Part shown: positions 1 to 45,087 of the stretch, piece after piece
How positions within the stretch are numbered: the stretch's first letter is position 1
Layout of the letters: every line of letters begins with the position of its first letter
Virus record (IMG/VR): IMGVR_UViG_3300035137_000084
Span: 1-45,087 of that record
From: a virus
DNA: 45,087 bases
Reading direction: 5' to 3' (one strand)
Position numbers and translations under genes: made by a program
Notes under the pieces: generated by a model
Told to the model about the DNA's origin: nothing
Database searches by the model: none
The model's input: only the letters and a program-made list of their open reading frames with translations

Positions 1-555
1 CAGGGAGCAGATTTGCGGAGAGCTTATTTGCAGGAAGCTGATTTGTGGAGAGCCAGTTTGCAGAAAGCTTATTTGCAGGAAGCTAATTTGCGGAGAGCTG
101 ATTTGCAGGGAGCAGATTTGCGGAGAGCTTATTTGCAGGAAGCTGATTTGTGGAGAGCCAGTTTGCAGAAAGCTTATTTGCAGGAAGCTAATTTGCGGAG
201 AGCTAATTTGCAGAGAGCTGATTTGCAGAGAGCTGATTTGCAGGGAGCTTATTTGTGGAGAGCCAGTTTGCAGAAAGCTTATTTGCAGAGAGCTGATTTG
301 CAGGGAGCCAATTTGCAGAGAGCCAATTTCCAGGGAGCCAATTTGCAGAGAGCCAATTTGCAGGGAGCCAATTTGCAGAGAGCCAATTTGCAGAGAGCTG
401 ATTTGCAAGGAGCTGATTTGCAAGGAGCTGATTTGCAAGGAGCTTATTTGCAGGGAGCAGATTTGCGGAGAGCTGGTTTGCAAGGAGCAGATTTGCAGGG
501 AGCAGATTTGCAGGGAGCAGATTTGCAAGGAGCAGATTTGCGGGGAGCAGATTTG
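1..555. repeat. Coding tandem repeat with 15-nt period and a 105-nt higher-order unit (1-105 vs 106-210 differ at 1 position)
   Basis: Direct reading shows the unit agc(t/a)(g/a)atttgc(a/g)g(g/a)g iterated. Nt 1-105 and 106-210 are 104/105 identical, and the same unit recurs at the 3' end of the window. Confidence 0.9.
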
Positions 556-747
556 GATTTTTCCTCTGGAATACCTTTCCATTGTGGAGGCACACATATC
601 AAAGGGGATGAAAGACTTTTTTCGCAGATGATTTATCATTTCACTCGGCAAAACTGGCAAGATTTAAACATGGAAACCCTGGTCTGGCTGCAGCAGATTC
701 CGGAAAGAATACGAGATTCTTTTAAAAAATACCGGTCTGACGTGTAA
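1..747 (+). CDS. Pentapeptide-repeat protein, C-terminal portion (same gene as 44791..45087, joined across the circular contig junction)
   Basis: Frame 3n+1 is open from nt 1. About 180 aa of uninterrupted A(D/N/S/Y)LxX pentads (ADLQG ADLRR AYLQE ADLWR ASLQK ...) are followed by a non-repeat tail of about 65 aa, with the stop at 745-747. Nt 45022-45087 duplicate nt 1-66 in the same frame. Confidence 0.85.
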   Translation, partial: QGADLRRAYLQEADLWRASLQKAYLQEANLRRADLQGADLRRAYLQEADLWRASLQKAYLQEANLRRANLQRADLQRADLQGAYLWRASLQKAYLQRADLQGANLQRANFQGANLQRANLQGANLQRANLQRADLQGADLQGADLQGAYLQGADLRRAGLQGADLQGADLQGADLQGADLRGADLDFSSGIPFHCGGTHIKGDERLFSQMIYHFTRQNWQDLNMETLVWLQQIPERIRDSFKKYRSDV

Positions 748-761
748 AGGAGAAAACGACA

Positions 762-923
762 ATGAAAGACATTCTAAACCTGAAGACAGAAGAGTATAAA
801 CAACTCCTTAACTCTATCACCCTGCAGGGCTTTGACATAAAGACTCTGCAGCAAATGGAGGAGGACACTCGAAGACTCTGGGAGCTAGAACAGAAAGTTA
901 ATAGCCATATGTGGGAGAATTGA
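762..923 (+). CDS. Hypothetical small protein (53 aa, MKDILNLKTEEYKQLL...HMWEN)
   Basis: ATG at 762 is preceded by aaaggagaaaacgaca, the SD context shared by other early genes. The frame is open to TGA 921-923. It falls below the ORF-track length cutoff. Confidence 0.6.
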   Translation: MKDILNLKTEEYKQLLNSITLQGFDIKTLQQMEEDTRRLWELEQKVNSHMWEN

Positions 924-926
924 GCC

Positions 927-1370
927 ATGCCAAAAATAAACATCTCAGCAAAAGATTACAAACAAATGAAAAATTACATGCCGGCAGATCATCCTCTTTT
1001 AAAGAGAATAAAAACAGACATACTTCTCGCCAGTATCCCAAAAGGTAAAGTTATAGAGGTAACTCTAAAAAGTAATTCTTATAGTGGCTGTGAAGTTGTT
1101 GTAAAAGCTGAAAAGATATCAAAATATTGGTGTATATCTCCGGCTCTTGAAGGTGTTCAACCTCACATATCCCGGAAAACTTTAACTCATATGCCCACAG
1201 GTTTTACTTGTGGGGTATATGGTTCTAGGGTTAAACTCCGTCGATTCTGGTTTGATCTGCCAAAAGAGATTCAGAAATATATGGATGTTAAACACCCGAC
1301 TAAGTGGAACACCGCAAGTAAACTATATGTTGAAATGATCAGATATATCCAAGCTGGTATTTTAACATAG
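927..1370 (+). CDS. Hypothetical protein (147 aa)
   Basis: ORF with ggagaa 8 nt upstream of the ATG. No recognisable motif. Flanked by short direct repeats (see findings). Confidence 0.6.
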   Translation: MPKINISAKDYKQMKNYMPADHPLLKRIKTDILLASIPKGKVIEVTLKSNSYSGCEVVVKAEKISKYWCISPALEGVQPHISRKTLTHMPTGFTCGVYGSRVKLRRFWFDLPKEIQKYMDVKHPTKWNTASKLYVEMIRYIQAGILT

Positions 1371-1452
1371 TGAAAATCAATATTGCCATGTGGGAGAATT
1401 AACTTGACTGAAAAAGCTCAAAAAGATAACATTGTCATTGCCCCAAAACAAA

Positions 1453-1483
1453 AAGGCAACCCCATATTGGAGGTTGCCTTTTT
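1453..1483 (+). terminator. Rho-independent terminator
   Basis: A 9-bp stem aaggcaacc / ggttgcctt (1453-1461 / 1472-1480) runs into a T-run at 1479-1483. Confidence 0.7.
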
Positions 1484-1561
1484 GCCGGGCTGAGGCTGAA
1501 AACCGCAACAGATGAGATAACCCTTTATATAGTGTATCCTATTATATAAAGCAACTATTTT

Positions 1562-4534
1562 TTGACCATGACACATATAACTTTTCTAAAACCAGAAGAA
1601 AATTACTGTTTCACATCAAAAACTTACCATTTAGTCGATAATAAACCCCGAGAAAAAGACAGCTACAGGATGGGGGAATATTTCTCCTTTAAGTCTTTTA
1701 ATATCTCAACCCTGAAGCAAGCGTATGATTTTATAAAAAAATATTCAGATGGTTGGATTAGAATCAACGGCAAACCCCGACCAGATCTGGATAATCTTAT
1801 AGAACCTGTCAGGCGTAATAATGTTAATTTCCCTGAAACGGAATCCAACCTGATAATGTTGGATATTGACGGATGGGCGTTACCAAAAGGTTACGAGTGG
1901 GATCTTCACAGTCCGGATGCAACCCATGATCTGATAGTCAAGATGTTGCAGATTAAAGGTTTTGACTACCTTACAACCTCCGACTTCATCTTCCTTTTGA
2001 CTTCCGGGCAATGGGAAGCTGATAGGCTTAACTGCCATCTCTATTTTTATCTTGATAAACCAATTCACATATCTGTATTAAGAGATTGGTGTACTGCCCT
2101 TGCAAAGGTCCGTCAGCAGAAAGTATTTGACCCAATGACTCAGAGGTCGGCTCAACCGGACTACATTGGAAAACGAAAATGTATAGGTTTCCAAGATCCA
2201 AGACCGGAAAAAGCAAGGATTTGTTACTGTCACAACGGAAACCCTGTCCTTTCATATGACGTGTTTCTCGAAAAATTAAATCAAGATCTAAAAAGTGCCG
2301 GATATAGTGCGGGATCAAATAACCTGCAAGCCCCTATTCGACACAACTGGCTGGAAACGCTTAAACTGTGTGGACAACCAAGCCGGGGAATTAATGAGCC
2401 ATCCCATAGGGCAGCTGCCCAACTCGTCCAGGAGGTCGGCAGGGGGGCTATATTAAGCAATATAACCCGGTATGCCGAACAGATGCACAAATCAGCATGG
2501 GAGTCAATACACACAAATGATCCGTACACCAAAGGAGAAAGAGATTACAGTAAAGATTCAATTACTTATAATAAGTTACGTTTCCAGCAATATTTAACAT
2601 CTGCCTGTAATAAAAATTTTGGCAGTCAAGTCGATAAACTTAAAGAAATAGTTGAAGGGGCTATAAATCAGGCGAGCAATGGGGATATCGCCATGTTATT
2701 TGAGCGTCCCGTTTTCGATGCTTATATGCGATTGAAGTCGAGTCATACCGGAGCTTTTGCCCATGTAAGAGCCTTGTTCAAAAAGAAATTAAGAGGGGTA
2801 GTGCCCATTACTGATTTTGAGGGCGCCGCCAGAACCCAGAACACCGGAACAGAGGAAAATAATGAGGCCCATTTTAATGGAGACATGGAAATCGAGAACC
2901 AGTATCTTAACACGGTTCTGGACGAATTTGATTGGCTGGAAGACGATAATGGTCAACACTGGTGTGGTTGGCATTCTGGTAATGGAGTGGGTAATTATAG
3001 AATTGCTTCCCTCAACAGTAATCTACGCAATATCCTCTATCAAGTCGGCCTGGAAAAATCAGGGGGGTCAGTCTCAGGTCGTTTCGGAGACAAAGCATTG
3101 CGGTTGCTCCATGGACATAAGGAAAGATACCAGGATACCCCGGAATCCAGATTTAAAAAAGTGATGGTAGGATTGAGGGTAGCTCCTGTAGGGGGTTCTT
3201 ATTCCAGTGAGTTAACCACTTGGGTACATGCAGGTCTTCAACCGGATGGTAAATCCCTATGTATAAAAATAGAACCTGGCAATATAGAGTATTTCACCCT
3301 GAAAGATTGCCCGGTAAGATGGAGAACCCCCGAAGACTTTGCCCCTATAATATTTGCAAATACGGAACAGGTAGCAAAGAAATTCAATTCCATTGAAGAT
3401 CTGAAAACCTGGACAATAGATCGGCTGTTCCAGTTCTTCACTGTTAATCGTAGTGAACAGCCTATGCTTCTTGGTATCATATTGGCTATTCTTTCCGGGA
3501 GAGGTACATCCCCTTTGATTGAGTTTGTAGGCCCAAGAGCAAGCGGTAAATCGACTGCAAGTCGTATGATGGTGGATCTGCTGGACCCAAAGAAAGGTGG
3601 GCTTAATTCAGATGGGAGTATATCTGATCTTGGATCAATAAAAAAAGAAGATCTCATTAACGTGGTCCAGGACCGGTACCTGTCGGCTTTTGATAACATG
3701 AGTGGTCTTAATCCCCGACTGCAGGATCAACTATGCCAGATAGCCACGGGGATCAGTAAAGATCAGAGAATAATGTATGTCGGCACTTACACAAAAGTCT
3801 TTGCCAAAAGACCAATCATATTATCAGCTCTTGCTCCTATTGTTACCCGATCAGATCTTGCTTCCCGGACAGAAACTTTTCATTTCAATAAGCAGTTCAT
3901 CCTTCCACCAAATACAGTAACTCACGAATGGGAACGGGATAAACCTTTTATTTTCACCGGATTAACTCACCTCTTAAAAGATGTGCTTCTGAAAATAGAC
4001 CCTTCAAGGCGAATGTCAGGCATAGAAGCAAGGCGAATGTGGTATGAAGTAGCGGACGACTTCTTTTATAAAGAAAAAGTTGAACGAGAAGGGATAAGAT
4101 TGGATCGAAAAATACAGGGATCACTTAACACTTTGGTTAATTCGGATTTTTGTCTCGGAATTGTAGCTTGGCTGCAGCAAAAAGAAAAAGATGGAAACAC
4201 CGAAGTCCAAGGTGTTGTCAGCTCCCTTCTGGATAATTTTAAAGAGTTCATACTATCCCGGCAGGGTACAACTATCATAATTCCAACCCCAGGAGAAACT
4301 ATAGAATGGAGGGTAGCAGATTGGGGCTTACGGATACCGAATACCCCTAGAGGTTTTACTTTCCAGTTAAATAAATTTTATCACACTATTTTGGACATAT
4401 GCGGTTGGGATATTAATGCCGGAATGGATCGAAAAGCGAGCGGGATCGTTAGAACTTTTTGTAAATTAAATAAGATAGAAGTAATTGACAGAGAAAATAA
4501 AATATTAGTTGATAGTCATGGTGACTTGATATAA
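1562..4534 (+). CDS. Primase-polymerase (AEP-like) fused to a P-loop (SF3/VirE-like) helicase domain; replicative primase-helicase
   Basis: N-terminal AEP-like motifs are IMLDIDGW (DxD), NCHLYFYL (sxH) and SAQPDYIG. The central region has Walker A GPRASGKST and a Walker-B-like RYLSAFDNMSG. The TTG at 1562 could be replaced by the ATG at 1568 as the true start. Confidence 0.7.
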   Translation: MTMTHITFLKPEENYCFTSKTYHLVDNKPREKDSYRMGEYFSFKSFNISTLKQAYDFIKKYSDGWIRINGKPRPDLDNLIEPVRRNNVNFPETESNLIMLDIDGWALPKGYEWDLHSPDATHDLIVKMLQIKGFDYLTTSDFIFLLTSGQWEADRLNCHLYFYLDKPIHISVLRDWCTALAKVRQQKVFDPMTQRSAQPDYIGKRKCIGFQDPRPEKARICYCHNGNPVLSYDVFLEKLNQDLKSAGYSAGSNNLQAPIRHNWLETLKLCGQPSRGINEPSHRAAAQLVQEVGRGAILSNITRYAEQMHKSAWESIHTNDPYTKGERDYSKDSITYNKLRFQQYLTSACNKNFGSQVDKLKEIVEGAINQASNGDIAMLFERPVFDAYMRLKSSHTGAFAHVRALFKKKLRGVVPITDFEGAARTQNTGTEENNEAHFNGDMEIENQYLNTVLDEFDWLEDDNGQHWCGWHSGNGVGNYRIASLNSNLRNILYQVGLEKSGGSVSGRFGDKALRLLHGHKERYQDTPESRFKKVMVGLRVAPVGGSYSSELTTWVHAGLQPDGKSLCIKIEPGNIEYFTLKDCPVRWRTPEDFAPIIFANTEQVAKKFNSIEDLKTWTIDRLFQFFTVNRSEQPMLLGIILAILSGRGTSPLIEFVGPRASGKSTASRMMVDLLDPKKGGLNSDGSISDLGSIKKEDLINVVQDRYLSAFDNMSGLNPRLQDQLCQIATGISKDQRIMYVGTYTKVFAKRPIILSALAPIVTRSDLASRTETFHFNKQFILPPNTVTHEWERDKPFIFTGLTHLLKDVLLKIDPSRRMSGIEARRMWYEVADDFFYKEKVEREGIRLDRKIQGSLNTLVNSDFCLGIVAWLQQKEKDGNTEVQGVVSSLLDNFKEFILSRQGTTIIIPTPGETIEWRVADWGLRIPNTPRGFTFQLNKFYHTILDICGWDINAGMDRKASGIVRTFCKLNKIEVIDRENKILVDSHGDLI

Positions 4535-4578
4535 TATAAAAATAAACTTCAAAAAAAATTAAAGGAGGGAACTATGAA

Positions 4579-4833
4579 ATGAAAATCAGTGAATGGCGTA
4601 AAAAGGAGGGGTTGACCCTTCAACAAATGGCTGACAAGCTAGGGTGTTCAAAACAGGCACTAGCAAAGTACGATAAAGGGACCGGTACTCCTGGTCTTGA
4701 ACTTGCTGTTGCTATTCATCAGTTGACAAAAGGAAAAGTCTCCTATGAAGAGATGATTCATTTAAGAAAGCTGAAAAAAAAGGAAACTGTGTCAACTGAC
4801 ACAAAGAAACATGGTTTCGATGATTTAATTTAA
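4579..4833 (+). CDS. XRE/Cro-type helix-turn-helix DNA-binding protein
   Basis: EGLTLQQMADKLGCSKQALAKYDKG is a typical HTH_3 motif. The SD aaaggaggg lies upstream. The protein ends in GFDDLI. Confidence 0.8.
   Translation: MKISEWRKKEGLTLQQMADKLGCSKQALAKYDKGTGTPGLELAVAIHQLTKGKVSYEEMIHLRKLKKKETVSTDTKKHGFDDLI
4789..4802. promoter_or_regulatory. Operator-like palindrome GTGTCA-AC-TGACAC (copy inside the 3' end of the HTH gene)
   Basis: Inverted 6-bp arms. The 18-nt string gtgtcaactgacacaaag is repeated exactly at 4836-4853. Confidence 0.5.
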
Positions 4834-4835
4834 AC

Positions 4836-4849
4836 GTGTCAACTGACAC
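4836..4849. promoter_or_regulatory. Operator-like palindrome GTGTCA-AC-TGACAC directly upstream of the RBS of the next gene
   Basis: Same 14-mer as 4789-4802, followed by aaaggagaaaa and the ATG at 4866. Confidence 0.5.
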
Positions 4850-4865
4850 AAAGGAGAAAAAAGAA

Positions 4866-5219
4866 ATGATAAGACTTACAATTGAAGCAGCTACAATGGT
4901 TGACTTAATGTTCCAATGTGAACAGCTAGCGCAAGGTATTTCCCCAACTGCCCCCGTTCAACCTAAGAAAGCAGCTCCGGCTCAACCTTCCCCCGTTCAA
5001 CCTGAGAAAGCAGCTCCGGCTCAACCTGCTCCGGCTCAACCTGCTCCGGTTCCTACCGTAGAAGAGGTGGCCCAGGCCGCAAAACTTTTCTTGCAGAAAA
5101 ATCCTGAAATCAATCGCCCCAAGGTAGCCGCTTTCATCAAAGAAAGAGGTGCTGAAAGAGTCACTGCTCTGGACGATGCCGGACGTGTCGATTTTCTGGA
5201 ATTGACAAAGGAGGGGTAA
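4866..5219 (+). CDS. Hypothetical protein with Pro/Ala/Gln-rich repeat linker (PVQPxKAAPAQP x2, APAQP x2)
   Basis: The ATG at 4866 follows aaaggagaaaaaagaa; the ORF track starts at the GTG at 4836. The stop overlaps the next start (TAATG). Confidence 0.65.
   Translation: MIRLTIEAATMVDLMFQCEQLAQGISPTAPVQPKKAAPAQPSPVQPEKAAPAQPAPAQPAPVPTVEEVAQAAKLFLQKNPEINRPKVAAFIKERGAERVTALDDAGRVDFLELTKEG
4951..5055. repeat. Coding tandem repeat (39-nt unit x2, then 15-nt gctccggctcaacct units)
   Basis: cccccgttcaacct(a/g)agaaagcagctccggctcaacct occurs at 4951-4988 and 4990-5027. Confidence 0.8.
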
Positions 5220-6361
5220 TGGTCGAACACAGCAAATACTTCAGCCCGAGCGGTATGAGCCGGGTACTTAAATGTCCGGGTTCGGCAAAATTATGTGCCG
5301 AGCTGCCGGATACTCAGTCCGATGCGGCAAGGGACGGTACAATACAGCATGAATTTTGTGAAAAGAACATTCACGCCTTCATGTTTAACTCAGATCTCGT
5401 TGACTATTCCTCCCTGGATAAAAAGTTTCATGGAAATGTGAAATCGGCGATGCAGATGGTAAAAGATCTGTGTGACACCAATGGCGCCCATGTGCAAGCT
5501 TTGGAATATAACAACCATATTGACGGTATGGATGATATTTTCGGCACCATGGACGTTGTTCTTTGGTCAAAGGATAATAAGCACATGCTGGTTGTAGATT
5601 ACAAGTTCGGATACAACCCGGTAGCAGCTGAGTGGAATACTCAACTGCTCATCTATGCCATTATCGCTAGAAGAATATTCAATGTCAAACCTGAAACAGT
5701 GACATTGGCTATTATCCAACCAAAGGTTCATGAGTCCAAACCTGATCTTTTTACTCTCCCGTTCAGAGAGATCCAGGATTGGAGCGTAAATAACCTGCTA
5801 CCGGTGTATAACGGAGTCAACGATGGTTCGCTGGACAACACCTTTAATCCCGGAGAGGAGCAGTGTCGGTGGTGTAAAGCACAAGCTACTTGTCCGGCAC
5901 TCAAAGACGAAGTTATGGACGCTTTGAACTATCAACCAACTGAAGACAAGCTAGGAGATCTGATCGGAAAAGTCTCGATGATCAGGGAATGGTGTGCCAG
6001 CATAGAGGCTCGTGTTCTTGACGCATTGCAGCAGGGTAAACCGGTTCCCGGCTATAAACTTGTTCGTGGCCGGGCAAACCGGAGATGGAAAGACCCGGAA
6101 GCTGCTGAGAAATGGCTCAGACTACGGAAGTTCAAAGAGAAAGACAGGTTTGTTAAAAAAGTTATTGGGATTCCGGCAGCTGAAGCCTTGATAAAGGGGA
6201 TGGCCCTGTCGAAAAAACTCCAAAACTCTTTTTCTGATTTAATCGAAAAACCGGAAGGAAAATTGACCTATGCCAAAGCGGACGACCCCCGGCAAGAGGT
6301 TATCGTGGAAACAGCAGAAGAAACCCTGAAAGATGTTACCGATTTTTCAGATCTAATCTAA
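5219..6361 (+). CDS. PD-(D/E)XK (Cas4/RecB-like, DUF2800-type) nuclease with C-terminal Cys cluster
   Basis: The N-terminus is FSPSGMSRVLKCPGSAKL. The core is MDVVLW...LVVDYKFG...QLLIYA. The Cys cluster is CRWCKAQATCP. The gene lies next to a DUF2815-like SSB as in known phage replication modules. The protein ends in FSDLI. Confidence 0.75.
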   Translation: MVEHSKYFSPSGMSRVLKCPGSAKLCAELPDTQSDAARDGTIQHEFCEKNIHAFMFNSDLVDYSSLDKKFHGNVKSAMQMVKDLCDTNGAHVQALEYNNHIDGMDDIFGTMDVVLWSKDNKHMLVVDYKFGYNPVAAEWNTQLLIYAIIARRIFNVKPETVTLAIIQPKVHESKPDLFTLPFREIQDWSVNNLLPVYNGVNDGSLDNTFNPGEEQCRWCKAQATCPALKDEVMDALNYQPTEDKLGDLIGKVSMIREWCASIEARVLDALQQGKPVPGYKLVRGRANRRWKDPEAAEKWLRLRKFKEKDRFVKKVIGIPAAEALIKGMALSKKLQNSFSDLIEKPEGKLTYAKADDPRQEVIVETAEETLKDVTDFSDLI

Positions 6362-6385
6362 ACAACGGATACAAAGGAGAAAACG

Positions 6386-6967
6386 ATGAATCCAACAACG
6401 ATCAACACACCGGAAGCCCGAATGAGTTACATGAAACTGTATCATCCTGTAAAGAACCTGAATGACAAAGAGATATATCAGGTAACTCTTCTTATCCCAA
6501 AAGAAACAGATATCTCGACCATTCAGGCCGCAATCAATCAGGTTATCGAGAATGAAAGTAACAAAAAGTTTCGAGGGGTACCGGGAGCCGCTATCCAGAG
6601 CTGCCTGAAAGACGGTGATATTTATTACCAGCAAAAACCCGAAAAGCGGGAGGCCTACATTGGCCACTGGTATATCAACTGCTCCAAAGATCCACAGTAT
6701 GGTGCGCCTACGGTCCTGGATGAAAACGGTATGCCTACAGATGATCCGGCAGTCTTTGACTCAGGTGACTACGGGATTGCTCGTATCCAGTTCTGGGGCT
6801 ACAATACCAAAGGGAATCAGGGTGTATCCTGTACCATCTTCGGGGTAAAGAAGACCCGCACAGGCGAGAAGCTTGGAGGTGGTGAGTCCAGGGATGAAAC
6901 CATGGCAGCTCTTGGAGGGTTGGCTTCCACTGCTACGGAGAGCATCGACGAAGACAGCCTGATATAA
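6386..6967 (+). CDS. ssDNA-binding protein, DUF2815 / Enc34-type (T7 gp2.5-like)
   Basis: Supported by the N-terminus TPEARMSYMKLYHP, the gene size, and its position after the DUF2800 nuclease and before polA. The acidic C-terminal tail is ESIDEDSLI. Confidence 0.65.
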   Translation: MNPTTINTPEARMSYMKLYHPVKNLNDKEIYQVTLLIPKETDISTIQAAINQVIENESNKKFRGVPGAAIQSCLKDGDIYYQQKPEKREAYIGHWYINCSKDPQYGAPTVLDENGMPTDDPAVFDSGDYGIARIQFWGYNTKGNQGVSCTIFGVKKTRTGEKLGGGESRDETMAALGGLASTATESIDEDSLI

Positions 6968-6988
6968 CGAGAGAATGAGTTGGCTTAA

Positions 6989-7017
6989 AAAGCCGGAGCA
7001 TTTTGTTCCGGCTTTTT
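6989..7017 (+). terminator. Rho-independent terminator (A-tract upstream, so possibly bidirectional)
   Basis: Stem aaagccgga / tccggcttt (6989-6997 / 7007-7015) is followed by a T-run at 7013-7017. Confidence 0.7.
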
Positions 7018-7057
7018 GACACAGTTCATAAACCCGCATGAAAGGAGAAAACAAACC

Positions 7058-7297
7058 ATGTCAAAAGTTGACGATACACCCAATAGTATTGTTGACCAGA
7101 TGGTCCGGCAGTACGAACACATTATTCCTAAAACTGAGATCTTTCACATTCCAATAGAAGAATTGTCTAATCGAGAATTACAGGCAACGATTTGTTGGAT
7201 GAATGAAACACTGCATCGGATCGTTCAATCAAATAAGGATCTCCGGGCCGAATTGCGAAAGCTCAAAGACCCTCCAAGAATAATAACTTTGAATTGA
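7058..7297 (+). CDS. Hypothetical protein, paralog of 10618..10818
   Basis: The ATG at 7058 follows gaaaggagaaaacaaacc. It shares IP(I/L)xELxxxxLxAxIC..N with the ORF immediately downstream of polA. Confidence 0.7.
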   Translation: MSKVDDTPNSIVDQMVRQYEHIIPKTEIFHIPIEELSNRELQATICWMNETLHRIVQSNKDLRAELRKLKDPPRIITLN

Positions 7298-7304
7298 GGT
7301 TACT

Positions 7305-7562
7305 ATGACTATTGAAAATACTCTACAGGAAAGAAATGATCGGTATGGTGATTTTCCGGGTCATGCTACCATCACTCAAAACATTAAAAGTGCCATGATG
7401 GCGAGCAGAGTATGGTCTAAATTATCTTTTGATAAAAAAGAAGCCCTTGAAATGATCGCTCACAAGATTGGACGTATTCTTAACGGCGATCCGGAATATA
7501 AGGACTCATGGCATGATATCTGCGGATATGCCAAGTTAATAGAAGATACCTTGGAGGATTGA
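7305..7562 (+). CDS. Conserved phage protein (tentatively DUF6378 / MazG-like all-alpha fold)
   Basis: The pattern ERNDRYGDF...EALEMIAHKIGRIL.GDP...DSWHDICGYAKL resembles a recurrent phage family. The functional assignment rests on memory only. Confidence 0.45.
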   Translation: MTIENTLQERNDRYGDFPGHATITQNIKSAMMASRVWSKLSFDKKEALEMIAHKIGRILNGDPEYKDSWHDICGYAKLIEDTLED

Positions 7563-7757
7563 ATGAAAAAACAAGACTTGGAAATATTATCCGCTGAGAT
7601 GTCTGGAATATTGGAGTTGAGTTGGTGGAATAAAGCTCCTATCCCCAAAGAATATGACATGAATAGTCAACACCTGCTGGAACGGCAGATTGAATTAAAG
7701 GCCTTGTGCCGGAGTGTACGAGACAAAGCCAATCGGTTATCAATGGAGATAAAATGA
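7563..7757 (+). CDS. Hypothetical protein (64 aa)
   Basis: ORF abutting the previous stop. Its stop overlaps the polymerase start in an ATGA. Confidence 0.6.
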   Translation: MKKQDLEILSAEMSGILELSWWNKAPIPKEYDMNSQHLLERQIELKALCRSVRDKANRLSMEIK

Positions 7758-10621
7758 TATATCTCGACTTTGAAACCCGATCAAAAATAGATTTAGTACA
7801 AGCCGGGCTGTACCGCTATGCTGAAGATATATCTACATCGGTTCTCTGTCTGGCATGGGCCATGGATGATGAAAATCCGGAATTATGGATTCCCGGAGAT
7901 CCTGCACCTCACAGATTATTTAACAGCCTCCATGAACACTTCCTTTCCGCTTATAATGCAGAGTTTGAAATAACCATCTGGCGGGAGATATGTGTAAAGC
8001 GAATGGGTTGGCCCGAAATACCGGATAATAAGTGGTGTTGTACCATGATTGACGCACTCGCTCTTGGACTTCCCCGTTCTATGGAGCAGTGTGCTTTGGC
8101 TCTTGGTACCATTGACAAAAAGGACACGAAAGGCAAGAACCTTATCAGAAAGCTCAGTAAACCTATTGCTGCAGGAAAAAAGAAAGGTGAGTTCCGGGAA
8201 AAAGCTGAATTTCATCAAGATTATCTGGATCTTTATTCCTATTGTAAGCAGGATGTCAGGACAGAACGGGCCATTCGCAACAGTCTCCCCCTGCAAGCCA
8301 CTCTTAATTTTGAAAGACAGGATTGGTTGAACACTCTCAAGATGAATCGAAGAGGGATACCAATCGACAAGTTAACAGCGTCAAGTATCCTTGCCCTGTC
8401 TGAGCAGAAGATTGAAAAACTCGATGCCGAGATAATGGAATTAACAGATGAAAAAATAAGCACAGCTCGACAACGGGAAAAAATAAGGTGTCACCTGGAA
8501 GATGAGTTTAAGCTATTCGTACCGGACATGCAGAATACCACTGTTGAAAAGTTACTTGAGGGGGATTTGCCTGAAAAAGCAGAAAGGATACTGAATATTC
8601 GCAGATCGATTAATCACCCATCCGTTGCCAAGTTCAAAAAGATTTTTGTCCAACTCTGTAAAGACAGTACTATAAAAGGATGCTATGTTCACCACGGAGC
8701 AGGGACCGGCAGGTATACCGCTCAAGGTATGCAACCACAAAACTTTCCACGGTTAAGTGTTCTCTATGAGAAGGTAGCTATTGAGATGATTCAGCAGGAT
8801 TCTCTGAGTGATATAGAGCTTGTCATGGGTGACAGCCTTCATCTTTTTTCCGCTTTACTGAGGGCAAATATCAAAGCCCCTGACGGTGAAACATTCTTTA
8901 ATGCGGATCTGTCACAGATCGAAGCTCGTATGGCGGCATGGATCGCTAAAGAGTATCATATACTCAAAGCCTATGCTGACGGTCTGGATGCGTATCGGGT
9001 AACTTCTGCGGATATGTACGGGGTTCCCTATGACGTTGTAACAACGGAACAACGGCAAGGGGGAAAAACTACAGTGTTGGCATGCCTAGCTTCTGGGCAA
9101 AAAGTTCTTACAGATAAAGGGTTAATTCCTATCGAGAAAGTTTGTACTTGCATGAGGGTTTGGGATGGAGTATCCTTTGTCAATCATAGTGGAACTATTT
9201 ATCAAGGAGTAAAAAAGGTAATAAATTATGGGAAATTATTGGCAACACCGGACCACATTGTTTACACCGAAGAAGGGGAGAAAATATCCTTACAAGAAGC
9301 AAACCGGAAAAGCGCAACCATCAAAACGACCGGAATTGGTAGGAGAGCAATTCGGATGGGTGAAAATTATAGATTCACAGACTCGTATGAAAAAGAAAGA
9401 CCGACAAATAAAATGTCAATGTACCAACTGTGGATTGATAAAGTGGATCAGCTTATACAATCTTCTCAACGGCAAAACTGCTGGCTGCCAGAAGTGCAGC
9501 CAACCGAAGTTGGTTCCGAAATGGCTTTTGAAAAGGTGTGCGGACGCAAAATCTCGATGTCAAAACCAACAACACCCTCATTGGAAAAATTATGGTCAAC
9601 GTGGCATAAAGTTTTGTTTCAATTCTCCTGTGGATATGGCTCTTTGGATAGAATCAAATCTAGGATTACACAAAGATTTAGAGATAGATCGTATAGACAA
9701 CAACGGAAACTATCAAGTAGGAAATTTGAGATACTCCAACAGGCGATTAAACTGCTCAAACAGAAGAGGGAGTCGAGCTCTACGGTTCCACGAATTTCGT
9801 CAGAAGTATCCAGATGTAAGGTATGCGGACAACACCTTACGCAATTTGATATGGCGAGGGTTGACCGACGAAGAAATAGTTTATCGTTTCTACAACAAAC
9901 CGAGTTGCAAACCAAAAGGCAAGTATGGGACATTCTCAACGCCGGACCCCGAAACCGTTTCACAGTTGAAGGAAAGCTTGTAAGTAATTGCGGTTTCGGT
10001 GGAGGAGAAAAAGCCCTTGACGCAATGGCTCAGAACTATGGACTTTCTTTTACCAAAGAAAAACGAATTGAACTTGTCAATGCTTTTAGACAGGCAAGAC
10101 CTGGACTTGTAAAATCCTGGGAATCTTTTGGGGACGCAGCAAGAAAAGCCATGGAGAATCCGGGGTATGAAGTACCGGTGTCTACTAATCAAAAGTTTAA
10201 ATTTTCTCAACAAGGTCACTGGCTGTTTCTCCACCTACCAAACAATAGAAGAATATGTTTTCCTTTTGCTCAGTGGATCCCATGGAAGACTCCATGGGGG
10301 CAAATTAAAATGTCTGTTACCCATAGGTGGATGAGTTCATATACCCGCAAATGGGAAAGACGTAGTATCACAGGAGCTTCCCTTTTCCAATCCGCTGTCC
10401 AGGGTCTATCTCGTGACGTTCTAATGGAAGCTCACAGGCGATTGGAACAAAACGGATATAAAATAGTCATGACCGTTCACGATGAATTAATGGCTCAGAT
10501 AATAGACGATGCAAGTTCAAACTTGGATCATTTTAACAGGTTGTTCAAACAGAATCCTTCATGGTGTCCTGATCTCCCCATTGACAGTGATCCGTGGAGA
10601 GGGGAAAGGTACAAGAAATGA
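7754..10621 (+). CDS. Family-A DNA polymerase with 3'-5' exonuclease domain, interrupted by an intein (9083..9988)
   Basis: The start at 7754 (MIYLDFETRS) is coupled by ATGA to the upstream gene. The exonuclease motifs are DFET, YNAEFE and YCKQD. Motif A is NADLSQIEARM. Motif B, GKTTVLA|CGFGGG, is split by the intein. Motif C is VHDEL. Confidence 0.85.
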   Translation: MIYLDFETRSKIDLVQAGLYRYAEDISTSVLCLAWAMDDENPELWIPGDPAPHRLFNSLHEHFLSAYNAEFEITIWREICVKRMGWPEIPDNKWCCTMIDALALGLPRSMEQCALALGTIDKKDTKGKNLIRKLSKPIAAGKKKGEFREKAEFHQDYLDLYSYCKQDVRTERAIRNSLPLQATLNFERQDWLNTLKMNRRGIPIDKLTASSILALSEQKIEKLDAEIMELTDEKISTARQREKIRCHLEDEFKLFVPDMQNTTVEKLLEGDLPEKAERILNIRRSINHPSVAKFKKIFVQLCKDSTIKGCYVHHGAGTGRYTAQGMQPQNFPRLSVLYEKVAIEMIQQDSLSDIELVMGDSLHLFSALLRANIKAPDGETFFNADLSQIEARMAAWIAKEYHILKAYADGLDAYRVTSADMYGVPYDVVTTEQRQGGKTTVLACLASGQKVLTDKGLIPIEKVCTCMRVWDGVSFVNHSGTIYQGVKKVINYGKLLATPDHIVYTEEGEKISLQEANRKSATIKTTGIGRRAIRMGENYRFTDSYEKERPTNKMSMYQLWIDKVDQLIQSSQRQNCWLPEVQPTEVGSEMAFEKVCGRKISMSKPTTPSLEKLWSTWHKVLFQFSCGYGSLDRIKSRITQRFRDRSYRQQRKLSSRKFEILQQAIKLLKQKRESSSTVPRISSEVSRCKVCGQHLTQFDMARVDRRRNSLSFLQQTELQTKRQVWDILNAGPRNRFTVEGKLVSNCGFGGGEKALDAMAQNYGLSFTKEKRIELVNAFRQARPGLVKSWESFGDAARKAMENPGYEVPVSTNQKFKFSQQGHWLFLHLPNNRRICFPFAQWIPWKTPWGQIKMSVTHRWMSSYTRKWERRSITGASLFQSAVQGLSRDVLMEAHRRLEQNGYKIVMTVHDELMAQIIDDASSNLDHFNRLFKQNPSWCPDLPIDSDPWRGERYKK
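9083..9988 (+). mobile_element. Intein (302 codons) in the polymerase motif-B region
   Basis: Block A is CLASGQKVLTDKG, block B is LLATPDHIVYT and blocks F/G are VWDILNAGPRNRFTVEGKLVSN. The following +1 residue is Cys (CGFGGG). Confidence 0.8.
9228..9983 (+). CDS. HNH-family homing endonuclease encoded out of frame inside the intein
   Basis: Frame 3n is open for 251 codons. Motifs present are GEQFGWVKII, CQCTNCG...GCQKC and WKNYGQRGIKFC...IDRIDNNGNYQVGNLRYSNRRLN. The stop lies 5 nt before the intein C-terminal Asn codon. aagg sits 9 nt upstream of the ATG. Confidence 0.7.
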   Translation: MGNYWQHRTTLFTPKKGRKYPYKKQTGKAQPSKRPELVGEQFGWVKIIDSQTRMKKKDRQIKCQCTNCGLIKWISLYNLLNGKTAGCQKCSQPKLVPKWLLKRCADAKSRCQNQQHPHWKNYGQRGIKFCFNSPVDMALWIESNLGLHKDLEIDRIDNNGNYQVGNLRYSNRRLNCSNRRGSRALRFHEFRQKYPDVRYADNTLRNLIWRGLTDEEIVYRFYNKPSCKPKGKYGTFSTPDPETVSQLKESL

Positions 10622-10818
10622 GAAATGAACATTTGTTTAACCGGCTGATCAGCAGATATACACCAATATTTGATAAGACCATGATGTATGGCGTTCCTTT
10701 ATCGGAACTCAATGCGGATCAATTAAGAGCTGCTATCTGCGCTCTTAATGATCTGGAAAAAGCAACACGAATGCGAATACAGAAAGAGCGTAATTTCTTC
10801 AAGAGAAGGAGAAAATGA
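10618..10818 (+). CDS. Hypothetical protein, paralog of 7058..7297
   Basis: The ATG at 10618 overlaps the polymerase stop (ATGA). It contains the motif VPLSELNADQLRAAICALN. Confidence 0.65.
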   Translation: MRNEHLFNRLISRYTPIFDKTMMYGVPLSELNADQLRAAICALNDLEKATRMRIQKERNFFKRRRK

Positions 10819-10822
10819 AATA

Positions 10823-11683
10823 ATGAAAATTGCTTTGATAGACGAAGATAATACTAAATTTCCTAATTTGGCTCTTATGAAAATATCAGCATACCATAAG
10901 TCAATAGGAGATCATGTAGAGTTTTTTAATACAAACAAAGAATATGATAAAATTTACTCTTCTAAGATTTTTACCTGGACAACTCCTACTTCAACAAGTT
11001 TTCCCAGTATAAAAGGGGGAACCGGGTTCAGTTTACAAAGGAAACTACCAATTAGAATAGAATTAATGTGTCCTGATTATCAGTTATATGACACAAAACA
11101 CTCTTATGGTTTTTTAACAAGAGGATGTATACGGAAGTGCAAATGGTGTTTTGTCCCTAAAAAAGAAGGGATGATCAGAAAACATCAAGACATAGAAGAC
11201 TTTTTAAGGCATAAAAGTGCAATACTTATGGATAACAACGTACTCGCTTCTTCTTTTGGTATAGGGCAAATAAATAAAATAGCAGATCTCGGCATAAAAG
11301 TAGATTTTAATCAAGGTTTAGATTCTCGACTTATTGACAATAAAATAGCGAAGCTGTTATCAAAAGTAAAATGGTTATCTCCCGTCCGATTAGCATGTGA
11401 TTCATACTCACAAGTTGAATCTATAGAAAAAGCTGTTAGGCTTTTACGTTGGCACAACGTTACGCCTAGAAAATATTTTTGTTATGTACTACTAACCGAC
11501 GACATTGAAGATTGTATTGAAAGAATACGTTTTTTAAAAGGTTTAAACATAGATCCTTTTGTTCAACCTTATCGGGGCACGGAAAACGAAAATCCAACTA
11601 AGCTGCAAAAACAATTTGCTAGATGGGTAAATCACAAAGCGATATTTAATACCGTTCCCTGGAAGGATTATTGTAAGAAATGA
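10823..11683 (+). CDS. Radical SAM enzyme (CX3CX2C) with a short B12-binding-like N-terminal region
   Basis: The ATG at 10823 follows aaggagaaaatgaaata. GFLTRGCIRKCKWCFVPKKEG is the canonical radical SAM cluster motif. The N-terminus FPNLALMKISAYHKSIGDHVEF resembles class-B rSAM leaders. Confidence 0.75.
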   Translation: MKIALIDEDNTKFPNLALMKISAYHKSIGDHVEFFNTNKEYDKIYSSKIFTWTTPTSTSFPSIKGGTGFSLQRKLPIRIELMCPDYQLYDTKHSYGFLTRGCIRKCKWCFVPKKEGMIRKHQDIEDFLRHKSAILMDNNVLASSFGIGQINKIADLGIKVDFNQGLDSRLIDNKIAKLLSKVKWLSPVRLACDSYSQVESIEKAVRLLRWHNVTPRKYFCYVLLTDDIEDCIERIRFLKGLNIDPFVQPYRGTENENPTKLQKQFARWVNHKAIFNTVPWKDYCKK

Positions 11684-13086
11684 ATAAATTTGTACCAAAG
11701 GATTATCAAGTAGAAGACATAGATTTCCTGTCCACTGCTCGTATAGGTGGCCTCTTTGAAGAAATGGGGCTTGGTAAAACAGTAGTAGTCCTGAAGACCA
11801 TAGAAGCTGCAATGTTTGATTTTGTGGATACGGAAAAAACGTTGGTCGTATCGACTAAAAACGTAATACTCAATCAATGGCCTCAGGAGATAAAGAAGTG
11901 GGATTTTTCCAGTAACTTTTCCTTTACCATTCTTCATGGGGAATATAAACAGCAGAACCTCCTACTTAAAAAGCAGATTTATCTTATCAACTATGATGGG
12001 TTGTACTGGTTGAACCGACAGTACCGGAACAAAAGGTTGTGGCCCATCCTGCCAAAATTTGACATGGTAGTAATAGACGAATCTACTCATATAAAAAATG
12101 ATCAGTCACAACGAAGTCAAATAATTCAGCAGCTTTTCGGCCTTGCAAAGCGGAAAATAATACTCACAGGTACGCCTACTCCCAATGGACTTATTGATTT
12201 ATACGGACAGATCTGTTTTTTAAATGACCGTGTTCTGGGTACTAATCTCACCTCTTTTAGGAATAATTATTTTATCTCGGTAGATGGTGGACATGGTGGA
12301 TATAAGTATGTACCGAGACAAGGAAGTCGGGATCTTATTACTAAACGAATTGCCCATCTGGTCAAGATACGAAAAGCGGCTGATCATCTTGAAAAAGAAG
12401 AGGTCAGAATCAATAAGATAGAATGTAATTTTGATGACAAAATACAAGAGGAATATGATACTCTGGAAAGTGATTTCTTTTTGGAACTGGATGATCAGAA
12501 AGTAGAAGTTTTTAGTGCAGCTTCCCTGTCATCTAAACTTCGTCAGTACACTCAAGGCTTCCTGTACGGACAAGATAAGAAAGTGTCTCAGGTCAATGAT
12601 ACAAAGCATAAGGTTTTAAAAGAAATACTGGAATATTCTACAGGCCATCCGATACTATGTGGGATACAGTTCATTGCCGAAGTGGATCTAATCAGAAAGT
12701 TTCTGGGATATAATGTTCCGGCTATCAACTCCAAAACTTCTGACAGAGACACCGCAAAGTATATTGAACAATGGAATAATAGACAACTACCACTTCTTAT
12801 TGCACATCCTCAGTCAATAGCCCATGGTATAAATCTGCAATCCGGTGGTAATATAATATTGTGGCTTGGGCTTCCCTGGGCTATGGACCATTACCAGCAA
12901 TTCATCGGCAGATTGGACAGACAGGGCCAGAAGAACGGAGTCATAGTTCACCATTTGATCGTAAAGAAAACTATCGATGAGGCCATTATGGCAGCTTTAG
13001 AGAGTAAAGTAGACACTCAGAACAGAGTGATCGATTCAATACAGAAATATCGAGATGAAAAAGAAAATATTGGAAAAAGATGTTGA
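11680..13086 (+). CDS. SNF2-family (SF2) helicase/ATPase
   Basis: Motifs present are GLGKT, DMVVIDESTHIKN, LTGTPTPNGLIDLY and QFIGRLDRQGQ. The start overlaps the radical SAM stop (ATGA). Confidence 0.85.
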   Translation: MNKFVPKDYQVEDIDFLSTARIGGLFEEMGLGKTVVVLKTIEAAMFDFVDTEKTLVVSTKNVILNQWPQEIKKWDFSSNFSFTILHGEYKQQNLLLKKQIYLINYDGLYWLNRQYRNKRLWPILPKFDMVVIDESTHIKNDQSQRSQIIQQLFGLAKRKIILTGTPTPNGLIDLYGQICFLNDRVLGTNLTSFRNNYFISVDGGHGGYKYVPRQGSRDLITKRIAHLVKIRKAADHLEKEEVRINKIECNFDDKIQEEYDTLESDFFLELDDQKVEVFSAASLSSKLRQYTQGFLYGQDKKVSQVNDTKHKVLKEILEYSTGHPILCGIQFIAEVDLIRKFLGYNVPAINSKTSDRDTAKYIEQWNNRQLPLLIAHPQSIAHGINLQSGGNIILWLGLPWAMDHYQQFIGRLDRQGQKNGVIVHHLIVKKTIDEAIMAALESKVDTQNRVIDSIQKYRDEKENIGKRC

Positions 13087-13363
13087 AAGCAGACTTCGCA
13101 AAAAGGTTATGGCCCTTGGCTTTCTGTGTGAGAAATTCACTTCCCCGCAAAGAAGAAGCGTACCGGATAGACTTGTTACAACTAATGGAGGGCGAATGTA
13201 CTTCGTTGAACTTAAAGCTCCGGGTAAGAAACCAACTTCTGCTCAACAGAGGGACCATGAAAGGCGTAGGGCCATGGGCTTTGAGGTTTTGGTAATCGAC
13301 TCTTATGAAGGAGTTGATGCTTTTATAGAGATGCTTAAAAAGATTCCCGATCCCCTGATTTAA
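13055..13363 (+). CDS. VRR-NUC domain nuclease
   Basis: Contains VPDRLV...MYFVELKAPGKKPTSAQ (PD...ExK) at the typical size of about 100 aa. The protein ends in IPDPLI. Confidence 0.75.
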   Translation: MKKKILEKDVESRLRKKVMALGFLCEKFTSPQRRSVPDRLVTTNGGRMYFVELKAPGKKPTSAQQRDHERRRAMGFEVLVIDSYEGVDAFIEMLKKIPDPLI

Positions 13364-13430
13364 AGATTAATTTAATCACTTTTCTGGAAAAAAGCTTTCA
13401 GGGGGTCGGGATACTAAAAAAGGAGGAGAG

Positions 13431-13646
13431 ATGAAGATTATAAAAGATCATGGTTTCTGGGGTCGCTTGGATCGTCCTTGTGAAAAGTGCGGTAGACCTG
13501 ACAGAGAGCATTCTACTATTGATGCTAATTATTACGAAAAAGATCAATGCAGGGAGAATCCGTTGGCCGACTTGCCAGAAACCATTTACCTGATCCAAGA
13601 AGGTGATGAAATCGTCTGGTGTGGCAACAAGGAAAAGAACTGCTGA
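13431..13646 (+). CDS. Hypothetical small Cys-containing protein
   Basis: The SD aaaggaggagag lies upstream. Contains CEKCG ... WCGNKEKNC. Confidence 0.6.
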   Translation: MKIIKDHGFWGRLDRPCEKCGRPDREHSTIDANYYEKDQCRENPLADLPETIYLIQEGDEIVWCGNKEKNC

Positions 13647-13728
13647 AAGAATTATTGAGCGAAGTATTGAGTTTACCACTCAGTAGAGAAGCATACAAGA
13701 AACACAGAAGACAAATGAGAATGGATAA

Positions 13729-13980
13729 ATGAAATTACCACCACTGAAAAAACCGCTCAACGGTTATGATGTATGGATTGGTCGACTGCTCATCCGTTTT
13801 AATATTGCTCGTTCTCTTATTTGGAGTGAGCAGACACACCGAATAACACGGCAGGTTGATCACCTACTAAGTGTCGGCAAGGTGACGAGAATGATTATTA
13901 ATGATCAGAAAAAATTTGTTAGATTATCAGCTATTCAGATCATTATCGGTCCATTAAAGATAATGATAGGCATGACGTAG
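13729..13980 (+). CDS. Hypothetical protein (weak)
   Basis: An ORF only, with no convincing SD. Confidence 0.3.
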   Translation: MKLPPLKKPLNGYDVWIGRLLIRFNIARSLIWSEQTHRITRQVDHLLSVGKVTRMIINDQKKFVRLSAIQIIIGPLKIMIGMT

Positions 13981-14010
13981 ACAAGAGCTGCAGGCTCTAA
14001 GGGAAATAAA

Positions 14011-14244
14011 ATGCAAAATATTTACGACAAATTGATAGACGAGATCCTGCTTGATGCAGGCTTAAATACTTGTACAACAGCGAAAGAGCCAGAACCACTG
14101 ACCGTCGAAAAGGTTCAGGAAGTTATTGCTTTGTGTGGGGGAAGGAAGCCTAAGAAATTAGAATACCTCCCTATACTGAGTGGCATAAAGGAAAGGTATT
14201 GGTACAAATTAAGACCGCCTCTTTTTGATACCACAACGACATAA
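14011..14244 (+). CDS. Hypothetical protein
   Basis: ORF with a weak SD (aaggga). Confidence 0.45.
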   Translation: MQNIYDKLIDEILLDAGLNTCTTAKEPEPLTVEKVQEVIALCGGRKPKKLEYLPILSGIKERYWYKLRPPLFDTTTT

Positions 14245-14268
14245 TGGCTGCGTTTATTTGGAGGAAAC

Positions 14269-14694
14269 ATGATACCAACACTTGTAGAAGCCGTATTTTG
14301 GGTAAGCTTATCAGTCTATCATGAAGCCCAAGGAGAACCATGGGAAGGTAAAAAAGGCGTTGCCCATGTTATTTTTACTCGGGTCAGTAATCGGGATCTG
14401 TCAGCCAAGGAGGTGGTACTCCAAAGGTATCAGTTCTCTTGGGCCAATACCAACAGCGCTAAGTTGAAAAGTAAGATCTGGCATAAAACTTTTGTTGATT
14501 GCTTGAATGCTACCCTCGAAGCCATAGCTGAACGTGCTGCTGGTAAAGATTTTCACCGGGCTGATCACTACTATGCGTTTCAGGGACGGAATAAGATCGA
14601 AGCTCCGAGTTGGTCAAAGAGAATGAAGTTGGTTAAAGATGTTGGAAATCACAGGTTCTTACGAGCCAGAAACGAAAAAGGGGGGTTATATTAA
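14269..14694 (+). CDS. SleB-like cell-wall hydrolase (candidate endolysin)
   Basis: VYHEAQGEPWEGKKGVAHVIFTRV matches the Hydrolase_2/SleB signature (E..GE...G..AVA.VI.NR). The SD is ggagga. Confidence 0.7.
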   Translation: MIPTLVEAVFWVSLSVYHEAQGEPWEGKKGVAHVIFTRVSNRDLSAKEVVLQRYQFSWANTNSAKLKSKIWHKTFVDCLNATLEAIAERAAGKDFHRADHYYAFQGRNKIEAPSWSKRMKLVKDVGNHRFLRARNEKGGLY

Positions 14695-15035
14695 TGAAAA
14701 CAGCAAATCAACTTAACAGTTTCGTTAGATATGAACCCTATGAAGAAGTCAATTTTATATGGGTATCAAACCACTATGACCTGCATCTTTCTGGGATATG
14801 TGACGACTGTGGAGAACTAAGGCGGTTTGAAACCGATTATGACACCGAGCAGGTAGCACTATTCTCGCTAACTGCAGCGGAGAAGATAAAATGGAAGCTA
14901 CGCCAATGGGCCTTTGAGTTATGCGTGGGTAAGTACTGGACATACCCAGATCGAAAGAATGGAGCACGATTTTATTACCGACGGCCCCAATGGTTTTGGA
15001 AACTGGTGTTTCGTATGTATTACACATTTGTGTAA
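14694..15035 (+). CDS. Hypothetical protein
   Basis: ORF whose start overlaps the previous stop (TAATG). The SD is aaaaggggg. Confidence 0.6.
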   Translation: MKTANQLNSFVRYEPYEEVNFIWVSNHYDLHLSGICDDCGELRRFETDYDTEQVALFSLTAAEKIKWKLRQWAFELCVGKYWTYPDRKNGARFYYRRPQWFWKLVFRMYYTFV

Positions 15036-15374
15036 GAGACTTATTGAGATTGTATAACGACCAAGCCCACTCGCGCTGTGCAACTGAGGACTATGAAAAT
15101 GACACATACTAAAAATACACAAAAGAACAAGAGTGAAGCGACGACACGCAGCGTCGGAGTGCAGCATCTTGTTAGTTGGCTTTCTTGCAACATCGCTTTC
15201 TTTTCATTCGGCAAGCATTGGAAGGGGGTTTACTTGCATATATTCCCTCGGCGCTGCCATAGATTGTATTGGGCCAACGGAAAACTGAAGCACGGCAGCC
15301 ACACCAAGGCAAAATATTGGGGTGCCAACTAACAAGCAGTTATATAGAACCAATCAAGTAACAGGGAGGTTGTA

Positions 15375-15545
15375 TTGAAAATAGGAAATTTACTCATAGT
15401 CAAAGAGAAACCTGGGATTGTAAGTGATTGTGCTTGTTGGGTTATTATTCACCGTTGTTGGATGTACGGGCCTTGGCCAGAATTATGGCGATGTATTTAT
15501 GATATGATTTTTGAATGGAAGAATGATCGGCATTTGGTTGGCTGA
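15375..15545 (+). CDS. Possible small protein (56 aa, TTG start)
   Basis: The leader aatcaagtaacagggaggttgtatt is 24/25 identical to the leader of the next gene. The frame is open from TTG 15375 to TGA 15543-15545. Confidence 0.4.
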   Translation: MKIGNLLIVKEKPGIVSDCACWVIIHRCWMYGPWPELWRCIYDMIFEWKNDRHLVG

Positions 15546-15576
15546 TAACAAATCAAGTAAAAGGGAGGTTGTATTA

Positions 15577-15819
15577 ATGAAAAAGCAAAATCAGACAAAG
15601 AAAAGAACTATTATGAAACAAAAAGTTTCAGGAGCTGAAGCTGCAAAAAATCTGTTTTCTCAATTCATGAAACTGGCATTTCAGCCTATTGTTAGAATGA
15701 GCAAACAGTCAAAGAGTATGCAACGTAGAAATTACATACCACATCAAGGCAAACAGGAGAAAGCCAGGAGAGTAAGACAACTCAGGGATGGTATAATTCA
15801 CAATACTGTTAGTCTGTAG
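15577..15819 (+). CDS. Hypothetical highly basic protein (80 aa)
   Basis: The ATG at 15577 follows aagggaggttgtatta. This is the last gene of the rightward arm, and its stop overlaps the convergent gene by 11 nt. Confidence 0.6.
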   Translation: MKKQNQTKKRTIMKQKVSGAEAAKNLFSQFMKLAFQPIVRMSKQSKSMQRRNYIPHQGKQEKARRVRQLRDGIIHNTVSL

Positions 15820-16393
15820 GAAGTCTTTTTACAACGAAATCAAACCAATAAGATTTATCTTCCCAATAATGGGAATGGTTGGTCAAACCGTCTTCTTTAA
15901 AACCGGGCTCGTTTACAAACCGCTTATCTCGCTTTTTTCTGTAAGGTTGTCCACGATACCCTACGAGCCCGAGTTTTCCAAAAGGGTGCCCGGGAAGAAG
16001 AGAACCAACCAGTAAAGCCAAATCTTCAGGATTATATATGACATATGCTTTCTTCAGAGAATCCTCCGGATAGTACATCTTCTCGGAAGTTGCAGCTCCA
16101 CCGAAAAGAAAGCAGGTATCCCACTGCATCCCTAAATTAATTGTCTCCTGCCAGATCAGACAACCGTAAGAATGGGCTATAATATGATCCCCATCTTGGG
16201 CCAGGTGAATTAAAGACTTGGCATCATTGACAGGGGCATCGTTCCAATACATCGGAATAGCCCACCGGATAGGATATTCAAAAAACTTTACTTCGTATCC
16301 TGCATCAACAAACAGTTGCCCAAAAGCATCTATGCTGTTTTCACTATCGTTTCCGTGGGTGTGGATACCATGTACGATGATGATGCGGCTCAT
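15809..16393 (-). CDS. Alpha/beta-fold serine hydrolase (esterase/lipase-like)
   Basis: Contains IIIVHG, the nucleophile elbow AHSYG, a candidate Asp in NPEDLA and a candidate His in NHSHY. Confidence 0.6.
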   Translation of the reverse strand: MSRIIIVHGIHTHGNDSENSIDAFGQLFVDAGYEVKFFEYPIRWAIPMYWNDAPVNDAKSLIHLAQDGDHIIAHSYGCLIWQETINLGMQWDTCFLFGGAATSEKMYYPEDSLKKAYVIYNPEDLALLVGSLLPGHPFGKLGLVGYRGQPYRKKRDKRFVNEPGFKEDGLTNHSHYWEDKSYWFDFVVKRLPTD

Positions 16394-16545
16394 TTTTTCC
16401 TCATATAACCGATAAAATATTTGCCAACCACAACACCGTATAAGTAATAATCAGCTATTGAGGGCAGAACGTATACACTGTCTCGTATTGTGAAGTTGGT
16501 GCTCTTGATCATGCCACGACGATGGGCCTTCCACAACAATTTCAT
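16390..16545 (-). CDS. Possible small protein (51 aa, MKLLWKAHRRGMIKSTNF...)
   Basis: The SD aggtgaagg lies upstream. The stop overlaps the hydrolase start as ATGA. It falls below the ORF-track cutoff. Confidence 0.4.
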   Translation of the reverse strand: MKLLWKAHRRGMIKSTNFTIRDSVYVLPSIADYYLYGVVVGKYFIGYMRKK

Positions 16546-16548
16546 CCT

Positions 16549-16779
16549 TCACCTATTGGTCTGTTTATCTGCATATTCGAAAATTGAATCTCCACCTGAA
16601 GGGTGCCTTATTTTCCACAAACAATTTTTCCAATCAATCGGGCAGGAGGATGGTGTTACCGTGCGCCCCTCACAAATTGAGTTTATTGCATCCGTTGCGG
16701 CTTGCTCAGATTTATAATACTTATACAAGAACCATTTTTCATCTTTTTTAAACCATAATTGCCAAGGCTTCTTGCTCAT
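16549..16779 (-). CDS. Hypothetical protein
   Basis: The start at 16779 (MSKKPWQ) overlaps the upstream stop as ATGA. The ORF track lists 16785. Confidence 0.55.
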   Translation of the reverse strand: MSKKPWQLWFKKDEKWFLYKYYKSEQAATDAINSICEGRTVTPSSCPIDWKNCLWKIRHPSGGDSIFEYADKQTNR

Positions 16780-17243
16780 TTGCAATCACCATAATAAATA
16801 TGAGCCCTATCAGCCTTGAAATGCTTAATCGTACCGTCCTGCTCTTCACATCGAATCGTGCCAGCTTTTTTATATCCCATATTCCAGCACATGGCCCGGC
16901 CATGATCCTCTTTTCCACATTGCAGATCTACACCATTAAGCGTACATTTTTTAAACTGAGGTTTACCAGGGCAGCGGATCATCCGTGTTCCAACTCGTTC
17001 GTTGTCCCAACCCCAATGATGTTCGTTATCATGGAACACAACTGGCCCTGGCTCTTCCGGTTCAACCGGTTCGGGTTCAGGGATCGGATCTGGCTCTACC
17101 GGTTCAGGCTCAACGGGTTTTTCTTTCTCTGCCTGGCTCTTCAGGTACAGATCCCCGACGTCTGTAGCAACATCGACCAACAGGCAGCCGGTGAGTATAA
17201 ACAATGTAATGATTAAAAACGACAAGAATTTAGAGTTCATCAA
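16776..17243 (-). CDS. Predicted lipoprotein with PEPxP-rich linker and Cys-rich C-terminal domain
   Basis: The signal peptide plus lipobox is FLIITLFILTG|C. The linker is KPVEPEPVEPDPIPEPEPVEPEEP. The start overlaps the upstream stop as ATGA. Confidence 0.65.
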   Translation of the reverse strand: MMNSKFLSFLIITLFILTGCLLVDVATDVGDLYLKSQAEKEKPVEPEPVEPDPIPEPEPVEPEEPGPVVFHDNEHHWGWDNERVGTRMIRCPGKPQFKKCTLNGVDLQCGKEDHGRAMCWNMGYKKAGTIRCEEQDGTIKHFKADRAHIYYGDCK

Positions 17244-17473
17244 TTTGACCCTCCTGTAATTTTAGCAAATAGGCTGGCAACAGCGGCACCGACGCCGCCC
17301 GACATGACCAGGATACCCAGAAGAAACCCCTTGCCGCCTGATAATTTTCTCAGGATGCACTCCTGCTGCTGAAAGAGTGTCTTTATGTCGGAACGTAAAT
17401 TTGCAATCTCTTTTTCAAGGGCCTCCTGCTGCCCCATGAGATGACCAATATCTTTATCACTCATTTTAATCAC
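17240..17473 (-). CDS. Small coiled-coil protein with C-terminal transmembrane helix (holin- or spanin-like candidate)
   Basis: The hydrophobic stretch is GFLLGILVMSGGVGAAVASLFA. The N-terminus has heptad-like character. The gene is coupled to the lipoprotein gene. Confidence 0.5.
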   Translation of the reverse strand: MIKMSDKDIGHLMGQQEALEKEIANLRSDIKTLFQQQECILRKLSGGKGFLLGILVMSGGVGAAVASLFAKITGGSN

Positions 17474-17477
17474 CTGT

Positions 17478-17900
17478 TTATGGTATCAATCCATTGTATG
17501 TTTTGACCGATCTCCTGTATCTTGCTTTTTCAATATCGTAAATTTTCACTTGTTTTTGACTGTTTACCCAAAAGATTACCGCGTGATTTCTAATGGGTGA
17601 TCCAATAATTAGATACCCAACCGGCCAGCCTCTTCCGAGCAAATGTACAAGGGCGTACAGCACTCGATGAATGCATGAAAAAGTTTTGTTATACGCCGGG
17701 ATACTAAGTTGCTGGATTATACCTATTACCTGCTGATCGTCTGGTAAAACGTACACATCGGAACACACTCGGATAGTACCAAAGTCTTTTGCATTCAACT
17801 CTGGAGCAAGCAACAGAAAAGATCGTAATTCGCCCCCGGTCATATTAGTGTATTCGTGCCCTGTTGTTTTAGGCTCTTTTTTTCTAAACCAGTTAAACAT
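17478..17900 (-). CDS. Hypothetical protein
   Basis: ORF in the operon context with no recognised motif. Confidence 0.55.
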   Translation of the reverse strand: MFNWFRKKEPKTTGHEYTNMTGGELRSFLLLAPELNAKDFGTIRVCSDVYVLPDDQQVIGIIQQLSIPAYNKTFSCIHRVLYALVHLLGRGWPVGYLIIGSPIRNHAVIFWVNSQKQVKIYDIEKARYRRSVKTYNGLIP

Positions 17901-18076
17901 TACACTGCCTTCGGTAAAAGCCTCAAAGCGTCTTTCAAACTCTCTGCGTTTTCAAGTCGTGTTTTTATTTCGTCAAGGTTATCCAAACCCCCCTGAACCG
18001 TGAACCCTTGATTCTCAAGATACGTTCTCAACGCCTGCAGCTCCTGTATGGTGTACGGACTGTCTTTTAATTTCAT
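17900..18076 (-). CDS. Hypothetical small protein
   Basis: The ATG at 18076 overlaps the upstream stop as ATGA. The ORF track extends to 18103. Confidence 0.5.
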   Translation of the reverse strand: MKLKDSPYTIQELQALRTYLENQGFTVQGGLDNLDEIKTRLENAESLKDALRLLPKAV

Positions 18077-18327
18077 GGTGATTCCTCTATATTTTCGACC
18101 CACAGAACAAAATAGTTTGAATCGGTCTCAATTTGATCCATCATAGTATCCTCACACTCGATAAAAATAACACAACTGTTTGGATCTGGTATTAAGTTTT
18201 CGCTCGGCTGTCCTGTCACATCTGACCATTTATCTAGCGAGTAATGGTCTGCAATTAACGGACGATTTGGGTTTTCTTCTGAGCCATCCCCGATCCAGCT
18301 TGTTATCACTTCTGCTTGTTGTTTCAT
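18073..18327 (-). CDS. Hypothetical protein
   Basis: The ATG at 18327 overlaps the upstream TGA by 1 nt. A TTG alternative lies at 18330. Confidence 0.55.
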   Translation of the reverse strand: MKQQAEVITSWIGDGSEENPNRPLIADHYSLDKWSDVTGQPSENLIPDPNSCVIFIECEDTMMDQIETDSNYFVLWVENIEESP

Positions 18328-19580
18328 CAATAAGTGTCGAGCTGACTATACTCGCCTCCTGTGCCTGCCGGTTTAAGTGCTACTAGTTCATGTGTTTGCA
18401 CGTTAGAATCATTAGACCTTCTCAGGCCAAAAAGTGTTGCTGTTTCATTTAGCACCGCAGAGGCGTAAGAAACCTTTGTTGAACCATCAAGATAACCAGC
18501 GATTGTCTGTCCATTGCACACAACCGTTAGACGGTAATCAGTGCTCCCGTTTACCGTAACTGATGTTGATGCTCGTTTAGTTGTCGTGCCACCGTTCACC
18601 TCATAAATTGCAATCTCGTCACCACTTGAGCTTGCATTGACAAACCAATAGTTACTATTATTGCTATATCTGCAAAGAAGATGAAACCCAGAGATAGGTG
18701 ACACAACCTGGGCAACAGTTTCGCCCCACACGTCAGAGACACCAGCATCAATCGATGCTATTGATAATGCCGTGGCAGAATATGCACGATTAGATTGGAT
18801 TTCCCAAGAGCCATTTTGAACAGTCCAGCCCCCTCCCTCCGTATCTACATCGGGGTCATGAGCATCCAAAGAAGTGCCGTTTGTGTCGGTACAAGTGTCA
18901 AGAAATACGGGAACAAGGACTGAAGACAGATCAACATTGTGAACTCTGATATTATCATATGTGCCGCCATAGTCATAAAAAGACATGGCAGGATAATCCA
19001 TGCCAGTATCAATTATGTCTTTTGATCGATAAAGAAGAATCCAGTTGGTACCGTTATGCCAGTAGATTGACCCACCGTAAGGATAAGACGAAATGTTAGT
19101 AGCGGCATCCATCGGCACGCCGTTTGAGTCGTAGCCACCTTTGATAATATAAAACTTCTCGTCCGTGTTATTGCTCACAGTGCCAATAATCGGGCCGACC
19201 GTACCGTTTATAACCAGCTTGACATTTCCTGAACCGTCTATCTGGATACCAAGCATAATGTTGGCAGTGCCAATTCCATTATCAGACCAACCAGCAAGAA
19301 GTTGTTGGGTTGTTATTGATGATCCATTTAAAGTGAATCCAAACCCCCTACCGGCAACAGCATTCAGGTCATTTGACACCCATCCCAGATCGCCCCATGC
19401 GGGGGTAGTCTGTGCAGTTACACTGTATACTCCACCGGAAGCGGCGATTGATCCGTCAGTCTCGGTATAATTGATCGTACCGTCTTCAGCAGTCTTGCTT
19501 GCGCCGGTGGCTCGCAGGAGGTAGGAGACGGTATCGCCACCTCCCGGCTTCCACCAATAAAAAAAATCTAGTATCTGCAT
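18327..19580 (-). CDS. Tail fibre / receptor-binding protein with lectin (ConA/LamG-like) beta-rich domains
   Basis: Gly/Ser/Thr/Asn-rich beta-type sequence located distal in the tail module. The domain call comes from composition and pattern only. Confidence 0.5.
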   Translation of the reverse strand: MQILDFFYWWKPGGGDTVSYLLRATGASKTAEDGTINYTETDGSIAASGGVYSVTAQTTPAWGDLGWVSNDLNAVAGRGFGFTLNGSSITTQQLLAGWSDNGIGTANIMLGIQIDGSGNVKLVINGTVGPIIGTVSNNTDEKFYIIKGGYDSNGVPMDAATNISSYPYGGSIYWHNGTNWILLYRSKDIIDTGMDYPAMSFYDYGGTYDNIRVHNVDLSSVLVPVFLDTCTDTNGTSLDAHDPDVDTEGGGWTVQNGSWEIQSNRAYSATALSIASIDAGVSDVWGETVAQVVSPISGFHLLCRYSNNSNYWFVNASSSGDEIAIYEVNGGTTTKRASTSVTVNGSTDYRLTVVCNGQTIAGYLDGSTKVSYASAVLNETATLFGLRRSNDSNVQTHELVALKPAGTGGEYSQLDTY

Positions 19581-19594
19581 ACTGAAATTCCTGT

Positions 19595-20035
19595 TTACCT
19601 TAAAAGGTTAGCAACAGCCCAAATGCCCTTGCCATAAACACGATCCGCTATTGCGGGATGTATATGTTGCTTCAACTCAACCACCGGCATGTCATACTCT
19701 TTTACTTTTTCACCGGTGTAAAAATCAATATCGGTAAGGAAGCATTTCTTTCCGTCAGTCCAGCCAATAGTCCAAAGGTTCACGGTCTTATGACCCGTAT
19801 ACTCTCCTTTTTTATTATACTGAGCCTCCCGGCCACCCCACCGGAAATTCATGAACCCCCTGAAGCCTCGATGATCTTTGGTAAACACATAACGTTTGCT
19901 GATTACATGATTCCCTGAGTCGTCGTGGTCCACAAAAGCCTCTCTGTAGGCAAGCAGTTCCTTCTTACCGGCAAGCAGATACAACGGTAAACCTGCCTCA
20001 ACTACCCATTCAGGTACATCTACCGTGAATGTCAT
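19595..20035 (-). CDS. Hypothetical protein (tail module)
   Basis: ORF in the operon. Confidence 0.55.
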   Translation of the reverse strand: MTFTVDVPEWVVEAGLPLYLLAGKKELLAYREAFVDHDDSGNHVISKRYVFTKDHRGFRGFMNFRWGGREAQYNKKGEYTGHKTVNLWTIGWTDGKKCFLTDIDFYTGEKVKEYDMPVVELKQHIHPAIADRVYGKGIWAVANLLR

Positions 20036-20049
20036 ACCGTCACCTCTTT

Positions 20050-20424
20050 TTACATGAAATAGATATCAATAGTCCCGGTAGCACTGTTGACGGTGTTCCC
20101 TGTCAAAGCAAGCGTTATACCCCCAATAAAAGGAACAGGTTTATCAAAGGCAGAGAACTCCCGTTGACCGGATACCAGAGCTGTTGCCACATCGAGCAGT
20201 TCATTATCGAGTTCATCCGTGATTGCAGCAACCATAGCCGCTGGCGCAGTTGCTCCGGCTTTATAGGCAATGCCTATAAAATAACCTGACTCTTTAATCT
20301 CTATAGTCGGTATCGATTGATCGGTATCATCCGCAGTGAAAGTTATAGGTATTTTGTAAAGCTCCATACCATTGAAAAATGTACATTTCTGCTTATCACC
20401 TTGCGTTATTGAACTTCCTGCCAT
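20050..20424 (-). CDS. Hypothetical protein (tail module)
   Basis: ORF with the SD aggaggaaaaag upstream. Confidence 0.55.
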   Translation of the reverse strand: MAGSSITQGDKQKCTFFNGMELYKIPITFTADDTDQSIPTIEIKESGYFIGIAYKAGATAPAAMVAAITDELDNELLDVATALVSGQREFSAFDKPVPFIGGITLALTGNTVNSATGTIDIYFM

Positions 20425-20440
20425 GGCTTTTTCCTCCTGA

Positions 20441-20848
20441 TTATTTTAAAAGATATGGAATCATTTTTTTCAAAATCGTTTTCATTGCCTCTTTCGTCTC
20501 CGCAACAGTGCTGGCAGCGTCAAGCTGATTGTCGATATAGGTTTCAGCCTGAGTAATCGTGTAAGATTTCAAACCAGCTGTCTGTTGAGCTGTTTCAATC
20601 TCTTCAACCCTAGTTTGCTCATCTGCTGCCGCTTGTGCCTTTGCCGCCTCGATAGCGTCTATTTCAGCCTGTGATTTCCGGCTTACTGTTGGCTGGCCCT
20701 CACCGGGAGTCCCATCCCAACTGACGAAATAATATTCATCAACCATGTCAGTGATCACATCAGATTCCCCTCCGTACTCATCCGGTAAAGGATCGCGCCC
20801 TAACCCTGCTATTTCAGTCGGACTGCTCTGTTTAACTGCAAATTTCAT
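20441..20848 (-). CDS. Hypothetical protein downstream of the tail fibre (possible fibre accessory protein)
   Basis: ATGA overlap with the tail-fibre gene. Confidence 0.5.
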   Translation of the reverse strand: MKFAVKQSSPTEIAGLGRDPLPDEYGGESDVITDMVDEYYFVSWDGTPGEGQPTVSRKSQAEIDAIEAAKAQAAADEQTRVEEIETAQQTAGLKSYTITQAETYIDNQLDAASTVAETKEAMKTILKKMIPYLLK

Positions 20849-22470
20849 CTAACCAACCTCAATTGTTGAATTAAAAAGCTCCATGTCCCGCTAGACACCT
20901 TGTAATAAAGATCATCTTTAGTAGAAACATGCCGCCTACCATAATCCTGGCTATATGTCCACGGCCCAATGCTTGTGTCTCCTGTATATGTAGATATAGA
21001 TGACAGACCAAAAGCCGTATTAGTTCCATCTATAGAAAAGTGCATACTGAGTGTACTGCCAGTGGATGTTTGTCCGCCAGGCAAGATGGTCTCTACTACC
21101 GCCTGCGGAATTAATGAACTTAAACCAAGAGATGTATATGATGTTGCAGTAAGTCCAGTAGCAAAAATTGCTTCTGACGCTTTTAGAAATTCGAGACAAG
21201 TATCTCTAAAAATAAAAGAGGCGATGTTTGAACTGCTATTTGTATAGATAAGCCCGATCCGGCGATACCTTGAGTAACCGGATGGCAAGTACGTTCCGAT
21301 TGCGTCACCATCAGCCAGAAACCCAAAATCAACAGAGTAGTCAGAATCTTTAAGCAGTGCGTAAATATGATACCAAGTGTTAGCCGCCACAGTACCATTT
21401 AACAAACCACCAGCATCATCACCAACGGCCCACGTTGCATCGATTTGTTTTGTTATGCCAGTTGATAAAGATATATGAGATGTTTTAGTTGAATCCCAAC
21501 AAGATCCGGCAGCAATCAAGATGTCATGCTCCGCATCCGTATCCGACTCAAAACCCATTCCATAAATACCACCTGTAAGTTCAACCCCTGAAGGTGGATC
21601 AATATGATCATAAGTTGTTTCGATCCACACCGCTGCCCCCGAAGAATTATCCAAGCAGACATACTCTTTATCGTTTGTTACATCGATCCACCTTGATCCG
21701 ACTACATAACCTTCTCCGGTATCGTCATCAACAGTAGGAGCTGCAGTGGCATCCCGTTTATTCAATATGGTGGTATATGCTCCTGCACCGGTACGCTCTA
21801 TAGCTCCGTTTGCCGTAAAGTCCGAATCAACAAGGGGTTCCGAACCTGGAACAAAACTGATATCGGGAGTTGTGCCTCCTGAACTGGTGAGTGGAGAAGT
21901 GGCAGTAACCGAAGACACGCCTGAAATAGTTGAGGCATCAAAAACCAACTCCCAATACCCGGCAGCTAAATCAGTAGAAAAAGTACCGGCAGTGTGGGCT
22001 ACGACACAATAATAAAGATTATTTGTTACGGTATCTGAAACAAGATCTTTAATGGAATACTCTTCAAGAGTTGTCCAATCACCCCTCCATGAAGTAATAG
22101 CAGCTCCTTCTTCGACAGTAACTTCGAGCTGCTGAACTATCATGACGATTTTATCAAGAGCCGTTTCAAGTAACTCTTCATCAAAATCACCACCGGTAGG
22201 CCATTGAGTACTTTGAATAATATCCAAAACTCGATAGATTTCCAAAGTACCATCGGTAGAAGTTTCTACGGTAGTAATATACCCTGTTCCAGCATCGGTA
22301 TCAGTTATGGTAACGGAATAATCTGTTGTAAGGGTCAATATGGTAGTCTCACCGTTGACTATGTATTTTACAACAATATCATTCTCAGTGAATATTTTAA
22401 AATTAAAATTGTAATCACCGACACCATTGTAATCATATGCAATTTTTGGAGTCGTAGCGTTAACTGTCAT
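20845..22470 (-). CDS. Tail fibre / tail spike protein
   Basis: The N-terminus IAYDYNGVGDYNFNFKIFTENDIVVKYI...LEIYRV...ALDKIVMIVQQLE resembles the conserved podovirus fibre N-terminal adaptor domain. The gene follows the internal virion proteins as in T7. Confidence 0.65.
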   Translation of the reverse strand: MTVNATTPKIAYDYNGVGDYNFNFKIFTENDIVVKYIVNGETTILTLTTDYSVTITDTDAGTGYITTVETSTDGTLEIYRVLDIIQSTQWPTGGDFDEELLETALDKIVMIVQQLEVTVEEGAAITSWRGDWTTLEEYSIKDLVSDTVTNNLYYCVVAHTAGTFSTDLAAGYWELVFDASTISGVSSVTATSPLTSSGGTTPDISFVPGSEPLVDSDFTANGAIERTGAGAYTTILNKRDATAAPTVDDDTGEGYVVGSRWIDVTNDKEYVCLDNSSGAAVWIETTYDHIDPPSGVELTGGIYGMGFESDTDAEHDILIAAGSCWDSTKTSHISLSTGITKQIDATWAVGDDAGGLLNGTVAANTWYHIYALLKDSDYSVDFGFLADGDAIGTYLPSGYSRYRRIGLIYTNSSSNIASFIFRDTCLEFLKASEAIFATGLTATSYTSLGLSSLIPQAVVETILPGGQTSTGSTLSMHFSIDGTNTAFGLSSISTYTGDTSIGPWTYSQDYGRRHVSTKDDLYYKVSSGTWSFLIQQLRLVR

Positions 22471-22524
22471 GGATTACCCCTTTTTAAAATATTTTAAATA
22501 GCTTATCGGTTTTCAAAACTTCAG

Positions 22525-25500
22525 TCAATCTTTTTTCAGTCCGGATGTTTTCTCAGACCAACCGAGCATCATGAAAATACCTTTCATAAAACGTTCCTGG
22601 TCCCCTTCAACAAGGCCTACATATGCCTCATTTATTCCTTTAGATCCCTCTACTGCGTACTTAAAAGGCAAAGGTCTGCCCACCATGACACCAATCCCCT
22701 GCAATGCTCTGCCAAAATCATTGACAGTCAACCGACCCTTTGCCATATCCTCTATGCCGTTCAATATATCCATTACAGGTTGAGTAGTTGGTATTGTGGA
22801 GTTGAGGTCATTATACCATCTGTTAAAATTAAAATCTAACCCCGCTTTTTCAGACATAAAACCTAAAGTGACATTGGTTGCTCTGTGTAACAAAGAAGCT
22901 GTAGCGACAAAGTTATTAAACGATCCGAGAACTGCAGCTCTTATCTGATTTTCCGGATCAAATTCAAGATCGGTTGCAGCTTGATAAAGCATTGGCAAAA
23001 CAAAATGATAGATAATAAACTGTCGTCTTAACTTCTGTTTCATCCGCTTTGAAGCTTCACTATTCTTATTTCCATTTACTACCCATCGCCCATGGATATA
23101 AGCCCTTATAACTTCCAGTTCTCTTCGGTGATACAGTATTGTAGCACTGCGGTATTGGGTAAAAAGTTGCCCCCATGTACCGGTAGACTGCAAAGGCGAC
23201 ATCATGGACTGAGCTGCGGACTGTTGACTGCCACGGGCTATTATTTCAGCTTGCATCAACGCATCACTCCGGGACATACCCCCACCTTCCGGGGACATAT
23301 AAAATTCCCGTAAAGCCCACACCCCTGCATAAATTGGTTCCGCATCCCCTATTTTAATGTTTTTCATCAACTTACCCCACTGTCTCGGAGTAAGATTCAA
23401 TTTTCCCCAAACTTTACTGTAACTACCGGTATATGGTTGAGTGGTAGCGGCTTTAACATCCCTTTCCATGTGAGATCCACGATTGCGGATAAAGGAAGAT
23501 TCTTGGTCAAGTTCTGCCTTATTCTGTTTATAATTTTTCAAAAACTGACCGGTGTACTTAAAATAGTTTACCACTCCCATCTCTGCTATAAAAGCCGGGT
23601 GAGAAAGAAGTTGTTTAAAAGTTAAGGATGGTCGGACAGCAAGGGTAGCCCGAGTCATATTTATTCGGAGCTGATCGAGCCATGGCTGGCTGTAAAAACT
23701 TTTGCGCTTCCCGTAAACTATTAAGCGAACCTGATCTTTTAACAGGCTGACCGCACGTTTTCCATAATGGTGTTCAATAGCTTTAAGCACTTTAGGATTA
23801 AGAACTACTGCATTAATATCTCTTGACCACTTGGCCCAGGCTTTATAATGCTCAGTTTCAACGATATACTGCATAAGGGTATCCGTGTCACTCCGTTGTT
23901 TAAACGCAGTAGTAGTAAAAACCCTCTGTTTTATTCTCCCTGTTGTAGCGGCTGGCTGATTATCAAACAGCCCGAAAAGAATAGATTCCGCTTTTCCGGC
24001 TTCCAGTCCTTTTTCCTGAATATGTCTGGCATTAGGGACATAATTTTTATGTCTCGTTAAGTCGGCACCGGTCATCTGACGATAAACTTTATTTAAGGAA
24101 TCAAAGGAATTATCATAGAAACTGCGTACAAAACTGATAATCTTTTTATCCTGCGGCCTAAGAGCTTCAAGTAGTATTCGACCATTCTCACTGGCTAATC
24201 CTGTCTTACCGTCAGCGTCCCGATAACCCATGGTTTCAGAAAAAGTTCTCTGTACAGCTTTATCCTCCTGCATGAGTTCAAGAACTCTCTGTCGCATTTC
24301 AGGATAAGTGAAATAATTGTATAAAACTGTCTCTTTATATTTTCCAGTATCAGGATCTTTTATGAGACACTCCACCGCTGGTAGATCAACCAGTTCAAAA
24401 TTCTCCCTGTTAAGTATTTTATCTCCTTCATCTAACATCTTTTGAAGAGGGAGGTTTTTATCAATGCCATATGCTTCAGCCAAACCAGACAATACCTGTT
24501 CCATAGCAAGCCGGGTACTTTCCTGTTCAGTATTCTCCTGCTTTATTGTTTGACCGAATTTAGCAAAAAACCCCTGTTTCATAGGAGATCCTGAAACAGT
24601 ATCCAGACTATCCATGTAATCATGCCACGCATTGATCCATATACCGCTGACAGGATCAAAACCTGAAAAAGCTTTTACTTTAAAACCATTCTCACTTATA
24701 GGGTCTTTGCCTCTGGCTATAAGTTGATCGGATAGTTTGCCGTCTGGAAATTTTAAAGTTTCAAGTGCTTGAAGGACAAGATTATTTATTCTTTCTGCTT
24801 CGGCAAAGAGTTGAGCGGATCTTTCAGATTTTCCAGTATCAATTACTTGCTGGATATCATCATGTAAATTTTGCAAATCTTCAACAGACATACTCCTTGC
24901 AAAAGCCTTGCTTTTCAGCAGATTATAAGCAATAAGGTCTTCCGGTGAGAGAAGTTTATTCTCTACTTCACCCTTTTCTCCTATTGAAAATTCGCTATTT
25001 ATCTCATCGTGAATTTCAAAGTACTTTTGTTTTACCTGATCTCTGGACAACCCTCTTATATTTTCAAGAGTTTCAAAATAAGCAACGGTTCCTGGCATTG
25101 TAACCTTGTTTACCAGTTTGCCGTTTATTTTCTTTGGTCTTGAGAATTTCTTTATTTTATGATTTATCCGCTGCCGGAGCTTTTGCTTTTTAACCACTGC
25201 TATGCGGTTCAGATTAGCCCTGGACAGCAATTCTTTTATCTTGGCATACTCTAGGGTGTATCCGTCCTTATTTCCCTCTGAGGCGAATACACGAGCTTTT
25301 TCTACATGCTCAAGTATCTTTTTCTCAAAAGCTGTCTGAATTGGGATTTTCGGCTTATCCGGATCTGTTTGCTGAGATTCATCTGATTGAAATAATGTCT
25401 CTCTGGTAGAAGGTGTCCCGGGAACTTCTCTGCCAGTATCGGTAAAGAGCCGATCATATACTCCACGAATATTATCATCAAGAACAATATTGTTTCTGAC

Positions 25501-27474
25501 AGTAGACCAGACTTCAGTAATCCACTTGGCAAATTTCTTAAAAACAGTCTGCAATTCCACTGTAGGTGCCTTACCATCCTGTAAGTATTTCTCAAAACCT
25601 ACGGCAAACCTCTCTTCATGTTCAATTCCCCAGGTACCGTCCTCAATCCCTAGCCACTTTTCGGCAATCCCCAATTCCATATCTGACAAATCTCTTCGGA
25701 AAACGTGACCGACTTCATGGATCATCGAAGTTATATCGGCACCCTGAAAGGCTTGTATAATAGTCTCACCTTCTGACGTGAAAATAACCGCTGCTTTCTT
25801 TCCGTCAACTTTCTCCTTGGTACGATTCTCAAGAGAAATTTTACGAGCTTTAAAGTAATCCTCAACAGTGACCCCCAAAGCATCGGCCCTGGATTCAAAA
25901 AGAGATTCAATATTTTCTGCTTTTTCTTCATCTTTTACAATGTCTCTCAGATTCAGGCTGAAATCGGCAGTATACTCCGTTCCTCTGGCAGAAAATTGCT
26001 TACCCACCAGTTCAGATATCCCTTCAGCTGTACTGTCCTCAGACGATAATATTATGTTATCTATTTCCTCATCGGTTACAGGGGCTGGTTTACCTCTTTT
26101 GAAATCTTCAATATTTTCTTTATGGGCATCCAACTGACGAAAAGCGACACCTTCATCATTTATCACCTGAACATCATCTGCAACACGGGGAGCAGTCTCC
26201 CTGTCTTTTCTTCTTATTTTCTGATATCTCTGCTCATCCTCTTTGGCTATTTTCTTCATCCTGGCATTATGATCTTTCTTTGCCTGAGCGGCTTGATGAG
26301 CTTGCCTTATATCGTTAACTTGCTGAACAGTTTCCTCCACCGTGGCACCCACCATTGAAAAACCACCAGACACAGCCAAGGCACTCATCAGATTATCAGC
26401 AAACTGGCTTTTCATCTGAGTAATTATATACTCCACATCTTTTAAAGGAACATTGTCTGCCCGTAATTCATTACGAAGATTCATGAGGTAATTCTCAGTA
26501 GACACATCCGCAATCAGCTGAAGATTCTCTTCCATCACCTCTGACGCTGTTGCCGTGGCAAACTTTCCTATCTTTGAGTTCAAAACCCTAAGAGCCTGTT
26601 TTATCCCGGCTTTCTGTGAAATTGTTTTAATCAGAGATTTCCGTACCGCTTCCTTTACCGGTTTTCGCCACACATCAGCAATCTTCCCTAGAGGAAGTGT
26701 CCTTAATAGGAACAGATCACCTACCGTTTCAATAGCTGCATTTATACGACCATTTACTTTAGCTGCAGCGAAGATATCTTTAAAAGGTACATTCTCCCGT
26801 ATCTCTTTGTTTTTATACAAATCGATAAGGGCCATGCCGGTCATAATATGTTGCCACTTCTCATATGCAAAAGCCGCCGTTCCAACGACCCGAACACCTA
26901 AAGCTACTCGTGGATCTTTGACTATCAACGAAGTTGCTGCACCAAGAGCGGTTCCCTTAACCCCGGCTTCCAGTCCTATCATCGAAGTATAAAGAGCAGA
27001 ACCCGCAAGATACGGAAATCTGGATAACCCGGTTTTTCCCTGCAGGGTATTGGGTATATCTTTTTCAAGAGCAATAATATCTTCTAACAATTTTGGATTC
27101 TGTTCTATCTGCTCAGGAGTGTAATTGATCATTAGATCAGCTACCTTAGCACCCATTGTCACCTGAATAGCTGCAGCTCTAGCACCCTCAGAAGTTTCAA
27201 TAATACCTTTTTGCAAAGGTCCGGGTTGGTCTTCCGGGTATCCGGGAGTAAAAGACCGGGTTGAAGGAGCATCCTTTGAAATAACCCCGGACTCTTTTTG
27301 AGCTGAGAAAATTATATCATCAAGGGAAGGTGGGCCAGTATTAAATTCAGGGGTTTCCAGATCTTCTTCCTGATCGAGTTCAAAACCCTCGACAATTTGA
27401 TCTTCCTCTTCATCGGAAGCCAGCCTTGTAACTTTCTCTTCCTCTGAAGGTATTTCGGTAATTAAGTCTGTCAT
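22525..27474 (-). CDS. Large internal virion / ejected polyvalent protein (1649 aa) with zincin HExxH motif
   Basis: Position and size match T7 gp16. Hydrophobic segments lie near the N-terminus. MIHEVGHVF (HEVGH encoded at 25705-25719) is followed by EERFAVGFEKYLQDGKAP...FKKFAKWI, which is typical of polyvalent-protein metallopeptidase modules. Confidence 0.65.
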   Translation of the reverse strand: MTDLITEIPSEEEKVTRLASDEEEDQIVEGFELDQEEDLETPEFNTGPPSLDDIIFSAQKESGVISKDAPSTRSFTPGYPEDQPGPLQKGIIETSEGARAAAIQVTMGAKVADLMINYTPEQIEQNPKLLEDIIALEKDIPNTLQGKTGLSRFPYLAGSALYTSMIGLEAGVKGTALGAATSLIVKDPRVALGVRVVGTAAFAYEKWQHIMTGMALIDLYKNKEIRENVPFKDIFAAAKVNGRINAAIETVGDLFLLRTLPLGKIADVWRKPVKEAVRKSLIKTISQKAGIKQALRVLNSKIGKFATATASEVMEENLQLIADVSTENYLMNLRNELRADNVPLKDVEYIITQMKSQFADNLMSALAVSGGFSMVGATVEETVQQVNDIRQAHQAAQAKKDHNARMKKIAKEDEQRYQKIRRKDRETAPRVADDVQVINDEGVAFRQLDAHKENIEDFKRGKPAPVTDEEIDNIILSSEDSTAEGISELVGKQFSARGTEYTADFSLNLRDIVKDEEKAENIESLFESRADALGVTVEDYFKARKISLENRTKEKVDGKKAAVIFTSEGETIIQAFQGADITSMIHEVGHVFRRDLSDMELGIAEKWLGIEDGTWGIEHEERFAVGFEKYLQDGKAPTVELQTVFKKFAKWITEVWSTVRNNIVLDDNIRGVYDRLFTDTGREVPGTPSTRETLFQSDESQQTDPDKPKIPIQTAFEKKILEHVEKARVFASEGNKDGYTLEYAKIKELLSRANLNRIAVVKKQKLRQRINHKIKKFSRPKKINGKLVNKVTMPGTVAYFETLENIRGLSRDQVKQKYFEIHDEINSEFSIGEKGEVENKLLSPEDLIAYNLLKSKAFARSMSVEDLQNLHDDIQQVIDTGKSERSAQLFAEAERINNLVLQALETLKFPDGKLSDQLIARGKDPISENGFKVKAFSGFDPVSGIWINAWHDYMDSLDTVSGSPMKQGFFAKFGQTIKQENTEQESTRLAMEQVLSGLAEAYGIDKNLPLQKMLDEGDKILNRENFELVDLPAVECLIKDPDTGKYKETVLYNYFTYPEMRQRVLELMQEDKAVQRTFSETMGYRDADGKTGLASENGRILLEALRPQDKKIISFVRSFYDNSFDSLNKVYRQMTGADLTRHKNYVPNARHIQEKGLEAGKAESILFGLFDNQPAATTGRIKQRVFTTTAFKQRSDTDTLMQYIVETEHYKAWAKWSRDINAVVLNPKVLKAIEHHYGKRAVSLLKDQVRLIVYGKRKSFYSQPWLDQLRINMTRATLAVRPSLTFKQLLSHPAFIAEMGVVNYFKYTGQFLKNYKQNKAELDQESSFIRNRGSHMERDVKAATTQPYTGSYSKVWGKLNLTPRQWGKLMKNIKIGDAEPIYAGVWALREFYMSPEGGGMSRSDALMQAEIIARGSQQSAAQSMMSPLQSTGTWGQLFTQYRSATILYHRRELEVIRAYIHGRWVVNGNKNSEASKRMKQKLRRQFIIYHFVLPMLYQAATDLEFDPENQIRAAVLGSFNNFVATASLLHRATNVTLGFMSEKAGLDFNFNRWYNDLNSTIPTTQPVMDILNGIEDMAKGRLTVNDFGRALQGIGVMVGRPLPFKYAVEGSKGINEAYVGLVEGDQERFMKGIFMMLGWSEKTSGLKKD

Positions 27475-29759
27475 TTACTTTTCTGATACTCTTCAGAATT
27501 TATTATCTGTTGAACATATTTCCTTAAACTCGTTTCATTAAGCTGATTATATGCAGCAGCACCTAATTTGTTTTGCAAGAACTGAGCGGCCTCGACCTCA
27601 TCAGGAGACAACCCTTTTAATCGAGAATCCTCATTTGTCGGCATAGAGGGGATAAAATCCTGAAGATTTACCGCTTCTGCAGATAACCCTTCAATAGCCT
27701 TGATTGGAACATTAAGTAGAACTGATTTTGTGGCTTCCATTTTTTTTATAAAATTCCAGGCATCCTTGAGAATGCTCCTTTCTTCTCCCGGACCGGTACC
27801 TTCAAAGCTGGTAATATAATCAGTAAGCCATTGACTATAGTTAAAGTTTTTAGGGTCTTTCGAATTATTTACATCCCGCTCAAGCTGAGTTATGGCATCC
27901 TGAAAAGCAAGCTGCTTTGTAACTTCAGTATACTTATCGTCTTTCCAGTATATACCCCCTTTCTCTTTATATTCCTCAGAGATCAGAAAATCATCTTTAA
28001 TGGCGGCTTTTACTTGAGCCAGAACCCGTTTTTTAACAGGTGAATCTGTTTTTTTCAAAACTCCATAGTTTGCTCTGGCTTTCTCTGCTCTATCAAACCC
28101 TGAAACAGAAATCTTACCTTGAGCGAAAAGCTCCTGAAAAGTGTCATAATCCTCACTGCCGCTCCTGAGTTTTCCTTCTCTGGCTTTTACTTCATACAGT
28201 CGATCATTACGATCTCTTTCATCTTCCTCTACCTCGGAGATTAAACCTTTACGCACCTTTATTTCCGCACGTTGAGCTGAAACAGCTTTTTGAGCCATGT
28301 CAGGATCAGGTATCACGTTTCGTAAATCCTGCTCAGAGAGCAACGGTCTGCCTTTCTCATCAAAAGATGTAGCTTGCTTCAGTGCTTTTTTATACTTACG
28401 CTGAGAATCCATTCTGTTCATTTTCAAAAGATCCTCTTCGTATTTTACAATCTTGTCATTGACCCTGAATTTTATCTCAACAGGGATATTGTTTTTCTTA
28501 GAAAATTCTGACCAACTATTCCTAATCAGAGTAAGCCCGTTACCCCCGTGTATGTCTTCGTCTTTTGATATCTCTATCAACCCGTAAGCTATCTGATCAG
28601 CAACATCTTTGGTAAAAGCTCTATCGTCACCAACACCTTCAGACGCTTTGACCAAAGCGTTATACTGTTTAACATAGTTGTCATAAATCAACTTATTCTG
28701 ATCCATGATACCGTGAGCCAAAACCTTACCAAGTCCTGCTTTGAAATTTACAGCAGCATTATTTATCTCGAGCTGCTCCTGTCTGCTCTTCTCAGCGTCC
28801 TGGGCTTTTAATTTTTCCCGAAAATATTCCCTTAATTTTTGCCGACCAATAGGTGTATTGTGTTTCTGAAATTTTCTATCAAAATCGATAGCGGCATCGA
28901 GTGTAGTTTTAAATTTTGAACCTTCCGGTACCGGTCCGGATAAAATAGAATCAATAGAAATTCTATAATGTTTAACTCTTAATTCATCTTTCTCAATCTC
29001 GGTTATACCGCTCTCCGGCAAAGATCGCTCAAAGAAACTTTTGGACGGTAAAATAGTTCCATCCGCTCGTACCAAGGGATTGCCTTGTTGAAATTGTCTT
29101 AAAACATCATAATACCCTCCTGCTACATCTGCCTGAAAACTTTGCGTTTTGGCAGCAATTAAATCCTTATTGCGAATCCTTTCCTGATATACTCGATGAT
29201 CCAATCCTTTCTCAATATCCGCTGTCCGATAACCCCTGGCCCTGGCTTCAAAAAGTAAACGGGCATTATCAGATAAAGTAGACCCGACTTCTTCATATAT
29301 GGATCGAACACTCTCTTGATATGGTAAAAAACCATCAATCGCATCCTGACTTCTCTGCTGACTGTAACCCACAACATTACCCTGCTTATCAACCCCTCTG
29401 AAAAGCTGTCTGGATCGTTCACGAGCAGCAAGTAAAGCTCTTTCTGCATTGACCTTATCCTCATCGTTTTTGCGCTTCATGATGGCGTTCACGATCAGGT
29501 TAGTATCTCTCTCCATATTCGTAAAAGGAGAGTACACTTTATTAGGAACATCAAGTGTAGGGGCTCGCAAGTTTGGAGCAAATAATTTAGGAGGGGCATT
29601 GTATTGGGTTCTGAAGTTCAAAGTGCGCCCTTTTAAGGGAGCAGGAGCCCCACCGGTTTGTAACCTGACACCACGAGGCATATCTACCCCTGTAACTGGA
29701 CTGCGCTTTCTCGCAGTCCCTATTCCCGCAGTTTGTGTTGTTCCTAAAATAGTAGCCAT
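27471..29759 (-). CDS. Internal virion protein (gp15-like by position and size)
   Basis: A 762-aa helical, charged protein whose gene has an ATGA overlap with the 1649-aa gene. Confidence 0.5.
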   Translation of the reverse strand: MATILGTTQTAGIGTARKRSPVTGVDMPRGVRLQTGGAPAPLKGRTLNFRTQYNAPPKLFAPNLRAPTLDVPNKVYSPFTNMERDTNLIVNAIMKRKNDEDKVNAERALLAARERSRQLFRGVDKQGNVVGYSQQRSQDAIDGFLPYQESVRSIYEEVGSTLSDNARLLFEARARGYRTADIEKGLDHRVYQERIRNKDLIAAKTQSFQADVAGGYYDVLRQFQQGNPLVRADGTILPSKSFFERSLPESGITEIEKDELRVKHYRISIDSILSGPVPEGSKFKTTLDAAIDFDRKFQKHNTPIGRQKLREYFREKLKAQDAEKSRQEQLEINNAAVNFKAGLGKVLAHGIMDQNKLIYDNYVKQYNALVKASEGVGDDRAFTKDVADQIAYGLIEISKDEDIHGGNGLTLIRNSWSEFSKKNNIPVEIKFRVNDKIVKYEEDLLKMNRMDSQRKYKKALKQATSFDEKGRPLLSEQDLRNVIPDPDMAQKAVSAQRAEIKVRKGLISEVEEDERDRNDRLYEVKAREGKLRSGSEDYDTFQELFAQGKISVSGFDRAEKARANYGVLKKTDSPVKKRVLAQVKAAIKDDFLISEEYKEKGGIYWKDDKYTEVTKQLAFQDAITQLERDVNNSKDPKNFNYSQWLTDYITSFEGTGPGEERSILKDAWNFIKKMEATKSVLLNVPIKAIEGLSAEAVNLQDFIPSMPTNEDSRLKGLSPDEVEAAQFLQNKLGAAAYNQLNETSLRKYVQQIINSEEYQKSK

Positions 29760-29764
29760 AATGT

Positions 29765-30592
29765 TTATTTAGAAGAACTTTTTGAACTCAAAATTGAACT
29801 TGTCGTAGATGAACCGGTTCCTAAAAGGCCAGAAAGTAAAGATGCTTGTGCAGAATTTTTTGCATTGGAATATTGAACGAGTCCATTGTTCAACGCTTGC
29901 CAGGCCTGAACGCTATAGTTATAGGCTGTTGCCTTGGCTGAAATATTCGCCTGTGCAATACTGCCAGCAGCACTCAAATATCTGTTCGCATAAGAATTGA
30001 AAGCATTCAACTGACCCTCTATGATCATCTGTTGAGCTGCAAAATTACCTTCCCATCTTGATCTTGCTGCGGCATCCAAAACCTTTCCTGCTTTAATATC
30101 CGCATTATGTCTCAATATGAACTTATCCATGGCCCCCTGAGTCCGGAGTCCTATGATTGCTTCAAGAGGGGAATCCTGATCCATGATAACACCTGAAGCA
30201 CCGAAACCGACCTGCATATGACCTTCCGCTCTGGCATATTCTTCCTCAAGTCTCTCTTCGTCCAGATCTGCCTGATTCCAAATAAGCCGGGCTTCGTCTT
30301 CAAGTAAATGAGCATTATAGTCACCTATCATGCTAGATACTTTGGCATTAAATTTGGCTTTTTCCATGATAAGCTCGTACTCCATCTCTCCAAGTCCAAG
30401 AGATATCATGGCATTCACCTTACCCATTGCCAGAATTGCACCCGCTTGGGAATCTCCAAGTTTAGCCAAAGCCGCTGAGTTGGCCTTTGCAAGAGCCAAA
30501 ACATTATCAGCATTCTGCATATTGTAACCATAACTAAGCAGGGATGACGTAGACGATGAAGCTGCAGACGCTATTATGCCCCAATAAGACAT
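29765..30592 (-). CDS. Internal virion protein (gp14-like by position)
   Basis: A 275-aa Ala/Ser-rich protein encoded between the nozzle and the large core proteins. Confidence 0.45.
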   Translation of the reverse strand: MSYWGIIASAASSSTSSLLSYGYNMQNADNVLALAKANSAALAKLGDSQAGAILAMGKVNAMISLGLGEMEYELIMEKAKFNAKVSSMIGDYNAHLLEDEARLIWNQADLDEERLEEEYARAEGHMQVGFGASGVIMDQDSPLEAIIGLRTQGAMDKFILRHNADIKAGKVLDAAARSRWEGNFAAQQMIIEGQLNAFNSYANRYLSAAGSIAQANISAKATAYNYSVQAWQALNNGLVQYSNAKNSAQASLLSGLLGTGSSTTSSILSSKSSSK

Positions 30593-30593
30593 T

Positions 30594-32618
30594 TTAATCT
30601 CCTATGGCTACCCTATCAACCAAGCCTAAAACGGTTAAAGGCAAGGGTTGAGTTTGTCTTATGATCAAGTCGATATCACGATCATACCCACTGGTAAACG
30701 TAAAAGGTTTAACCCCTTCAAAAACAGGGACCGGTTCTCCCATTATATCTGACGGTTTCCGGAAAGGAACAGGGTCCATGTACTCTTCTGCATCTTCATG
30801 ATCATAGCGGCCTACTTCCAGGCCCAAAGAATGATACAGAAAAATATCCGTTTCAAGTATTCTTGCAATGCGGCTTATCGTTGCCCCATCCTCGATACTG
30901 TAATCCATAAAATAAGGACGTAATTCAGAAACATAGGGTAATCCTATAACTACATGAGATTTAGCTTTTTGAAGAGTAATAGCCCCGCCTGAAACAGTAA
31001 ACTCACCTAAAGGAGAACCGTCACCTAAGGCTTCGACAGTACAACCCTCTAAGTGGCTCAAACCACTTATTGTCGTAGCTGCAACACCATCATACACCAG
31101 GAAACTGTCAAGAAAACGAGCTTCAGTCATGTCGTCTGATTTGAACTCAGGTGCCATTACCTCTAAGTACCACTTATCCGTACCGTTTATTTCTCTCTGA
31201 ACAAGAGTCCATACCTCATCTTCCTTATTGTCACCGGGTATAGAGGCCACAGATTTAAACAATCCATCCGTTATATGAACATGCCATCCAGTGACATTGT
31301 GTTCCCTCTTAAAAGTAAGAGCTATCATATATCCATCTTCCCTGACGCACCACACTATGCCATTTGGTGTCTGCTGATATGCCCATCCAACAATAGTATA
31401 ATTCTCTGTCAAATGGGGGGCTAAAACAGAAAGATCAACGGTTACATACGCATCACGGTTATAATCAAAAGCAAACTGATTTACCGTCCTGCCTAAACGC
31501 TCAAGAAAAATAGTAACCGGACCTATCATCAAAGGTCTTAACTTCTCAGCTCCGTTGTTAGTATGGCGTGAGGCCATAATAGACTGAAAAGACAAAGGTT
31601 CATACCCGCTTCCGGATATTGTCCATTCATCCCCTAGAGTCCCGACAAGTAATTGTCTGCCGGTAGCCATCCACTGAATCTTATTCTGTTCACCCGCATC
31701 AAGGGTGAAAGTAAGTCCATCAGACGCCACTATGGGATCTGATCTGCCAAAATCATAATAGTCACCTGATTTTGAACACCAGATCGTCTGCGGACGTGTA
31801 GCAATAGATCCGTAGGCAATACGTTGTTCAAAAAAGGCAACAAATTCAGGATACCCGTTAACCGGACTCCATTCCGGGGTAGACCAATCTGCTCTTGCTG
31901 TAGTATCCTCCAACTCTACCGTAACCGTGGCATCAACCACCGTTGAACTCGTGTATGATGTAATAACTACCCGACCCCCGTTCACCTTCATCTCAAGATC
32001 TTCAAAGTTTACGTCAAACAGAGCTGAACTTGCTGTCAAAGTAATACTGCCGGTTACGGCAGAAGGTGTAATAGTTAGAGAATCATCAATGTTTAGGGTA
32101 AAAGGTTGCTCCGACATGGCAACCTCATCAGCTTCCCAATCATCGTGACCATTACGTTTGAACGCAATAGGCATTCTGTTCGGTTGCGTTATGAATAATA
32201 TATCAGCACTTTGAGCAAAACTAAGCTGATCAAGCTCCATAGTCCCGGTGAACTCGAAAACATAAGGATTCCCAGGGTTTAAGGAATCCTCTACTAATCC
32301 GCTATCTATGCCGAATACAACTCTTACATTGCCGTTATTGTGCAGATAAAATACCAGAGTATAAGCACTCTCTTCATTGAAAATAAAAGGGACCAACCGA
32401 GGAGTCGTTGCAGTAAGAGCCCCACCAAGGAGAGAAGATATATCGTAAACGAACTCAAAACCGGAACGTCTTCTGGCTGGCCCCTGTGTTAAAGCGACCA
32501 TGTTCTGCATAGTCTTACATCCATTTTTAAAACGGATGTTATCAGTCAACATTGATATTAGAGGAGAAATTTCCCCTGCATTAAAAGACCGCTTATGTCT
32601 GTAAAATCGATTAGCCAT
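30594..32618 (-). CDS. Tail tubular protein B / nozzle-like protein
   Basis: The N-terminus FNAGEISPLISMLTDNIRFKNGCKTMQNMVALTQGPARRRSGFEFV matches the pattern of podovirus tubular B proteins. The gene follows the adaptor gene. Confidence 0.6.
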   Translation of the reverse strand: MANRFYRHKRSFNAGEISPLISMLTDNIRFKNGCKTMQNMVALTQGPARRRSGFEFVYDISSLLGGALTATTPRLVPFIFNEESAYTLVFYLHNNGNVRVVFGIDSGLVEDSLNPGNPYVFEFTGTMELDQLSFAQSADILFITQPNRMPIAFKRNGHDDWEADEVAMSEQPFTLNIDDSLTITPSAVTGSITLTASSALFDVNFEDLEMKVNGGRVVITSYTSSTVVDATVTVELEDTTARADWSTPEWSPVNGYPEFVAFFEQRIAYGSIATRPQTIWCSKSGDYYDFGRSDPIVASDGLTFTLDAGEQNKIQWMATGRQLLVGTLGDEWTISGSGYEPLSFQSIMASRHTNNGAEKLRPLMIGPVTIFLERLGRTVNQFAFDYNRDAYVTVDLSVLAPHLTENYTIVGWAYQQTPNGIVWCVREDGYMIALTFKREHNVTGWHVHITDGLFKSVASIPGDNKEDEVWTLVQREINGTDKWYLEVMAPEFKSDDMTEARFLDSFLVYDGVAATTISGLSHLEGCTVEALGDGSPLGEFTVSGGAITLQKAKSHVVIGLPYVSELRPYFMDYSIEDGATISRIARILETDIFLYHSLGLEVGRYDHEDAEEYMDPVPFRKPSDIMGEPVPVFEGVKPFTFTSGYDRDIDLIIRQTQPLPLTVLGLVDRVAIGD

Positions 32619-33244
32619 CAGTCTGTATAATCTAAGTTACCCTCACCCCAATTCTCAGGATTTACAAAAGAATCATTGTGAGGATTTTCATCATGCACCG
32701 GATACTCGGAATCAAAAGAAGCATCATTAGAATATGCCTCTATTTGGGCCAATTTCATTTCTTTTTTCTTGGATGCTGCCAGTTTAAGATCAGAAGCAAT
32801 GGGTCCGGCCAAACGAGATGCTAAATCAAGAGTCAAAACTTCGATGAAATCCTGAGTGTAAAAAGAAGCATCAGTCTCTTTTCGAGTGTAAACAAGATGC
32901 AGATCAACACCTTCTACGACAAGATAATCCGGAACAATTATCTTTTGGCCCTCAATGAAGAATGTTCTCTTTGTCTTTACTTGTGGATGTAGTGATCTGG
33001 GAGCAAGACAATCGGATGGTATCTGATAAGGCGTACCCCTGGCATGATCCTGATCTAATTTCTGAAGAGTAGCTGTTCTCCTGGCGAAACCCCAATCAAA
33101 AGCTGACAGTTGCCTGTTTCGACAGGATTCGTAAAGATAGTTACACATCCTTGATCTTTCATTAGACTCACCCAGGTCACGAATAGGTTTTTCACCTATT
33201 TCAGCCAAAGCGAGATTGCAAATTGAAACAGCACTTGTTGACAT
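32618..33244 (-). CDS. Tail tubular protein A / head-tail adaptor-like protein
   Basis: The N-terminus SICNLALAEIGEKPIRDLGE...FDWGFARR matches the gp11-like pattern at about 200 aa. Confidence 0.6.
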   Translation of the reverse strand: MSTSAVSICNLALAEIGEKPIRDLGESNERSRMCNYLYESCRNRQLSAFDWGFARRTATLQKLDQDHARGTPYQIPSDCLAPRSLHPQVKTKRTFFIEGQKIIVPDYLVVEGVDLHLVYTRKETDASFYTQDFIEVLTLDLASRLAGPIASDLKLAASKKKEMKLAQIEAYSNDASFDSEYPVHDENPHNDSFVNPENWGEGNLDYTD

Positions 33245-33256
33245 CAGAACCTCCTG

Positions 33257-33586
33257 CTACACCATGCGAAGTTCAATGAATTTCTCTACCGTTTTCTCCA
33301 AACCGGTATTGCCCATCGATACTCCGTATCTTTCAGAAATAAATTCCTTGAGTCGTTTCAGCTCAAACTTTCCGGCTTTAAGATCTTCTTCTGACATCTT
33401 TGAAAAGTCCGGAGCTGGTGTTTGATCAGGAGTAGACGGATCGAATTTCTTCTCTTCAGGTTCGCCGTCTAATCTTTGAAAATGAGTAGGTACTTTGTCA
33501 AAATCGTCAATATCGCCTTCGGCATAGTAACGAATCTTGCCTATTTTATTCCTGATCCAGCACCGTCTTTCACATACACATTTCAT
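33257..33586 (-). CDS. Hypothetical protein
   Basis: ORF with the SD aaaggagaaag upstream. Confidence 0.55.
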   Translation of the reverse strand: MKCVCERRCWIRNKIGKIRYYAEGDIDDFDKVPTHFQRLDGEPEEKKFDPSTPDQTPAPDFSKMSEEDLKAGKFELKRLKEFISERYGVSMGNTGLEKTVEKFIELRMV

Positions 33587-33602
33587 GTCTTTCTCCTTTA
33601 AT

Positions 33603-33639
33603 AAAAAAATGGGGCTGACGCATTATACGTCAACCCCAT
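33603..33639 (-). terminator. Strong rho-independent terminator after the capsid/decoration genes
   Basis: On the minus strand, atggggttgacg-tataatg-cgtcagccccat forms a 12-bp stem with one G-U pair and is followed by T7. Confidence 0.8.
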
Positions 33640-33677
33640 TTAACACGTCAAGCGTTACCTCTTATTTCTCTTTGGAT

Positions 33678-33977
33678 CTACCGGTTTGTCTGTCCATCCA
33701 GCACAACAGCACACTCAGCTCCGGTACCAAGAGTCATCTTGATATACCTCTTTGCATTCGAGGGGATCTCAAAAGTCATTGCTTCTTCAGTTGGCACCGC
33801 TACTGTCATGAGAGCAACATACGAACCACCCTCTGTGTCGCAGTGGGTGATTGCCATGTCTGCAGCTGCATCAAGACCGTTGATACAGAACTTAATGGAT
33901 TTACCGGGGCCGGGACGAACGGTTTCGAGATCAAAAGCGGTTGCTGAAGTGACGGATAAAGTATTATCTTGCAGCAT
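33678..33977 (-). CDS. Small capsid-associated protein (candidate decoration protein)
   Basis: A 99-aa beta-rich ORF directly after the major capsid gene and before a strong terminator. The function is inferred from position. Confidence 0.4.
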   Translation of the reverse strand: MLQDNTLSVTSATAFDLETVRPGPGKSIKFCINGLDAAADMAITHCDTEGGSYVALMTVAVPTEEAMTFEIPSNAKRYIKMTLGTGAECAVVLDGQTNR

Positions 33978-33999
33978 AACTGTCTCCTATTAGTATTTT

Positions 34000-34035
34000 A
34001 AAAAAAACTATCTTACCGGATGTTATTAGGTAAGA
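34000..34035 (-). terminator. Weak/leaky hairpin plus T8 overlapping the major capsid stop codon
   Basis: On the minus strand, a 7-bp stem tcttacc / ggtaaga is followed by tag and T8. Confidence 0.4.
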
Positions 34036-35063
34036 ACAGCTTCGGTTTCCAGGATAGCATTACAGGCACGGATCGGAATACCACGATAGGTGGTCATCTC
34101 TTTTCCATCCCCAAATACATCCCGCCATCCAAGGGCAGCGTTGCTTTTGAAAACTGCCGCATCGTCCAGCATTGCGAGTACCGCCGGAGAGCAATAAAAA
34201 ACACCACGACCAATACCACTCAAGGGTACGGTGTACCTGGCCTTATTCATCATCTGAAGGAGTGTCTTCTGGGCAGTGGCATCCAACATATCACCTAACT
34301 CAACATTGGCGATACGAACTATATACCTCCAATCCTTCACACAAAGACCCTGCTTCACCTGATAATGTGTCCGGTATCCCTGGAAACGACCACCATCGGA
34401 ATCAAACAGGGTTTGCTCTCCGAGATCCCGACTCTGGATACCGACTTTTGAGCCTTTCGGGTAGATCCCGAAAACTGTTTGAGGTGCCCAAACGACATAC
34501 CATACTGACGTTTGAACATCCGCAGTCGTACCACCGGCATTAAGAATGTGCTTCAGGTATGCCGAGTTGGTTTGAGCTGTCGGTTTATCGGCAGGATCGC
34601 CGATAGCATCATACCGGGGGGCCAGACCGTTAAATTTCTCCGGATCAACATCCGTATCTCCGTAAAAAATAGTGCTTGCCAGTTCCTGAGACATACCCTC
34701 AATGTGGGCGGTATCTTCTTGGAGACGAAACTCGGAGGTGTTGCCGTTAAGATCGGCAAGATCTTTATCGACTTCGCCGTAATCTTCGCACATGCCAATG
34801 GTATCATCGACCTGAGTTGTTTTACCTTTGGTCGGGGTAACACCCTGATAGAACTTACGCCAGACAGGTGTAGGCAGTCCGTTACGAACGGTAACACGAT
34901 GACCGGTTGGCAGATTGCCCTCTACCAAGGGAATGTCTTCCAGGATTGGATTATACTGTGTCAGAAGTTCTCCAACATCGGCAATAGACCCATCAGGGTC
35001 CATGGTTTTTGTCAGATTGATCAAATTCGGATAATCTGCATTCGACATAGGATCATAAGCCAT
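34026..35063 (-). CDS. Major capsid protein
   Basis: A 345-aa protein with a strong SD (taaggagaaaagtt) encoded directly after the scaffold gene. The N-terminal pattern is EGNLPTGHRVTVRNGLPTPVWRKFYQGV...EVDKDLADLNG...FRLQE. Confidence 0.75.
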   Translation of the reverse strand: MAYDPMSNADYPNLINLTKTMDPDGSIADVGELLTQYNPILEDIPLVEGNLPTGHRVTVRNGLPTPVWRKFYQGVTPTKGKTTQVDDTIGMCEDYGEVDKDLADLNGNTSEFRLQEDTAHIEGMSQELASTIFYGDTDVDPEKFNGLAPRYDAIGDPADKPTAQTNSAYLKHILNAGGTTADVQTSVWYVVWAPQTVFGIYPKGSKVGIQSRDLGEQTLFDSDGGRFQGYRTHYQVKQGLCVKDWRYIVRIANVELGDMLDATAQKTLLQMMNKARYTVPLSGIGRGVFYCSPAVLAMLDDAAVFKSNAALGWRDVFGDGKEMTTYRGIPIRACNAILETEAVLT

Positions 35064-35074
35064 AACTTTTCTCC

Positions 35075-35812
35075 TTAATTATTTTCACTGTTCATTGTCG
35101 GATACATACGTTGAGCCCGAGTTGTTTTGGTACTTCTCTTGGTTGTACTCGGAGCTTGTATGATCCCACCTTCTTGTAGAGCTTTTCCGACCAGATGCAA
35201 CCCTTTGATGATGGCCGGATTATCACCGGCACGAGTGGCTTTATCTTCCAAAAGCAATCGAATTTCACCTTCCGGGTCCATGAAGGCTAAAGCTCTATGG
35301 GCCAATGACACATTGAGTTCTTTACTCTCTCCCCACTCTTCAAAAAGTTTGGTAAGTCCCGCCTGATTCTGCTCATTTATCTGTTGTTCTTTATGAGCGA
35401 AAAGGCTACTTATGATCCTCTTATTGAGATTAATAGTGGCATCAAGCTGCCCCTGTGTCAATTTGTTGTCTTTTGCGTATTTGTTAAGAGCCTCTGTCAA
35501 CCCTTTCACATCTTCTGGGATATCATACTGATCCGGTACTTCGGTGGGTAGTTCAGATTCAGTAAAAGCCTTTACAACATCTTCAACTGATTCAAAACCC
35601 TTCAGTCTCTCATGATTACGAATACCCTCCGGCAAGCTGTCAAGCCAGGATTTATTAGGATCTGCCGGGGTAGGATCTGCCGGGGTAGGATCTGCCGGGG
35701 TAGGATCTGCCGGGGTAGGATCTGCCGGGGTAGGATCTGCCGGGGTAGGATCTGCCGGGGTAGGATCTGCCGGGGTAGGATCTGCCGTCATAACGGTACC
35801 ATCTTTACTCAT
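35075..35812 (-). CDS. Scaffolding protein with N-terminal (ADPTP)x8 repeat
   Basis: An acidic helical 245-aa protein encoded between the portal and capsid genes. Confidence 0.65.
   Translation of the reverse strand: MSKDGTVMTADPTPADPTPADPTPADPTPADPTPADPTPADPTPADPTPADPNKSWLDSLPEGIRNHERLKGFESVEDVVKAFTESELPTEVPDQYDIPEDVKGLTEALNKYAKDNKLTQGQLDATINLNKRIISSLFAHKEQQINEQNQAGLTKLFEEWGESKELNVSLAHRALAFMDPEGEIRLLLEDKATRAGDNPAIIKGLHLVGKALQEGGIIQAPSTTKRSTKTTRAQRMYPTMNSENN
35656..35787. repeat. Perfect 15-nt tandem repeat, 8.8 copies (taggatctgccgggg)
   Basis: Read directly: 8 identical units at 35656-35775 plus a 12-nt partial unit. The repeat encodes ADPTP x8 on the minus strand. Confidence 0.95.
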
Positions 35813-36095
35813 AACCTTGAGCCTCCTTCTGCATTGTTAAATATATCCCAGGGCTGGCTTCTTGTATTTCGTCAAGTAAAATTAAACCTATTTCTCGTTT
35901 ACCAAGATTAAAATCAGCTAACTCTCCTGGATGGATAGATTCATAGATACCACAGTTACATAATATTTTCCACACTAAATATCTGGTATCCTTATTTTTT
36001 AAAGCCTCTCTTATTTTTGAGCGGTGAAGCTTAGTCAAATGGTTGACTTGTTGCGCCTCTTTTCTTTCATCTTTATCCGGTTGATATTCAGCCAT
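35805..36095 (-). CDS. Hypothetical protein between portal and scaffold
   Basis: The start overlaps the portal stop (TAATG). GKREIGLILLDEI...YLTMQKE resembles small proteins found at this position in other podoviruses. Confidence 0.55.
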   Translation of the reverse strand: MAEYQPDKDERKEAQQVNHLTKLHRSKIREALKNKDTRYLVWKILCNCGIYESIHPGELADFNLGKREIGLILLDEIQEASPGIYLTMQKEAQGYE

Positions 36096-37807
36096 TATGC
36101 ACCTTCACCTAGTACATCTGTAAGTGTATCCCCTACATCTGCGTAATTCTTTGCAGCTTGAGATTGCGTAAGTGTATCCTCGCTTCGGGCTTTCTGCATC
36201 ATTGCCCCTTCTACTTTTCGTTTTTCCTCCTGCTGCTGTTTCAATCTCTCTGCTCTTATCTGGTTTACCTTATCGTCATCATTCAATACTGTTATAGGTA
36301 CTCCATAAATATCAGCAAACTCATCAACAATATTATCTGAGTTTACCTTATCGAGAACAGTTTGATCATAGGAGGCCACGCCACTGACTGCTCCCAGAAA
36401 ATTTGTTATTGGTTTGGCAGCAATAGATTTTTGTACCTGGGCCAATACACCGGTAAAGGTTATATCATAGTCAAGATTAAGTCCCTCAAGTTCTGCCGGT
36501 ATCGGCGGCAAAGCGTCACGCCTAGCCAGTATAAGCAGACACCTGCTTAAAATAGGTCGGAGCATATCATGGATTATCGGTTTGACCACCGGACCCAATC
36601 GAAGATTCTTTTCTTCTTCTTTTACGAGTACTTCAGTTGCTTTTAGCGGGCTTGCATTTGGATCTCTGGCCGCTGTAAGAAAGATGTCATTAAAAAACCC
36701 TCTTCCTATGTGTTCCTCTATCCTCTCTGCTGCTGCCGCTGCAGCCTGAAAATTAAAATTTATATTGTAAGCGGATTCAATTTTATCCTGAGAATTTCTA
36801 ACATAATTCCTGGCCCCTGGAAGCATATTGAGTTTATTTCTCAAATAACTCGGGGCAGTAGTAGGAGGATCGATAGTCTTATGAACCGCTTTCAAAAAAC
36901 CCTTTTCAATTTCCTGCAACCGTCTTGCATGGGGTAAAACCTTACTTCCTCTCCCGACCCCATACACATCTGAGCCTATAACCCCCATTCTGGCAACACC
37001 CCAAGGTCTTTCGTAAAAACCCTCTTTCAATATTGGTTTTTCGAGTTCTTCTCTATCACCCTTGAGTACTTTTTTATTATGCCCGGCAAAATCCAAGAGA
37101 AAATAACACGAACTTATGGGCTTATCCATGTAACGGTGTTCCGTTATGGCATGTAAAACCGTATAATACTGCAGATGGGCATTTTTCTCTTTTGCGAGTT
37201 CTTTTATCTTTTCCGGGAGTCTGTTTTTTCCAAACTTTTTTATAAGTTGATGGGGTGTAAAAAATAACAAGGAATAAAACCGATCAACCTCCCCATTGTC
37301 ATCAGTCCCTATGACGTACTCCCCATAGGTATAATTCTTAAATTTGAAAGCTGTTCCCGGAGTGTTTGTGTCAACTACCAATAATGCACCGTTTCCAAAA
37401 GCGCAGTACTCCGTAAACCAACTACTCATTATGCTGTAAAAATTAGAAGCGAGAAGGTGGTTTTTTAAAACCTCCTGTGATTCCGAAAACCATCGTTTAA
37501 CAGCAAAAGACCTTTTAGCAACCCGATCCACCGGATCAAGGTTAAACCAGGGCCGAAGAGTCGATATAATCCCCTCATCCAGCGCTGAGACTAGAACGTA
37601 CAGAGCTTCCTCTGCTGCCGGGTTTATGGAATCAACCGCACTAAATTTTCGTTTTGGGGGTCTGGTATATGTAGTAAACACCCCACGACCAGGGGTAACG
37701 AATCGAGAAATCAATTTAGCTTCAATATCGTAATCTCTTCGCTCTTCAAGGAATTCTTCGTACTCTAAAGCGTGATATGATCGGGTTCCAACTTTTGAAT
37801 CGGGCAT
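36095..37807 (-). CDS. Portal (head-to-tail connector) protein
   Basis: A 570-aa protein encoded upstream of the scaffold and capsid genes. SRFVTPGRG...AAEEALYVLVSALDEGIISTLRPWFNL matches the podovirus connector pattern. Confidence 0.75.
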   Translation of the reverse strand: MPDSKVGTRSYHALEYEEFLEERRDYDIEAKLISRFVTPGRGVFTTYTRPPKRKFSAVDSINPAAEEALYVLVSALDEGIISTLRPWFNLDPVDRVAKRSFAVKRWFSESQEVLKNHLLASNFYSIMSSWFTEYCAFGNGALLVVDTNTPGTAFKFKNYTYGEYVIGTDDNGEVDRFYSLLFFTPHQLIKKFGKNRLPEKIKELAKEKNAHLQYYTVLHAITEHRYMDKPISSCYFLLDFAGHNKKVLKGDREELEKPILKEGFYERPWGVARMGVIGSDVYGVGRGSKVLPHARRLQEIEKGFLKAVHKTIDPPTTAPSYLRNKLNMLPGARNYVRNSQDKIESAYNINFNFQAAAAAAERIEEHIGRGFFNDIFLTAARDPNASPLKATEVLVKEEEKNLRLGPVVKPIIHDMLRPILSRCLLILARRDALPPIPAELEGLNLDYDITFTGVLAQVQKSIAAKPITNFLGAVSGVASYDQTVLDKVNSDNIVDEFADIYGVPITVLNDDDKVNQIRAERLKQQQEEKRKVEGAMMQKARSEDTLTQSQAAKNYADVGDTLTDVLGEGA

Positions 37808-38142
37808 TATGTTTCTTCCGCTATGAGACTCTGACTGACTACATCAGGATTGGGATCGAGTTTAGAAGTCAAAATTGTACTGGACCGACCTTTCTTTCTG
37901 GCAGCTTCTTTTTCGGCTTCCAGGGCAATACCTTCTTTCAACTGCTGTCTTTTAGCCTCCCAATCATATGTCTTTGTGGGAGTAGGATCTGGCGGCTTCA
38001 GTAATTGGGCCTGAGTGGTAGCTTGTATAACCTCTGTCTGCTGCTCCTGTAAACTGATCATAGCTTCGGCCATGGATTCTATGGCACTGGTATAATCAGG
38101 AGTAGAAGGAGCTGACGTTGTTTCAGATTCAGACTTTCCCAT
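37807..38142 (-). CDS. Hypothetical protein
   Basis: ORF whose stop overlaps the portal start. Confidence 0.55.
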   Translation of the reverse strand: MGKSESETTSAPSTPDYTSAIESMAEAMISLQEQQTEVIQATTQAQLLKPPDPTPTKTYDWEAKRQQLKEGIALEAEKEAARKKGRSSTILTSKLDPNPDVVSQSLIAEET

Positions 38143-38144
38143 AA

Positions 38145-38768
38145 TTAACCTCCTAAGACTGTCTTTCCTCCAAGAGCTTCTTTTTCATCGGTTAAAACAG
38201 TAGTACCGGAACGTCTTGAAGAAACAGTTTGACCGGCTGGCTTTTCAGCAGTCGGAGCAGCTCCGGAAGAAGCTGTTCCCTCTCCCCGCATTATACCGGA
38301 ATCCCACACCTGACCTTGCTCACCCCAGGTGGTTATGAGTTTCTGAAGACTTGATTCCTGATCAGCAGACCAGTAAGACGCAAACAGGTTATTTATCCTG
38401 TTCATCTTTTCAGCTTCAGACACGGAATAATCAAGCCCACGGGTAGCCGCATGAGAAGCTTCCTCTGCAATTTGGGCATTGACATCCTGAACAGCCTTGT
38501 CAGCGGAATCGTATTTCAAAGAATAAAGGGAATTAAGTTCTTCTATCCCCATTCTCCTTTCCGCTTCCTCTTGCTGCTTTTGATAGATTGCTTCGTAATC
38601 GGGTAAGCTTATGGCCGGAATTTCTATGTCCGGAATTTCTATGGTAGCCGCAGAAGATGTCGAAGAAGTAGCCGCTTCTTCGTCATCATCGGTCAAAGCG
38701 TCATATAAGTTACCAACCAGAGTACCGGTAGCCAGGTTTAAGGCAGATGCCGTGGAAGAAGATCCCAT
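38145..38768 (-). CDS. Hypothetical acidic protein
   Basis: ORF in the operon. Confidence 0.55.
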   Translation of the reverse strand: MGSSSTASALNLATGTLVGNLYDALTDDDEEAATSSTSSAATIEIPDIEIPAISLPDYEAIYQKQQEEAERRMGIEELNSLYSLKYDSADKAVQDVNAQIAEEASHAATRGLDYSVSEAEKMNRINNLFASYWSADQESSLQKLITTWGEQGQVWDSGIMRGEGTASSGAAPTAEKPAGQTVSSRRSGTTVLTDEKEALGGKTVLGG

Positions 38769-38829
38769 AATAAACCTCTATACATTTTTTTAAAAAAAAT
38801 AGCTTTTTACAAAAATACAGGAATTATTG

Positions 38830-39393
38830 TTAAGATGTCAAGTAAAAATAATCACGATGAATTTGAGACACTACAACATCTTGTATAACCGGATCTGCAT
38901 AGTGACAAACAACTGCGTCTTTTAAAATACCTACTTCTTGGAAACCCACGACCTTTGACCAACGAATAGCAAGAGTATTACATACTGGCAGAAGCCCTAG
39001 AACATTATTAACAGCAAACTCACCGTCAAATTTCAACTGAAAAATATAATCAAGCCCCCTCCGGCCTATCTCAACTGATCTTTTTCTCCCGAAGACAGAT
39101 GGATGAAGTGAAAAATGGGCTTGAGCCGCTTTTCCGCAGTAGTTAGACAACATTACTTCCCCAATAACTGTGTCATTGTCGTTATCCCAACAGATGTAAT
39201 TCCATAATTTTTTATTATTAAGCATCGAAGAAACCACATCAAGATCCGGATTTTGAATTTCCGGAACACGATAACGCAACAGGTTATGTTGTTTTAAATC
39301 TTTCCAGTAACGAAAGACAAAATGGCGCATGGCAGCATTGTCTAAATCCACCGGTACAAATTGAAAATTATATAAAGGGGTCATAGTCGTCAT
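38830..39393 (-). CDS. GNAT-family N-acetyltransferase (tentative)
   Basis: IGEVML...AHFSLHP...RRGLDYIF...VCNTLAIRWSKVVGFQEVGILKDA fits the GNAT A/B motif layout. An alternative start lies at 39384. Confidence 0.5.
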   Translation of the reverse strand: MTTMTPLYNFQFVPVDLDNAAMRHFVFRYWKDLKQHNLLRYRVPEIQNPDLDVVSSMLNNKKLWNYICWDNDNDTVIGEVMLSNYCGKAAQAHFSLHPSVFGRKRSVEIGRRGLDYIFQLKFDGEFAVNNVLGLLPVCNTLAIRWSKVVGFQEVGILKDAVVCHYADPVIQDVVVSQIHRDYFYLTS

Positions 39394-40795
39394 TATAAAA
39401 ATTCATTGGATCATAATTCCGATCCCTTTTTTCCTTAAAGTGTCTCATTTGCCTGAGTGTCTCATCAGTAATTCCCCTCTCCCGCATCTGAGGTGTAGCC
39501 CGGTGTATCACATCAACCTCCTCCGCAAAAGTAACGGCAAGAGCATCCGCTTCATCAAAAGGGGTTCCGGGGGCTCTTGAACGGATGTGCTGCTTGGACT
39601 CCATCTGAATATAACCTTTATCATTTAACTCGCATGTGGGTGTCGAAAGACCGACTATCAGGTTCTCATCGTCCGGTATGGAAGGTGTCTGCCCTTTATA
39701 AGCTCCGGCCATGAACCAATCCTTGACCTTGCCATATATCTCAGCTCTTTTGTTAAGATACAACGAGTTTGACAACCTTGCGGCGAAATGAACAGGGTAC
39801 AGGATGTCACCATACCCGAGCTTTTCAATCTGGTTAATGACTCCCTCACCCCGGCCACTGTCAACCATTATGGCATCAGCACCCCATGAGCTGGCCTCTT
39901 TTACAGCAATAGACCCGAGATCCTGAGGTTTCACACCTTTAAACTTCAAGATGGGGTATAAATGACGACCTTGCCGTTTTGCGATAGTAGCACTGTCACC
40001 TTTGGCTGAATATGCCGGATCAACCCCTACGATTTTAGGGGCAAAACCAAAGTCTTCCTCTTTTAGTCGATTATTCACTGCCGGTTGGATGATATCAAGA
40101 GGAATCAATACGTTCTCAGATGAAGCTGTCCAGGAGCAATAATACTCCTGTTGAATCAGTGACTCCGGCATCCCGGACTCTCTATCCTGCTGAATAGCTT
40201 CCAGTGTGGGCACGCCGGTATCATCCCGGGTCAAGTACTGGCTGAACCAGTTTTCATTCTTCTCAGCGGCTCTGAAGAGCTGGTACATATGATTCAGACC
40301 ACGGGGCGTGCCGTTGAATAAAGCCCATCCGTTGTTCTCTGCCAAGATGGGCCGAAGATAATGCCAGGCTTCGGGTCGGTGAAGAGAAAACTCGGTAAAA
40401 ATTATCCCAACCGGGTTTGTTCCCATGATTGAGTCAATGTTATCAGACCCGCATACTTTAAGAACAGAGTCAGTCTTCAATTCCAACTCCATACCTGTCT
40501 CTCTTTTGTTCTTAATCAACTCTCTTGGAATGTAATCAAGAAACTTCCGTCCCGAGCCATCAGCTCCCAACCATATAATCTGCCTTGCCTGATTAGAAAA
40601 AGGGGCCATGTACAGATAAAGGCCTTTTCTTTGAACGGCCTTTGCAGTGAGTATGTTGATAGCAACAAGATCTTTACCGTTTCTCCGGGGCCAAACAGTG
40701 ATACCCCTCCGGATATTATTAACAACAAAAGCTTGCCATACCGGATCTTGGTAATGACGGAGATTAAAATCGTAAGGGAGCTTTAAAGACGGCAT
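39368..40795 (-). CDS. terL: Terminase large subunit
   Basis: The Walker-A-like motif is WPRRNGKD. The C-terminal half resembles a nuclease domain. The 475-aa gene lies next to TerS. Confidence 0.8.
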   Translation of the reverse strand: MPSLKLPYDFNLRHYQDPVWQAFVVNNIRRGITVWPRRNGKDLVAINILTAKAVQRKGLYLYMAPFSNQARQIIWLGADGSGRKFLDYIPRELIKNKRETGMELELKTDSVLKVCGSDNIDSIMGTNPVGIIFTEFSLHRPEAWHYLRPILAENNGWALFNGTPRGLNHMYQLFRAAEKNENWFSQYLTRDDTGVPTLEAIQQDRESGMPESLIQQEYYCSWTASSENVLIPLDIIQPAVNNRLKEEDFGFAPKIVGVDPAYSAKGDSATIAKRQGRHLYPILKFKGVKPQDLGSIAVKEASSWGADAIMVDSGRGEGVINQIEKLGYGDILYPVHFAARLSNSLYLNKRAEIYGKVKDWFMAGAYKGQTPSIPDDENLIVGLSTPTCELNDKGYIQMESKQHIRSRAPGTPFDEADALAVTFAEEVDVIHRATPQMRERGITDETLRQMRHFKEKRDRNYDPMNFYNDDYDPFI

Positions 40796-40797
40796 AT

Positions 40798-40977
40798 CTA
40801 AGTAATCGGTACAAAAACAGAAGTTGTGTCGTGATAAGAGTGTTTTATTTTTCGGGTATAAATGTAACCGGTGTCCACTCTCAGCACCTCATACTCTGTA
40901 AACTCATCAATGTCGAAAATAAGAGTCTCGTGCATCTGAAGATCCCTTACCCTTTCCAGCTCTTTGGATGGTTTCAT
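40798..40977 (-). CDS. Small protein (59 aa) between TerS and TerL
   Basis: The ATG at 40977 overlaps the TerS stop as ATGA. The frame is open to TAG 40800-40798, 2 nt before the TerL start. It falls below the ORF-track cutoff. Confidence 0.55.
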   Translation of the reverse strand: MKPSKELERVRDLQMHETLIFDIDEFTEYEVLRVDTGYIYTRKIKHSYHDTTSVFVPIT

Positions 40978-41516
40978 ATCAAATCATCAAACCCCTCTAT
41001 TTCTTTAGTCTTGAAATCAAGCTCTTTTATATCCTTCTTACCGGGTGTCACGTCTATGATTGTCGGATTCTTGCGGTTGGATATGCCTTCTATCTCGATC
41101 TTGAAAACCATATCCGCATTCACATCAACCTGAGCCTTTTCTCTCCGGTTGAAAAAAGTTGAGAGAAGAAACTTCACAAACTGCTGCGGCATTGCTTCTC
41201 TCAAGCCGCCTTGAATATATGCGTCTTCAATAAAAGATCCTGCCAGTTCGAGGCAAGCCATGGACTCCTTCATGTAAGTCCCCGGCACATCTTCCTCTGC
41301 CCGGATGATACGCTGCAGCGCATCGAATCCTCTTAAACCGATAGCCATAGCAAGACCTGGAGGGGTCGGAAGTTGCGGATCATCCTCATCTTTTAAAAGC
41401 GAGAAATAGTCTACGATCTTCAACCTCAGCCTGTCAGGGTCGGCCATGACTTGTTCGGGGGTATAAAACCTCGGGAGGTTTATACTTCGTTGTAGTGTTT
41501 CAGGAATTTGTGCCAT
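40974..41516 (-). CDS. terS: Terminase small subunit
   Basis: PTPPGLAMAIGLRGFDALQRI is the HTH-like Terminase_2 pattern. The gene lies upstream of TerL, and the protein ends in GFDDLI. Confidence 0.65.
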   Translation of the reverse strand: MAQIPETLQRSINLPRFYTPEQVMADPDRLRLKIVDYFSLLKDEDDPQLPTPPGLAMAIGLRGFDALQRIIRAEEDVPGTYMKESMACLELAGSFIEDAYIQGGLREAMPQQFVKFLLSTFFNRREKAQVDVNADMVFKIEIEGISNRKNPTIIDVTPGKKDIKELDFKTKEIEGFDDLI

Positions 41517-41526
41517 AGTTTACTTA

Positions 41527-41934
41527 TCAGAACAATAAAGTTCGAATATATTCTATTTTTTCATGCATCTGTTTGATACTTTCCCTTATGATTACAGGAC
41601 CACCAGTTAAGGTTTGTACAAGGGAAAGCCCCCCAATGTTCTCTTTTTGACTCGGATCTTGTGGGATGTCGCACATACTCGCTATCAAATCATCTAAAGC
41701 CTCGGATACTGTACCTAATTCTTTAAAGGCTTCCAGTAAATCGAGATGTTTCATAACTTTAAGGGTTGGTGTCCCAGGGGTTTGTGTCCCAGGGGTTTGT
41801 GTCCCAGGGGTTTGTGTCCCAGGTACTTCGTTCGTAGGTTGTGGGGTTTCATCAGGGATACTTATTGTGGAGTTTAGGTTTTTATGTAAGTGTTTCACAC
41901 TTTCAGCTTCCATGTTTTCAAGTGTAAGTCCCAT
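41527..41934 (-). CDS. Hypothetical protein with (PGTQT)x3.7 repeat; first gene of the leftward operon
   Basis: The SD gaaggagagaaag lies upstream of the ORF. Confidence 0.6.
   Translation of the reverse strand: MGLTLENMEAESVKHLHKNLNSTISIPDETPQPTNEVPGTQTPGTQTPGTQTPGTPTLKVMKHLDLLEAFKELGTVSEALDDLIASMCDIPQDPSQKENIGGLSLVQTLTGGPVIIRESIKQMHEKIEYIRTLLF
41769..41823. repeat. Perfect 15-nt tandem repeat, about 3.7 copies (gtgtcccaggggttt)
   Basis: Read directly: units at 41769-41783, 41784-41798 and 41799-41813, plus a 10-nt partial unit. Confidence 0.9.
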
Positions 41935-41984
41935 CTTTCTCTCCTTCTCTGTTGAATTTGGTGGTTTTTAAACTTTCGTTTCTT

Positions 41985-42012
41985 ATTATATGAGTTTACG
42001 GGTTGATGTCAA
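41985..42012 (-). promoter_or_regulatory. Near-consensus sigma70-type promoter for the leftward (structural) operon
   Basis: The minus strand reads TTGACA (42012-42007), a 16-nt spacer, then TATAAT (41990-41985), about 50 nt upstream of the ATG at 41934. Confidence 0.65.
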
Positions 42013-42037
42013 GATTTTTTTTAAGTTATTGGGTGGT

Positions 42038-42053
42038 TGTGTCAATTGACACA
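42038..42053. promoter_or_regulatory. Perfect 16-bp palindrome TGTGTCAATTGACACA (operator-like)
   Basis: Read directly. It lies 26 bp upstream of the -35 of the leftward promoter. Confidence 0.55.
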
Positions 42054-42216
42054 GACTAGGAGGGGGTCTGGGTGGTTGTAGTCGTGTTTGCCGCTTATTT
42101 TTATGGCCGATTTTCCCCCGATCCCCACTGTCCCAGGACACAAAAATTCAATGATAACGTACAGTTATGTGGTTATGTCGCAATCACTACGGCTTCTAGT
42201 AGATTAGAAATGATGT

Positions 42217-42230
42217 GTGTCAGTTGACAG
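42217..42230. promoter_or_regulatory. Operator-like site GTGTCAGTTGACAG
   Basis: A 13/14 match to the reverse complement of the 4789 and 4836 sites. Confidence 0.4.
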
Positions 42231-42269
42231 AGAATATAAGTCAACTGATTTCAATGTACATTGCCACTG

Positions 42270-42514
42270 GTTGACAAAACCAACGTACATGTATGTCTAA
42301 ACCCGCATGTTTAAAGGGCTGTGTATGTGTGTGTATGTCAAAACGAAATACCTTTTTATATAATATGAAATATATAACCAAAAGTATGTGTCAATTAACA
42401 CCTCTTTCCTTTCTCTGGTAAAATTGGTAGAGGAGTTTAATTTTGACATACACACACATACACAAGCCAGTAAATTCAAGGATCTAGACATACATGTACG
42501 TTGGTTTTGTCAAC
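42270..42514. repeat. Nested inverted repeat (outer arms 30 bp, inner arms 24 bp)
   Basis: 42270-42299 is the exact reverse complement of 42485-42514, and 42320-42343 is the exact reverse complement of 42441-42464. The non-complementary segments between arms are 20 nt on each side. Confidence 0.9.
42388..42401. promoter_or_regulatory. Operator-like site GTGTCAATTAACAC at the centre of the nested inverted repeat
   Basis: A 13/14 match to GTGTCAATTGACAC. The site centre is 42394.5, against a repeat symmetry centre of 42392. Confidence 0.45.
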
Positions 42515-42687
42515 TATTAAGACATACACAACACATACATTTCCATAAGCTGTGACTAATAGTTTATTAATATATTCATTAATTATACTAATGAAGATAT
42601 CTGTTGACAATTTTCGTGGATTTTAAAACGATTTTAGATATTTTTGTCACAAAATGTCAATTAATCTCAACATACATGATTTTTTAG

Positions 42688-42716
42688 TTGACAGAGGTTT
42701 TTTTATCTTGTAAGTT
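42688..42716 (+). promoter_or_regulatory. Sigma70-type promoter for the rightward early operon
   Basis: TTGACA (42688-42693), a 17-nt spacer, then TAAGTT (42711-42716). Confidence 0.55.
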
Positions 42717-42738
42717 AAAAATAAAAACACTTTAAAAC

Positions 42739-42752
42739 CTGTCAATTAACAC
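42739..42752. promoter_or_regulatory. Operator-like site CTGTCAATTAACAC between the early promoter and the first early RBS
   Basis: A 12/14 match to the palindrome consensus, followed by aaaggagaaaacaacc and the ATG at 42769. This is the same layout as at 4836. Confidence 0.4.
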
Positions 42753-42768
42753 AAAGGAGAAAACAACC

Positions 42769-43290
42769 ATGACAAAAACAGATCAGAAGTATTATCAAGC
42801 TGTAATTGATAGAGGCTTCGAGGTTGAGTTCCAAACGGGCTATAAAGATGAGCCTTGGTCAAAGGCAAAATTGTTAAAAATGAAAATCGAAGAGTCAAAA
42901 AGAGGCTATCGTCTTTTTGTACTGGAAGGTTGGAAAAAATACAGTCGTCAGCATGTTTATTTTCAACGCTTTGTCTATCTTGCTGGGGTTGAATGTGGTC
43001 AATATTGGGCTATCCGCTGCCCTGCAACAGTAACAACGATAAAAGAGGCTATCGACTATACAACCCCCGCTGTTGTCCACAAAGCTCGGAAAGTGGGCAG
43101 AAAAGTAATCAGACAAGGTGATGTCTTTATCATTGAGCAGTCCAGGGATGGCAACCATTCGAATTTACCGGAAAATCACTCCTTCAACCCGGAGACCAGA
43201 ACCCTCAAACATCCAGAACACAAAAATATCCACATCCCGTTCCCTTGCAAGTTTGTCCAGGGGAAATCTGTCAATTCAAGAGCTGATTAA
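42769..43290 (+). CDS. Hypothetical early protein (173 aa)
   Basis: Strong SD context aaaggagaaaacaaccATG. Confidence 0.7.
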   Translation: MTKTDQKYYQAVIDRGFEVEFQTGYKDEPWSKAKLLKMKIEESKRGYRLFVLEGWKKYSRQHVYFQRFVYLAGVECGQYWAIRCPATVTTIKEAIDYTTPAVVHKARKVGRKVIRQGDVFIIEQSRDGNHSNLPENHSFNPETRTLKHPEHKNIHIPFPCKFVQGKSVNSRAD

Positions 43291-43305
43291 AAGGAGAAAA
43301 CAACC

Positions 43306-43461
43306 ATGAAAAGGACAGCAACCAAGAAACAACGAGAACACAAACAACAACCTCAATACCTCACACCCAAACAATTTGTGGAACTCCTGGCCGAATACAG
43401 CCATGACCCGGAGTACCAGGAACATTTACTCCGACAAGTAGTGGAGACAAAAGAAGCTTAA
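43306..43461 (+). CDS. Hypothetical small early protein (51 aa)
   Basis: The context is aaaaggagaaaacaaccATG, open to TAA 43459-43461. It falls below the ORF-track cutoff. Confidence 0.6.
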   Translation: MKRTATKKQREHKQQPQYLTPKQFVELLAEYSHDPEYQEHLLRQVVETKEA

Positions 43462-43546
43462 TCTCTGAACATCAAGGAGTAGGTGAAAAGTCTACTCCCT
43501 GTCTTGAGTGATTAAGACCAACCACAACCAAGAGGAGAAAACAACC

Positions 43547-43735
43547 ATGAAAGACCATTACACTATTTGTATAAATCTAGGTGTGGCTAGATTACGGCCT
43601 AAATACTACCCCCGTAGTCTGCACCCACAATGGTCAGTCATTGATAGCAGAACAGGGTGCCGGGTTTGTGGACCTACAACAAGAAACGGCTGTGAACGTC
43701 ATATAGACAAACTACTAAAAGGAGAACCAAAATGA
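43547..43735 (+). CDS. Hypothetical small early protein (62 aa)
   Basis: The ATG at 43547 follows agaggagaaaacaacc. The ORF track starts at 43508. Confidence 0.6.
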   Translation: MKDHYTICINLGVARLRPKYYPRSLHPQWSVIDSRTGCRVCGPTTRNGCERHIDKLLKGEPK

Positions 43736-43968
43736 AAATCAATAACGACTTTATATTATCAATCGACATTGTGTCAGATGAGCCACACTTCAACCCTGCA
43801 GGGTGCGAAAACTGCGCCAATGGTCTTGGAAATAGTGTCTATGAGGTTAAAGCTTTTATTGATAATTTTAAAGATCACTATGAAGTCGAAATATGCCGGG
43901 ATTGTCTGCTGGCTTATCATTACAGTGAACAACTCGACAAAGGCTGTAATAATGTTTTCAGTATTTAA
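43732..43968 (+). CDS. Hypothetical Cys-rich (4-Cys, zinc-ribbon-like) early protein
   Basis: ATGA overlap with the previous gene. Contains CENC ... CRDC. Confidence 0.6.
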   Translation: MKINNDFILSIDIVSDEPHFNPAGCENCANGLGNSVYEVKAFIDNFKDHYEVEICRDCLLAYHYSEQLDKGCNNVFSI

Positions 43969-43988
43969 CCAAGAAGGAGAAAAGGATC

Positions 43989-44279
43989 ATGAACGTTAAA
44001 AACATGCGAAGCCCGAAAGGAAATCATATCCCGAATCAATTTATTATCACTCACAAAACAACCAAAACAACCGTGAAAGTATTCCAGTCCTACCATTCCA
44101 TTATTGTAAAAATAGTGAAGAAAACCGGTAAGCCTTCCACGGCATATCTTGATAAAAATTTCTGGGATTACTCTGTTACTACCGGGAAATATAGAAATAT
44201 GTTTTTGGGAGAAAACAAGGCCGATACTCAAAGAAAAATTGAGAATGGCACATATAAACTGGTTGATTTAAACAAATAA
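43989..44279 (+). CDS. Conserved hypothetical early protein (96 aa)
   Basis: The SD is gaaggagaaaaggatc. The pattern PKGNHIPNQFII...FQSYHS...WDYSVTTGKYRNMFLGE recalls a recurrent phage/ICE family of unknown function. Confidence 0.6.
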   Translation: MNVKNMRSPKGNHIPNQFIITHKTTKTTVKVFQSYHSIIVKIVKKTGKPSTAYLDKNFWDYSVTTGKYRNMFLGENKADTQRKIENGTYKLVDLNK

Positions 44280-44292
44280 GGAAAAATAGATC

Positions 44293-44370
44293 ATGAAAAG
44301 TTTTATCAGCCTGTTCCTGATAGGTTGCATGGTCTATGCGACTCTTTTGACCATAGCAACCTATTATTAA
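44293..44370 (+). CDS. Possible 25-aa hydrophobic peptide (MKSFISLFLIGCMVYATLLTIATYY)
   Basis: The context is aaggaaaaatagatcATG and the peptide is a single hydrophobic helix. Very short, so speculative. Confidence 0.25.
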   Translation: MKSFISLFLIGCMVYATLLTIATYY

Positions 44371-44396
44371 ACCCCGACAAAAAAGGAGAAAAGATC

Positions 44397-44768
44397 ATGA
44401 AAACCAGAAAAAACCACTTGATGAATTACTACGGAATGAACGAGTACCAAGCAGACGAAGCGTTACATCTTTGGGAGCCAGTAAAAAGGGCATTAAAGAA
44501 AAATGAAATATATGCCCGGGTGAATAGAGTATCAAGGTCTGGTATGTATCGGACTATATCTCTTTATATAGTACATAAAGGCCGAATTAAATGTCTTAAC
44601 TACGCCTTCGGCAAAATTTTCGGGGATAGATTTTCCTTTAAAACCTATGAAGTTGGTATATCTGGTTGTGGTATGGATATGCTTTTCGAAGCTAATTATA
44701 GACTTTTCCGGGCTCTTTGCCCTAAATCCCATTACCAAAGTTATTGCAGATACCGAGAATTGTCCTAA
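44397..44768 (+). CDS. Hypothetical early protein (123 aa)
   Basis: The ATG at 44397 follows aaaaggagaaaagatc; the ORF track starts at 44325. Contains the motif VGISGCGMDMLFEANYRLF. Confidence 0.6.
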   Translation: MKTRKNHLMNYYGMNEYQADEALHLWEPVKRALKKNEIYARVNRVSRSGMYRTISLYIVHKGRIKCLNYAFGKIFGDRFSFKTYEVGISGCGMDMLFEANYRLFRALCPKSHYQSYCRYRELS

Positions 44769-44790
44769 AAACAAAAACGGAGAAAGAATC

Positions 44791-45087
44791 ATGAAAAAGG
44801 AAGAATTACAGAAAATCATAGAAGAGCATGAAAGCTGGTTAAAAAATGAAGGGGGACCGAGAGCTAATTTGCGGAGAGCTGATTTGCAGGGAGCAGATTT
44901 GCGGAGAGCTTATTTGCAGGAAGCTGATTTGTGGAGAGCCAGTTTGCAGAAAGCTTATTTGCAGGAAGCTAATTTGCGGAGAGCTGATTTGCAGGGAGCT
45001 AATTTGCGGAGAGCTGATTTGCAGGGAGCAGATTTGCGGAGAGCTTATTTGCAGGAAGCTGATTTGTGGAGAGCCAGTTTGCAGAAA
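44791..45087 (+). CDS. Pentapeptide-repeat protein, N-terminal portion (continues at nt 67 after removal of the 66-nt terminal duplication, or at nt 1 read as overlap)
   Basis: The ATG at 44791 follows ggagaaagaatc. MKKEELQKIIEEHESWLKNEGGPRANLRRADLQGADL... is a typical PRP N-terminal cap. The frame runs off the window end, in phase with nt 1. Confidence 0.85.
   Translation, partial: MKKEELQKIIEEHESWLKNEGGPRANLRRADLQGADLRRAYLQEADLWRASLQKAYLQEANLRRADLQGANLRRADLQGADLRRAYLQEADLWRASLQK

Follow-up and report, generated by a model that had tools for sequence, protein, structure and literature searches.

In the pentapeptide-repeat proteins (PRPs) MfpA, Qnr, AlbG and McbG, pentads of the A(D/N)LxX type wind into a right-handed quadrilateral beta-helix that ends in a C-terminal helix, an architecture that is also predicted for the phage protein described here. 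In this Rfr fold, four pentads form one coil and each coil adds approximately 4.8 Å to the length of the helix. The beta-helix of MfpA comprises 8 coils, and gyrase protection by Qnr proteins depends on loops that break up their beta-helix. Equally regular pentads are found in HetL, Np275/276, Alr5209, Rfr23/32 and the 'beta1' solenoids, which give the top sequence scores to the array of the phage protein, but these cyanobacterial and designed PRPs lack its C-terminal tail module. Ocr, ArdA and Arn are DNA mimics of phages and plasmids that are expressed early and serve as stoichiometric anti-restriction decoys; they are highly acidic and have folds unrelated to PRPs, in contrast to the basic protein analyzed here.

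Viral proteins make up 1.4% of the PRP sequences in Pfam (PMC8145042), and our literature search retrieved no report of a tested function for any phage PRP; these proteins are known from the annotation of many phages. An early pentapeptide array that changes by whole 15-bp units, as does the array described here, is encoded by orf232 in the early-left operon of the Salmonella phages L and ST64T, which are >99.9% identical, yet differ by a 15-bp deletion of one pentad in this gene (bioRxiv 10.1101/2020.10.05.325894).

The window, i.e. the whole stretch of DNA that was analyzed, is a complete contig of 45,087 nt (C2) from a fragmented bin of 833 contigs (6.6 Mb, 85% complete, 6% contaminated), to which the phage is linked by binning only; the GC content is 42.1% for the contig and 41.7% for the bin. 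The gene content points to a podovirus-like phage: the + strand encodes a primase-like protein of 990 aa, an exonuclease, an intein-bearing family A DNA polymerase, a radical SAM protein and an SNF2 helicase, while tail, internal virion, major head, portal and large terminase genes lie on the - strand, and PHROG matches were obtained for the exonuclease, DNA polymerase, helicase, major head protein, portal and TerL. The bin contains dsrAB, and a search for the phycobilisome family gave no match in it, indicating that the bin is not cyanobacterial and that the putative host is a sulfur-cycling bacterium. A search for T9SS returned nothing from the bin and likewise nothing from control genomes. 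No DNA match of at least 16 nt links the contig to other contigs of the bin, and thus neither spacers nor a host donor of the PRP gene, and the tail module was absent elsewhere in the bin. A megablast search with 25 kb against a phage collection found no close relative of this phage, and scanning viral contigs with the primase and metagenomes with the tail retrieved nothing above 62% tail identity.

The PRP gene is the seventh ORF past a divergent control region at approximately 42.0-42.7 kb, in which a consensus scan detected sigma-70-like sites facing both ways, and the primase/exonuclease/polymerase module begins directly after it. The gene thus lies in the rightward early block, as the first-pass annotation had suggested, and the promoter-like sites at 42335..42424 are candidate starts of the early unit that contains it. 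The features of the locus are the following:

42335..42424, + strand: two sigma-70-like promoter matches of 10/12 each in the divergent control region (weak evidence, consensus scan only)
44779..44782, + strand: ribosome-binding site GGAG, 8 nt 5' of the ATG (read from the sequence)
44791..44862, + strand: start codon and 24-aa N-cap (MKKEELQKIIEEHESWLKNEGGPR) with the H-x-x-W-L...G-G motif common to relatives
44863..45087, + strand: pentads 1-15, running off the 3' end of the contig (Pfam PF00805, E = 1.7e-33)
44887..44991, + strand: first copy of the 105-nt (7-pentad) unit, 105/105 identical to 1-105
1..66, + strand: exact duplicate of 45022-45087 (66-nt identity), the terminal overlap of the assembly, counted once
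1..105, + strand: second copy of the 105-nt unit, spanning the merged junction and serving as reference for the first and third copies
67..546, + strand: pentads 16-47 (Pfam PF00805, E = 2.3e-64)
106..210, + strand: third copy of the 105-nt unit, 104/105 identical to 1-105
547..747, + strand: C-terminal module with pentad 48 (ADLDF), SSGIPFHCGG...Q...H...YRSDV and the stop codon at 745-747 (profile A2, E = 6.9e-22)

The initial proposal of a single gene across the contig ends agrees with the ribosome-binding site, the ATG and the exact terminal overlap (1-66 = 45022-45087). After merging of this overlap, the gene runs from 44791 to 45087 and continues at 67..747, comprising 978 nt that encode 325 aa, whereas joining the ends without merging would insert 22 aa and break the pentad register. 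The protein consists of the 24-aa N-cap, 48 pentads as assembled and a non-repeat tail of 61 aa, by which the same order of parts was recovered and the earlier estimates of 50 or more pentads and a tail of about 65 aa were corrected. All 48 A(D/N)LxX pentads follow each other in register and uninterrupted: position 1 is Ala in 48/48 and position 3 Leu in 47/48 with Phe in the remaining one, position 2 varies among D, N, Y, S and G, Q prevails at position 4, and position 5 is R, G, E or K. With 212.9 bits for the 5' part of the contig and 114.2 bits for the 3' part, both stretches exceed the Pfam PF00805 cut-off of 20.2 and place the protein in the superfamily, and the 15-nt periodicity noted at first sight was detected by Tandem Repeats Finder as well (period 15, 37 copies, score 522). 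Further open frames extend across the array because the repeat is devoid of stop codons. The protein contains no recognizable enzyme domain, signal peptide or membrane segment, and its N-terminus is hydrophilic.

The conserved feature of the protein family is the tail, ADLDFSSGIPFHCGG...Q...H. A search with the tail only retrieved PRPs of 142-180 aa with 52-65% identity across the whole tail, which share an N-cap motif (H-x-x-W-L...G..G-x-R-A-x-L), a short array and a tail that starts with A(D/N)LDFSSGIPFHCGG and ends with ...YRxDV; the N-cap motif H-x-x-W-L...G-G of the window protein is also present in the relatives P0002, P0005 and L002. Scans identified 29 viral loci; dozens of further contigs came from genome records whose taxonomic assignments span many phyla and include Desulfovibrionaceae, Clostridia (Blautia, Extibacter), Bacteroidales, a Guaymas gammaproteobacterium and even Methanobrevibacter. 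An alignment of 45 tails, from which profile A2 was derived, splits into two subfamilies. The window protein matches A2 at 547-765 with E = 6.9e-22 and possesses all seven residues of the 'LDFS..P..CG...D.....Q...H' family, which are near-invariant among 157 sequences (D 98%, P 95%, C 99%, G 94%, D 92%, Q 100%, H 99%). It falls into the minor 'GIPFHCGG...HLTRQ(D/N)W...YRxDV' subfamily, from which the additional Cys, Cys, His and Cys of the major subfamily are absent. When 1.84 billion representatives of clusters at 50% identity were searched with the tail-only profile, 1,373 proteins were found at E<=1e-3 and 903 at E<=1e-10; by these sequence matches the tail defines at least 1,373 clusters, most of them viral, and the nearest clusters in the ESM Atlas are 80-89% viral. 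A search for longer or fused forms (435-2000 aa) of the subfamily of the window protein yielded none, a weak line of evidence.

Pfam, NCBIfam, PHROG and PADLOC contain no model for the tail, PADLOC-DB gave no match at E<=0.01 for the protein, the tail or two relatives, and a sequence search of the PDB yielded no match to the tail, all matches falling within profile positions 1-60, i.e. in the array. Among 50,697 deposited phage genomes searched by tblastn with two tails, only Blautia phage Montmirail carries the module. As no other genome was found, orf232 of the Salmonella phages probably belongs to a different PRP lineage. The Montmirail protein WAK79216.1 (ON453898.1, 5720-6013), annotated as 'pentapeptide repeat family protein', is likewise encoded in an early operon, just after the excisionase gene, and its tail is 69% identical to the tail of the major subfamily (E = 1e-24) and weakly matches that of the window protein. 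In contrast to the window protein, it has only 97 aa with few pentads, belongs to the major subfamily with the extra Cys and His residues, and originates from a temperate siphovirus that has a Firmicute as host. For the tail, we also considered a catalytic Cys-His triad but did not adopt it as the leading idea, because the module has only about 65 aa and the residues may form a buried cap or metal cluster.

Genes of the family usually appear to be located within early or replication-recombination modules. In five distantly related phage contigs, the core proteins of which are 27-44% identical, the PRP gene directly precedes the exonuclease, polymerase and helicase genes on their strand, an arrangement that the window shares. 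Exonuclease, SNF2-type helicases and a Sak4-like annealing protein recurred within 3 kb among ~53 distinct loci, each at 4-5 loci only, and no partner gene is conserved across these loci (best neighbour cluster 5/~53). Around relatives of TerL with up to 55% identity, any PRP was present at 3 of 80 loci, indicating that the gene is accessory and not needed for the basic phage cycle; one of these three, in the closest relative, runs off the contig end. Two paralogues of the family (L004, L006) are located on one 268-kb viral contig.

AF2 was run on the last 118 residues with a family alignment of 54 rows and returned a model (pLDDT 89, pTM 0.74) with a beta-helix, in which one bridge per five residues is formed and the last coil is degenerate, followed by helices at 74-85, 94-101 and 105-113. 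Conserved Gln and His residues are predicted one turn apart on the first helix, and a conserved Cys in the last coil. A run on a 248-aa piece without alignment gave an all-helix model with pLDDT 57, which was discarded as meaningless. The predicted fold is the right-handed quadrilateral beta-helix of the solved PRPs, which were matched at Z 11-13.6 and rmsd 1.2-2.3 Å. Foldseek and VIA-align placed the C-terminal half of MfpA (residues 95-181), a segment that contains the terminal helix, among the top matches (Z 12.9, 86 aligned residues, rmsd 1.8 Å), and the last coils and first helix of the model superpose on the C-termini of MfpA, QnrB1 and AlbG, with the C-terminal helix predicted at the position equivalent to the dimer helix of MfpA. 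However, designed and cyanobacterial PRPs score equally well against the model (Z 11-13.6), so that the match to MfpA reflects a PRP with a C-terminal helix and not a specific kinship. With four pentads per coil, the array would comprise at least 12 coils, compared to 8 in MfpA, and form a rod of about 58 Å.

These similarities lend some appeal to a topoisomerase factor of the MfpA/Qnr type, the beta-helix dimer of which would mimic the T-segment of DNA and dock on host gyrase, thereby inhibiting the enzyme or protecting it from poisons. Gyrase is a known target of small phage proteins (reviewed in PMC10886550), and the PRP gene adjoins replication and recombination genes in several unrelated phages. 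A DNA mimic of the Qnr/MfpA/AlbG type was also the headline of the first-pass annotation, but most of the evidence argues against it. The window protein scored 75.6 bits with the NCBIfam model for Qnr (NF033086, cut-off 240) and 63.5 bits with the model for MfpA (NF000349, cut-off 360), and is thus a member of neither family, and no Qnr-type loops were found across the 48 pentads. The Alr5209 model was passed marginally (128.7 vs. 125 bits) when the score was summed over three repeat stretches, which is an effect of repeat number and not of orthology. The whole protein is basic (pI 9.25), and so is the array, which has 34 K/R and 29 D/E residues (net charge +5, pI 9.63); the net charges of the four faces derived from the sequence are +4, +3, -3 and +1. 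Coils 1-9 total +11 and only the tail-proximal coils 10-12 are acidic (-6), so that the protein, judged from sequence alone, does not present a DNA-like, mainly negative surface of defined length. Across the family, arrays range from ~4 to 34 pentads and from -14 to +6 in net charge (median -2). This drift in size and charge next to a fixed tail fits poorly with a mimic of a DNA segment, in which both should be conserved, and the family-specific tail with its Cys and His residues differs from MfpA, Qnr, AlbG and McbG. In addition, McbG and QnrB failed to replace Ocr against BREX (PMC7261183), indicating that the PRP fold alone does not confer a generic DNA-mimic activity. We therefore regard a gyrase-directed function as unlikely, and a designation as DNA mimic is not supported and should be dropped.

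The length of the array is linked to its repeat structure and to the way in which the contig was closed. The 105-nt higher-order unit described at first pass encodes ADLRR AYLQE ADLWR ASLQK AYLQE ANLRR ADLQG and is present in three copies, two of which are 105/105 and 104/105 identical to the reference copy. Together with long exact repeats, these near-identical units support the earlier claim of a recent duplication within the array. In-register identity is highest at offsets of 105, 135 and 240 nt, and adjacent pentads share synonymous codons in blocks (GCC-AAT in pentads 32-37, GCT-GAT...CAA-GGA in pentads 38-40, GCA-GAT in pentads 44-47), a pattern that marks local tandem duplication. The terminal 66-mer occurs at four sites (1, 106, 44887 and 45022), and exact repeats of 124, 113 and 91 nt connect both contig ends. 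The gene does cross what had been called the genome junction, but the repeated 66-mer and the repeats linking the ends indicate that this junction is an assembly overlap within the array and not a physical end of the genome. Since the 66-mer is present four times, 48 pentads represent a lower bound; more units are possible. In the loci L020/L028, a closure of 123 nt includes unique tail sequence.

The same observations could suggest that the extreme length is partly an assembly artefact and that the real gene encodes 150-250 aa, either because a repeat loop was walked too often or because non-adjacent ends were joined: the contig ends inside the array, and many relatives are likewise cut at contig ends. 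However, all junction types (cap-a-b-c, d-a-b-a-b-c, d-a-b-c and d-a-h) occur within the contig away from its ends, and the shortest circle or path that holds all four of them contains three units and 48 pentads. Already the unmerged pieces of the contig contain 15 and 37 pentads, the latter number exceeding that of every complete relative seen. The genome of 45 kb also matches those of relatives (40-45.5 kb), so that little sequence can be missing. An array that owes its length to assembly is for these reasons very doubtful.

Variation in array length, which the first-pass annotation had anticipated and proposed to survey in related phages, was evident both among family members and among metagenomic alleles. 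Among 153 complete top-scoring representatives (the best ~150 of 1,373 were surveyed for array length), the maximum was 25 uninterrupted pentads, compared to 47-48 in the window protein, and the proteins had a median length of 147 aa and a maximum of 313 aa, compared to 325 aa. Exact in-register repeats with periods of 15-240 nt are the rule in the arrays of the family; the longest such repeat in the window spans 139 nt, while the family median is 40 nt and the maximum 121 nt. Two metagenomic alleles with 5 and 20 pentads have identical flanks (126/126, 207/207 and 300/300), and further pairs of alleles with 8 vs. 24 and 13 vs. 17 pentads are also identical in leader, tail and downstream DNA, although assembly collapse may contribute to some of these differences in length. 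At many loci, family genes were located at contig ends; we do not claim significance for this enrichment because short metagenome contigs cut many genes.

Our preferred reading, held tentatively and with somewhat less than even confidence, is that the protein acts early and stoichiometrically as a binder or decoy, with the conserved tail as the working part and the beta-helix as an expandable rod. It would be a cytoplasmic phage protein, expressed early and composed of an N-cap helix, a beta-helix with 12 or more coils (~58 Å) and, at the C-terminus, a helical cap module that bears the near-invariant Cys/His/Asp/Gln signature. That the tail is conserved suggests that it is the working end: it would cap the helix, probably provide a specific contact and possibly form a dimer interface, so that a tail-to-tail dimer as in MfpA and Qnr may exist, while the beta-helix may serve as a stiff rod, the length of which is free to vary. 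The extreme length would result from recent unequal recombination or slippage between the 15-nt and 105-nt repeats. The bound partner may be a host or phage protein of DNA handling or defense that is engaged as replication begins. The analyses above show the anatomy of the protein, its family, predicted fold, genomic position and repeat dynamics; we infer the mode of binding, dimerization and the type of target, for which the replication and recombination genes in the neighborhood suggest DNA handling or defense. With no conserved gene among the neighbors, any more precise target would be a guess. A role as binder in host takeover or anti-defense is plausible. Alternatively, the conserved Cys, His, Asp and Gln residues could be purely structural, as a buried cap cluster or metal site, and not form an interaction surface. 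It is improbable that the protein is a basic rod that binds nucleic acids or acidic surfaces directly, coating or bridging DNA or RNA or blocking a receptor in superinfection exclusion, with the tail as a mere cap, because the net-positive array with exposed Arg and Lys and 13 Trp/Tyr over four faces and the predicted expression alongside replication genes are outweighed by the slight acidity of most relatives (median array charge -2), by which basic charge is not a family trait, by the hydrophilic N-terminus and the lack of a signal peptide or membrane segment, which argue against a role at the envelope, and by the conservation of the tail, which would be left without explanation.

The protein belongs to a large and mostly viral branch of PRPs that is newly delimited here by a Cys/His tail for which no model exists, together with evidence for hypervariability of the arrays and an extreme member. 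For annotation, this implies that the fold alone is no ground for calling such genes qnr-like resistance genes or DNA mimics. In short-read assemblies, arrays of this kind break or possibly collapse, and they can give rise to seeming 'terminal repeats' within genes. The combination of a conserved tail with a hypervariable helix offers a concrete handle for experiments. More speculatively, and rather unlikely at present, the family may represent a widespread counter-measure, in which the Cys/His tail docks on a conserved DNA-handling or immune protein of the host and the array acts as a contingency locus. If this were true, the length and surface of the array would shift very fast by recombination between repeats, thereby tuning its reach or evading recognition by the host, and the phage described here would be the most expanded example seen.

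The genome of the window phage seems prone to in-frame expansion of 15-nt repeats. Besides the pentapeptide-repeat protein (PRP) gene, further 15-nt and 39-nt tandem arrays, perfect or near-perfect, lie within unrelated genes of this phage:

Window 35656-35787: tandem array, 8.8 copies, 100% identity
Window 41763-41823: tandem array, 4.1 copies, 97% identity
Window 4948-5049: tandem array, 2.5 copies, 89% identity

Among other members of the family defined by the conserved C-terminal Cys/His tail module, the number of pentads differs even within one genome. The very large viral contig IMGVR_UViG_3300009285_010109 (268,764 nt) carries at least three paralogues of 144, 159 and 179 aa, which differ in pentad number, and in a tandem pair at another locus (L198), separated by 4 nt, the two genes share the N-terminal cap but differ in their arrays (17 and 21 pentads):

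L004:619-1053 and 9923-10402; L006:9866-10405 and 13842-14276: tail-family paralogues of IMGVR_UViG_3300009285_010109
L198:657-1283 and 1287-1811: tandem pair

A second viral contig, IMGVR_UViG_3300014914_000002 (QNEY01000002.1; 33,259 nt), likewise closes on itself inside a PRP gene, here of about 34 pentads, by a 123-nt overlap between the end of L020 and the start of L028 that includes unique tail sequence; the bin that holds it is a Guaymas gammaproteobacterium MAG.

The host bin (G000), which is a sulfate reducer or sulfur oxidiser as judged from dsrA and an adjoining dsrB-like gene, also contains very large pentapeptide-repeat ORFs:

G000:C306:4256-6645: dsrA (580 bits, above cut-off) and adjoining dsrB-like gene
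G000:C46:9833-13446 and G000:C228:4548-5801: open frames with pentapeptide repeats, 998, 847 and 523 aa long

The phage tail module was absent from these host-bin ORFs, and no DNA was common to them and the phage array.

Tail-module members were additionally found on contigs binned to methanogenic archaea, a Methanobrevibacter MAG (L045) and a Candidatus Methanomicula MAG (L051), and the family may therefore reach archaeal viruses, or these bins may be contaminated. A different PRP is encoded by IMGVR_UViG_3300027985_000521, a phage related through its large terminase (TerL):

L132, minus strand: ORF of 205 aa

Where the Cys/His tail would stand, its 'ADLSx' pentads are followed by an unrelated domain of about 80 aa at the C-terminus, which suggests that PRP arrays are joined to differing end modules.

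Follow-up and report, generated by a model that had tools for sequence, protein, structure and literature searches.

Tail-bearing proteins encoded in the window

The window, by which we mean the whole 45,087-nucleotide stretch of viral DNA analyzed here, encodes six proteins that end in related acidic tails closing with L-I. Their genes are given in Table 1, together with the other genes referred to below. Reading of the sequence confirmed the stops and endings of all six proteins, and the claim of six related tails, made in an earlier note on this DNA, came out stronger than first stated once enrichment and homologues were considered. A megablast comparison of the window with phage records gave no match.

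Table 1. Tail-bearing proteins of the window and other genes discussed in the text.
Protein	Position	Strand	C-terminal ending	Family match or other detail
Putative AEP-primase/SF3-helicase, 990 aa	1562-4534	+	…DSHGDLI	Tail codons 4520-4531; stop codon 4532-4534
Xre-type HTH protein (HTH_3), 84 aa	4579-4833	+	…HGFDDLI	PF01381, E = 1.1e-8
p127	4836-5219			No family match
DUF2800/PD-(D/E)XK (Cas4-like) exonuclease	5219-6361	+	…TDFSDLI	PF10926, E = 2.4e-64; PHROG 69
T7 gp2.5/Enc34-type SSB and annealing protein	6386-6967	+	…TESIDEDSLI	PF10991, E = 7.9e-33; PHROG 112, E = 2.5e-34
Family A DNA polymerase (PolA)	7706-10621	+	…GERYKK	PF00476; PHROG 17; no tail
VRR-NUC-like endonuclease, 102 aa	13055-13363	+	…KIPDPLI	PHROG 93, E = 1.2e-29
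TerL	39368-40795	-	…DDYDPFI	PHROG 2
Putative TerS	40974-41516	-	…EGFDDLI	Tail codons 40977-40988
Doubtful ORF, 51 aa	41986-42141	-	…RKLI	

A Pfam scan gave no support for the primase-helicase label of the 990-aa protein, and comparison with PDB sequences gave no significant match. An alignment of six homologues revealed an AEP-like set of D-x-D and C-H-L-Y motifs together with a Walker A/SF3-like region, the conserved strings being LMLDIDGW, NCHLYF and GPxxSGKST. The TerS label is based on the position of the gene directly upstream of TerL, a GP3_package match that is below the family cut-off (E = 0.0015), and a helical architecture; in Foldseek, the best match of its AlphaFold model was weak (E = 0.27). 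In the exonuclease, the DUF2800 Pfam domain stops at residue 359 of 380, so that the tail lies outside the domain. AlphaFold assigned pLDDT values of 30-41 to residues 164-193 of SSB, and the TerS model was helical at residues 20-135, with pLDDT below 50 from residue 135 on. These low-confidence C-terminal regions of the predicted models are consistent with disorder.

Enrichment of the ending and selection at the protein level

Endings in LI were found on 7 of the 61 predicted proteins, versus 0.34 expected from the internal dipeptide frequency (binomial P = 5e-8), and six of the seven have an acidic context. When any dipeptide was counted, at least six occurrences were reached at random internal positions in only 1e-4 of 20000 trials. 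In a control set of 685 non-gene stop-to-stop segments, six (0.9%) ended in LI. The earlier note had proposed a test for such an enrichment, and the LI excess holds with the stop positions re-evaluated.

The codons for Leu and Ile vary among the tail copies, and no DNA motif was shared upstream or downstream of the tail-gene stops, so that selection acts on the tails at the protein level. The HTH protein and TerS, which are identical in their final six residues, have four synonymous differences there. A DNA-level motif or a recent duplication is ruled out by the codon differences and the unrelated flanks; the earlier note had argued from the codons against a recent duplication.

Conservation and genome specificity of the tails

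Homologues of the tail proteins, to which the earlier note had pointed as a check, were found to keep the tail. An acidic-hydrophobic tail was present in all 22 close homologues of the DUF2800 protein, in 11 of 11 TerS homologues, behind linkers of variable length, and in 7 of 7 SSB homologues (DIFG, SIM, DILG, SIL, GLI, DIL and VPF); the loose acid-plus-hydrophobic definition of a tail also catches about 10% of unrelated proteins. A search of 1.84 billion representative proteins found it on all nine of the closest relatives of the primase-helicase, and it was present in 25 of 38 full-length homologues versus 24 of 104 distant controls. Endings on primase-helicase homologues include NLV, DIL, EDL (twice) and SLL. 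Homologues of the HTH protein end in DII, SIL, DEL, DSL, DLL or NLI, and those of the VRR-NUC protein in EIV, DFLS or RLL, the VRR-NUC copies of loci L090 and L092 being without a tail. Further carriers in relatives are Mom-like and Dam-like DNA modification enzymes, an HNH-AP2 homing endonuclease and a radical-SAM-like protein. Scans for relatives yielded one distant MAG match among GTDB genomes and few loci in JGI data, and a single-protein locus search in IMG/VR found nothing.

The exact ending is specific to each genome and common to unrelated proteins of that genome. It is D-L-I in the window, [DES]-I-L and also IM in L003, D-F-L-S or D-I-F-G in L002 and L088, [DE]EL on six proteins in L090, and [DE]-[DE]-L, or in a broader form [DESN]L, on nine proteins of one contig, including TerS, in L092. 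With L002 and L088 counted as one genome (an assumption from their common sequencing run only, as the two contigs could not be joined), within-genome identity over the last one to three residues was 0.46-0.61, compared with 0.23-0.30 in permuted data. In 5000 permutations, the within-genome similarity never rose to the observed value, and the result was the same (0 of 5000) when the test was restricted to one genome per ending type. The endings differ even between close relatives, whose SSB proteins are 57-66% identical. Shared ancestry of subclades could partly account for the genome-specific endings. The co-variation of endings among unrelated proteins of one genome favors one common partner, as does the membership of SSB in the T7 gp2.5 family, where the acidic tail is an established docking element.

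Tail sharing in cultured phages

In the cultured phage BPP-1, five of 49 proteins end in LV, versus 0.22 expected (P = 2.7e-6). Its tails, of the …DLV, DLI or GLV type, are found on SSB, the exonuclease, the Dam-like Bpm methylase (…DLI) and TerS, the last of which is non-homologous to the TerS of the window, yet tail-bearing. The BPP-1 pattern is an independent replication of tail sharing in a cultured phage. E. coli phage 689R2 carries the LI ending on SSB and the exonuclease. No shared tail was found in TL-2011b, which has a BPP-1-type head and is without a gp2.5-type SSB, and tail sharing was absent from Xfas53. In most of 80 IMG/VR loci, the tail was on SSB only. We therefore rejected tail sharing as a general trait of the duf2800-gp2.5-polA module, since Xfas53 and most of these loci lack it.

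Candidate receptors without the tail

All relatives conserve the PolA C-terminus, [YEK]RY[KRH]K, and it is never tailed, which makes the polymerase a candidate receptor. PolA matched solved Pol I structures over about 70-130 residues only, and the divergence was too great for the basic patch of T7 gp5 to be mapped onto it. Its insertion of approximately 300 aa matched neither an intein nor a homing-endonuclease family. No sliding clamp gene was recognizable in those window proteins that were scanned with Pfam or PHROGs. The p127 protein was considered as a clamp-like receptor and set aside; it consists of two small domains with a Pro/Ala-rich linker, has no family match, and is absent from BPP-1.

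Comparison with known docking systems

The acidic C-terminal tails of T7 gp2.5 and gp4 dock on the basic patch at the front of gp5 (PMC12339929). These tails read …DEDGDF and …SNDTDF, respectively, and thus both end in DF. The SSB of the window is in the same family as gp2.5 (PF10991/PHROG 112) and shares one acidic tail with the primase-helicase, as gp2.5 does with gp4. However, there are six to nine clients instead of the two of T7, with the nuclease, resolvase, HTH protein, TerS and DNA-modification enzymes added; the helicase is predicted to be of the AEP/SF3 and not the Toprim/SF4 type; and the tail receptor is gp5 in T7, whereas the window phage has only candidate receptors. The tip is also different, being aliphatic (L-I, I-L, D-L) and not Phe: the tails of the window end in Ile and those of its relatives in L, I, V or M, with some in F-L-S or I-F-G. 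Phe is essential in T7, and the aliphatic tip in the window counts against a T7-style reading. Crystal structures of Enc34 ORF6, gp2.5 and two further DUF2815 proteins show the tail in the beta-sheet groove of a neighboring molecule (PMC5686142).

In T4, gp43, gp55 and gp33 bear highly similar and interchangeable acidic-hydrophobic C-termini on variable, unstructured linkers, which bind one hub (PMC2988020). The C-termini of several window proteins are likewise acidic-hydrophobic and sit on variable linkers, and the T4 tails connect the polymerase and transcription factors with a single hub, gp45. In contrast to T4, the window gave no match to a phage clamp family, and its polymerase is without a tail. 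Packaging in T4 is coupled via gp17-gp55 and gp17-gp32 contacts, in which TerL binds the SSB gp32 (PMC9026906), whereas it is TerS itself that carries the tail in the window.

The C-terminus of bacterial SSB (…DDDIPF) resembles the window tails, which are acidic and probably disordered, with a hydrophobic tip. Clients of the bacterial SSB hub include nucleases, helicase/primase and recombination enzymes, a repertoire similar to that of the tail proteins. However, the polarity is inverted in the window, where clients bear the tail besides SSB (D-E-D-S-L-I and five others), the tip is not P-F in the window clade, although a distant SSB homologue (P0008) ends in …VVPF, and the window SSB belongs to another fold family (gp2.5-type).

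The beta-clamp binding motif, Q-phi-x-[LM]-[FL], is short and often C-terminal, and brings competing DNA enzymes to one pocket (PMC11139829). Like this motif and the PIP box, the tail is a short linear motif common to many DNA enzymes, but [SD]-L-I fits motif positions 3-5 only, and all six tails lack both a Q at -5/-6 and an aliphatic residue at -4, as Q-phi-x-[LM]-[FL] or Q-phi-x-[LM]-x-[FL] would demand; the tail endings are, moreover, genome-specific and fast-evolving. The PCNA PIP box, Q-x-x-[LIM]-x-x-[FY]-[FY], was not recognized either, the six tails having no Q and no aromatic pair; an F at position -5 in three of them gives h-x-x-h-h spacing only. Finally, ssrA-like ClpX degrons (L-A-A-like or R-R-K-K-A-I-like) were absent from the six tails, which are acidic and end in L-I.

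A proposed common docking site

We propose, with a probability that we put at roughly 0.6, that the tails are a shared C-terminal docking peptide in the style of T7 and T4, which is carried by many clients and binds one co-evolving receptor. The tail would be a short linear motif, consisting of a flexible linker, often acidic, with [D/E/S]-hydrophobic(-hydrophobic)-COOH at its end. In this phage lineage, most of the proteins working on phage DNA carry the same tail. All tails of one genome would plug into the same receptor pocket, so that the clients would be concentrated on, and swapped at, replicating phage DNA. The receptor is expected to be phage-encoded and to co-evolve with the tails. 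That the tails change together in related phages points, at the level of sequence comparison, to a common docking site that may tie replication, recombination and packaging together. The earlier note had left the choice between a docking peptide and a degron; docking to a common partner gained from the co-varying endings and the gp2.5-family SSB, whereas the degron is now disfavored.

As the receptor, we favor the gp2.5-type SSB, through its tail-binding beta-sheet groove, as our first choice, followed by the PolA of the phage, which is tail-less, by analogy with T7 gp5; the host clamp is less likely. A more specific and quite tentative version of the first choice is that SSB serves as an inverted hub, in which the groove of the OB core receives mimics of the SSB tail from up to nine phage-DNA proteins. 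The groove would normally be occupied by the tail of the neighboring SSB, which the helicase, exonuclease, resolvase, regulator, DNA-modification enzymes, homing endonuclease and TerS would imitate. SSB-coated ssDNA would then be a toolbelt coupling replication, recombination, DNA modification and packaging, and rapid co-evolution of the endings with the groove would insulate the network of each phage.

Docking tails known to be shared are found on two T7 proteins and three T4 proteins. Here, in a small podovirus, the tails appear to organize most of the DNA-transaction machinery, including the packaging initiator and DNA-modification enzymes, without a recognizable clamp. The within-genome co-variation may be regarded as a natural specificity code, which could be used to find the receptor and from which one would predict the accessory proteins connected to the replisome. 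The presence of the pattern in cultured BPP-1, and in part in an E. coli phage, means that the idea can be put to a direct test. If the SSB core were the receptor, this would represent a new logic for SSB hubs.

Alternative explanations

The tails might instead be degenerate clamp-binding motifs without Gln, by which the host beta clamp on phage DNA would hold the phage DNA enzymes, TerS and the regulator in a toolbelt, as in T4 with gp45. The T4 termini on flexible linkers that meet at one clamp (PMC2988020) are a precedent, the client set of nuclease, methylase, resolvase and regulator is like that of clamp/PCNA toolbelts, and DL[IV]-like tails are found in phages of different hosts. In addition, [SD]-L-[IV] in tails of the LI/LV type matches positions 3-5 of QL[SD]LF, and …ADL[IV] of BPP-1 is like the Pol III alpha motif QADMF (PMC11139829). 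However, Gln and the aliphatic position 2 are missing from every tail, [DE][DE]L and DFLS endings fall outside the motif, and the clamp pocket is conserved, yet the endings diverge in close relatives. The phage polymerase, a classical clamp client, is without a tail, and the window lacks a recognizable clamp gene. Tethering to the host clamp, therefore, seems unlikely. To an origin in convergence we give still less credence. Here, each acidic tail would fold in cis onto the DNA-binding surface of its own protein, as a DNA mimic or autoinhibitor, with no common partner. Every client does bind DNA, removal of the Enc34 ORF6 tail alters discrimination between ssDNA and dsDNA, and the tail of gp2.5 is a competitor of ssDNA (PMC5686142). 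Cis action leaves unexplained, however, why unrelated proteins have identical terminal residues within but not between genomes, and why non-homologous TerS proteins carry the local ending type.

Short hydrophobic C-termini, such as ssrA …LAA and that of MuA, can act as degrons. By this precedent, the tails could target proteins to a ClpXP-, Lon- or Prc-type protease of the host or the phage and time their levels in infection, and genome-specific endings could follow the host proteases. Against this, SSB is required stoichiometrically and SSB homologues dock through the tail (PMC5686142, PMC12339929). ClpX C-motifs do not share the strongly acidic context of the tails, proteins of early replication would meet the same fate as the late TerS, and the tail has long been conserved in the helicase family. 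A degron is thus an improbable reading, to which we attach even less weight than to action in cis. Chance, composition or a motif in the DNA at the ends of genes is effectively refuted: short motifs can recur and the tail definition is loose, but the probabilities given above (including that allowing any dipeptide), the lack of enrichment in non-gene ORFs, the absence of a DNA motif at gene ends, the codon and permutation results, and the repetition of the pattern in relatives and BPP-1 all argue against it.

Other endings in the window

The earlier note had stated that no other predicted protein ends in this way, which was not quite right, given the endings of TerL and of the doubtful 51-aa ORF. 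A YDP[YF] ending is also present on TerL of BPP-1 (DYDPYARM), TL-2011b (DYDPYA) and L088. Because the same motif occurs in TL-2011b, a phage without the tail system, the TerL ending, a family-conserved motif, is probably unrelated to the tails. TerL was accordingly rejected as a tail client, YDP[YF] being a feature of the TerL family.

Six window proteins share a C-terminal ending

The earlier note had described related tails on six proteins; translation of 61 plausible window genes placed all six at the stops of their genes (table below). Terminal L-I occurred in 7 of these 61 proteins versus 0.34 expected from the internal dipeptide frequency (binomial P = 5e-8). The seventh ending, …RKLI, belongs to a doubtful 51-aa ORF; the further claim that no other predicted protein ends this way is thus not fully correct. 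A count of at least 6 for any dipeptide was reached in 1e-4 of 20000 random-position trials on window proteins, and just 6 of 685 non-gene ORFs in the window ended in LI. The Leu and Ile codons of the tails varied from copy to copy, and comparison of the flanking DNA revealed no common motif around the stops of the tail genes. Thus, the similarity lies at the protein level, as the earlier note had proposed.

Features of the window and other loci
Locus	Position	Strand	Feature	C-terminal ending
Window	13-747	+	pentapeptide-repeat protein
Window	1562-4534		990-aa protein	…DSHGDLI
Window	4579-4833		HTH protein	…HGFDDLI
Window	4836-5219	+	127-aa protein
Window	5219-6361		DUF2800 nuclease	…TDFSDLI
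Window	6386-6967		SSB	…IDEDSLI
Window	7706-10621		PolA
Window	roughly 9080-9985		PolA surplus segment
Window	10748-11683	+	radical-SAM-like protein	…KDYCKK
Window	13055-13363		VRR-NUC-like protein	…KIPDPLI
Window	39368-40795	-	TerL	DDYDPFI
Window	40974-41516	-	putative TerS	…EGFDDLI
L086	1857-2471		HNH-AP2 endonuclease
L089	45-1673		FGE-sulfatase-domain gene and tandem copies
L092	402-1025		HNH-AP2 endonuclease
L092	12117-12989		radical-SAM-like protein	…EFDDL
BPP-1 (L109)	24136-25737		TerL	DYDPYARM
TL-2011b (L110)	12215-13690		TerL	DYDPYA

Pfam and PHROGs assigned a DUF2800/PD-(D/E)XK exonuclease, a gp2.5/Enc34-type SSB and annealing protein, a family A polymerase (PolA), an SNF2 helicase, a VRR-NUC-like endonuclease, an Xre-type HTH protein and TerL. 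The window thus carries the duf2800-gp2.5-polA module, which is already known (PMC8093625), together with head genes like those of Bordetella phage BPP-1. The 990-aa protein, a putative primase-helicase, gave no family match; it contains AEP-like D-x-D and C-H-L-Y motifs plus a Walker A/SF3-like segment. The putative TerS was named from its place upstream of TerL, a GP3_package match that lies below threshold, and its helical-domain-plus-long-helix architecture. No sliding-clamp gene was recognisable in the window.

Three other window genes were observed. Among the early genes is a pentapeptide-repeat protein of 244 aa (PF00805, E = 2e-69), possibly a DNA mimic or an anti-defence protein, or else a pointer to the host. 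Between the HTH and DUF2800 genes lies a conserved 127-aa protein, in which a long linker rich in Pro, Ala and Lys joins a small domain at the N-terminus to a helical one of ~45 aa at the C-terminus. It matched no family, lacks both a tail and a counterpart in BPP-1, and may be a tethering adaptor. PolA has 971 aa versus ~656-664 aa in close relatives (L001, L002, L005, L090 and L092), the surplus being ~300 residues between its two PolA-homologous parts, which gave weak zinc-ribbon matches only and no intein or homing-endonuclease family.

Tails are conserved and change in concert within each genome

No close relative was present among 50,697 phage records, and relatives were recovered from metagenomes. 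The tail was kept in homologues: in 22 of 22 DUF2800 homologues (31-56% identity), [DE] is followed by one or two terminal hydrophobic residues, and 11 of 11 TerS homologues bear such a tail on a linker of very variable length. All SSB homologues (57-66% identity) have an acidic-hydrophobic tail, with varying endings (DIFG, SIM, DILG, SIL, GLI). Among 1.84 billion proteins, the nine representatives nearest to the 990-aa protein all end in such a tail, which was found in 25 of 38 full-length homologues versus 24 of 104 distant helicase-only matches. AlphaFold pLDDT was below 50 for SSB residues 164-193 and for TerS from residue 135 onward, as expected if a flexible linker bears the terminal motif.

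Our key result was that each related genome has its own ending, common to non-homologous proteins (table below).

Endings shared within related metagenomic loci
Locus	Endings
L001	NLV, DII, DLI, GLI, EIV
L002	DDFLS (nuclease), DDIFG (SSB), VDFLS (VRR-NUC)
L003	DIL, SIL, EIL, SIM
L088 (same sample as L002)	EDFLS (TerS)
L090	[DE][DE]L on six proteins
L092 (single JGI contig)	[DESN]-L on nine proteins
L093	SLL, NLI, ELI, GLL

The nine bearers in L092 are TerS, an HNH-AP2 endonuclease, the primase-helicase, the HTH protein, DUF2800, DUF7303, SSB, a radical-SAM-like protein and a Mom-like protein. Over the last 1-3 residues, cross-family identity within a genome was 0.46-0.61 versus 0.23-0.30 when genomes were shuffled within each protein family; the observed identity was reached in 0 of 5000 permutations, also with one genome per ending type. 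Such concerted change in non-homologous proteins requires a common constraint, which would most simply be one shared binding site.

HNH-AP2 homing-type endonucleases are inserted beside TerS in L086 and L092 and end in the local tail type (…EFGDL, …EFASL); mobile genes therefore appear to adopt the tail. The radical-SAM-like protein (PHROG 9298), encoded between PolA and SNF2 in the window, has the local tail in L092 and lacks it in the window.

A proposed docking role and candidate receptors

Of the two roles that the earlier note had offered, common docking peptide or degron, docking at one receptor is moderately supported as a mechanism, and a degron is less likely, as are tails acting purely in cis as DNA mimics. 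The tails of T7 gp2.5 and gp4, both ending …DF, share the front basic patch of gp5 as their docking site (PMC12339929), and the window SSB belongs to the gp2.5 family. T4 gp43, gp55 and gp33 have interchangeable acidic-hydrophobic C-termini on unstructured linkers, with gp45 as target (PMC2988020). Furthermore, crystal structures of four T7-type SSBs show the tail in the beta-sheet groove of the adjacent molecule (PMC5686142). By these precedents, the tails of one genome would dock at a single common receptor.

Since endings diverge between close relatives, the receptor of such docking tails would most likely be phage-encoded. One candidate is the SSB core, which is both abundant and multivalent. 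Of the other tail bearers, the exonuclease accompanies SSB most consistently, as an exonuclease/annealase pair would lead one to expect, and T4 terminase, which contacts gp32 and gp55 (PMC9026906), sets a precedent for contact between a terminase and an SSB. PolA is also a candidate, being the sole core replisome enzyme that never has a tail. The host beta clamp is a weaker one: LI-type tails match the clamp-binding motif in their three terminal residues only, and Gln is absent.

The docking-tail principle itself is already known. What is new is how many kinds of client are involved (six to nine, with TerS, DNA-modification enzymes and a homing endonuclease among them), the lack of a recognisable clamp, endings specific to each genome, and the pattern in BPP-1; we found no literature description of any of these. 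The tail pattern is well supported as an observation, and the docking idea is readily testable.

Occurrence in BPP-1 and more distant phages

The same pattern was found in the cultured model DGR phage BPP-1 (NC_005357), in which 5 of 49 proteins end in LV versus 0.22 expected (P = 2.7e-6): Bbp38 exonuclease (…VEDLV), Bbp40 SSB (…AADLV), Bbp26 TerS (…AAGLV), Bbp15 (…GGDLV) and Bbp45 (…AGGLV). The Bpm methylase ends in …VADLI, and all six proteins fit …[DG]L[VI]. Homology between the BPP-1 and window TerS was not detectable; the two therefore gained the tail separately. In E. coli phage vB_EcoM-689R2, SSB (…EALI) and DUF2800 (…ADLI) have a common ending. Xfas53 showed no tail sharing among its proteins, and TL-2011b, which has a BPP-1-type head and a lambdoid RecT/ExoVIII module, no shared tail.

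Among 80 more distant IMG/VR loci (L006-L085), the tail was mostly on SSB alone (DDDFLN, DDFLG and similar), and DUF2800 retained only a near-terminal acidic D-F, placed among its final 8 residues (TDFQPNK, EDFKDIK). Together these may represent an older, weaker form of an exonuclease-SSB motif.

TerL was rejected as a tail bearer, because its C-terminal Y-D-P-[YF] is common to TerLs of BPP-1-like phages, including BPP-1 and TL-2011b, and is thus a family feature; it may be a portal-docking end. In locus L089, a complete FGE-sulfatase-domain gene precedes three near-copies of its C-terminal part, 90 aa each and arranged in tandem, which resemble the variable-protein or template repeats found in a diversity-generating system.

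Follow-up and report, generated by a model that had tools for sequence, protein, structure and literature searches.

A conserved endonuclease-like ORF overprinted on a contiguous class-1 intein in phage DNA polymerase genes

Introduction

Canonical phage inteins bring together an intein and an HNH-type endonuclease in phage replication genes, and the endonuclease forms a domain of the intein polypeptide, read in the same frame (Dalgaard et al. 1997, as cited). Contiguous inteins whose endonuclease ORF is instead out of frame or antisense are also in print (Gorbalenya 1998, as cited; bioRxiv 10.1101/2025.01.02.630785; bioRxiv 10.64898/2026.09.14.751524), and the endonucleases of these published overprinted inteins are endonuclease VII-like, LAGLIDADG or VSR-like. 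The intein described by Gosselin 2025 (the first of the two preprints) is contiguous, lies in actinophage genes and has an unstructured intein-frame middle with a same-strand His-Me-finger-type endonuclease in another frame. That endonuclease is endonuclease VII-like, with a catalytic core at residues 1-67 that matches PDB 1E7D, and is read in 'frame 3'; invasion of the intein by a free-standing homing endonuclease gene was proposed. The cyanobacterial dnaX intein (Gorbalenya 1998, as cited; Phillips, DeSimone & Gogarten, the second preprint) is likewise contiguous and overlapped by an endonuclease ORF, a LAGLIDADG enzyme in the '+2 ORF' of a cellular gene. It coexists with mini-intein relatives, and secondary invasion of a mini-intein was proposed for it in the second preprint.

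Two further systems share parts of this layout. The ShiLan-type 'hidden HNH' insertions in mycobacteriophage DNA methylase genes (Arsenault et al., Genes 2025, PMC11855218) are stop-free in the host frame and carry, in another frame, an HNH-type ORF with zinc fingers that spans almost the whole insertion. In 'fractured genes' (Dassa et al., NAR 2009, PMC2677866), a separately translated endonuclease gene lies between intein halves, and both host and intein are split into two ORFs joined by trans splicing.

The window analyzed here, a 45,087-nucleotide stretch of viral DNA (IMG/VR record IMGVR_UViG_3300035137_000084, positions 1 to 45,087), contains a family-A DNA polymerase gene in which the host/intein frame is unbroken and a full-length ORF for an endonuclease-like protein lies in another frame between the splicing blocks (Table 1). 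An earlier sequence-only reading of this DNA was aware of no contiguous intein with such an out-of-frame gene, a claim to novelty that the publications above overturn. By description, the locus is set apart from the Gosselin intein by its approximately 250-residue product with a zinc ribbon, a YGxRGI segment and a D-R-x-D...N...N pattern, by its +1 frame, and by its hosts, which are PolA and helicase-type genes in phages of other bacteria. It differs from the dnaX intein in being HNH/AP2-like, +1 and located in phage polymerase and helicase-type genes. As with the ShiLan insertions, the question arises of how the hidden ORF is translated; those insertions lack Hint and splicing blocks, are thought to be retained as a loop, and use a third-frame GTG start with no detectable ribosome-binding site, whereas the present intein has a complete Hint domain and exactly defined boundaries, and most loci have an ATG with a Shine-Dalgarno (SD)-like motif. 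We put the probability at roughly three in four that the locus consists of a mini-intein-like Hint scaffold carrying an overprinted, independently translated endonuclease-like gene.

Table 1 Features of the polymerase gene, intein and nested ORF (all on the + strand of the window)
Feature	Coordinates	Description	Basis
Family-A DNA polymerase precursor ORF	7706..10621	971 codons, frame 3n+2, intein inside	ORF listing, Pfam, PHROG, tblastn
N-extein	7706..9082	Ends ...QRQGGKTTVLA in the polymerase motif-B region	Gap-free alignment of spliced product
Class-1 intein	9083..9988	302 codons, polymerase frame; Cys1 ... Ser-Asn, then Cys+1	Sequence and 80 homologous inteins
Hint N-terminal part	9083..9367	Residues 1-95, blocks A and B, T55-P-D-H58	pLDDT 92-98, invariant residues, entropy
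Probable translation-initiation region of nested ORF	9204..9230		Sequence, family recurrence, start-region structure
Nested endonuclease-like ORF	9228..9983	251 codons, +1 frame relative to intein (frame 3n)	ORF listing, phrog_374, homologs
Confidently folded core of nested protein	9315..9902	Residues 30-225	AF2 pLDDT 80-98, invariant columns, BFVD
Intein-frame read-through linker	9368..9904	Residues 96-274, stop-free	pLDDT 37-73, composition, entropy
Predicted beta-beta-alpha (His-Me-finger-like) unit	9681..9806	Nested protein residues 152-193	Predicted secondary structure, invariant residues
Hint C-terminal part	9905..9988	Residues 275-302, blocks F and G: VWDILNAGPRNRFTVEGKLVSN	pLDDT 90-97, invariant residues, entropy
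C-extein	9989..10621	Starts CGFGGGEKAL, via motif C (VHDEL) to stop codon	ORF listing, spliced-product alignment

Results

A class-1 intein interrupts the polymerase

The precursor ORF matches DNA_pol_A in Pfam (E=1.8e-17) and phrog_17 (E=6.5e-74), and its tblastn matches are phage DNA polymerases. The limits of the intein were read from the sequence ...GKTTVLA/CLASGQ...TPDH...VWDILNAGPRNRFTVEGKLVSN/CGFGGG, in which slashes mark the two junctions. When these nucleotides are removed, the remaining 669-residue polymerase aligns across the junction without a gap to the intein-free polymerases of RpY1 and ctfPj964 (668 and 669 residues); the insertion is precise, and its removal restores a colinear polymerase. 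The junction LA/CGFGGG and the location in the motif-B region, upstream of motif C, were both proposed from the sequence and hold. Because a single 971-codon ORF runs through the intein, and an unbroken ORF does so in all 83 intact loci of the family, the locus is not a split intein or 'fractured gene', although an endonuclease gene between intein parts, there and here, fits the invasion model for free-standing endonucleases (PMC2677866).

Cys1 is kept by all 20 diverse family members compared, and the block A consensus is CIAxGxLVLTD. Also invariant in the N-terminal part are T10, G13, W27-D28-G29, H35, T55 and H58, the last two belonging to block B, which aligns with ATPDHKVLT of the PI-MtuI RecA intein. 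The invariant residues of the C-terminal part are V109, D111, G116, F121 and N130 (numbered by the mini-intein alignment); the terminal Asn never varies, the penultimate residue is Ser or His, and the +1 residue is Cys, or Ser in a few loci. In the AF2 model of the intein-frame product, both Hint parts have pLDDT values above 90, and the middle falls to 37-73. When this model was compared with the PDB by Foldseek, the top 14 matches were all inteins (probability 0.96-1.0), among them Npu and Ssp DnaE, gp41-1, AceL NrdHF and Ssp DnaB, with target-normalised TM scores of 0.36-0.56 and E-values of 2e-3 to 0.1, which are borderline. A Hint profile searched against PDB sequences likewise matched only inteins, the Spl DnaX mini-intein among the best, and the Pfam models Hint_2 and Intein_splicing matched weakly. 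The presence of Cys1 with block A, TxxH, blocks F and G ending in Asn before Cys, the Hint fold and the precise insertion confirms a class-1 intein, with the full set of Hint blocks that the sequence-only reading had listed. Splicing of the 302 residues is probable, with indirect support from the maintenance of an essential polymerase as a single open frame across the 83 intact loci.

The linker between the Hint parts is rich in Ser, Arg, Lys and Gln, is not conserved as protein sequence, returned no family match in Pfam or PHROG searches and is predicted from the model to be largely disordered. This agrees with the earlier description of an intein-frame center with neither an endonuclease motif nor a stop codon.

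Both overlapping frames are kept open by selection

The ORF listing places the TAA of the nested ORF at 9981-9983, 5 nt short of the intein end, as first read. Over the overlap in the window, the intein frame contains 0 stops and the third frame 22. None of the 78 nested-frame codons starting with AA, AG or GA is preceded by a T-ending codon, compared with 55 of the 173 other codons. Synonymous codon shuffling of the nested ORF produced a mean of 16.2 intein-frame stops, and the reverse shuffle produced 7.7 nested-frame stops; zero stops occurred in 0 of 20,000 shuffles in either direction. Given this stop avoidance and both shuffles, the two frames are not open by chance. Across the family, not one of the 73 unique loci has an intein-frame stop, where a median of 10.3 would be expected (third-frame median, 11), and the per-locus probability of zero stops is at most 0.021; the loci are phylogenetically related, so that counts across the family are not independent.

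Over 9084-9263 and 9936-9986, codon-position entropy is highest at the third position of the intein codons, the signature of selection on the intein frame; from about 9327 to 9935 it is highest at the third position of the nested codons, the signature of purifying selection on the nested frame. Constraint thus passes along the intein from the intein frame to the nested frame and back, and within the overlap the nested frame is under purifying selection and the intein frame is relaxed, as in the dnaX intein. Stop avoidance, shuffles and entropy profile together confirm that selection keeps both frames open, as had been argued for the 756-nt overlap, and the comparison of related genomes finds codon-position conservation in both frames, by region.

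Taken alone, the window would be compatible with two compensating sequencing or assembly indels that displaced an in-frame endonuclease domain; the other reading of this kind is a decaying remnant that is open by chance. Either is effectively refuted by the family: the ORF is nested with the same frame offset in 83 of 84 loci, window included. These come from many samples and span 36-57% protein identity and 36-64% GC, and finished genomes of cultured phages or prophages show the offset too. The nested frame is clearly under purifying selection, the nested fold is predicted confidently, and neither the 84 loci nor the best 150 of 116,269 profile hits include an in-frame version of the endonuclease.

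Start signals point to internal initiation

In the window, AAGGAG (9204-9209) and AAGG (9215-9218) precede the ATG (9228-9230), and nested-frame stops lie directly upstream at 9210, 9219 and 9222. The SD-like element of the window is weak, since the 9-nt spacing is that of AAGG and the stronger AAGGAG is 18 nt from the ATG. Across the family, the position of the ATG recurs, as does AGGAGG or AAGGAG 6-10 nt before it; 55 of 73 loci carry at least 4 nt of SD-like sequence (background 0.16) and 33 of 73 at least 5 nt (background 0.038), and 18 of 73 lack an ATG preceded in this way. Conservation of the Hint residues K-E-V could account for part of this motif. Little structure is predicted around the start: the window has z=+1.95, and 38 of 55 loci fall in the least-structured quartile. 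Neither a + strand promoter-like site upstream of the nested ORF nor a terminator was found within the scanned region. The conserved ATG, the SD-like motif and the unstructured start region suggest internal initiation at 9228 on the polymerase mRNA.

We consider it quite improbable that programmed frameshifting takes the place of internal initiation, whether as a pair of shifts (+1 once block B has been read, -1 ahead of block F) that would yield a canonical intein carrying its endonuclease domain in frame, or as a single +1 shift, giving an N-extein::Hint-N::endonuclease fusion. Constraint does change frame exactly where such shifts would be needed, and the database products of L068, P0116 and P0170 are fusions of this kind that end at the endonuclease stop. 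In these three fusions, however, the causative indels differ in position and the host gene is disrupted, the pattern that errors or decay would produce; L068 is the one copy of the 84 that is broken by an indel. Frameshifting would also leave the intein-frame middle unprotected, yet it is open in 83 intact loci where about 10-16 stops would be expected. Nested-frame stops often lie just before the conserved ATG and its SD-like motif, an initiation signature, and an unsystematic look revealed no conserved slippery site. Between the two mechanisms raised by the sequence-only reading, an overprinted, separately translated gene in a mini-intein is thus the better fit, given these start signals and upstream stops, together with the relatives described next.

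The nested layout is a stable family trait

At least 455 IMG/VR viral contigs encode relatives, and deposited Gardnerella and Streptococcus phages share this layout, annotated as one 'DNA polymerase' CDS. The unit occupies seven classes of insertion sites in polymerase and helicase-type genes. With its 83 intact loci, one broken copy and seven site classes, it is a stable family trait and not the unusual intermediate between intein types first envisaged.

Distances among the Hint sequences and among the endonuclease cores are correlated (Mantel r=0.74, reached by 0 of 2000 permutations), and the two therefore form one evolving unit. PolA genes also harbor mini-intein relatives devoid of the middle, in the motif-B region at the PolA_a or PolA_b position (P0074, at 57% identity, and others), and free-standing relatives of the nested gene, annotated HNH endonuclease, are sited between replication genes. 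These two sets of relatives make an origin by entry of such a gene into a mini-intein plausible. In the sampled loci, intein and extein divergence are similar, no pair of near-identical inteins in clearly divergent exteins was found, and no recent horizontal movement is demonstrated.

The nested protein resembles phage HNH endonucleases

The nested protein, which has approximately 65 homologs of about 250 residues, matches phrog_374 (E=1.6e-23), phrog_3377 (E=1e-16) and phrog_2081 (E=3e-7), the first two being named HNH endonuclease. In its AF2 model, residues 30-225 reach pLDDT values of 80-98, and the two overlapping ends stay under 50. The core comprises a beta-rich module with a four-Cys zinc ribbon (C65, C68, C87, C90), the YGxRGI segment, a beta-beta-alpha unit and C-terminal helices. 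A fold search of BFVD gave 81 matches at E<=1e-3 (best 4e-12), some named HNH, AP2 or homing endonuclease; the PHROG and BFVD names are annotations and not assayed functions. In the beta-beta-alpha unit, with the motif I-D154-R155-I-D-N158...G165-N166...N178, the prediction places strands over residues 152-155 and 167-170, followed by a helix over 172-193, and R155, Y162, N166 and N178 are invariant even in the free-standing relatives. The predicted topology and the conserved Asn residues N166 and N178 are those expected of a His-Me finger; the first catalytic His, the general base at the end of strand 1, is replaced by the invariant Arg155 (D-R-x-D), an equivalence based on spacing and predicted topology.

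Pfam gave no match for the protein of the window, HNH_3 matching 1 of 29 members (E=0.18); NCBIfam gave none, and neither a PDB sequence profile search nor Foldseek against the PDB returned anything significant. The profile searches thus upheld the HNH assignment of frame 3n through PHROG families but not through Pfam or NCBIfam, and Hint was weak in Pfam. The label "textbook HNH" was too strong for a protein that curated models miss, that has Arg for the first His, and whose assignment comes from PHROG names and BFVD folds. Since Pfam also returned no Endonuclease_7, LAGLIDADG or Vsr match, the endonuclease is, by Pfam and published descriptions, of a different type from those of the published overprinted inteins. 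Sequence and model point to a phage-type HNH/AP2-like, homing-endonuclease-like protein with a zinc ribbon that probably has nuclease activity and may promote homing.

A smaller but real chance remains that the protein is expressed and is not a nuclease, serving as a DNA-binding or targeting factor of HNH-like fold or in some other phage function, with the intein persisting by other means. Arg155, the absence of curated matches (Pfam, NCBIfam, PDB sequences), the similar intein and extein divergence without clear recent transfers, and the tandem copies of the module in some superfamily members (P0113, P0133), frequent in DNA-binding modules, would all suit such a role. It is nevertheless unlikely: the unit, like mobile inteins, is found in replication genes at seven distinct conserved sites; the closest fold matches in BFVD are phage homing endonucleases; the PHROG families are annotated HNH endonuclease; the free-standing relatives are placed like free-standing homing endonuclease genes; and both conserved Asn residues are kept.

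Discussion

Under the reading of an overprinted gene within a mini-intein-like scaffold, ribosomes in the polymerase frame would run through the contiguous intein without a break. The Hint halves (about 95 N-terminal and 28 C-terminal residues), linked by the non-conserved, stop-free and presumably disordered stretch of about 180 residues, would pair, excise the intein and join ...TTVLA to CGFGGG..., yielding the 669-residue polymerase. The nested gene would most likely be translated by internal initiation from the polymerase mRNA, with an SD-like sequence inside Hint codons and locally unstructured mRNA as the start signal. Its start lies a few codons ahead of Hint block B, and its stop falls within the Leu-Val-Ser codons just before the terminal Asn; its first approximately 28 and last approximately 25 residues would be disordered passengers on Hint-coding DNA. 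The cost of the overlap is low, because the intein frame stays open as long as no T-ending nested codon precedes an AA, AG or GA codon, a purely synonymous constraint. The nested protein would presumably cut or nick intein-free alleles, so that intein and nested gene are copied together.

The general layout was known and supposedly rare. Our analysis confirms that it is real at this locus and is conserved in hundreds of phages, which form a large and new family of overprinted inteins.

The intein and its nested open reading frame

The window encodes a family-A DNA polymerase within a phage replication module, with the genes for head, portal, terminase and tail proteins on the opposite strand to it (features are listed in the table below). 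Two ORFs have no PHROG match at E≤1e-5, one of 990 aa at the start of this module (1562-4534) and the other of 417 aa, encoded by the minus strand (18327-19580). The intein that interrupts the polymerase starts with CLASGQKVLTDKG, contains ATPDH and ends with VWDILNAGPRNRFTVEGKLVSN, after which comes a Cys; the block residues C1, T55 and H58 and the Asn at the end do not vary within the intein family. A profile of its Hint N and C parts matches only inteins in the PDB (E from 0.003), these being the PI-MtuI RecA intein, the Spl DnaX mini-intein and DnaE and DnaB inteins. Removal of the intein leaves a computed protein of 669 aa, and the alignment of this spliced product with polymerases that have no intein, from Ralstonia phage RpY1 (668 aa; GKVAVLA/LGYGGG, slash at the junction) and isolate ctfPj964 (669 aa), is free of gaps at the junction, which bears out LA/CGFGGG as the predicted splice point. 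An IMG/VR search for alleles of the window polymerase's own lineage, be they without an intein, with a mini-intein or with the full one, found no close relatives.

The nested ORF matches three PHROG families that bear the name HNH endonuclease (phrog_374, E=1.6e-23; phrog_3377, E=1e-16; phrog_2081, E=3e-7), and Pfam and PHROG searches with the intein-frame middle returned no family match; the coordinates and layout described by the sequence-only reading were accurate. Across the overlap the intein frame contains no stop codon and the third frame contains 22. An intein-frame stop requires a nested-frame codon ending in T directly before a codon starting with AA, AG or GA, and T-ending codons precede none of the 78 at-risk nested-frame codons as against 55 of the 173 others. 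When the codons of the nested ORF were shuffled synonymously, a mean of 16.2 intein-frame stops appeared and zero stops were reached in none of 20,000 shuffles; the reverse shuffle, which kept the intein-frame protein, produced 7.7 nested-frame stops and never zero. A sequencing error or an open frame due to chance is ruled out by these tests together with the family-wide conservation.

Features of the window and of related loci, records and proteins
Feature	Location	Strand	Description
Exonuclease	Window 5219-6361		Phage replication module
Gp2.5-like SSB	Window 6386-6967		Replication module
Family-A DNA polymerase ORF	Window 7706..10621	+	971 codons, frame 3n+2; Pfam DNA_pol_A E=1.8e-17; phrog_17 E=6.5e-74
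Intein	Window 9083..9988	+	302 codons, between ...QRQGGKTTVLA and CGFGGGEKAL...
Nested ORF	Window 9228..9983	+	251 codons, frame 3n; PHROG matches named HNH endonuclease
Arg-for-His region	Window 9687-9761 (nested residues 154-178)		Also L086:1519-2160; P0067, P0068, P0070
Radical-SAM protein	Window 10748-11683		Replication module
SNF2-type helicase	Window 11680-13086		Replication module
L068 fusion	L068:2537-4480		~640-aa product: helicase N-extein and Hint-N read into endonuclease frame, ending at endonuclease stop
Second intein of L001	L001:7100-8400; nested ORF 7588-8229		In the same polymerase gene; CLSLRTDVLSYRGW...VVHN/CTQAICRD
Escherichia phage vB_EcoS_PS2 (L085)	PV637039; polymerase CDS 849-4037 of locus; nested ORF span 2330-3091
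Single 'DNA polymerase' CDS over intein and nested ORF	MW387018.1 4521-7424		Deposited record
Single 'DNA polymerase' CDS over intein and nested ORF	MK448666, MK448668, MK448670, MK448719, MK448840, about 7-2874		Deposited records
Single 'DNA polymerase' CDS over intein and nested ORF	OQ418408 21155-24022		Deposited record
Mini-intein relatives	P0074, P0076-P0082, P0084 (alignment A3)		PolA motif-B region; 44-57% identical in Hint parts, ~170-codon middle absent

The dual-frame layout is conserved across a large family

A search with the nested protein identified about 65 proteins that are 40-57% identical to it and, with few exceptions, close to 250 aa in length, and an IMG/VR scan found at least 455 contigs encoding relatives. 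In the three longest contigs, the nested ORF lies out of frame within a longer ORF that is open throughout and encodes a polymerase in two cases and a helicase-like protein in one. We classified 84 loci, comprising the best 80 of the IMG/VR scan, these three contigs and the window. In 83 of them, the window included, the ORF is nested within one of 2.0-3.6 kb (where complete), and in 83 of 84 the offset is constant, the host frame being the nested frame minus 1; the layout described in one genome is a trait of the family. Among the 73 unique loci, which range from 36% to 64% GC, every middle is free of intein-frame stops (median of 10.3 upon synonymous shuffling; per-locus probability of zero stops ≤0.021), compared with a median of 11 stops in the third frame.

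The one exception, L068, has an indel through which Hint-N continues into the endonuclease frame, and the host gene is broken as a result. It was rejected as an in-frame version of the element: the indel is local, the ORF stops at the endonuclease stop, and Hint-C and the C-extein are in another frame. The database proteins P0116 and P0170 are similar fusions of ~640 aa, with a helicase N-extein and Hint-N running into the endonuclease frame. The indels of the three are at differing positions, the host gene is broken each time, and these products may reflect errors of assembly, copies in decay or genuine fusions.

Deposited genomes with the same layout are those of Gardnerella phage vB_Gva_AB1, Streptococcus phages Javan101, 104, 107, 113 and 255, and PhiSdyV1524. 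Both the intein and the nested ORF are unannotated in the listed Gardnerella and Streptococcus phage and prophage records, and a plain 'DNA polymerase' label covers such elements in every deposited record inspected or listed.

Selection and predicted structure in each frame

Frame-specific constraint was analyzed as codon-position entropy over 73 aligned inteins. Variation is highest at intein codon position 3 in 9084-9263, indicating selection on the Hint N part; at nested-frame position 3 from about 9327 to 9935, indicating selection on the endonuclease; and at intein position 3 again in 9936-9986, which encodes blocks F and G. The peak thus moves from the intein to the nested frame and back to the intein frame. 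AlphaFold2 was consistent with the entropy result as to which frame is functional in each region. The nested protein was predicted with a pLDDT of 80-98 at residues 30-225 and below 50 at residues 1-28 and 242-251, exactly the Hint-coding overlap, and the intein-frame product with a pLDDT above 90 at residues 1-95 and 275-302 and of 37-73 between them. In a fold search of the PDB with the intein-frame model, the top 14 matches were all inteins (probability 0.96-1.0, E 2e-3 to 0.1).

Identity of the nested protein

Three parts can be told apart in the nested protein: a module rich in beta strands whose zinc ribbon has four Cys, a segment containing YGxRGI, and a beta-beta-alpha unit, the last by prediction (D154-R155-x-D ... 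N166 ... N178). Among the BFVD entries that resemble it in fold are phage proteins named HNH, AP2 or homing endonuclease (E down to 4e-12). Its more distant relatives stand as genes of their own and carry the annotation HNH endonuclease (Bacteroides phage BS-TP2 gp33, for example), and the superfamily comprises 116,269 cluster representatives at E≤1e-3. Membership in the canonical HNH family is unconfirmed, since Pfam and NCBIfam gave no significant match, a PDB sequence-profile search gave only a spurious 34-aa match, and Foldseek against the PDB gave no match at E≤1e-3. Across the superfamily an Arg is invariant at the position expected for the first catalytic His, including in the free-standing 'HNH endonuclease' genes. 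The description of the protein as a textbook HNH endonuclease is overstated, being backed by PHROG names and BFVD folds but not by curated models, PDB matches or the first His; 'HNH-like homing endonuclease' is the best label, and its catalysis is inferred. Tandem copies of the module were also observed, with four in P0113 and two, plus five zinc-ribbon modules, in P0133.

Expression of the nested gene

Most loci have an ATG that aligns with window 9228 or precedes that point by four codons, with AGGAGG or AAGGAG, read as K-E-V in the intein frame, 6-10 nt ahead of the ATG and nested-frame stops often directly upstream. An ATG with a Shine-Dalgarno (SD)-like motif of at least 4 nt is found in 55 of 73 loci (background 0.16 per position), and of at least 5 nt in 33 of 73 (background 0.038), although these counts, coming from related loci, lack independence. 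In the window itself the motif is weak, with AAGG 9 nt and AAGGAG 18 nt ahead of the ATG. The start region is unusually unstructured, with z=+1.95 in the window and 38 of 55 loci in the least-structured quartile (Wilcoxon p about 4e-8, again for related, non-independent loci). Neither a promoter-like site on the + strand upstream of 9228 (scan of 8700-9228) nor a terminator was found, and an internal promoter was rejected. Judging from these sequence features, the nested gene is probably expressed by internal initiation at ATG 9228. Frameshifting from the Hint N part, the other route by which the nested protein could be made, is disfavoured because it would leave no reason for the intein frame to stay open.

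Insertion sites, relatives and origins

The intein and its nested ORF occupy seven classes of insertion site, two of them at PolA motif-B positions offset from each other by four residues, the others at several helicase-type motifs. A G-K-(T/x)-(D) motif forms the end of the N-extein, or adjoins it, in four of these classes (flanks of L001-L083; window 9062-9082), the flanks reading RQxGKT/C, GRGxR..GKxD/C, GKT/CGIIIDH and GKxxxLA/C. Such local similarity of flanking sequence may have helped the element to switch host genes. Within site classes, intein identity was compared with that of the flanking extein to look for recent horizontal transfer, which this comparison did not demonstrate, the best case being 0.81 vs 0.71, with many pairs unalignable. 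Hint and endonuclease-core distances co-vary (Mantel r=0.74, reached in 0 of 2000 permutations); the two have diversified together.

Close Hint relatives at the PolA motif-B region are mini-inteins without the middle, for example P0074 (57% identity); P0076 has two mini-inteins within one polymerase. The polymerase gene of L001 carries a second intein whose nested ORF, in the +1 frame, is endonuclease-like, of the free-standing subtype and 24% identical to that of the window. Phage PS2 has a different intein at the neighbouring PolA site RQIGKA/CELG, and the endonuclease-like ORF nested in this intein is a relative that occupies the +2 frame, which suggests that such a layout originated there independently. 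By search match, E. coli phage AV129 is similar, with an endonuclease homolog under its DNA polymerase I CDS. Given related genes in different inteins of L001 (+1) and PS2/AV129 (+2), nesting arose more than once.

Discussion

The intein is genuinely dual-coding and conserved, and the best explanation is that a Hint scaffold of the mini-intein type is combined with an independently translated, overprinted HNH-like homing-endonuclease gene. The sequence-only reading knew of no precedent for the layout; however, out-of-frame endonuclease ORFs in inteins have been published. Gosselin et al. (bioRxiv 10.1101/2025.01.02.630785), who cite Gorbalenya 1998 in this connection, reported actinophage inteins with antisense LAGLIDADG, antisense VSR-like and same-strand 'frame 3' endonuclease VII-like ORFs; as described, the last differ from the HNH-like, +1-frame ORF of the window. 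In the cyanobacterial dnaX intein, purifying selection acts on a LAGLIDADG ORF in the +2 frame (Phillips et al., bioRxiv 10.64898/2026.09.14.751524), whereas the ORF of the window is HNH-like, +1 and in a phage polymerase. An insertion in a methylase hides an out-of-frame HNH (Arsenault et al., PMC11855218) but is described as lacking a Hint domain, unlike the window intein. Our literature search found no paper with this nested type's endonuclease, frame, host genes or family size. Recent papers term out-of-frame endonucleases in inteins a rarity, and the present elements are a new, large and mostly unannotated family within this known layout.

We put at about even odds (0.5) that overprinting of the endonuclease gene gives inteins a third architecture beside the in-frame 'full' and the split, one that is stable and successful, has evolved repeatedly and is not necessarily rare or transitional. 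As to scale, both frames are under selection down to about 40% protein identity, and the SD-like motif, the nested gene's candidate ribosome-binding site, is encoded within Hint codons. If overprinting is such an architecture, endonuclease dosage would be set by internal initiation, uncoupled from host-protein output, and many 'mini' or 'degenerate' inteins in databases may conceal active homing genes. Gene callers and GenBank call the whole element 'DNA polymerase' or break the gene up, missing both intein and nested gene, and surveys limited to in-frame domains would score such elements as mini or degenerate.

The element is also a clean natural case of overlapping genes, the cost of overlap being one synonymous rule: no T-ending codon before an AA, AG or GA codon. 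A Hint scaffold of ~125 residues, predicted to splice, would tolerate an arbitrary linker of ~180 residues, and the nested proteins could serve as site-specific nucleases or nickases aimed at conserved motifs of polymerases and helicases. The hundreds of members and seven site classes, with independent nestings in other frames, suggest that the layout is common and durable, and this large dataset backs the model in which the splicing domain comes first and an endonuclease gene invades later.
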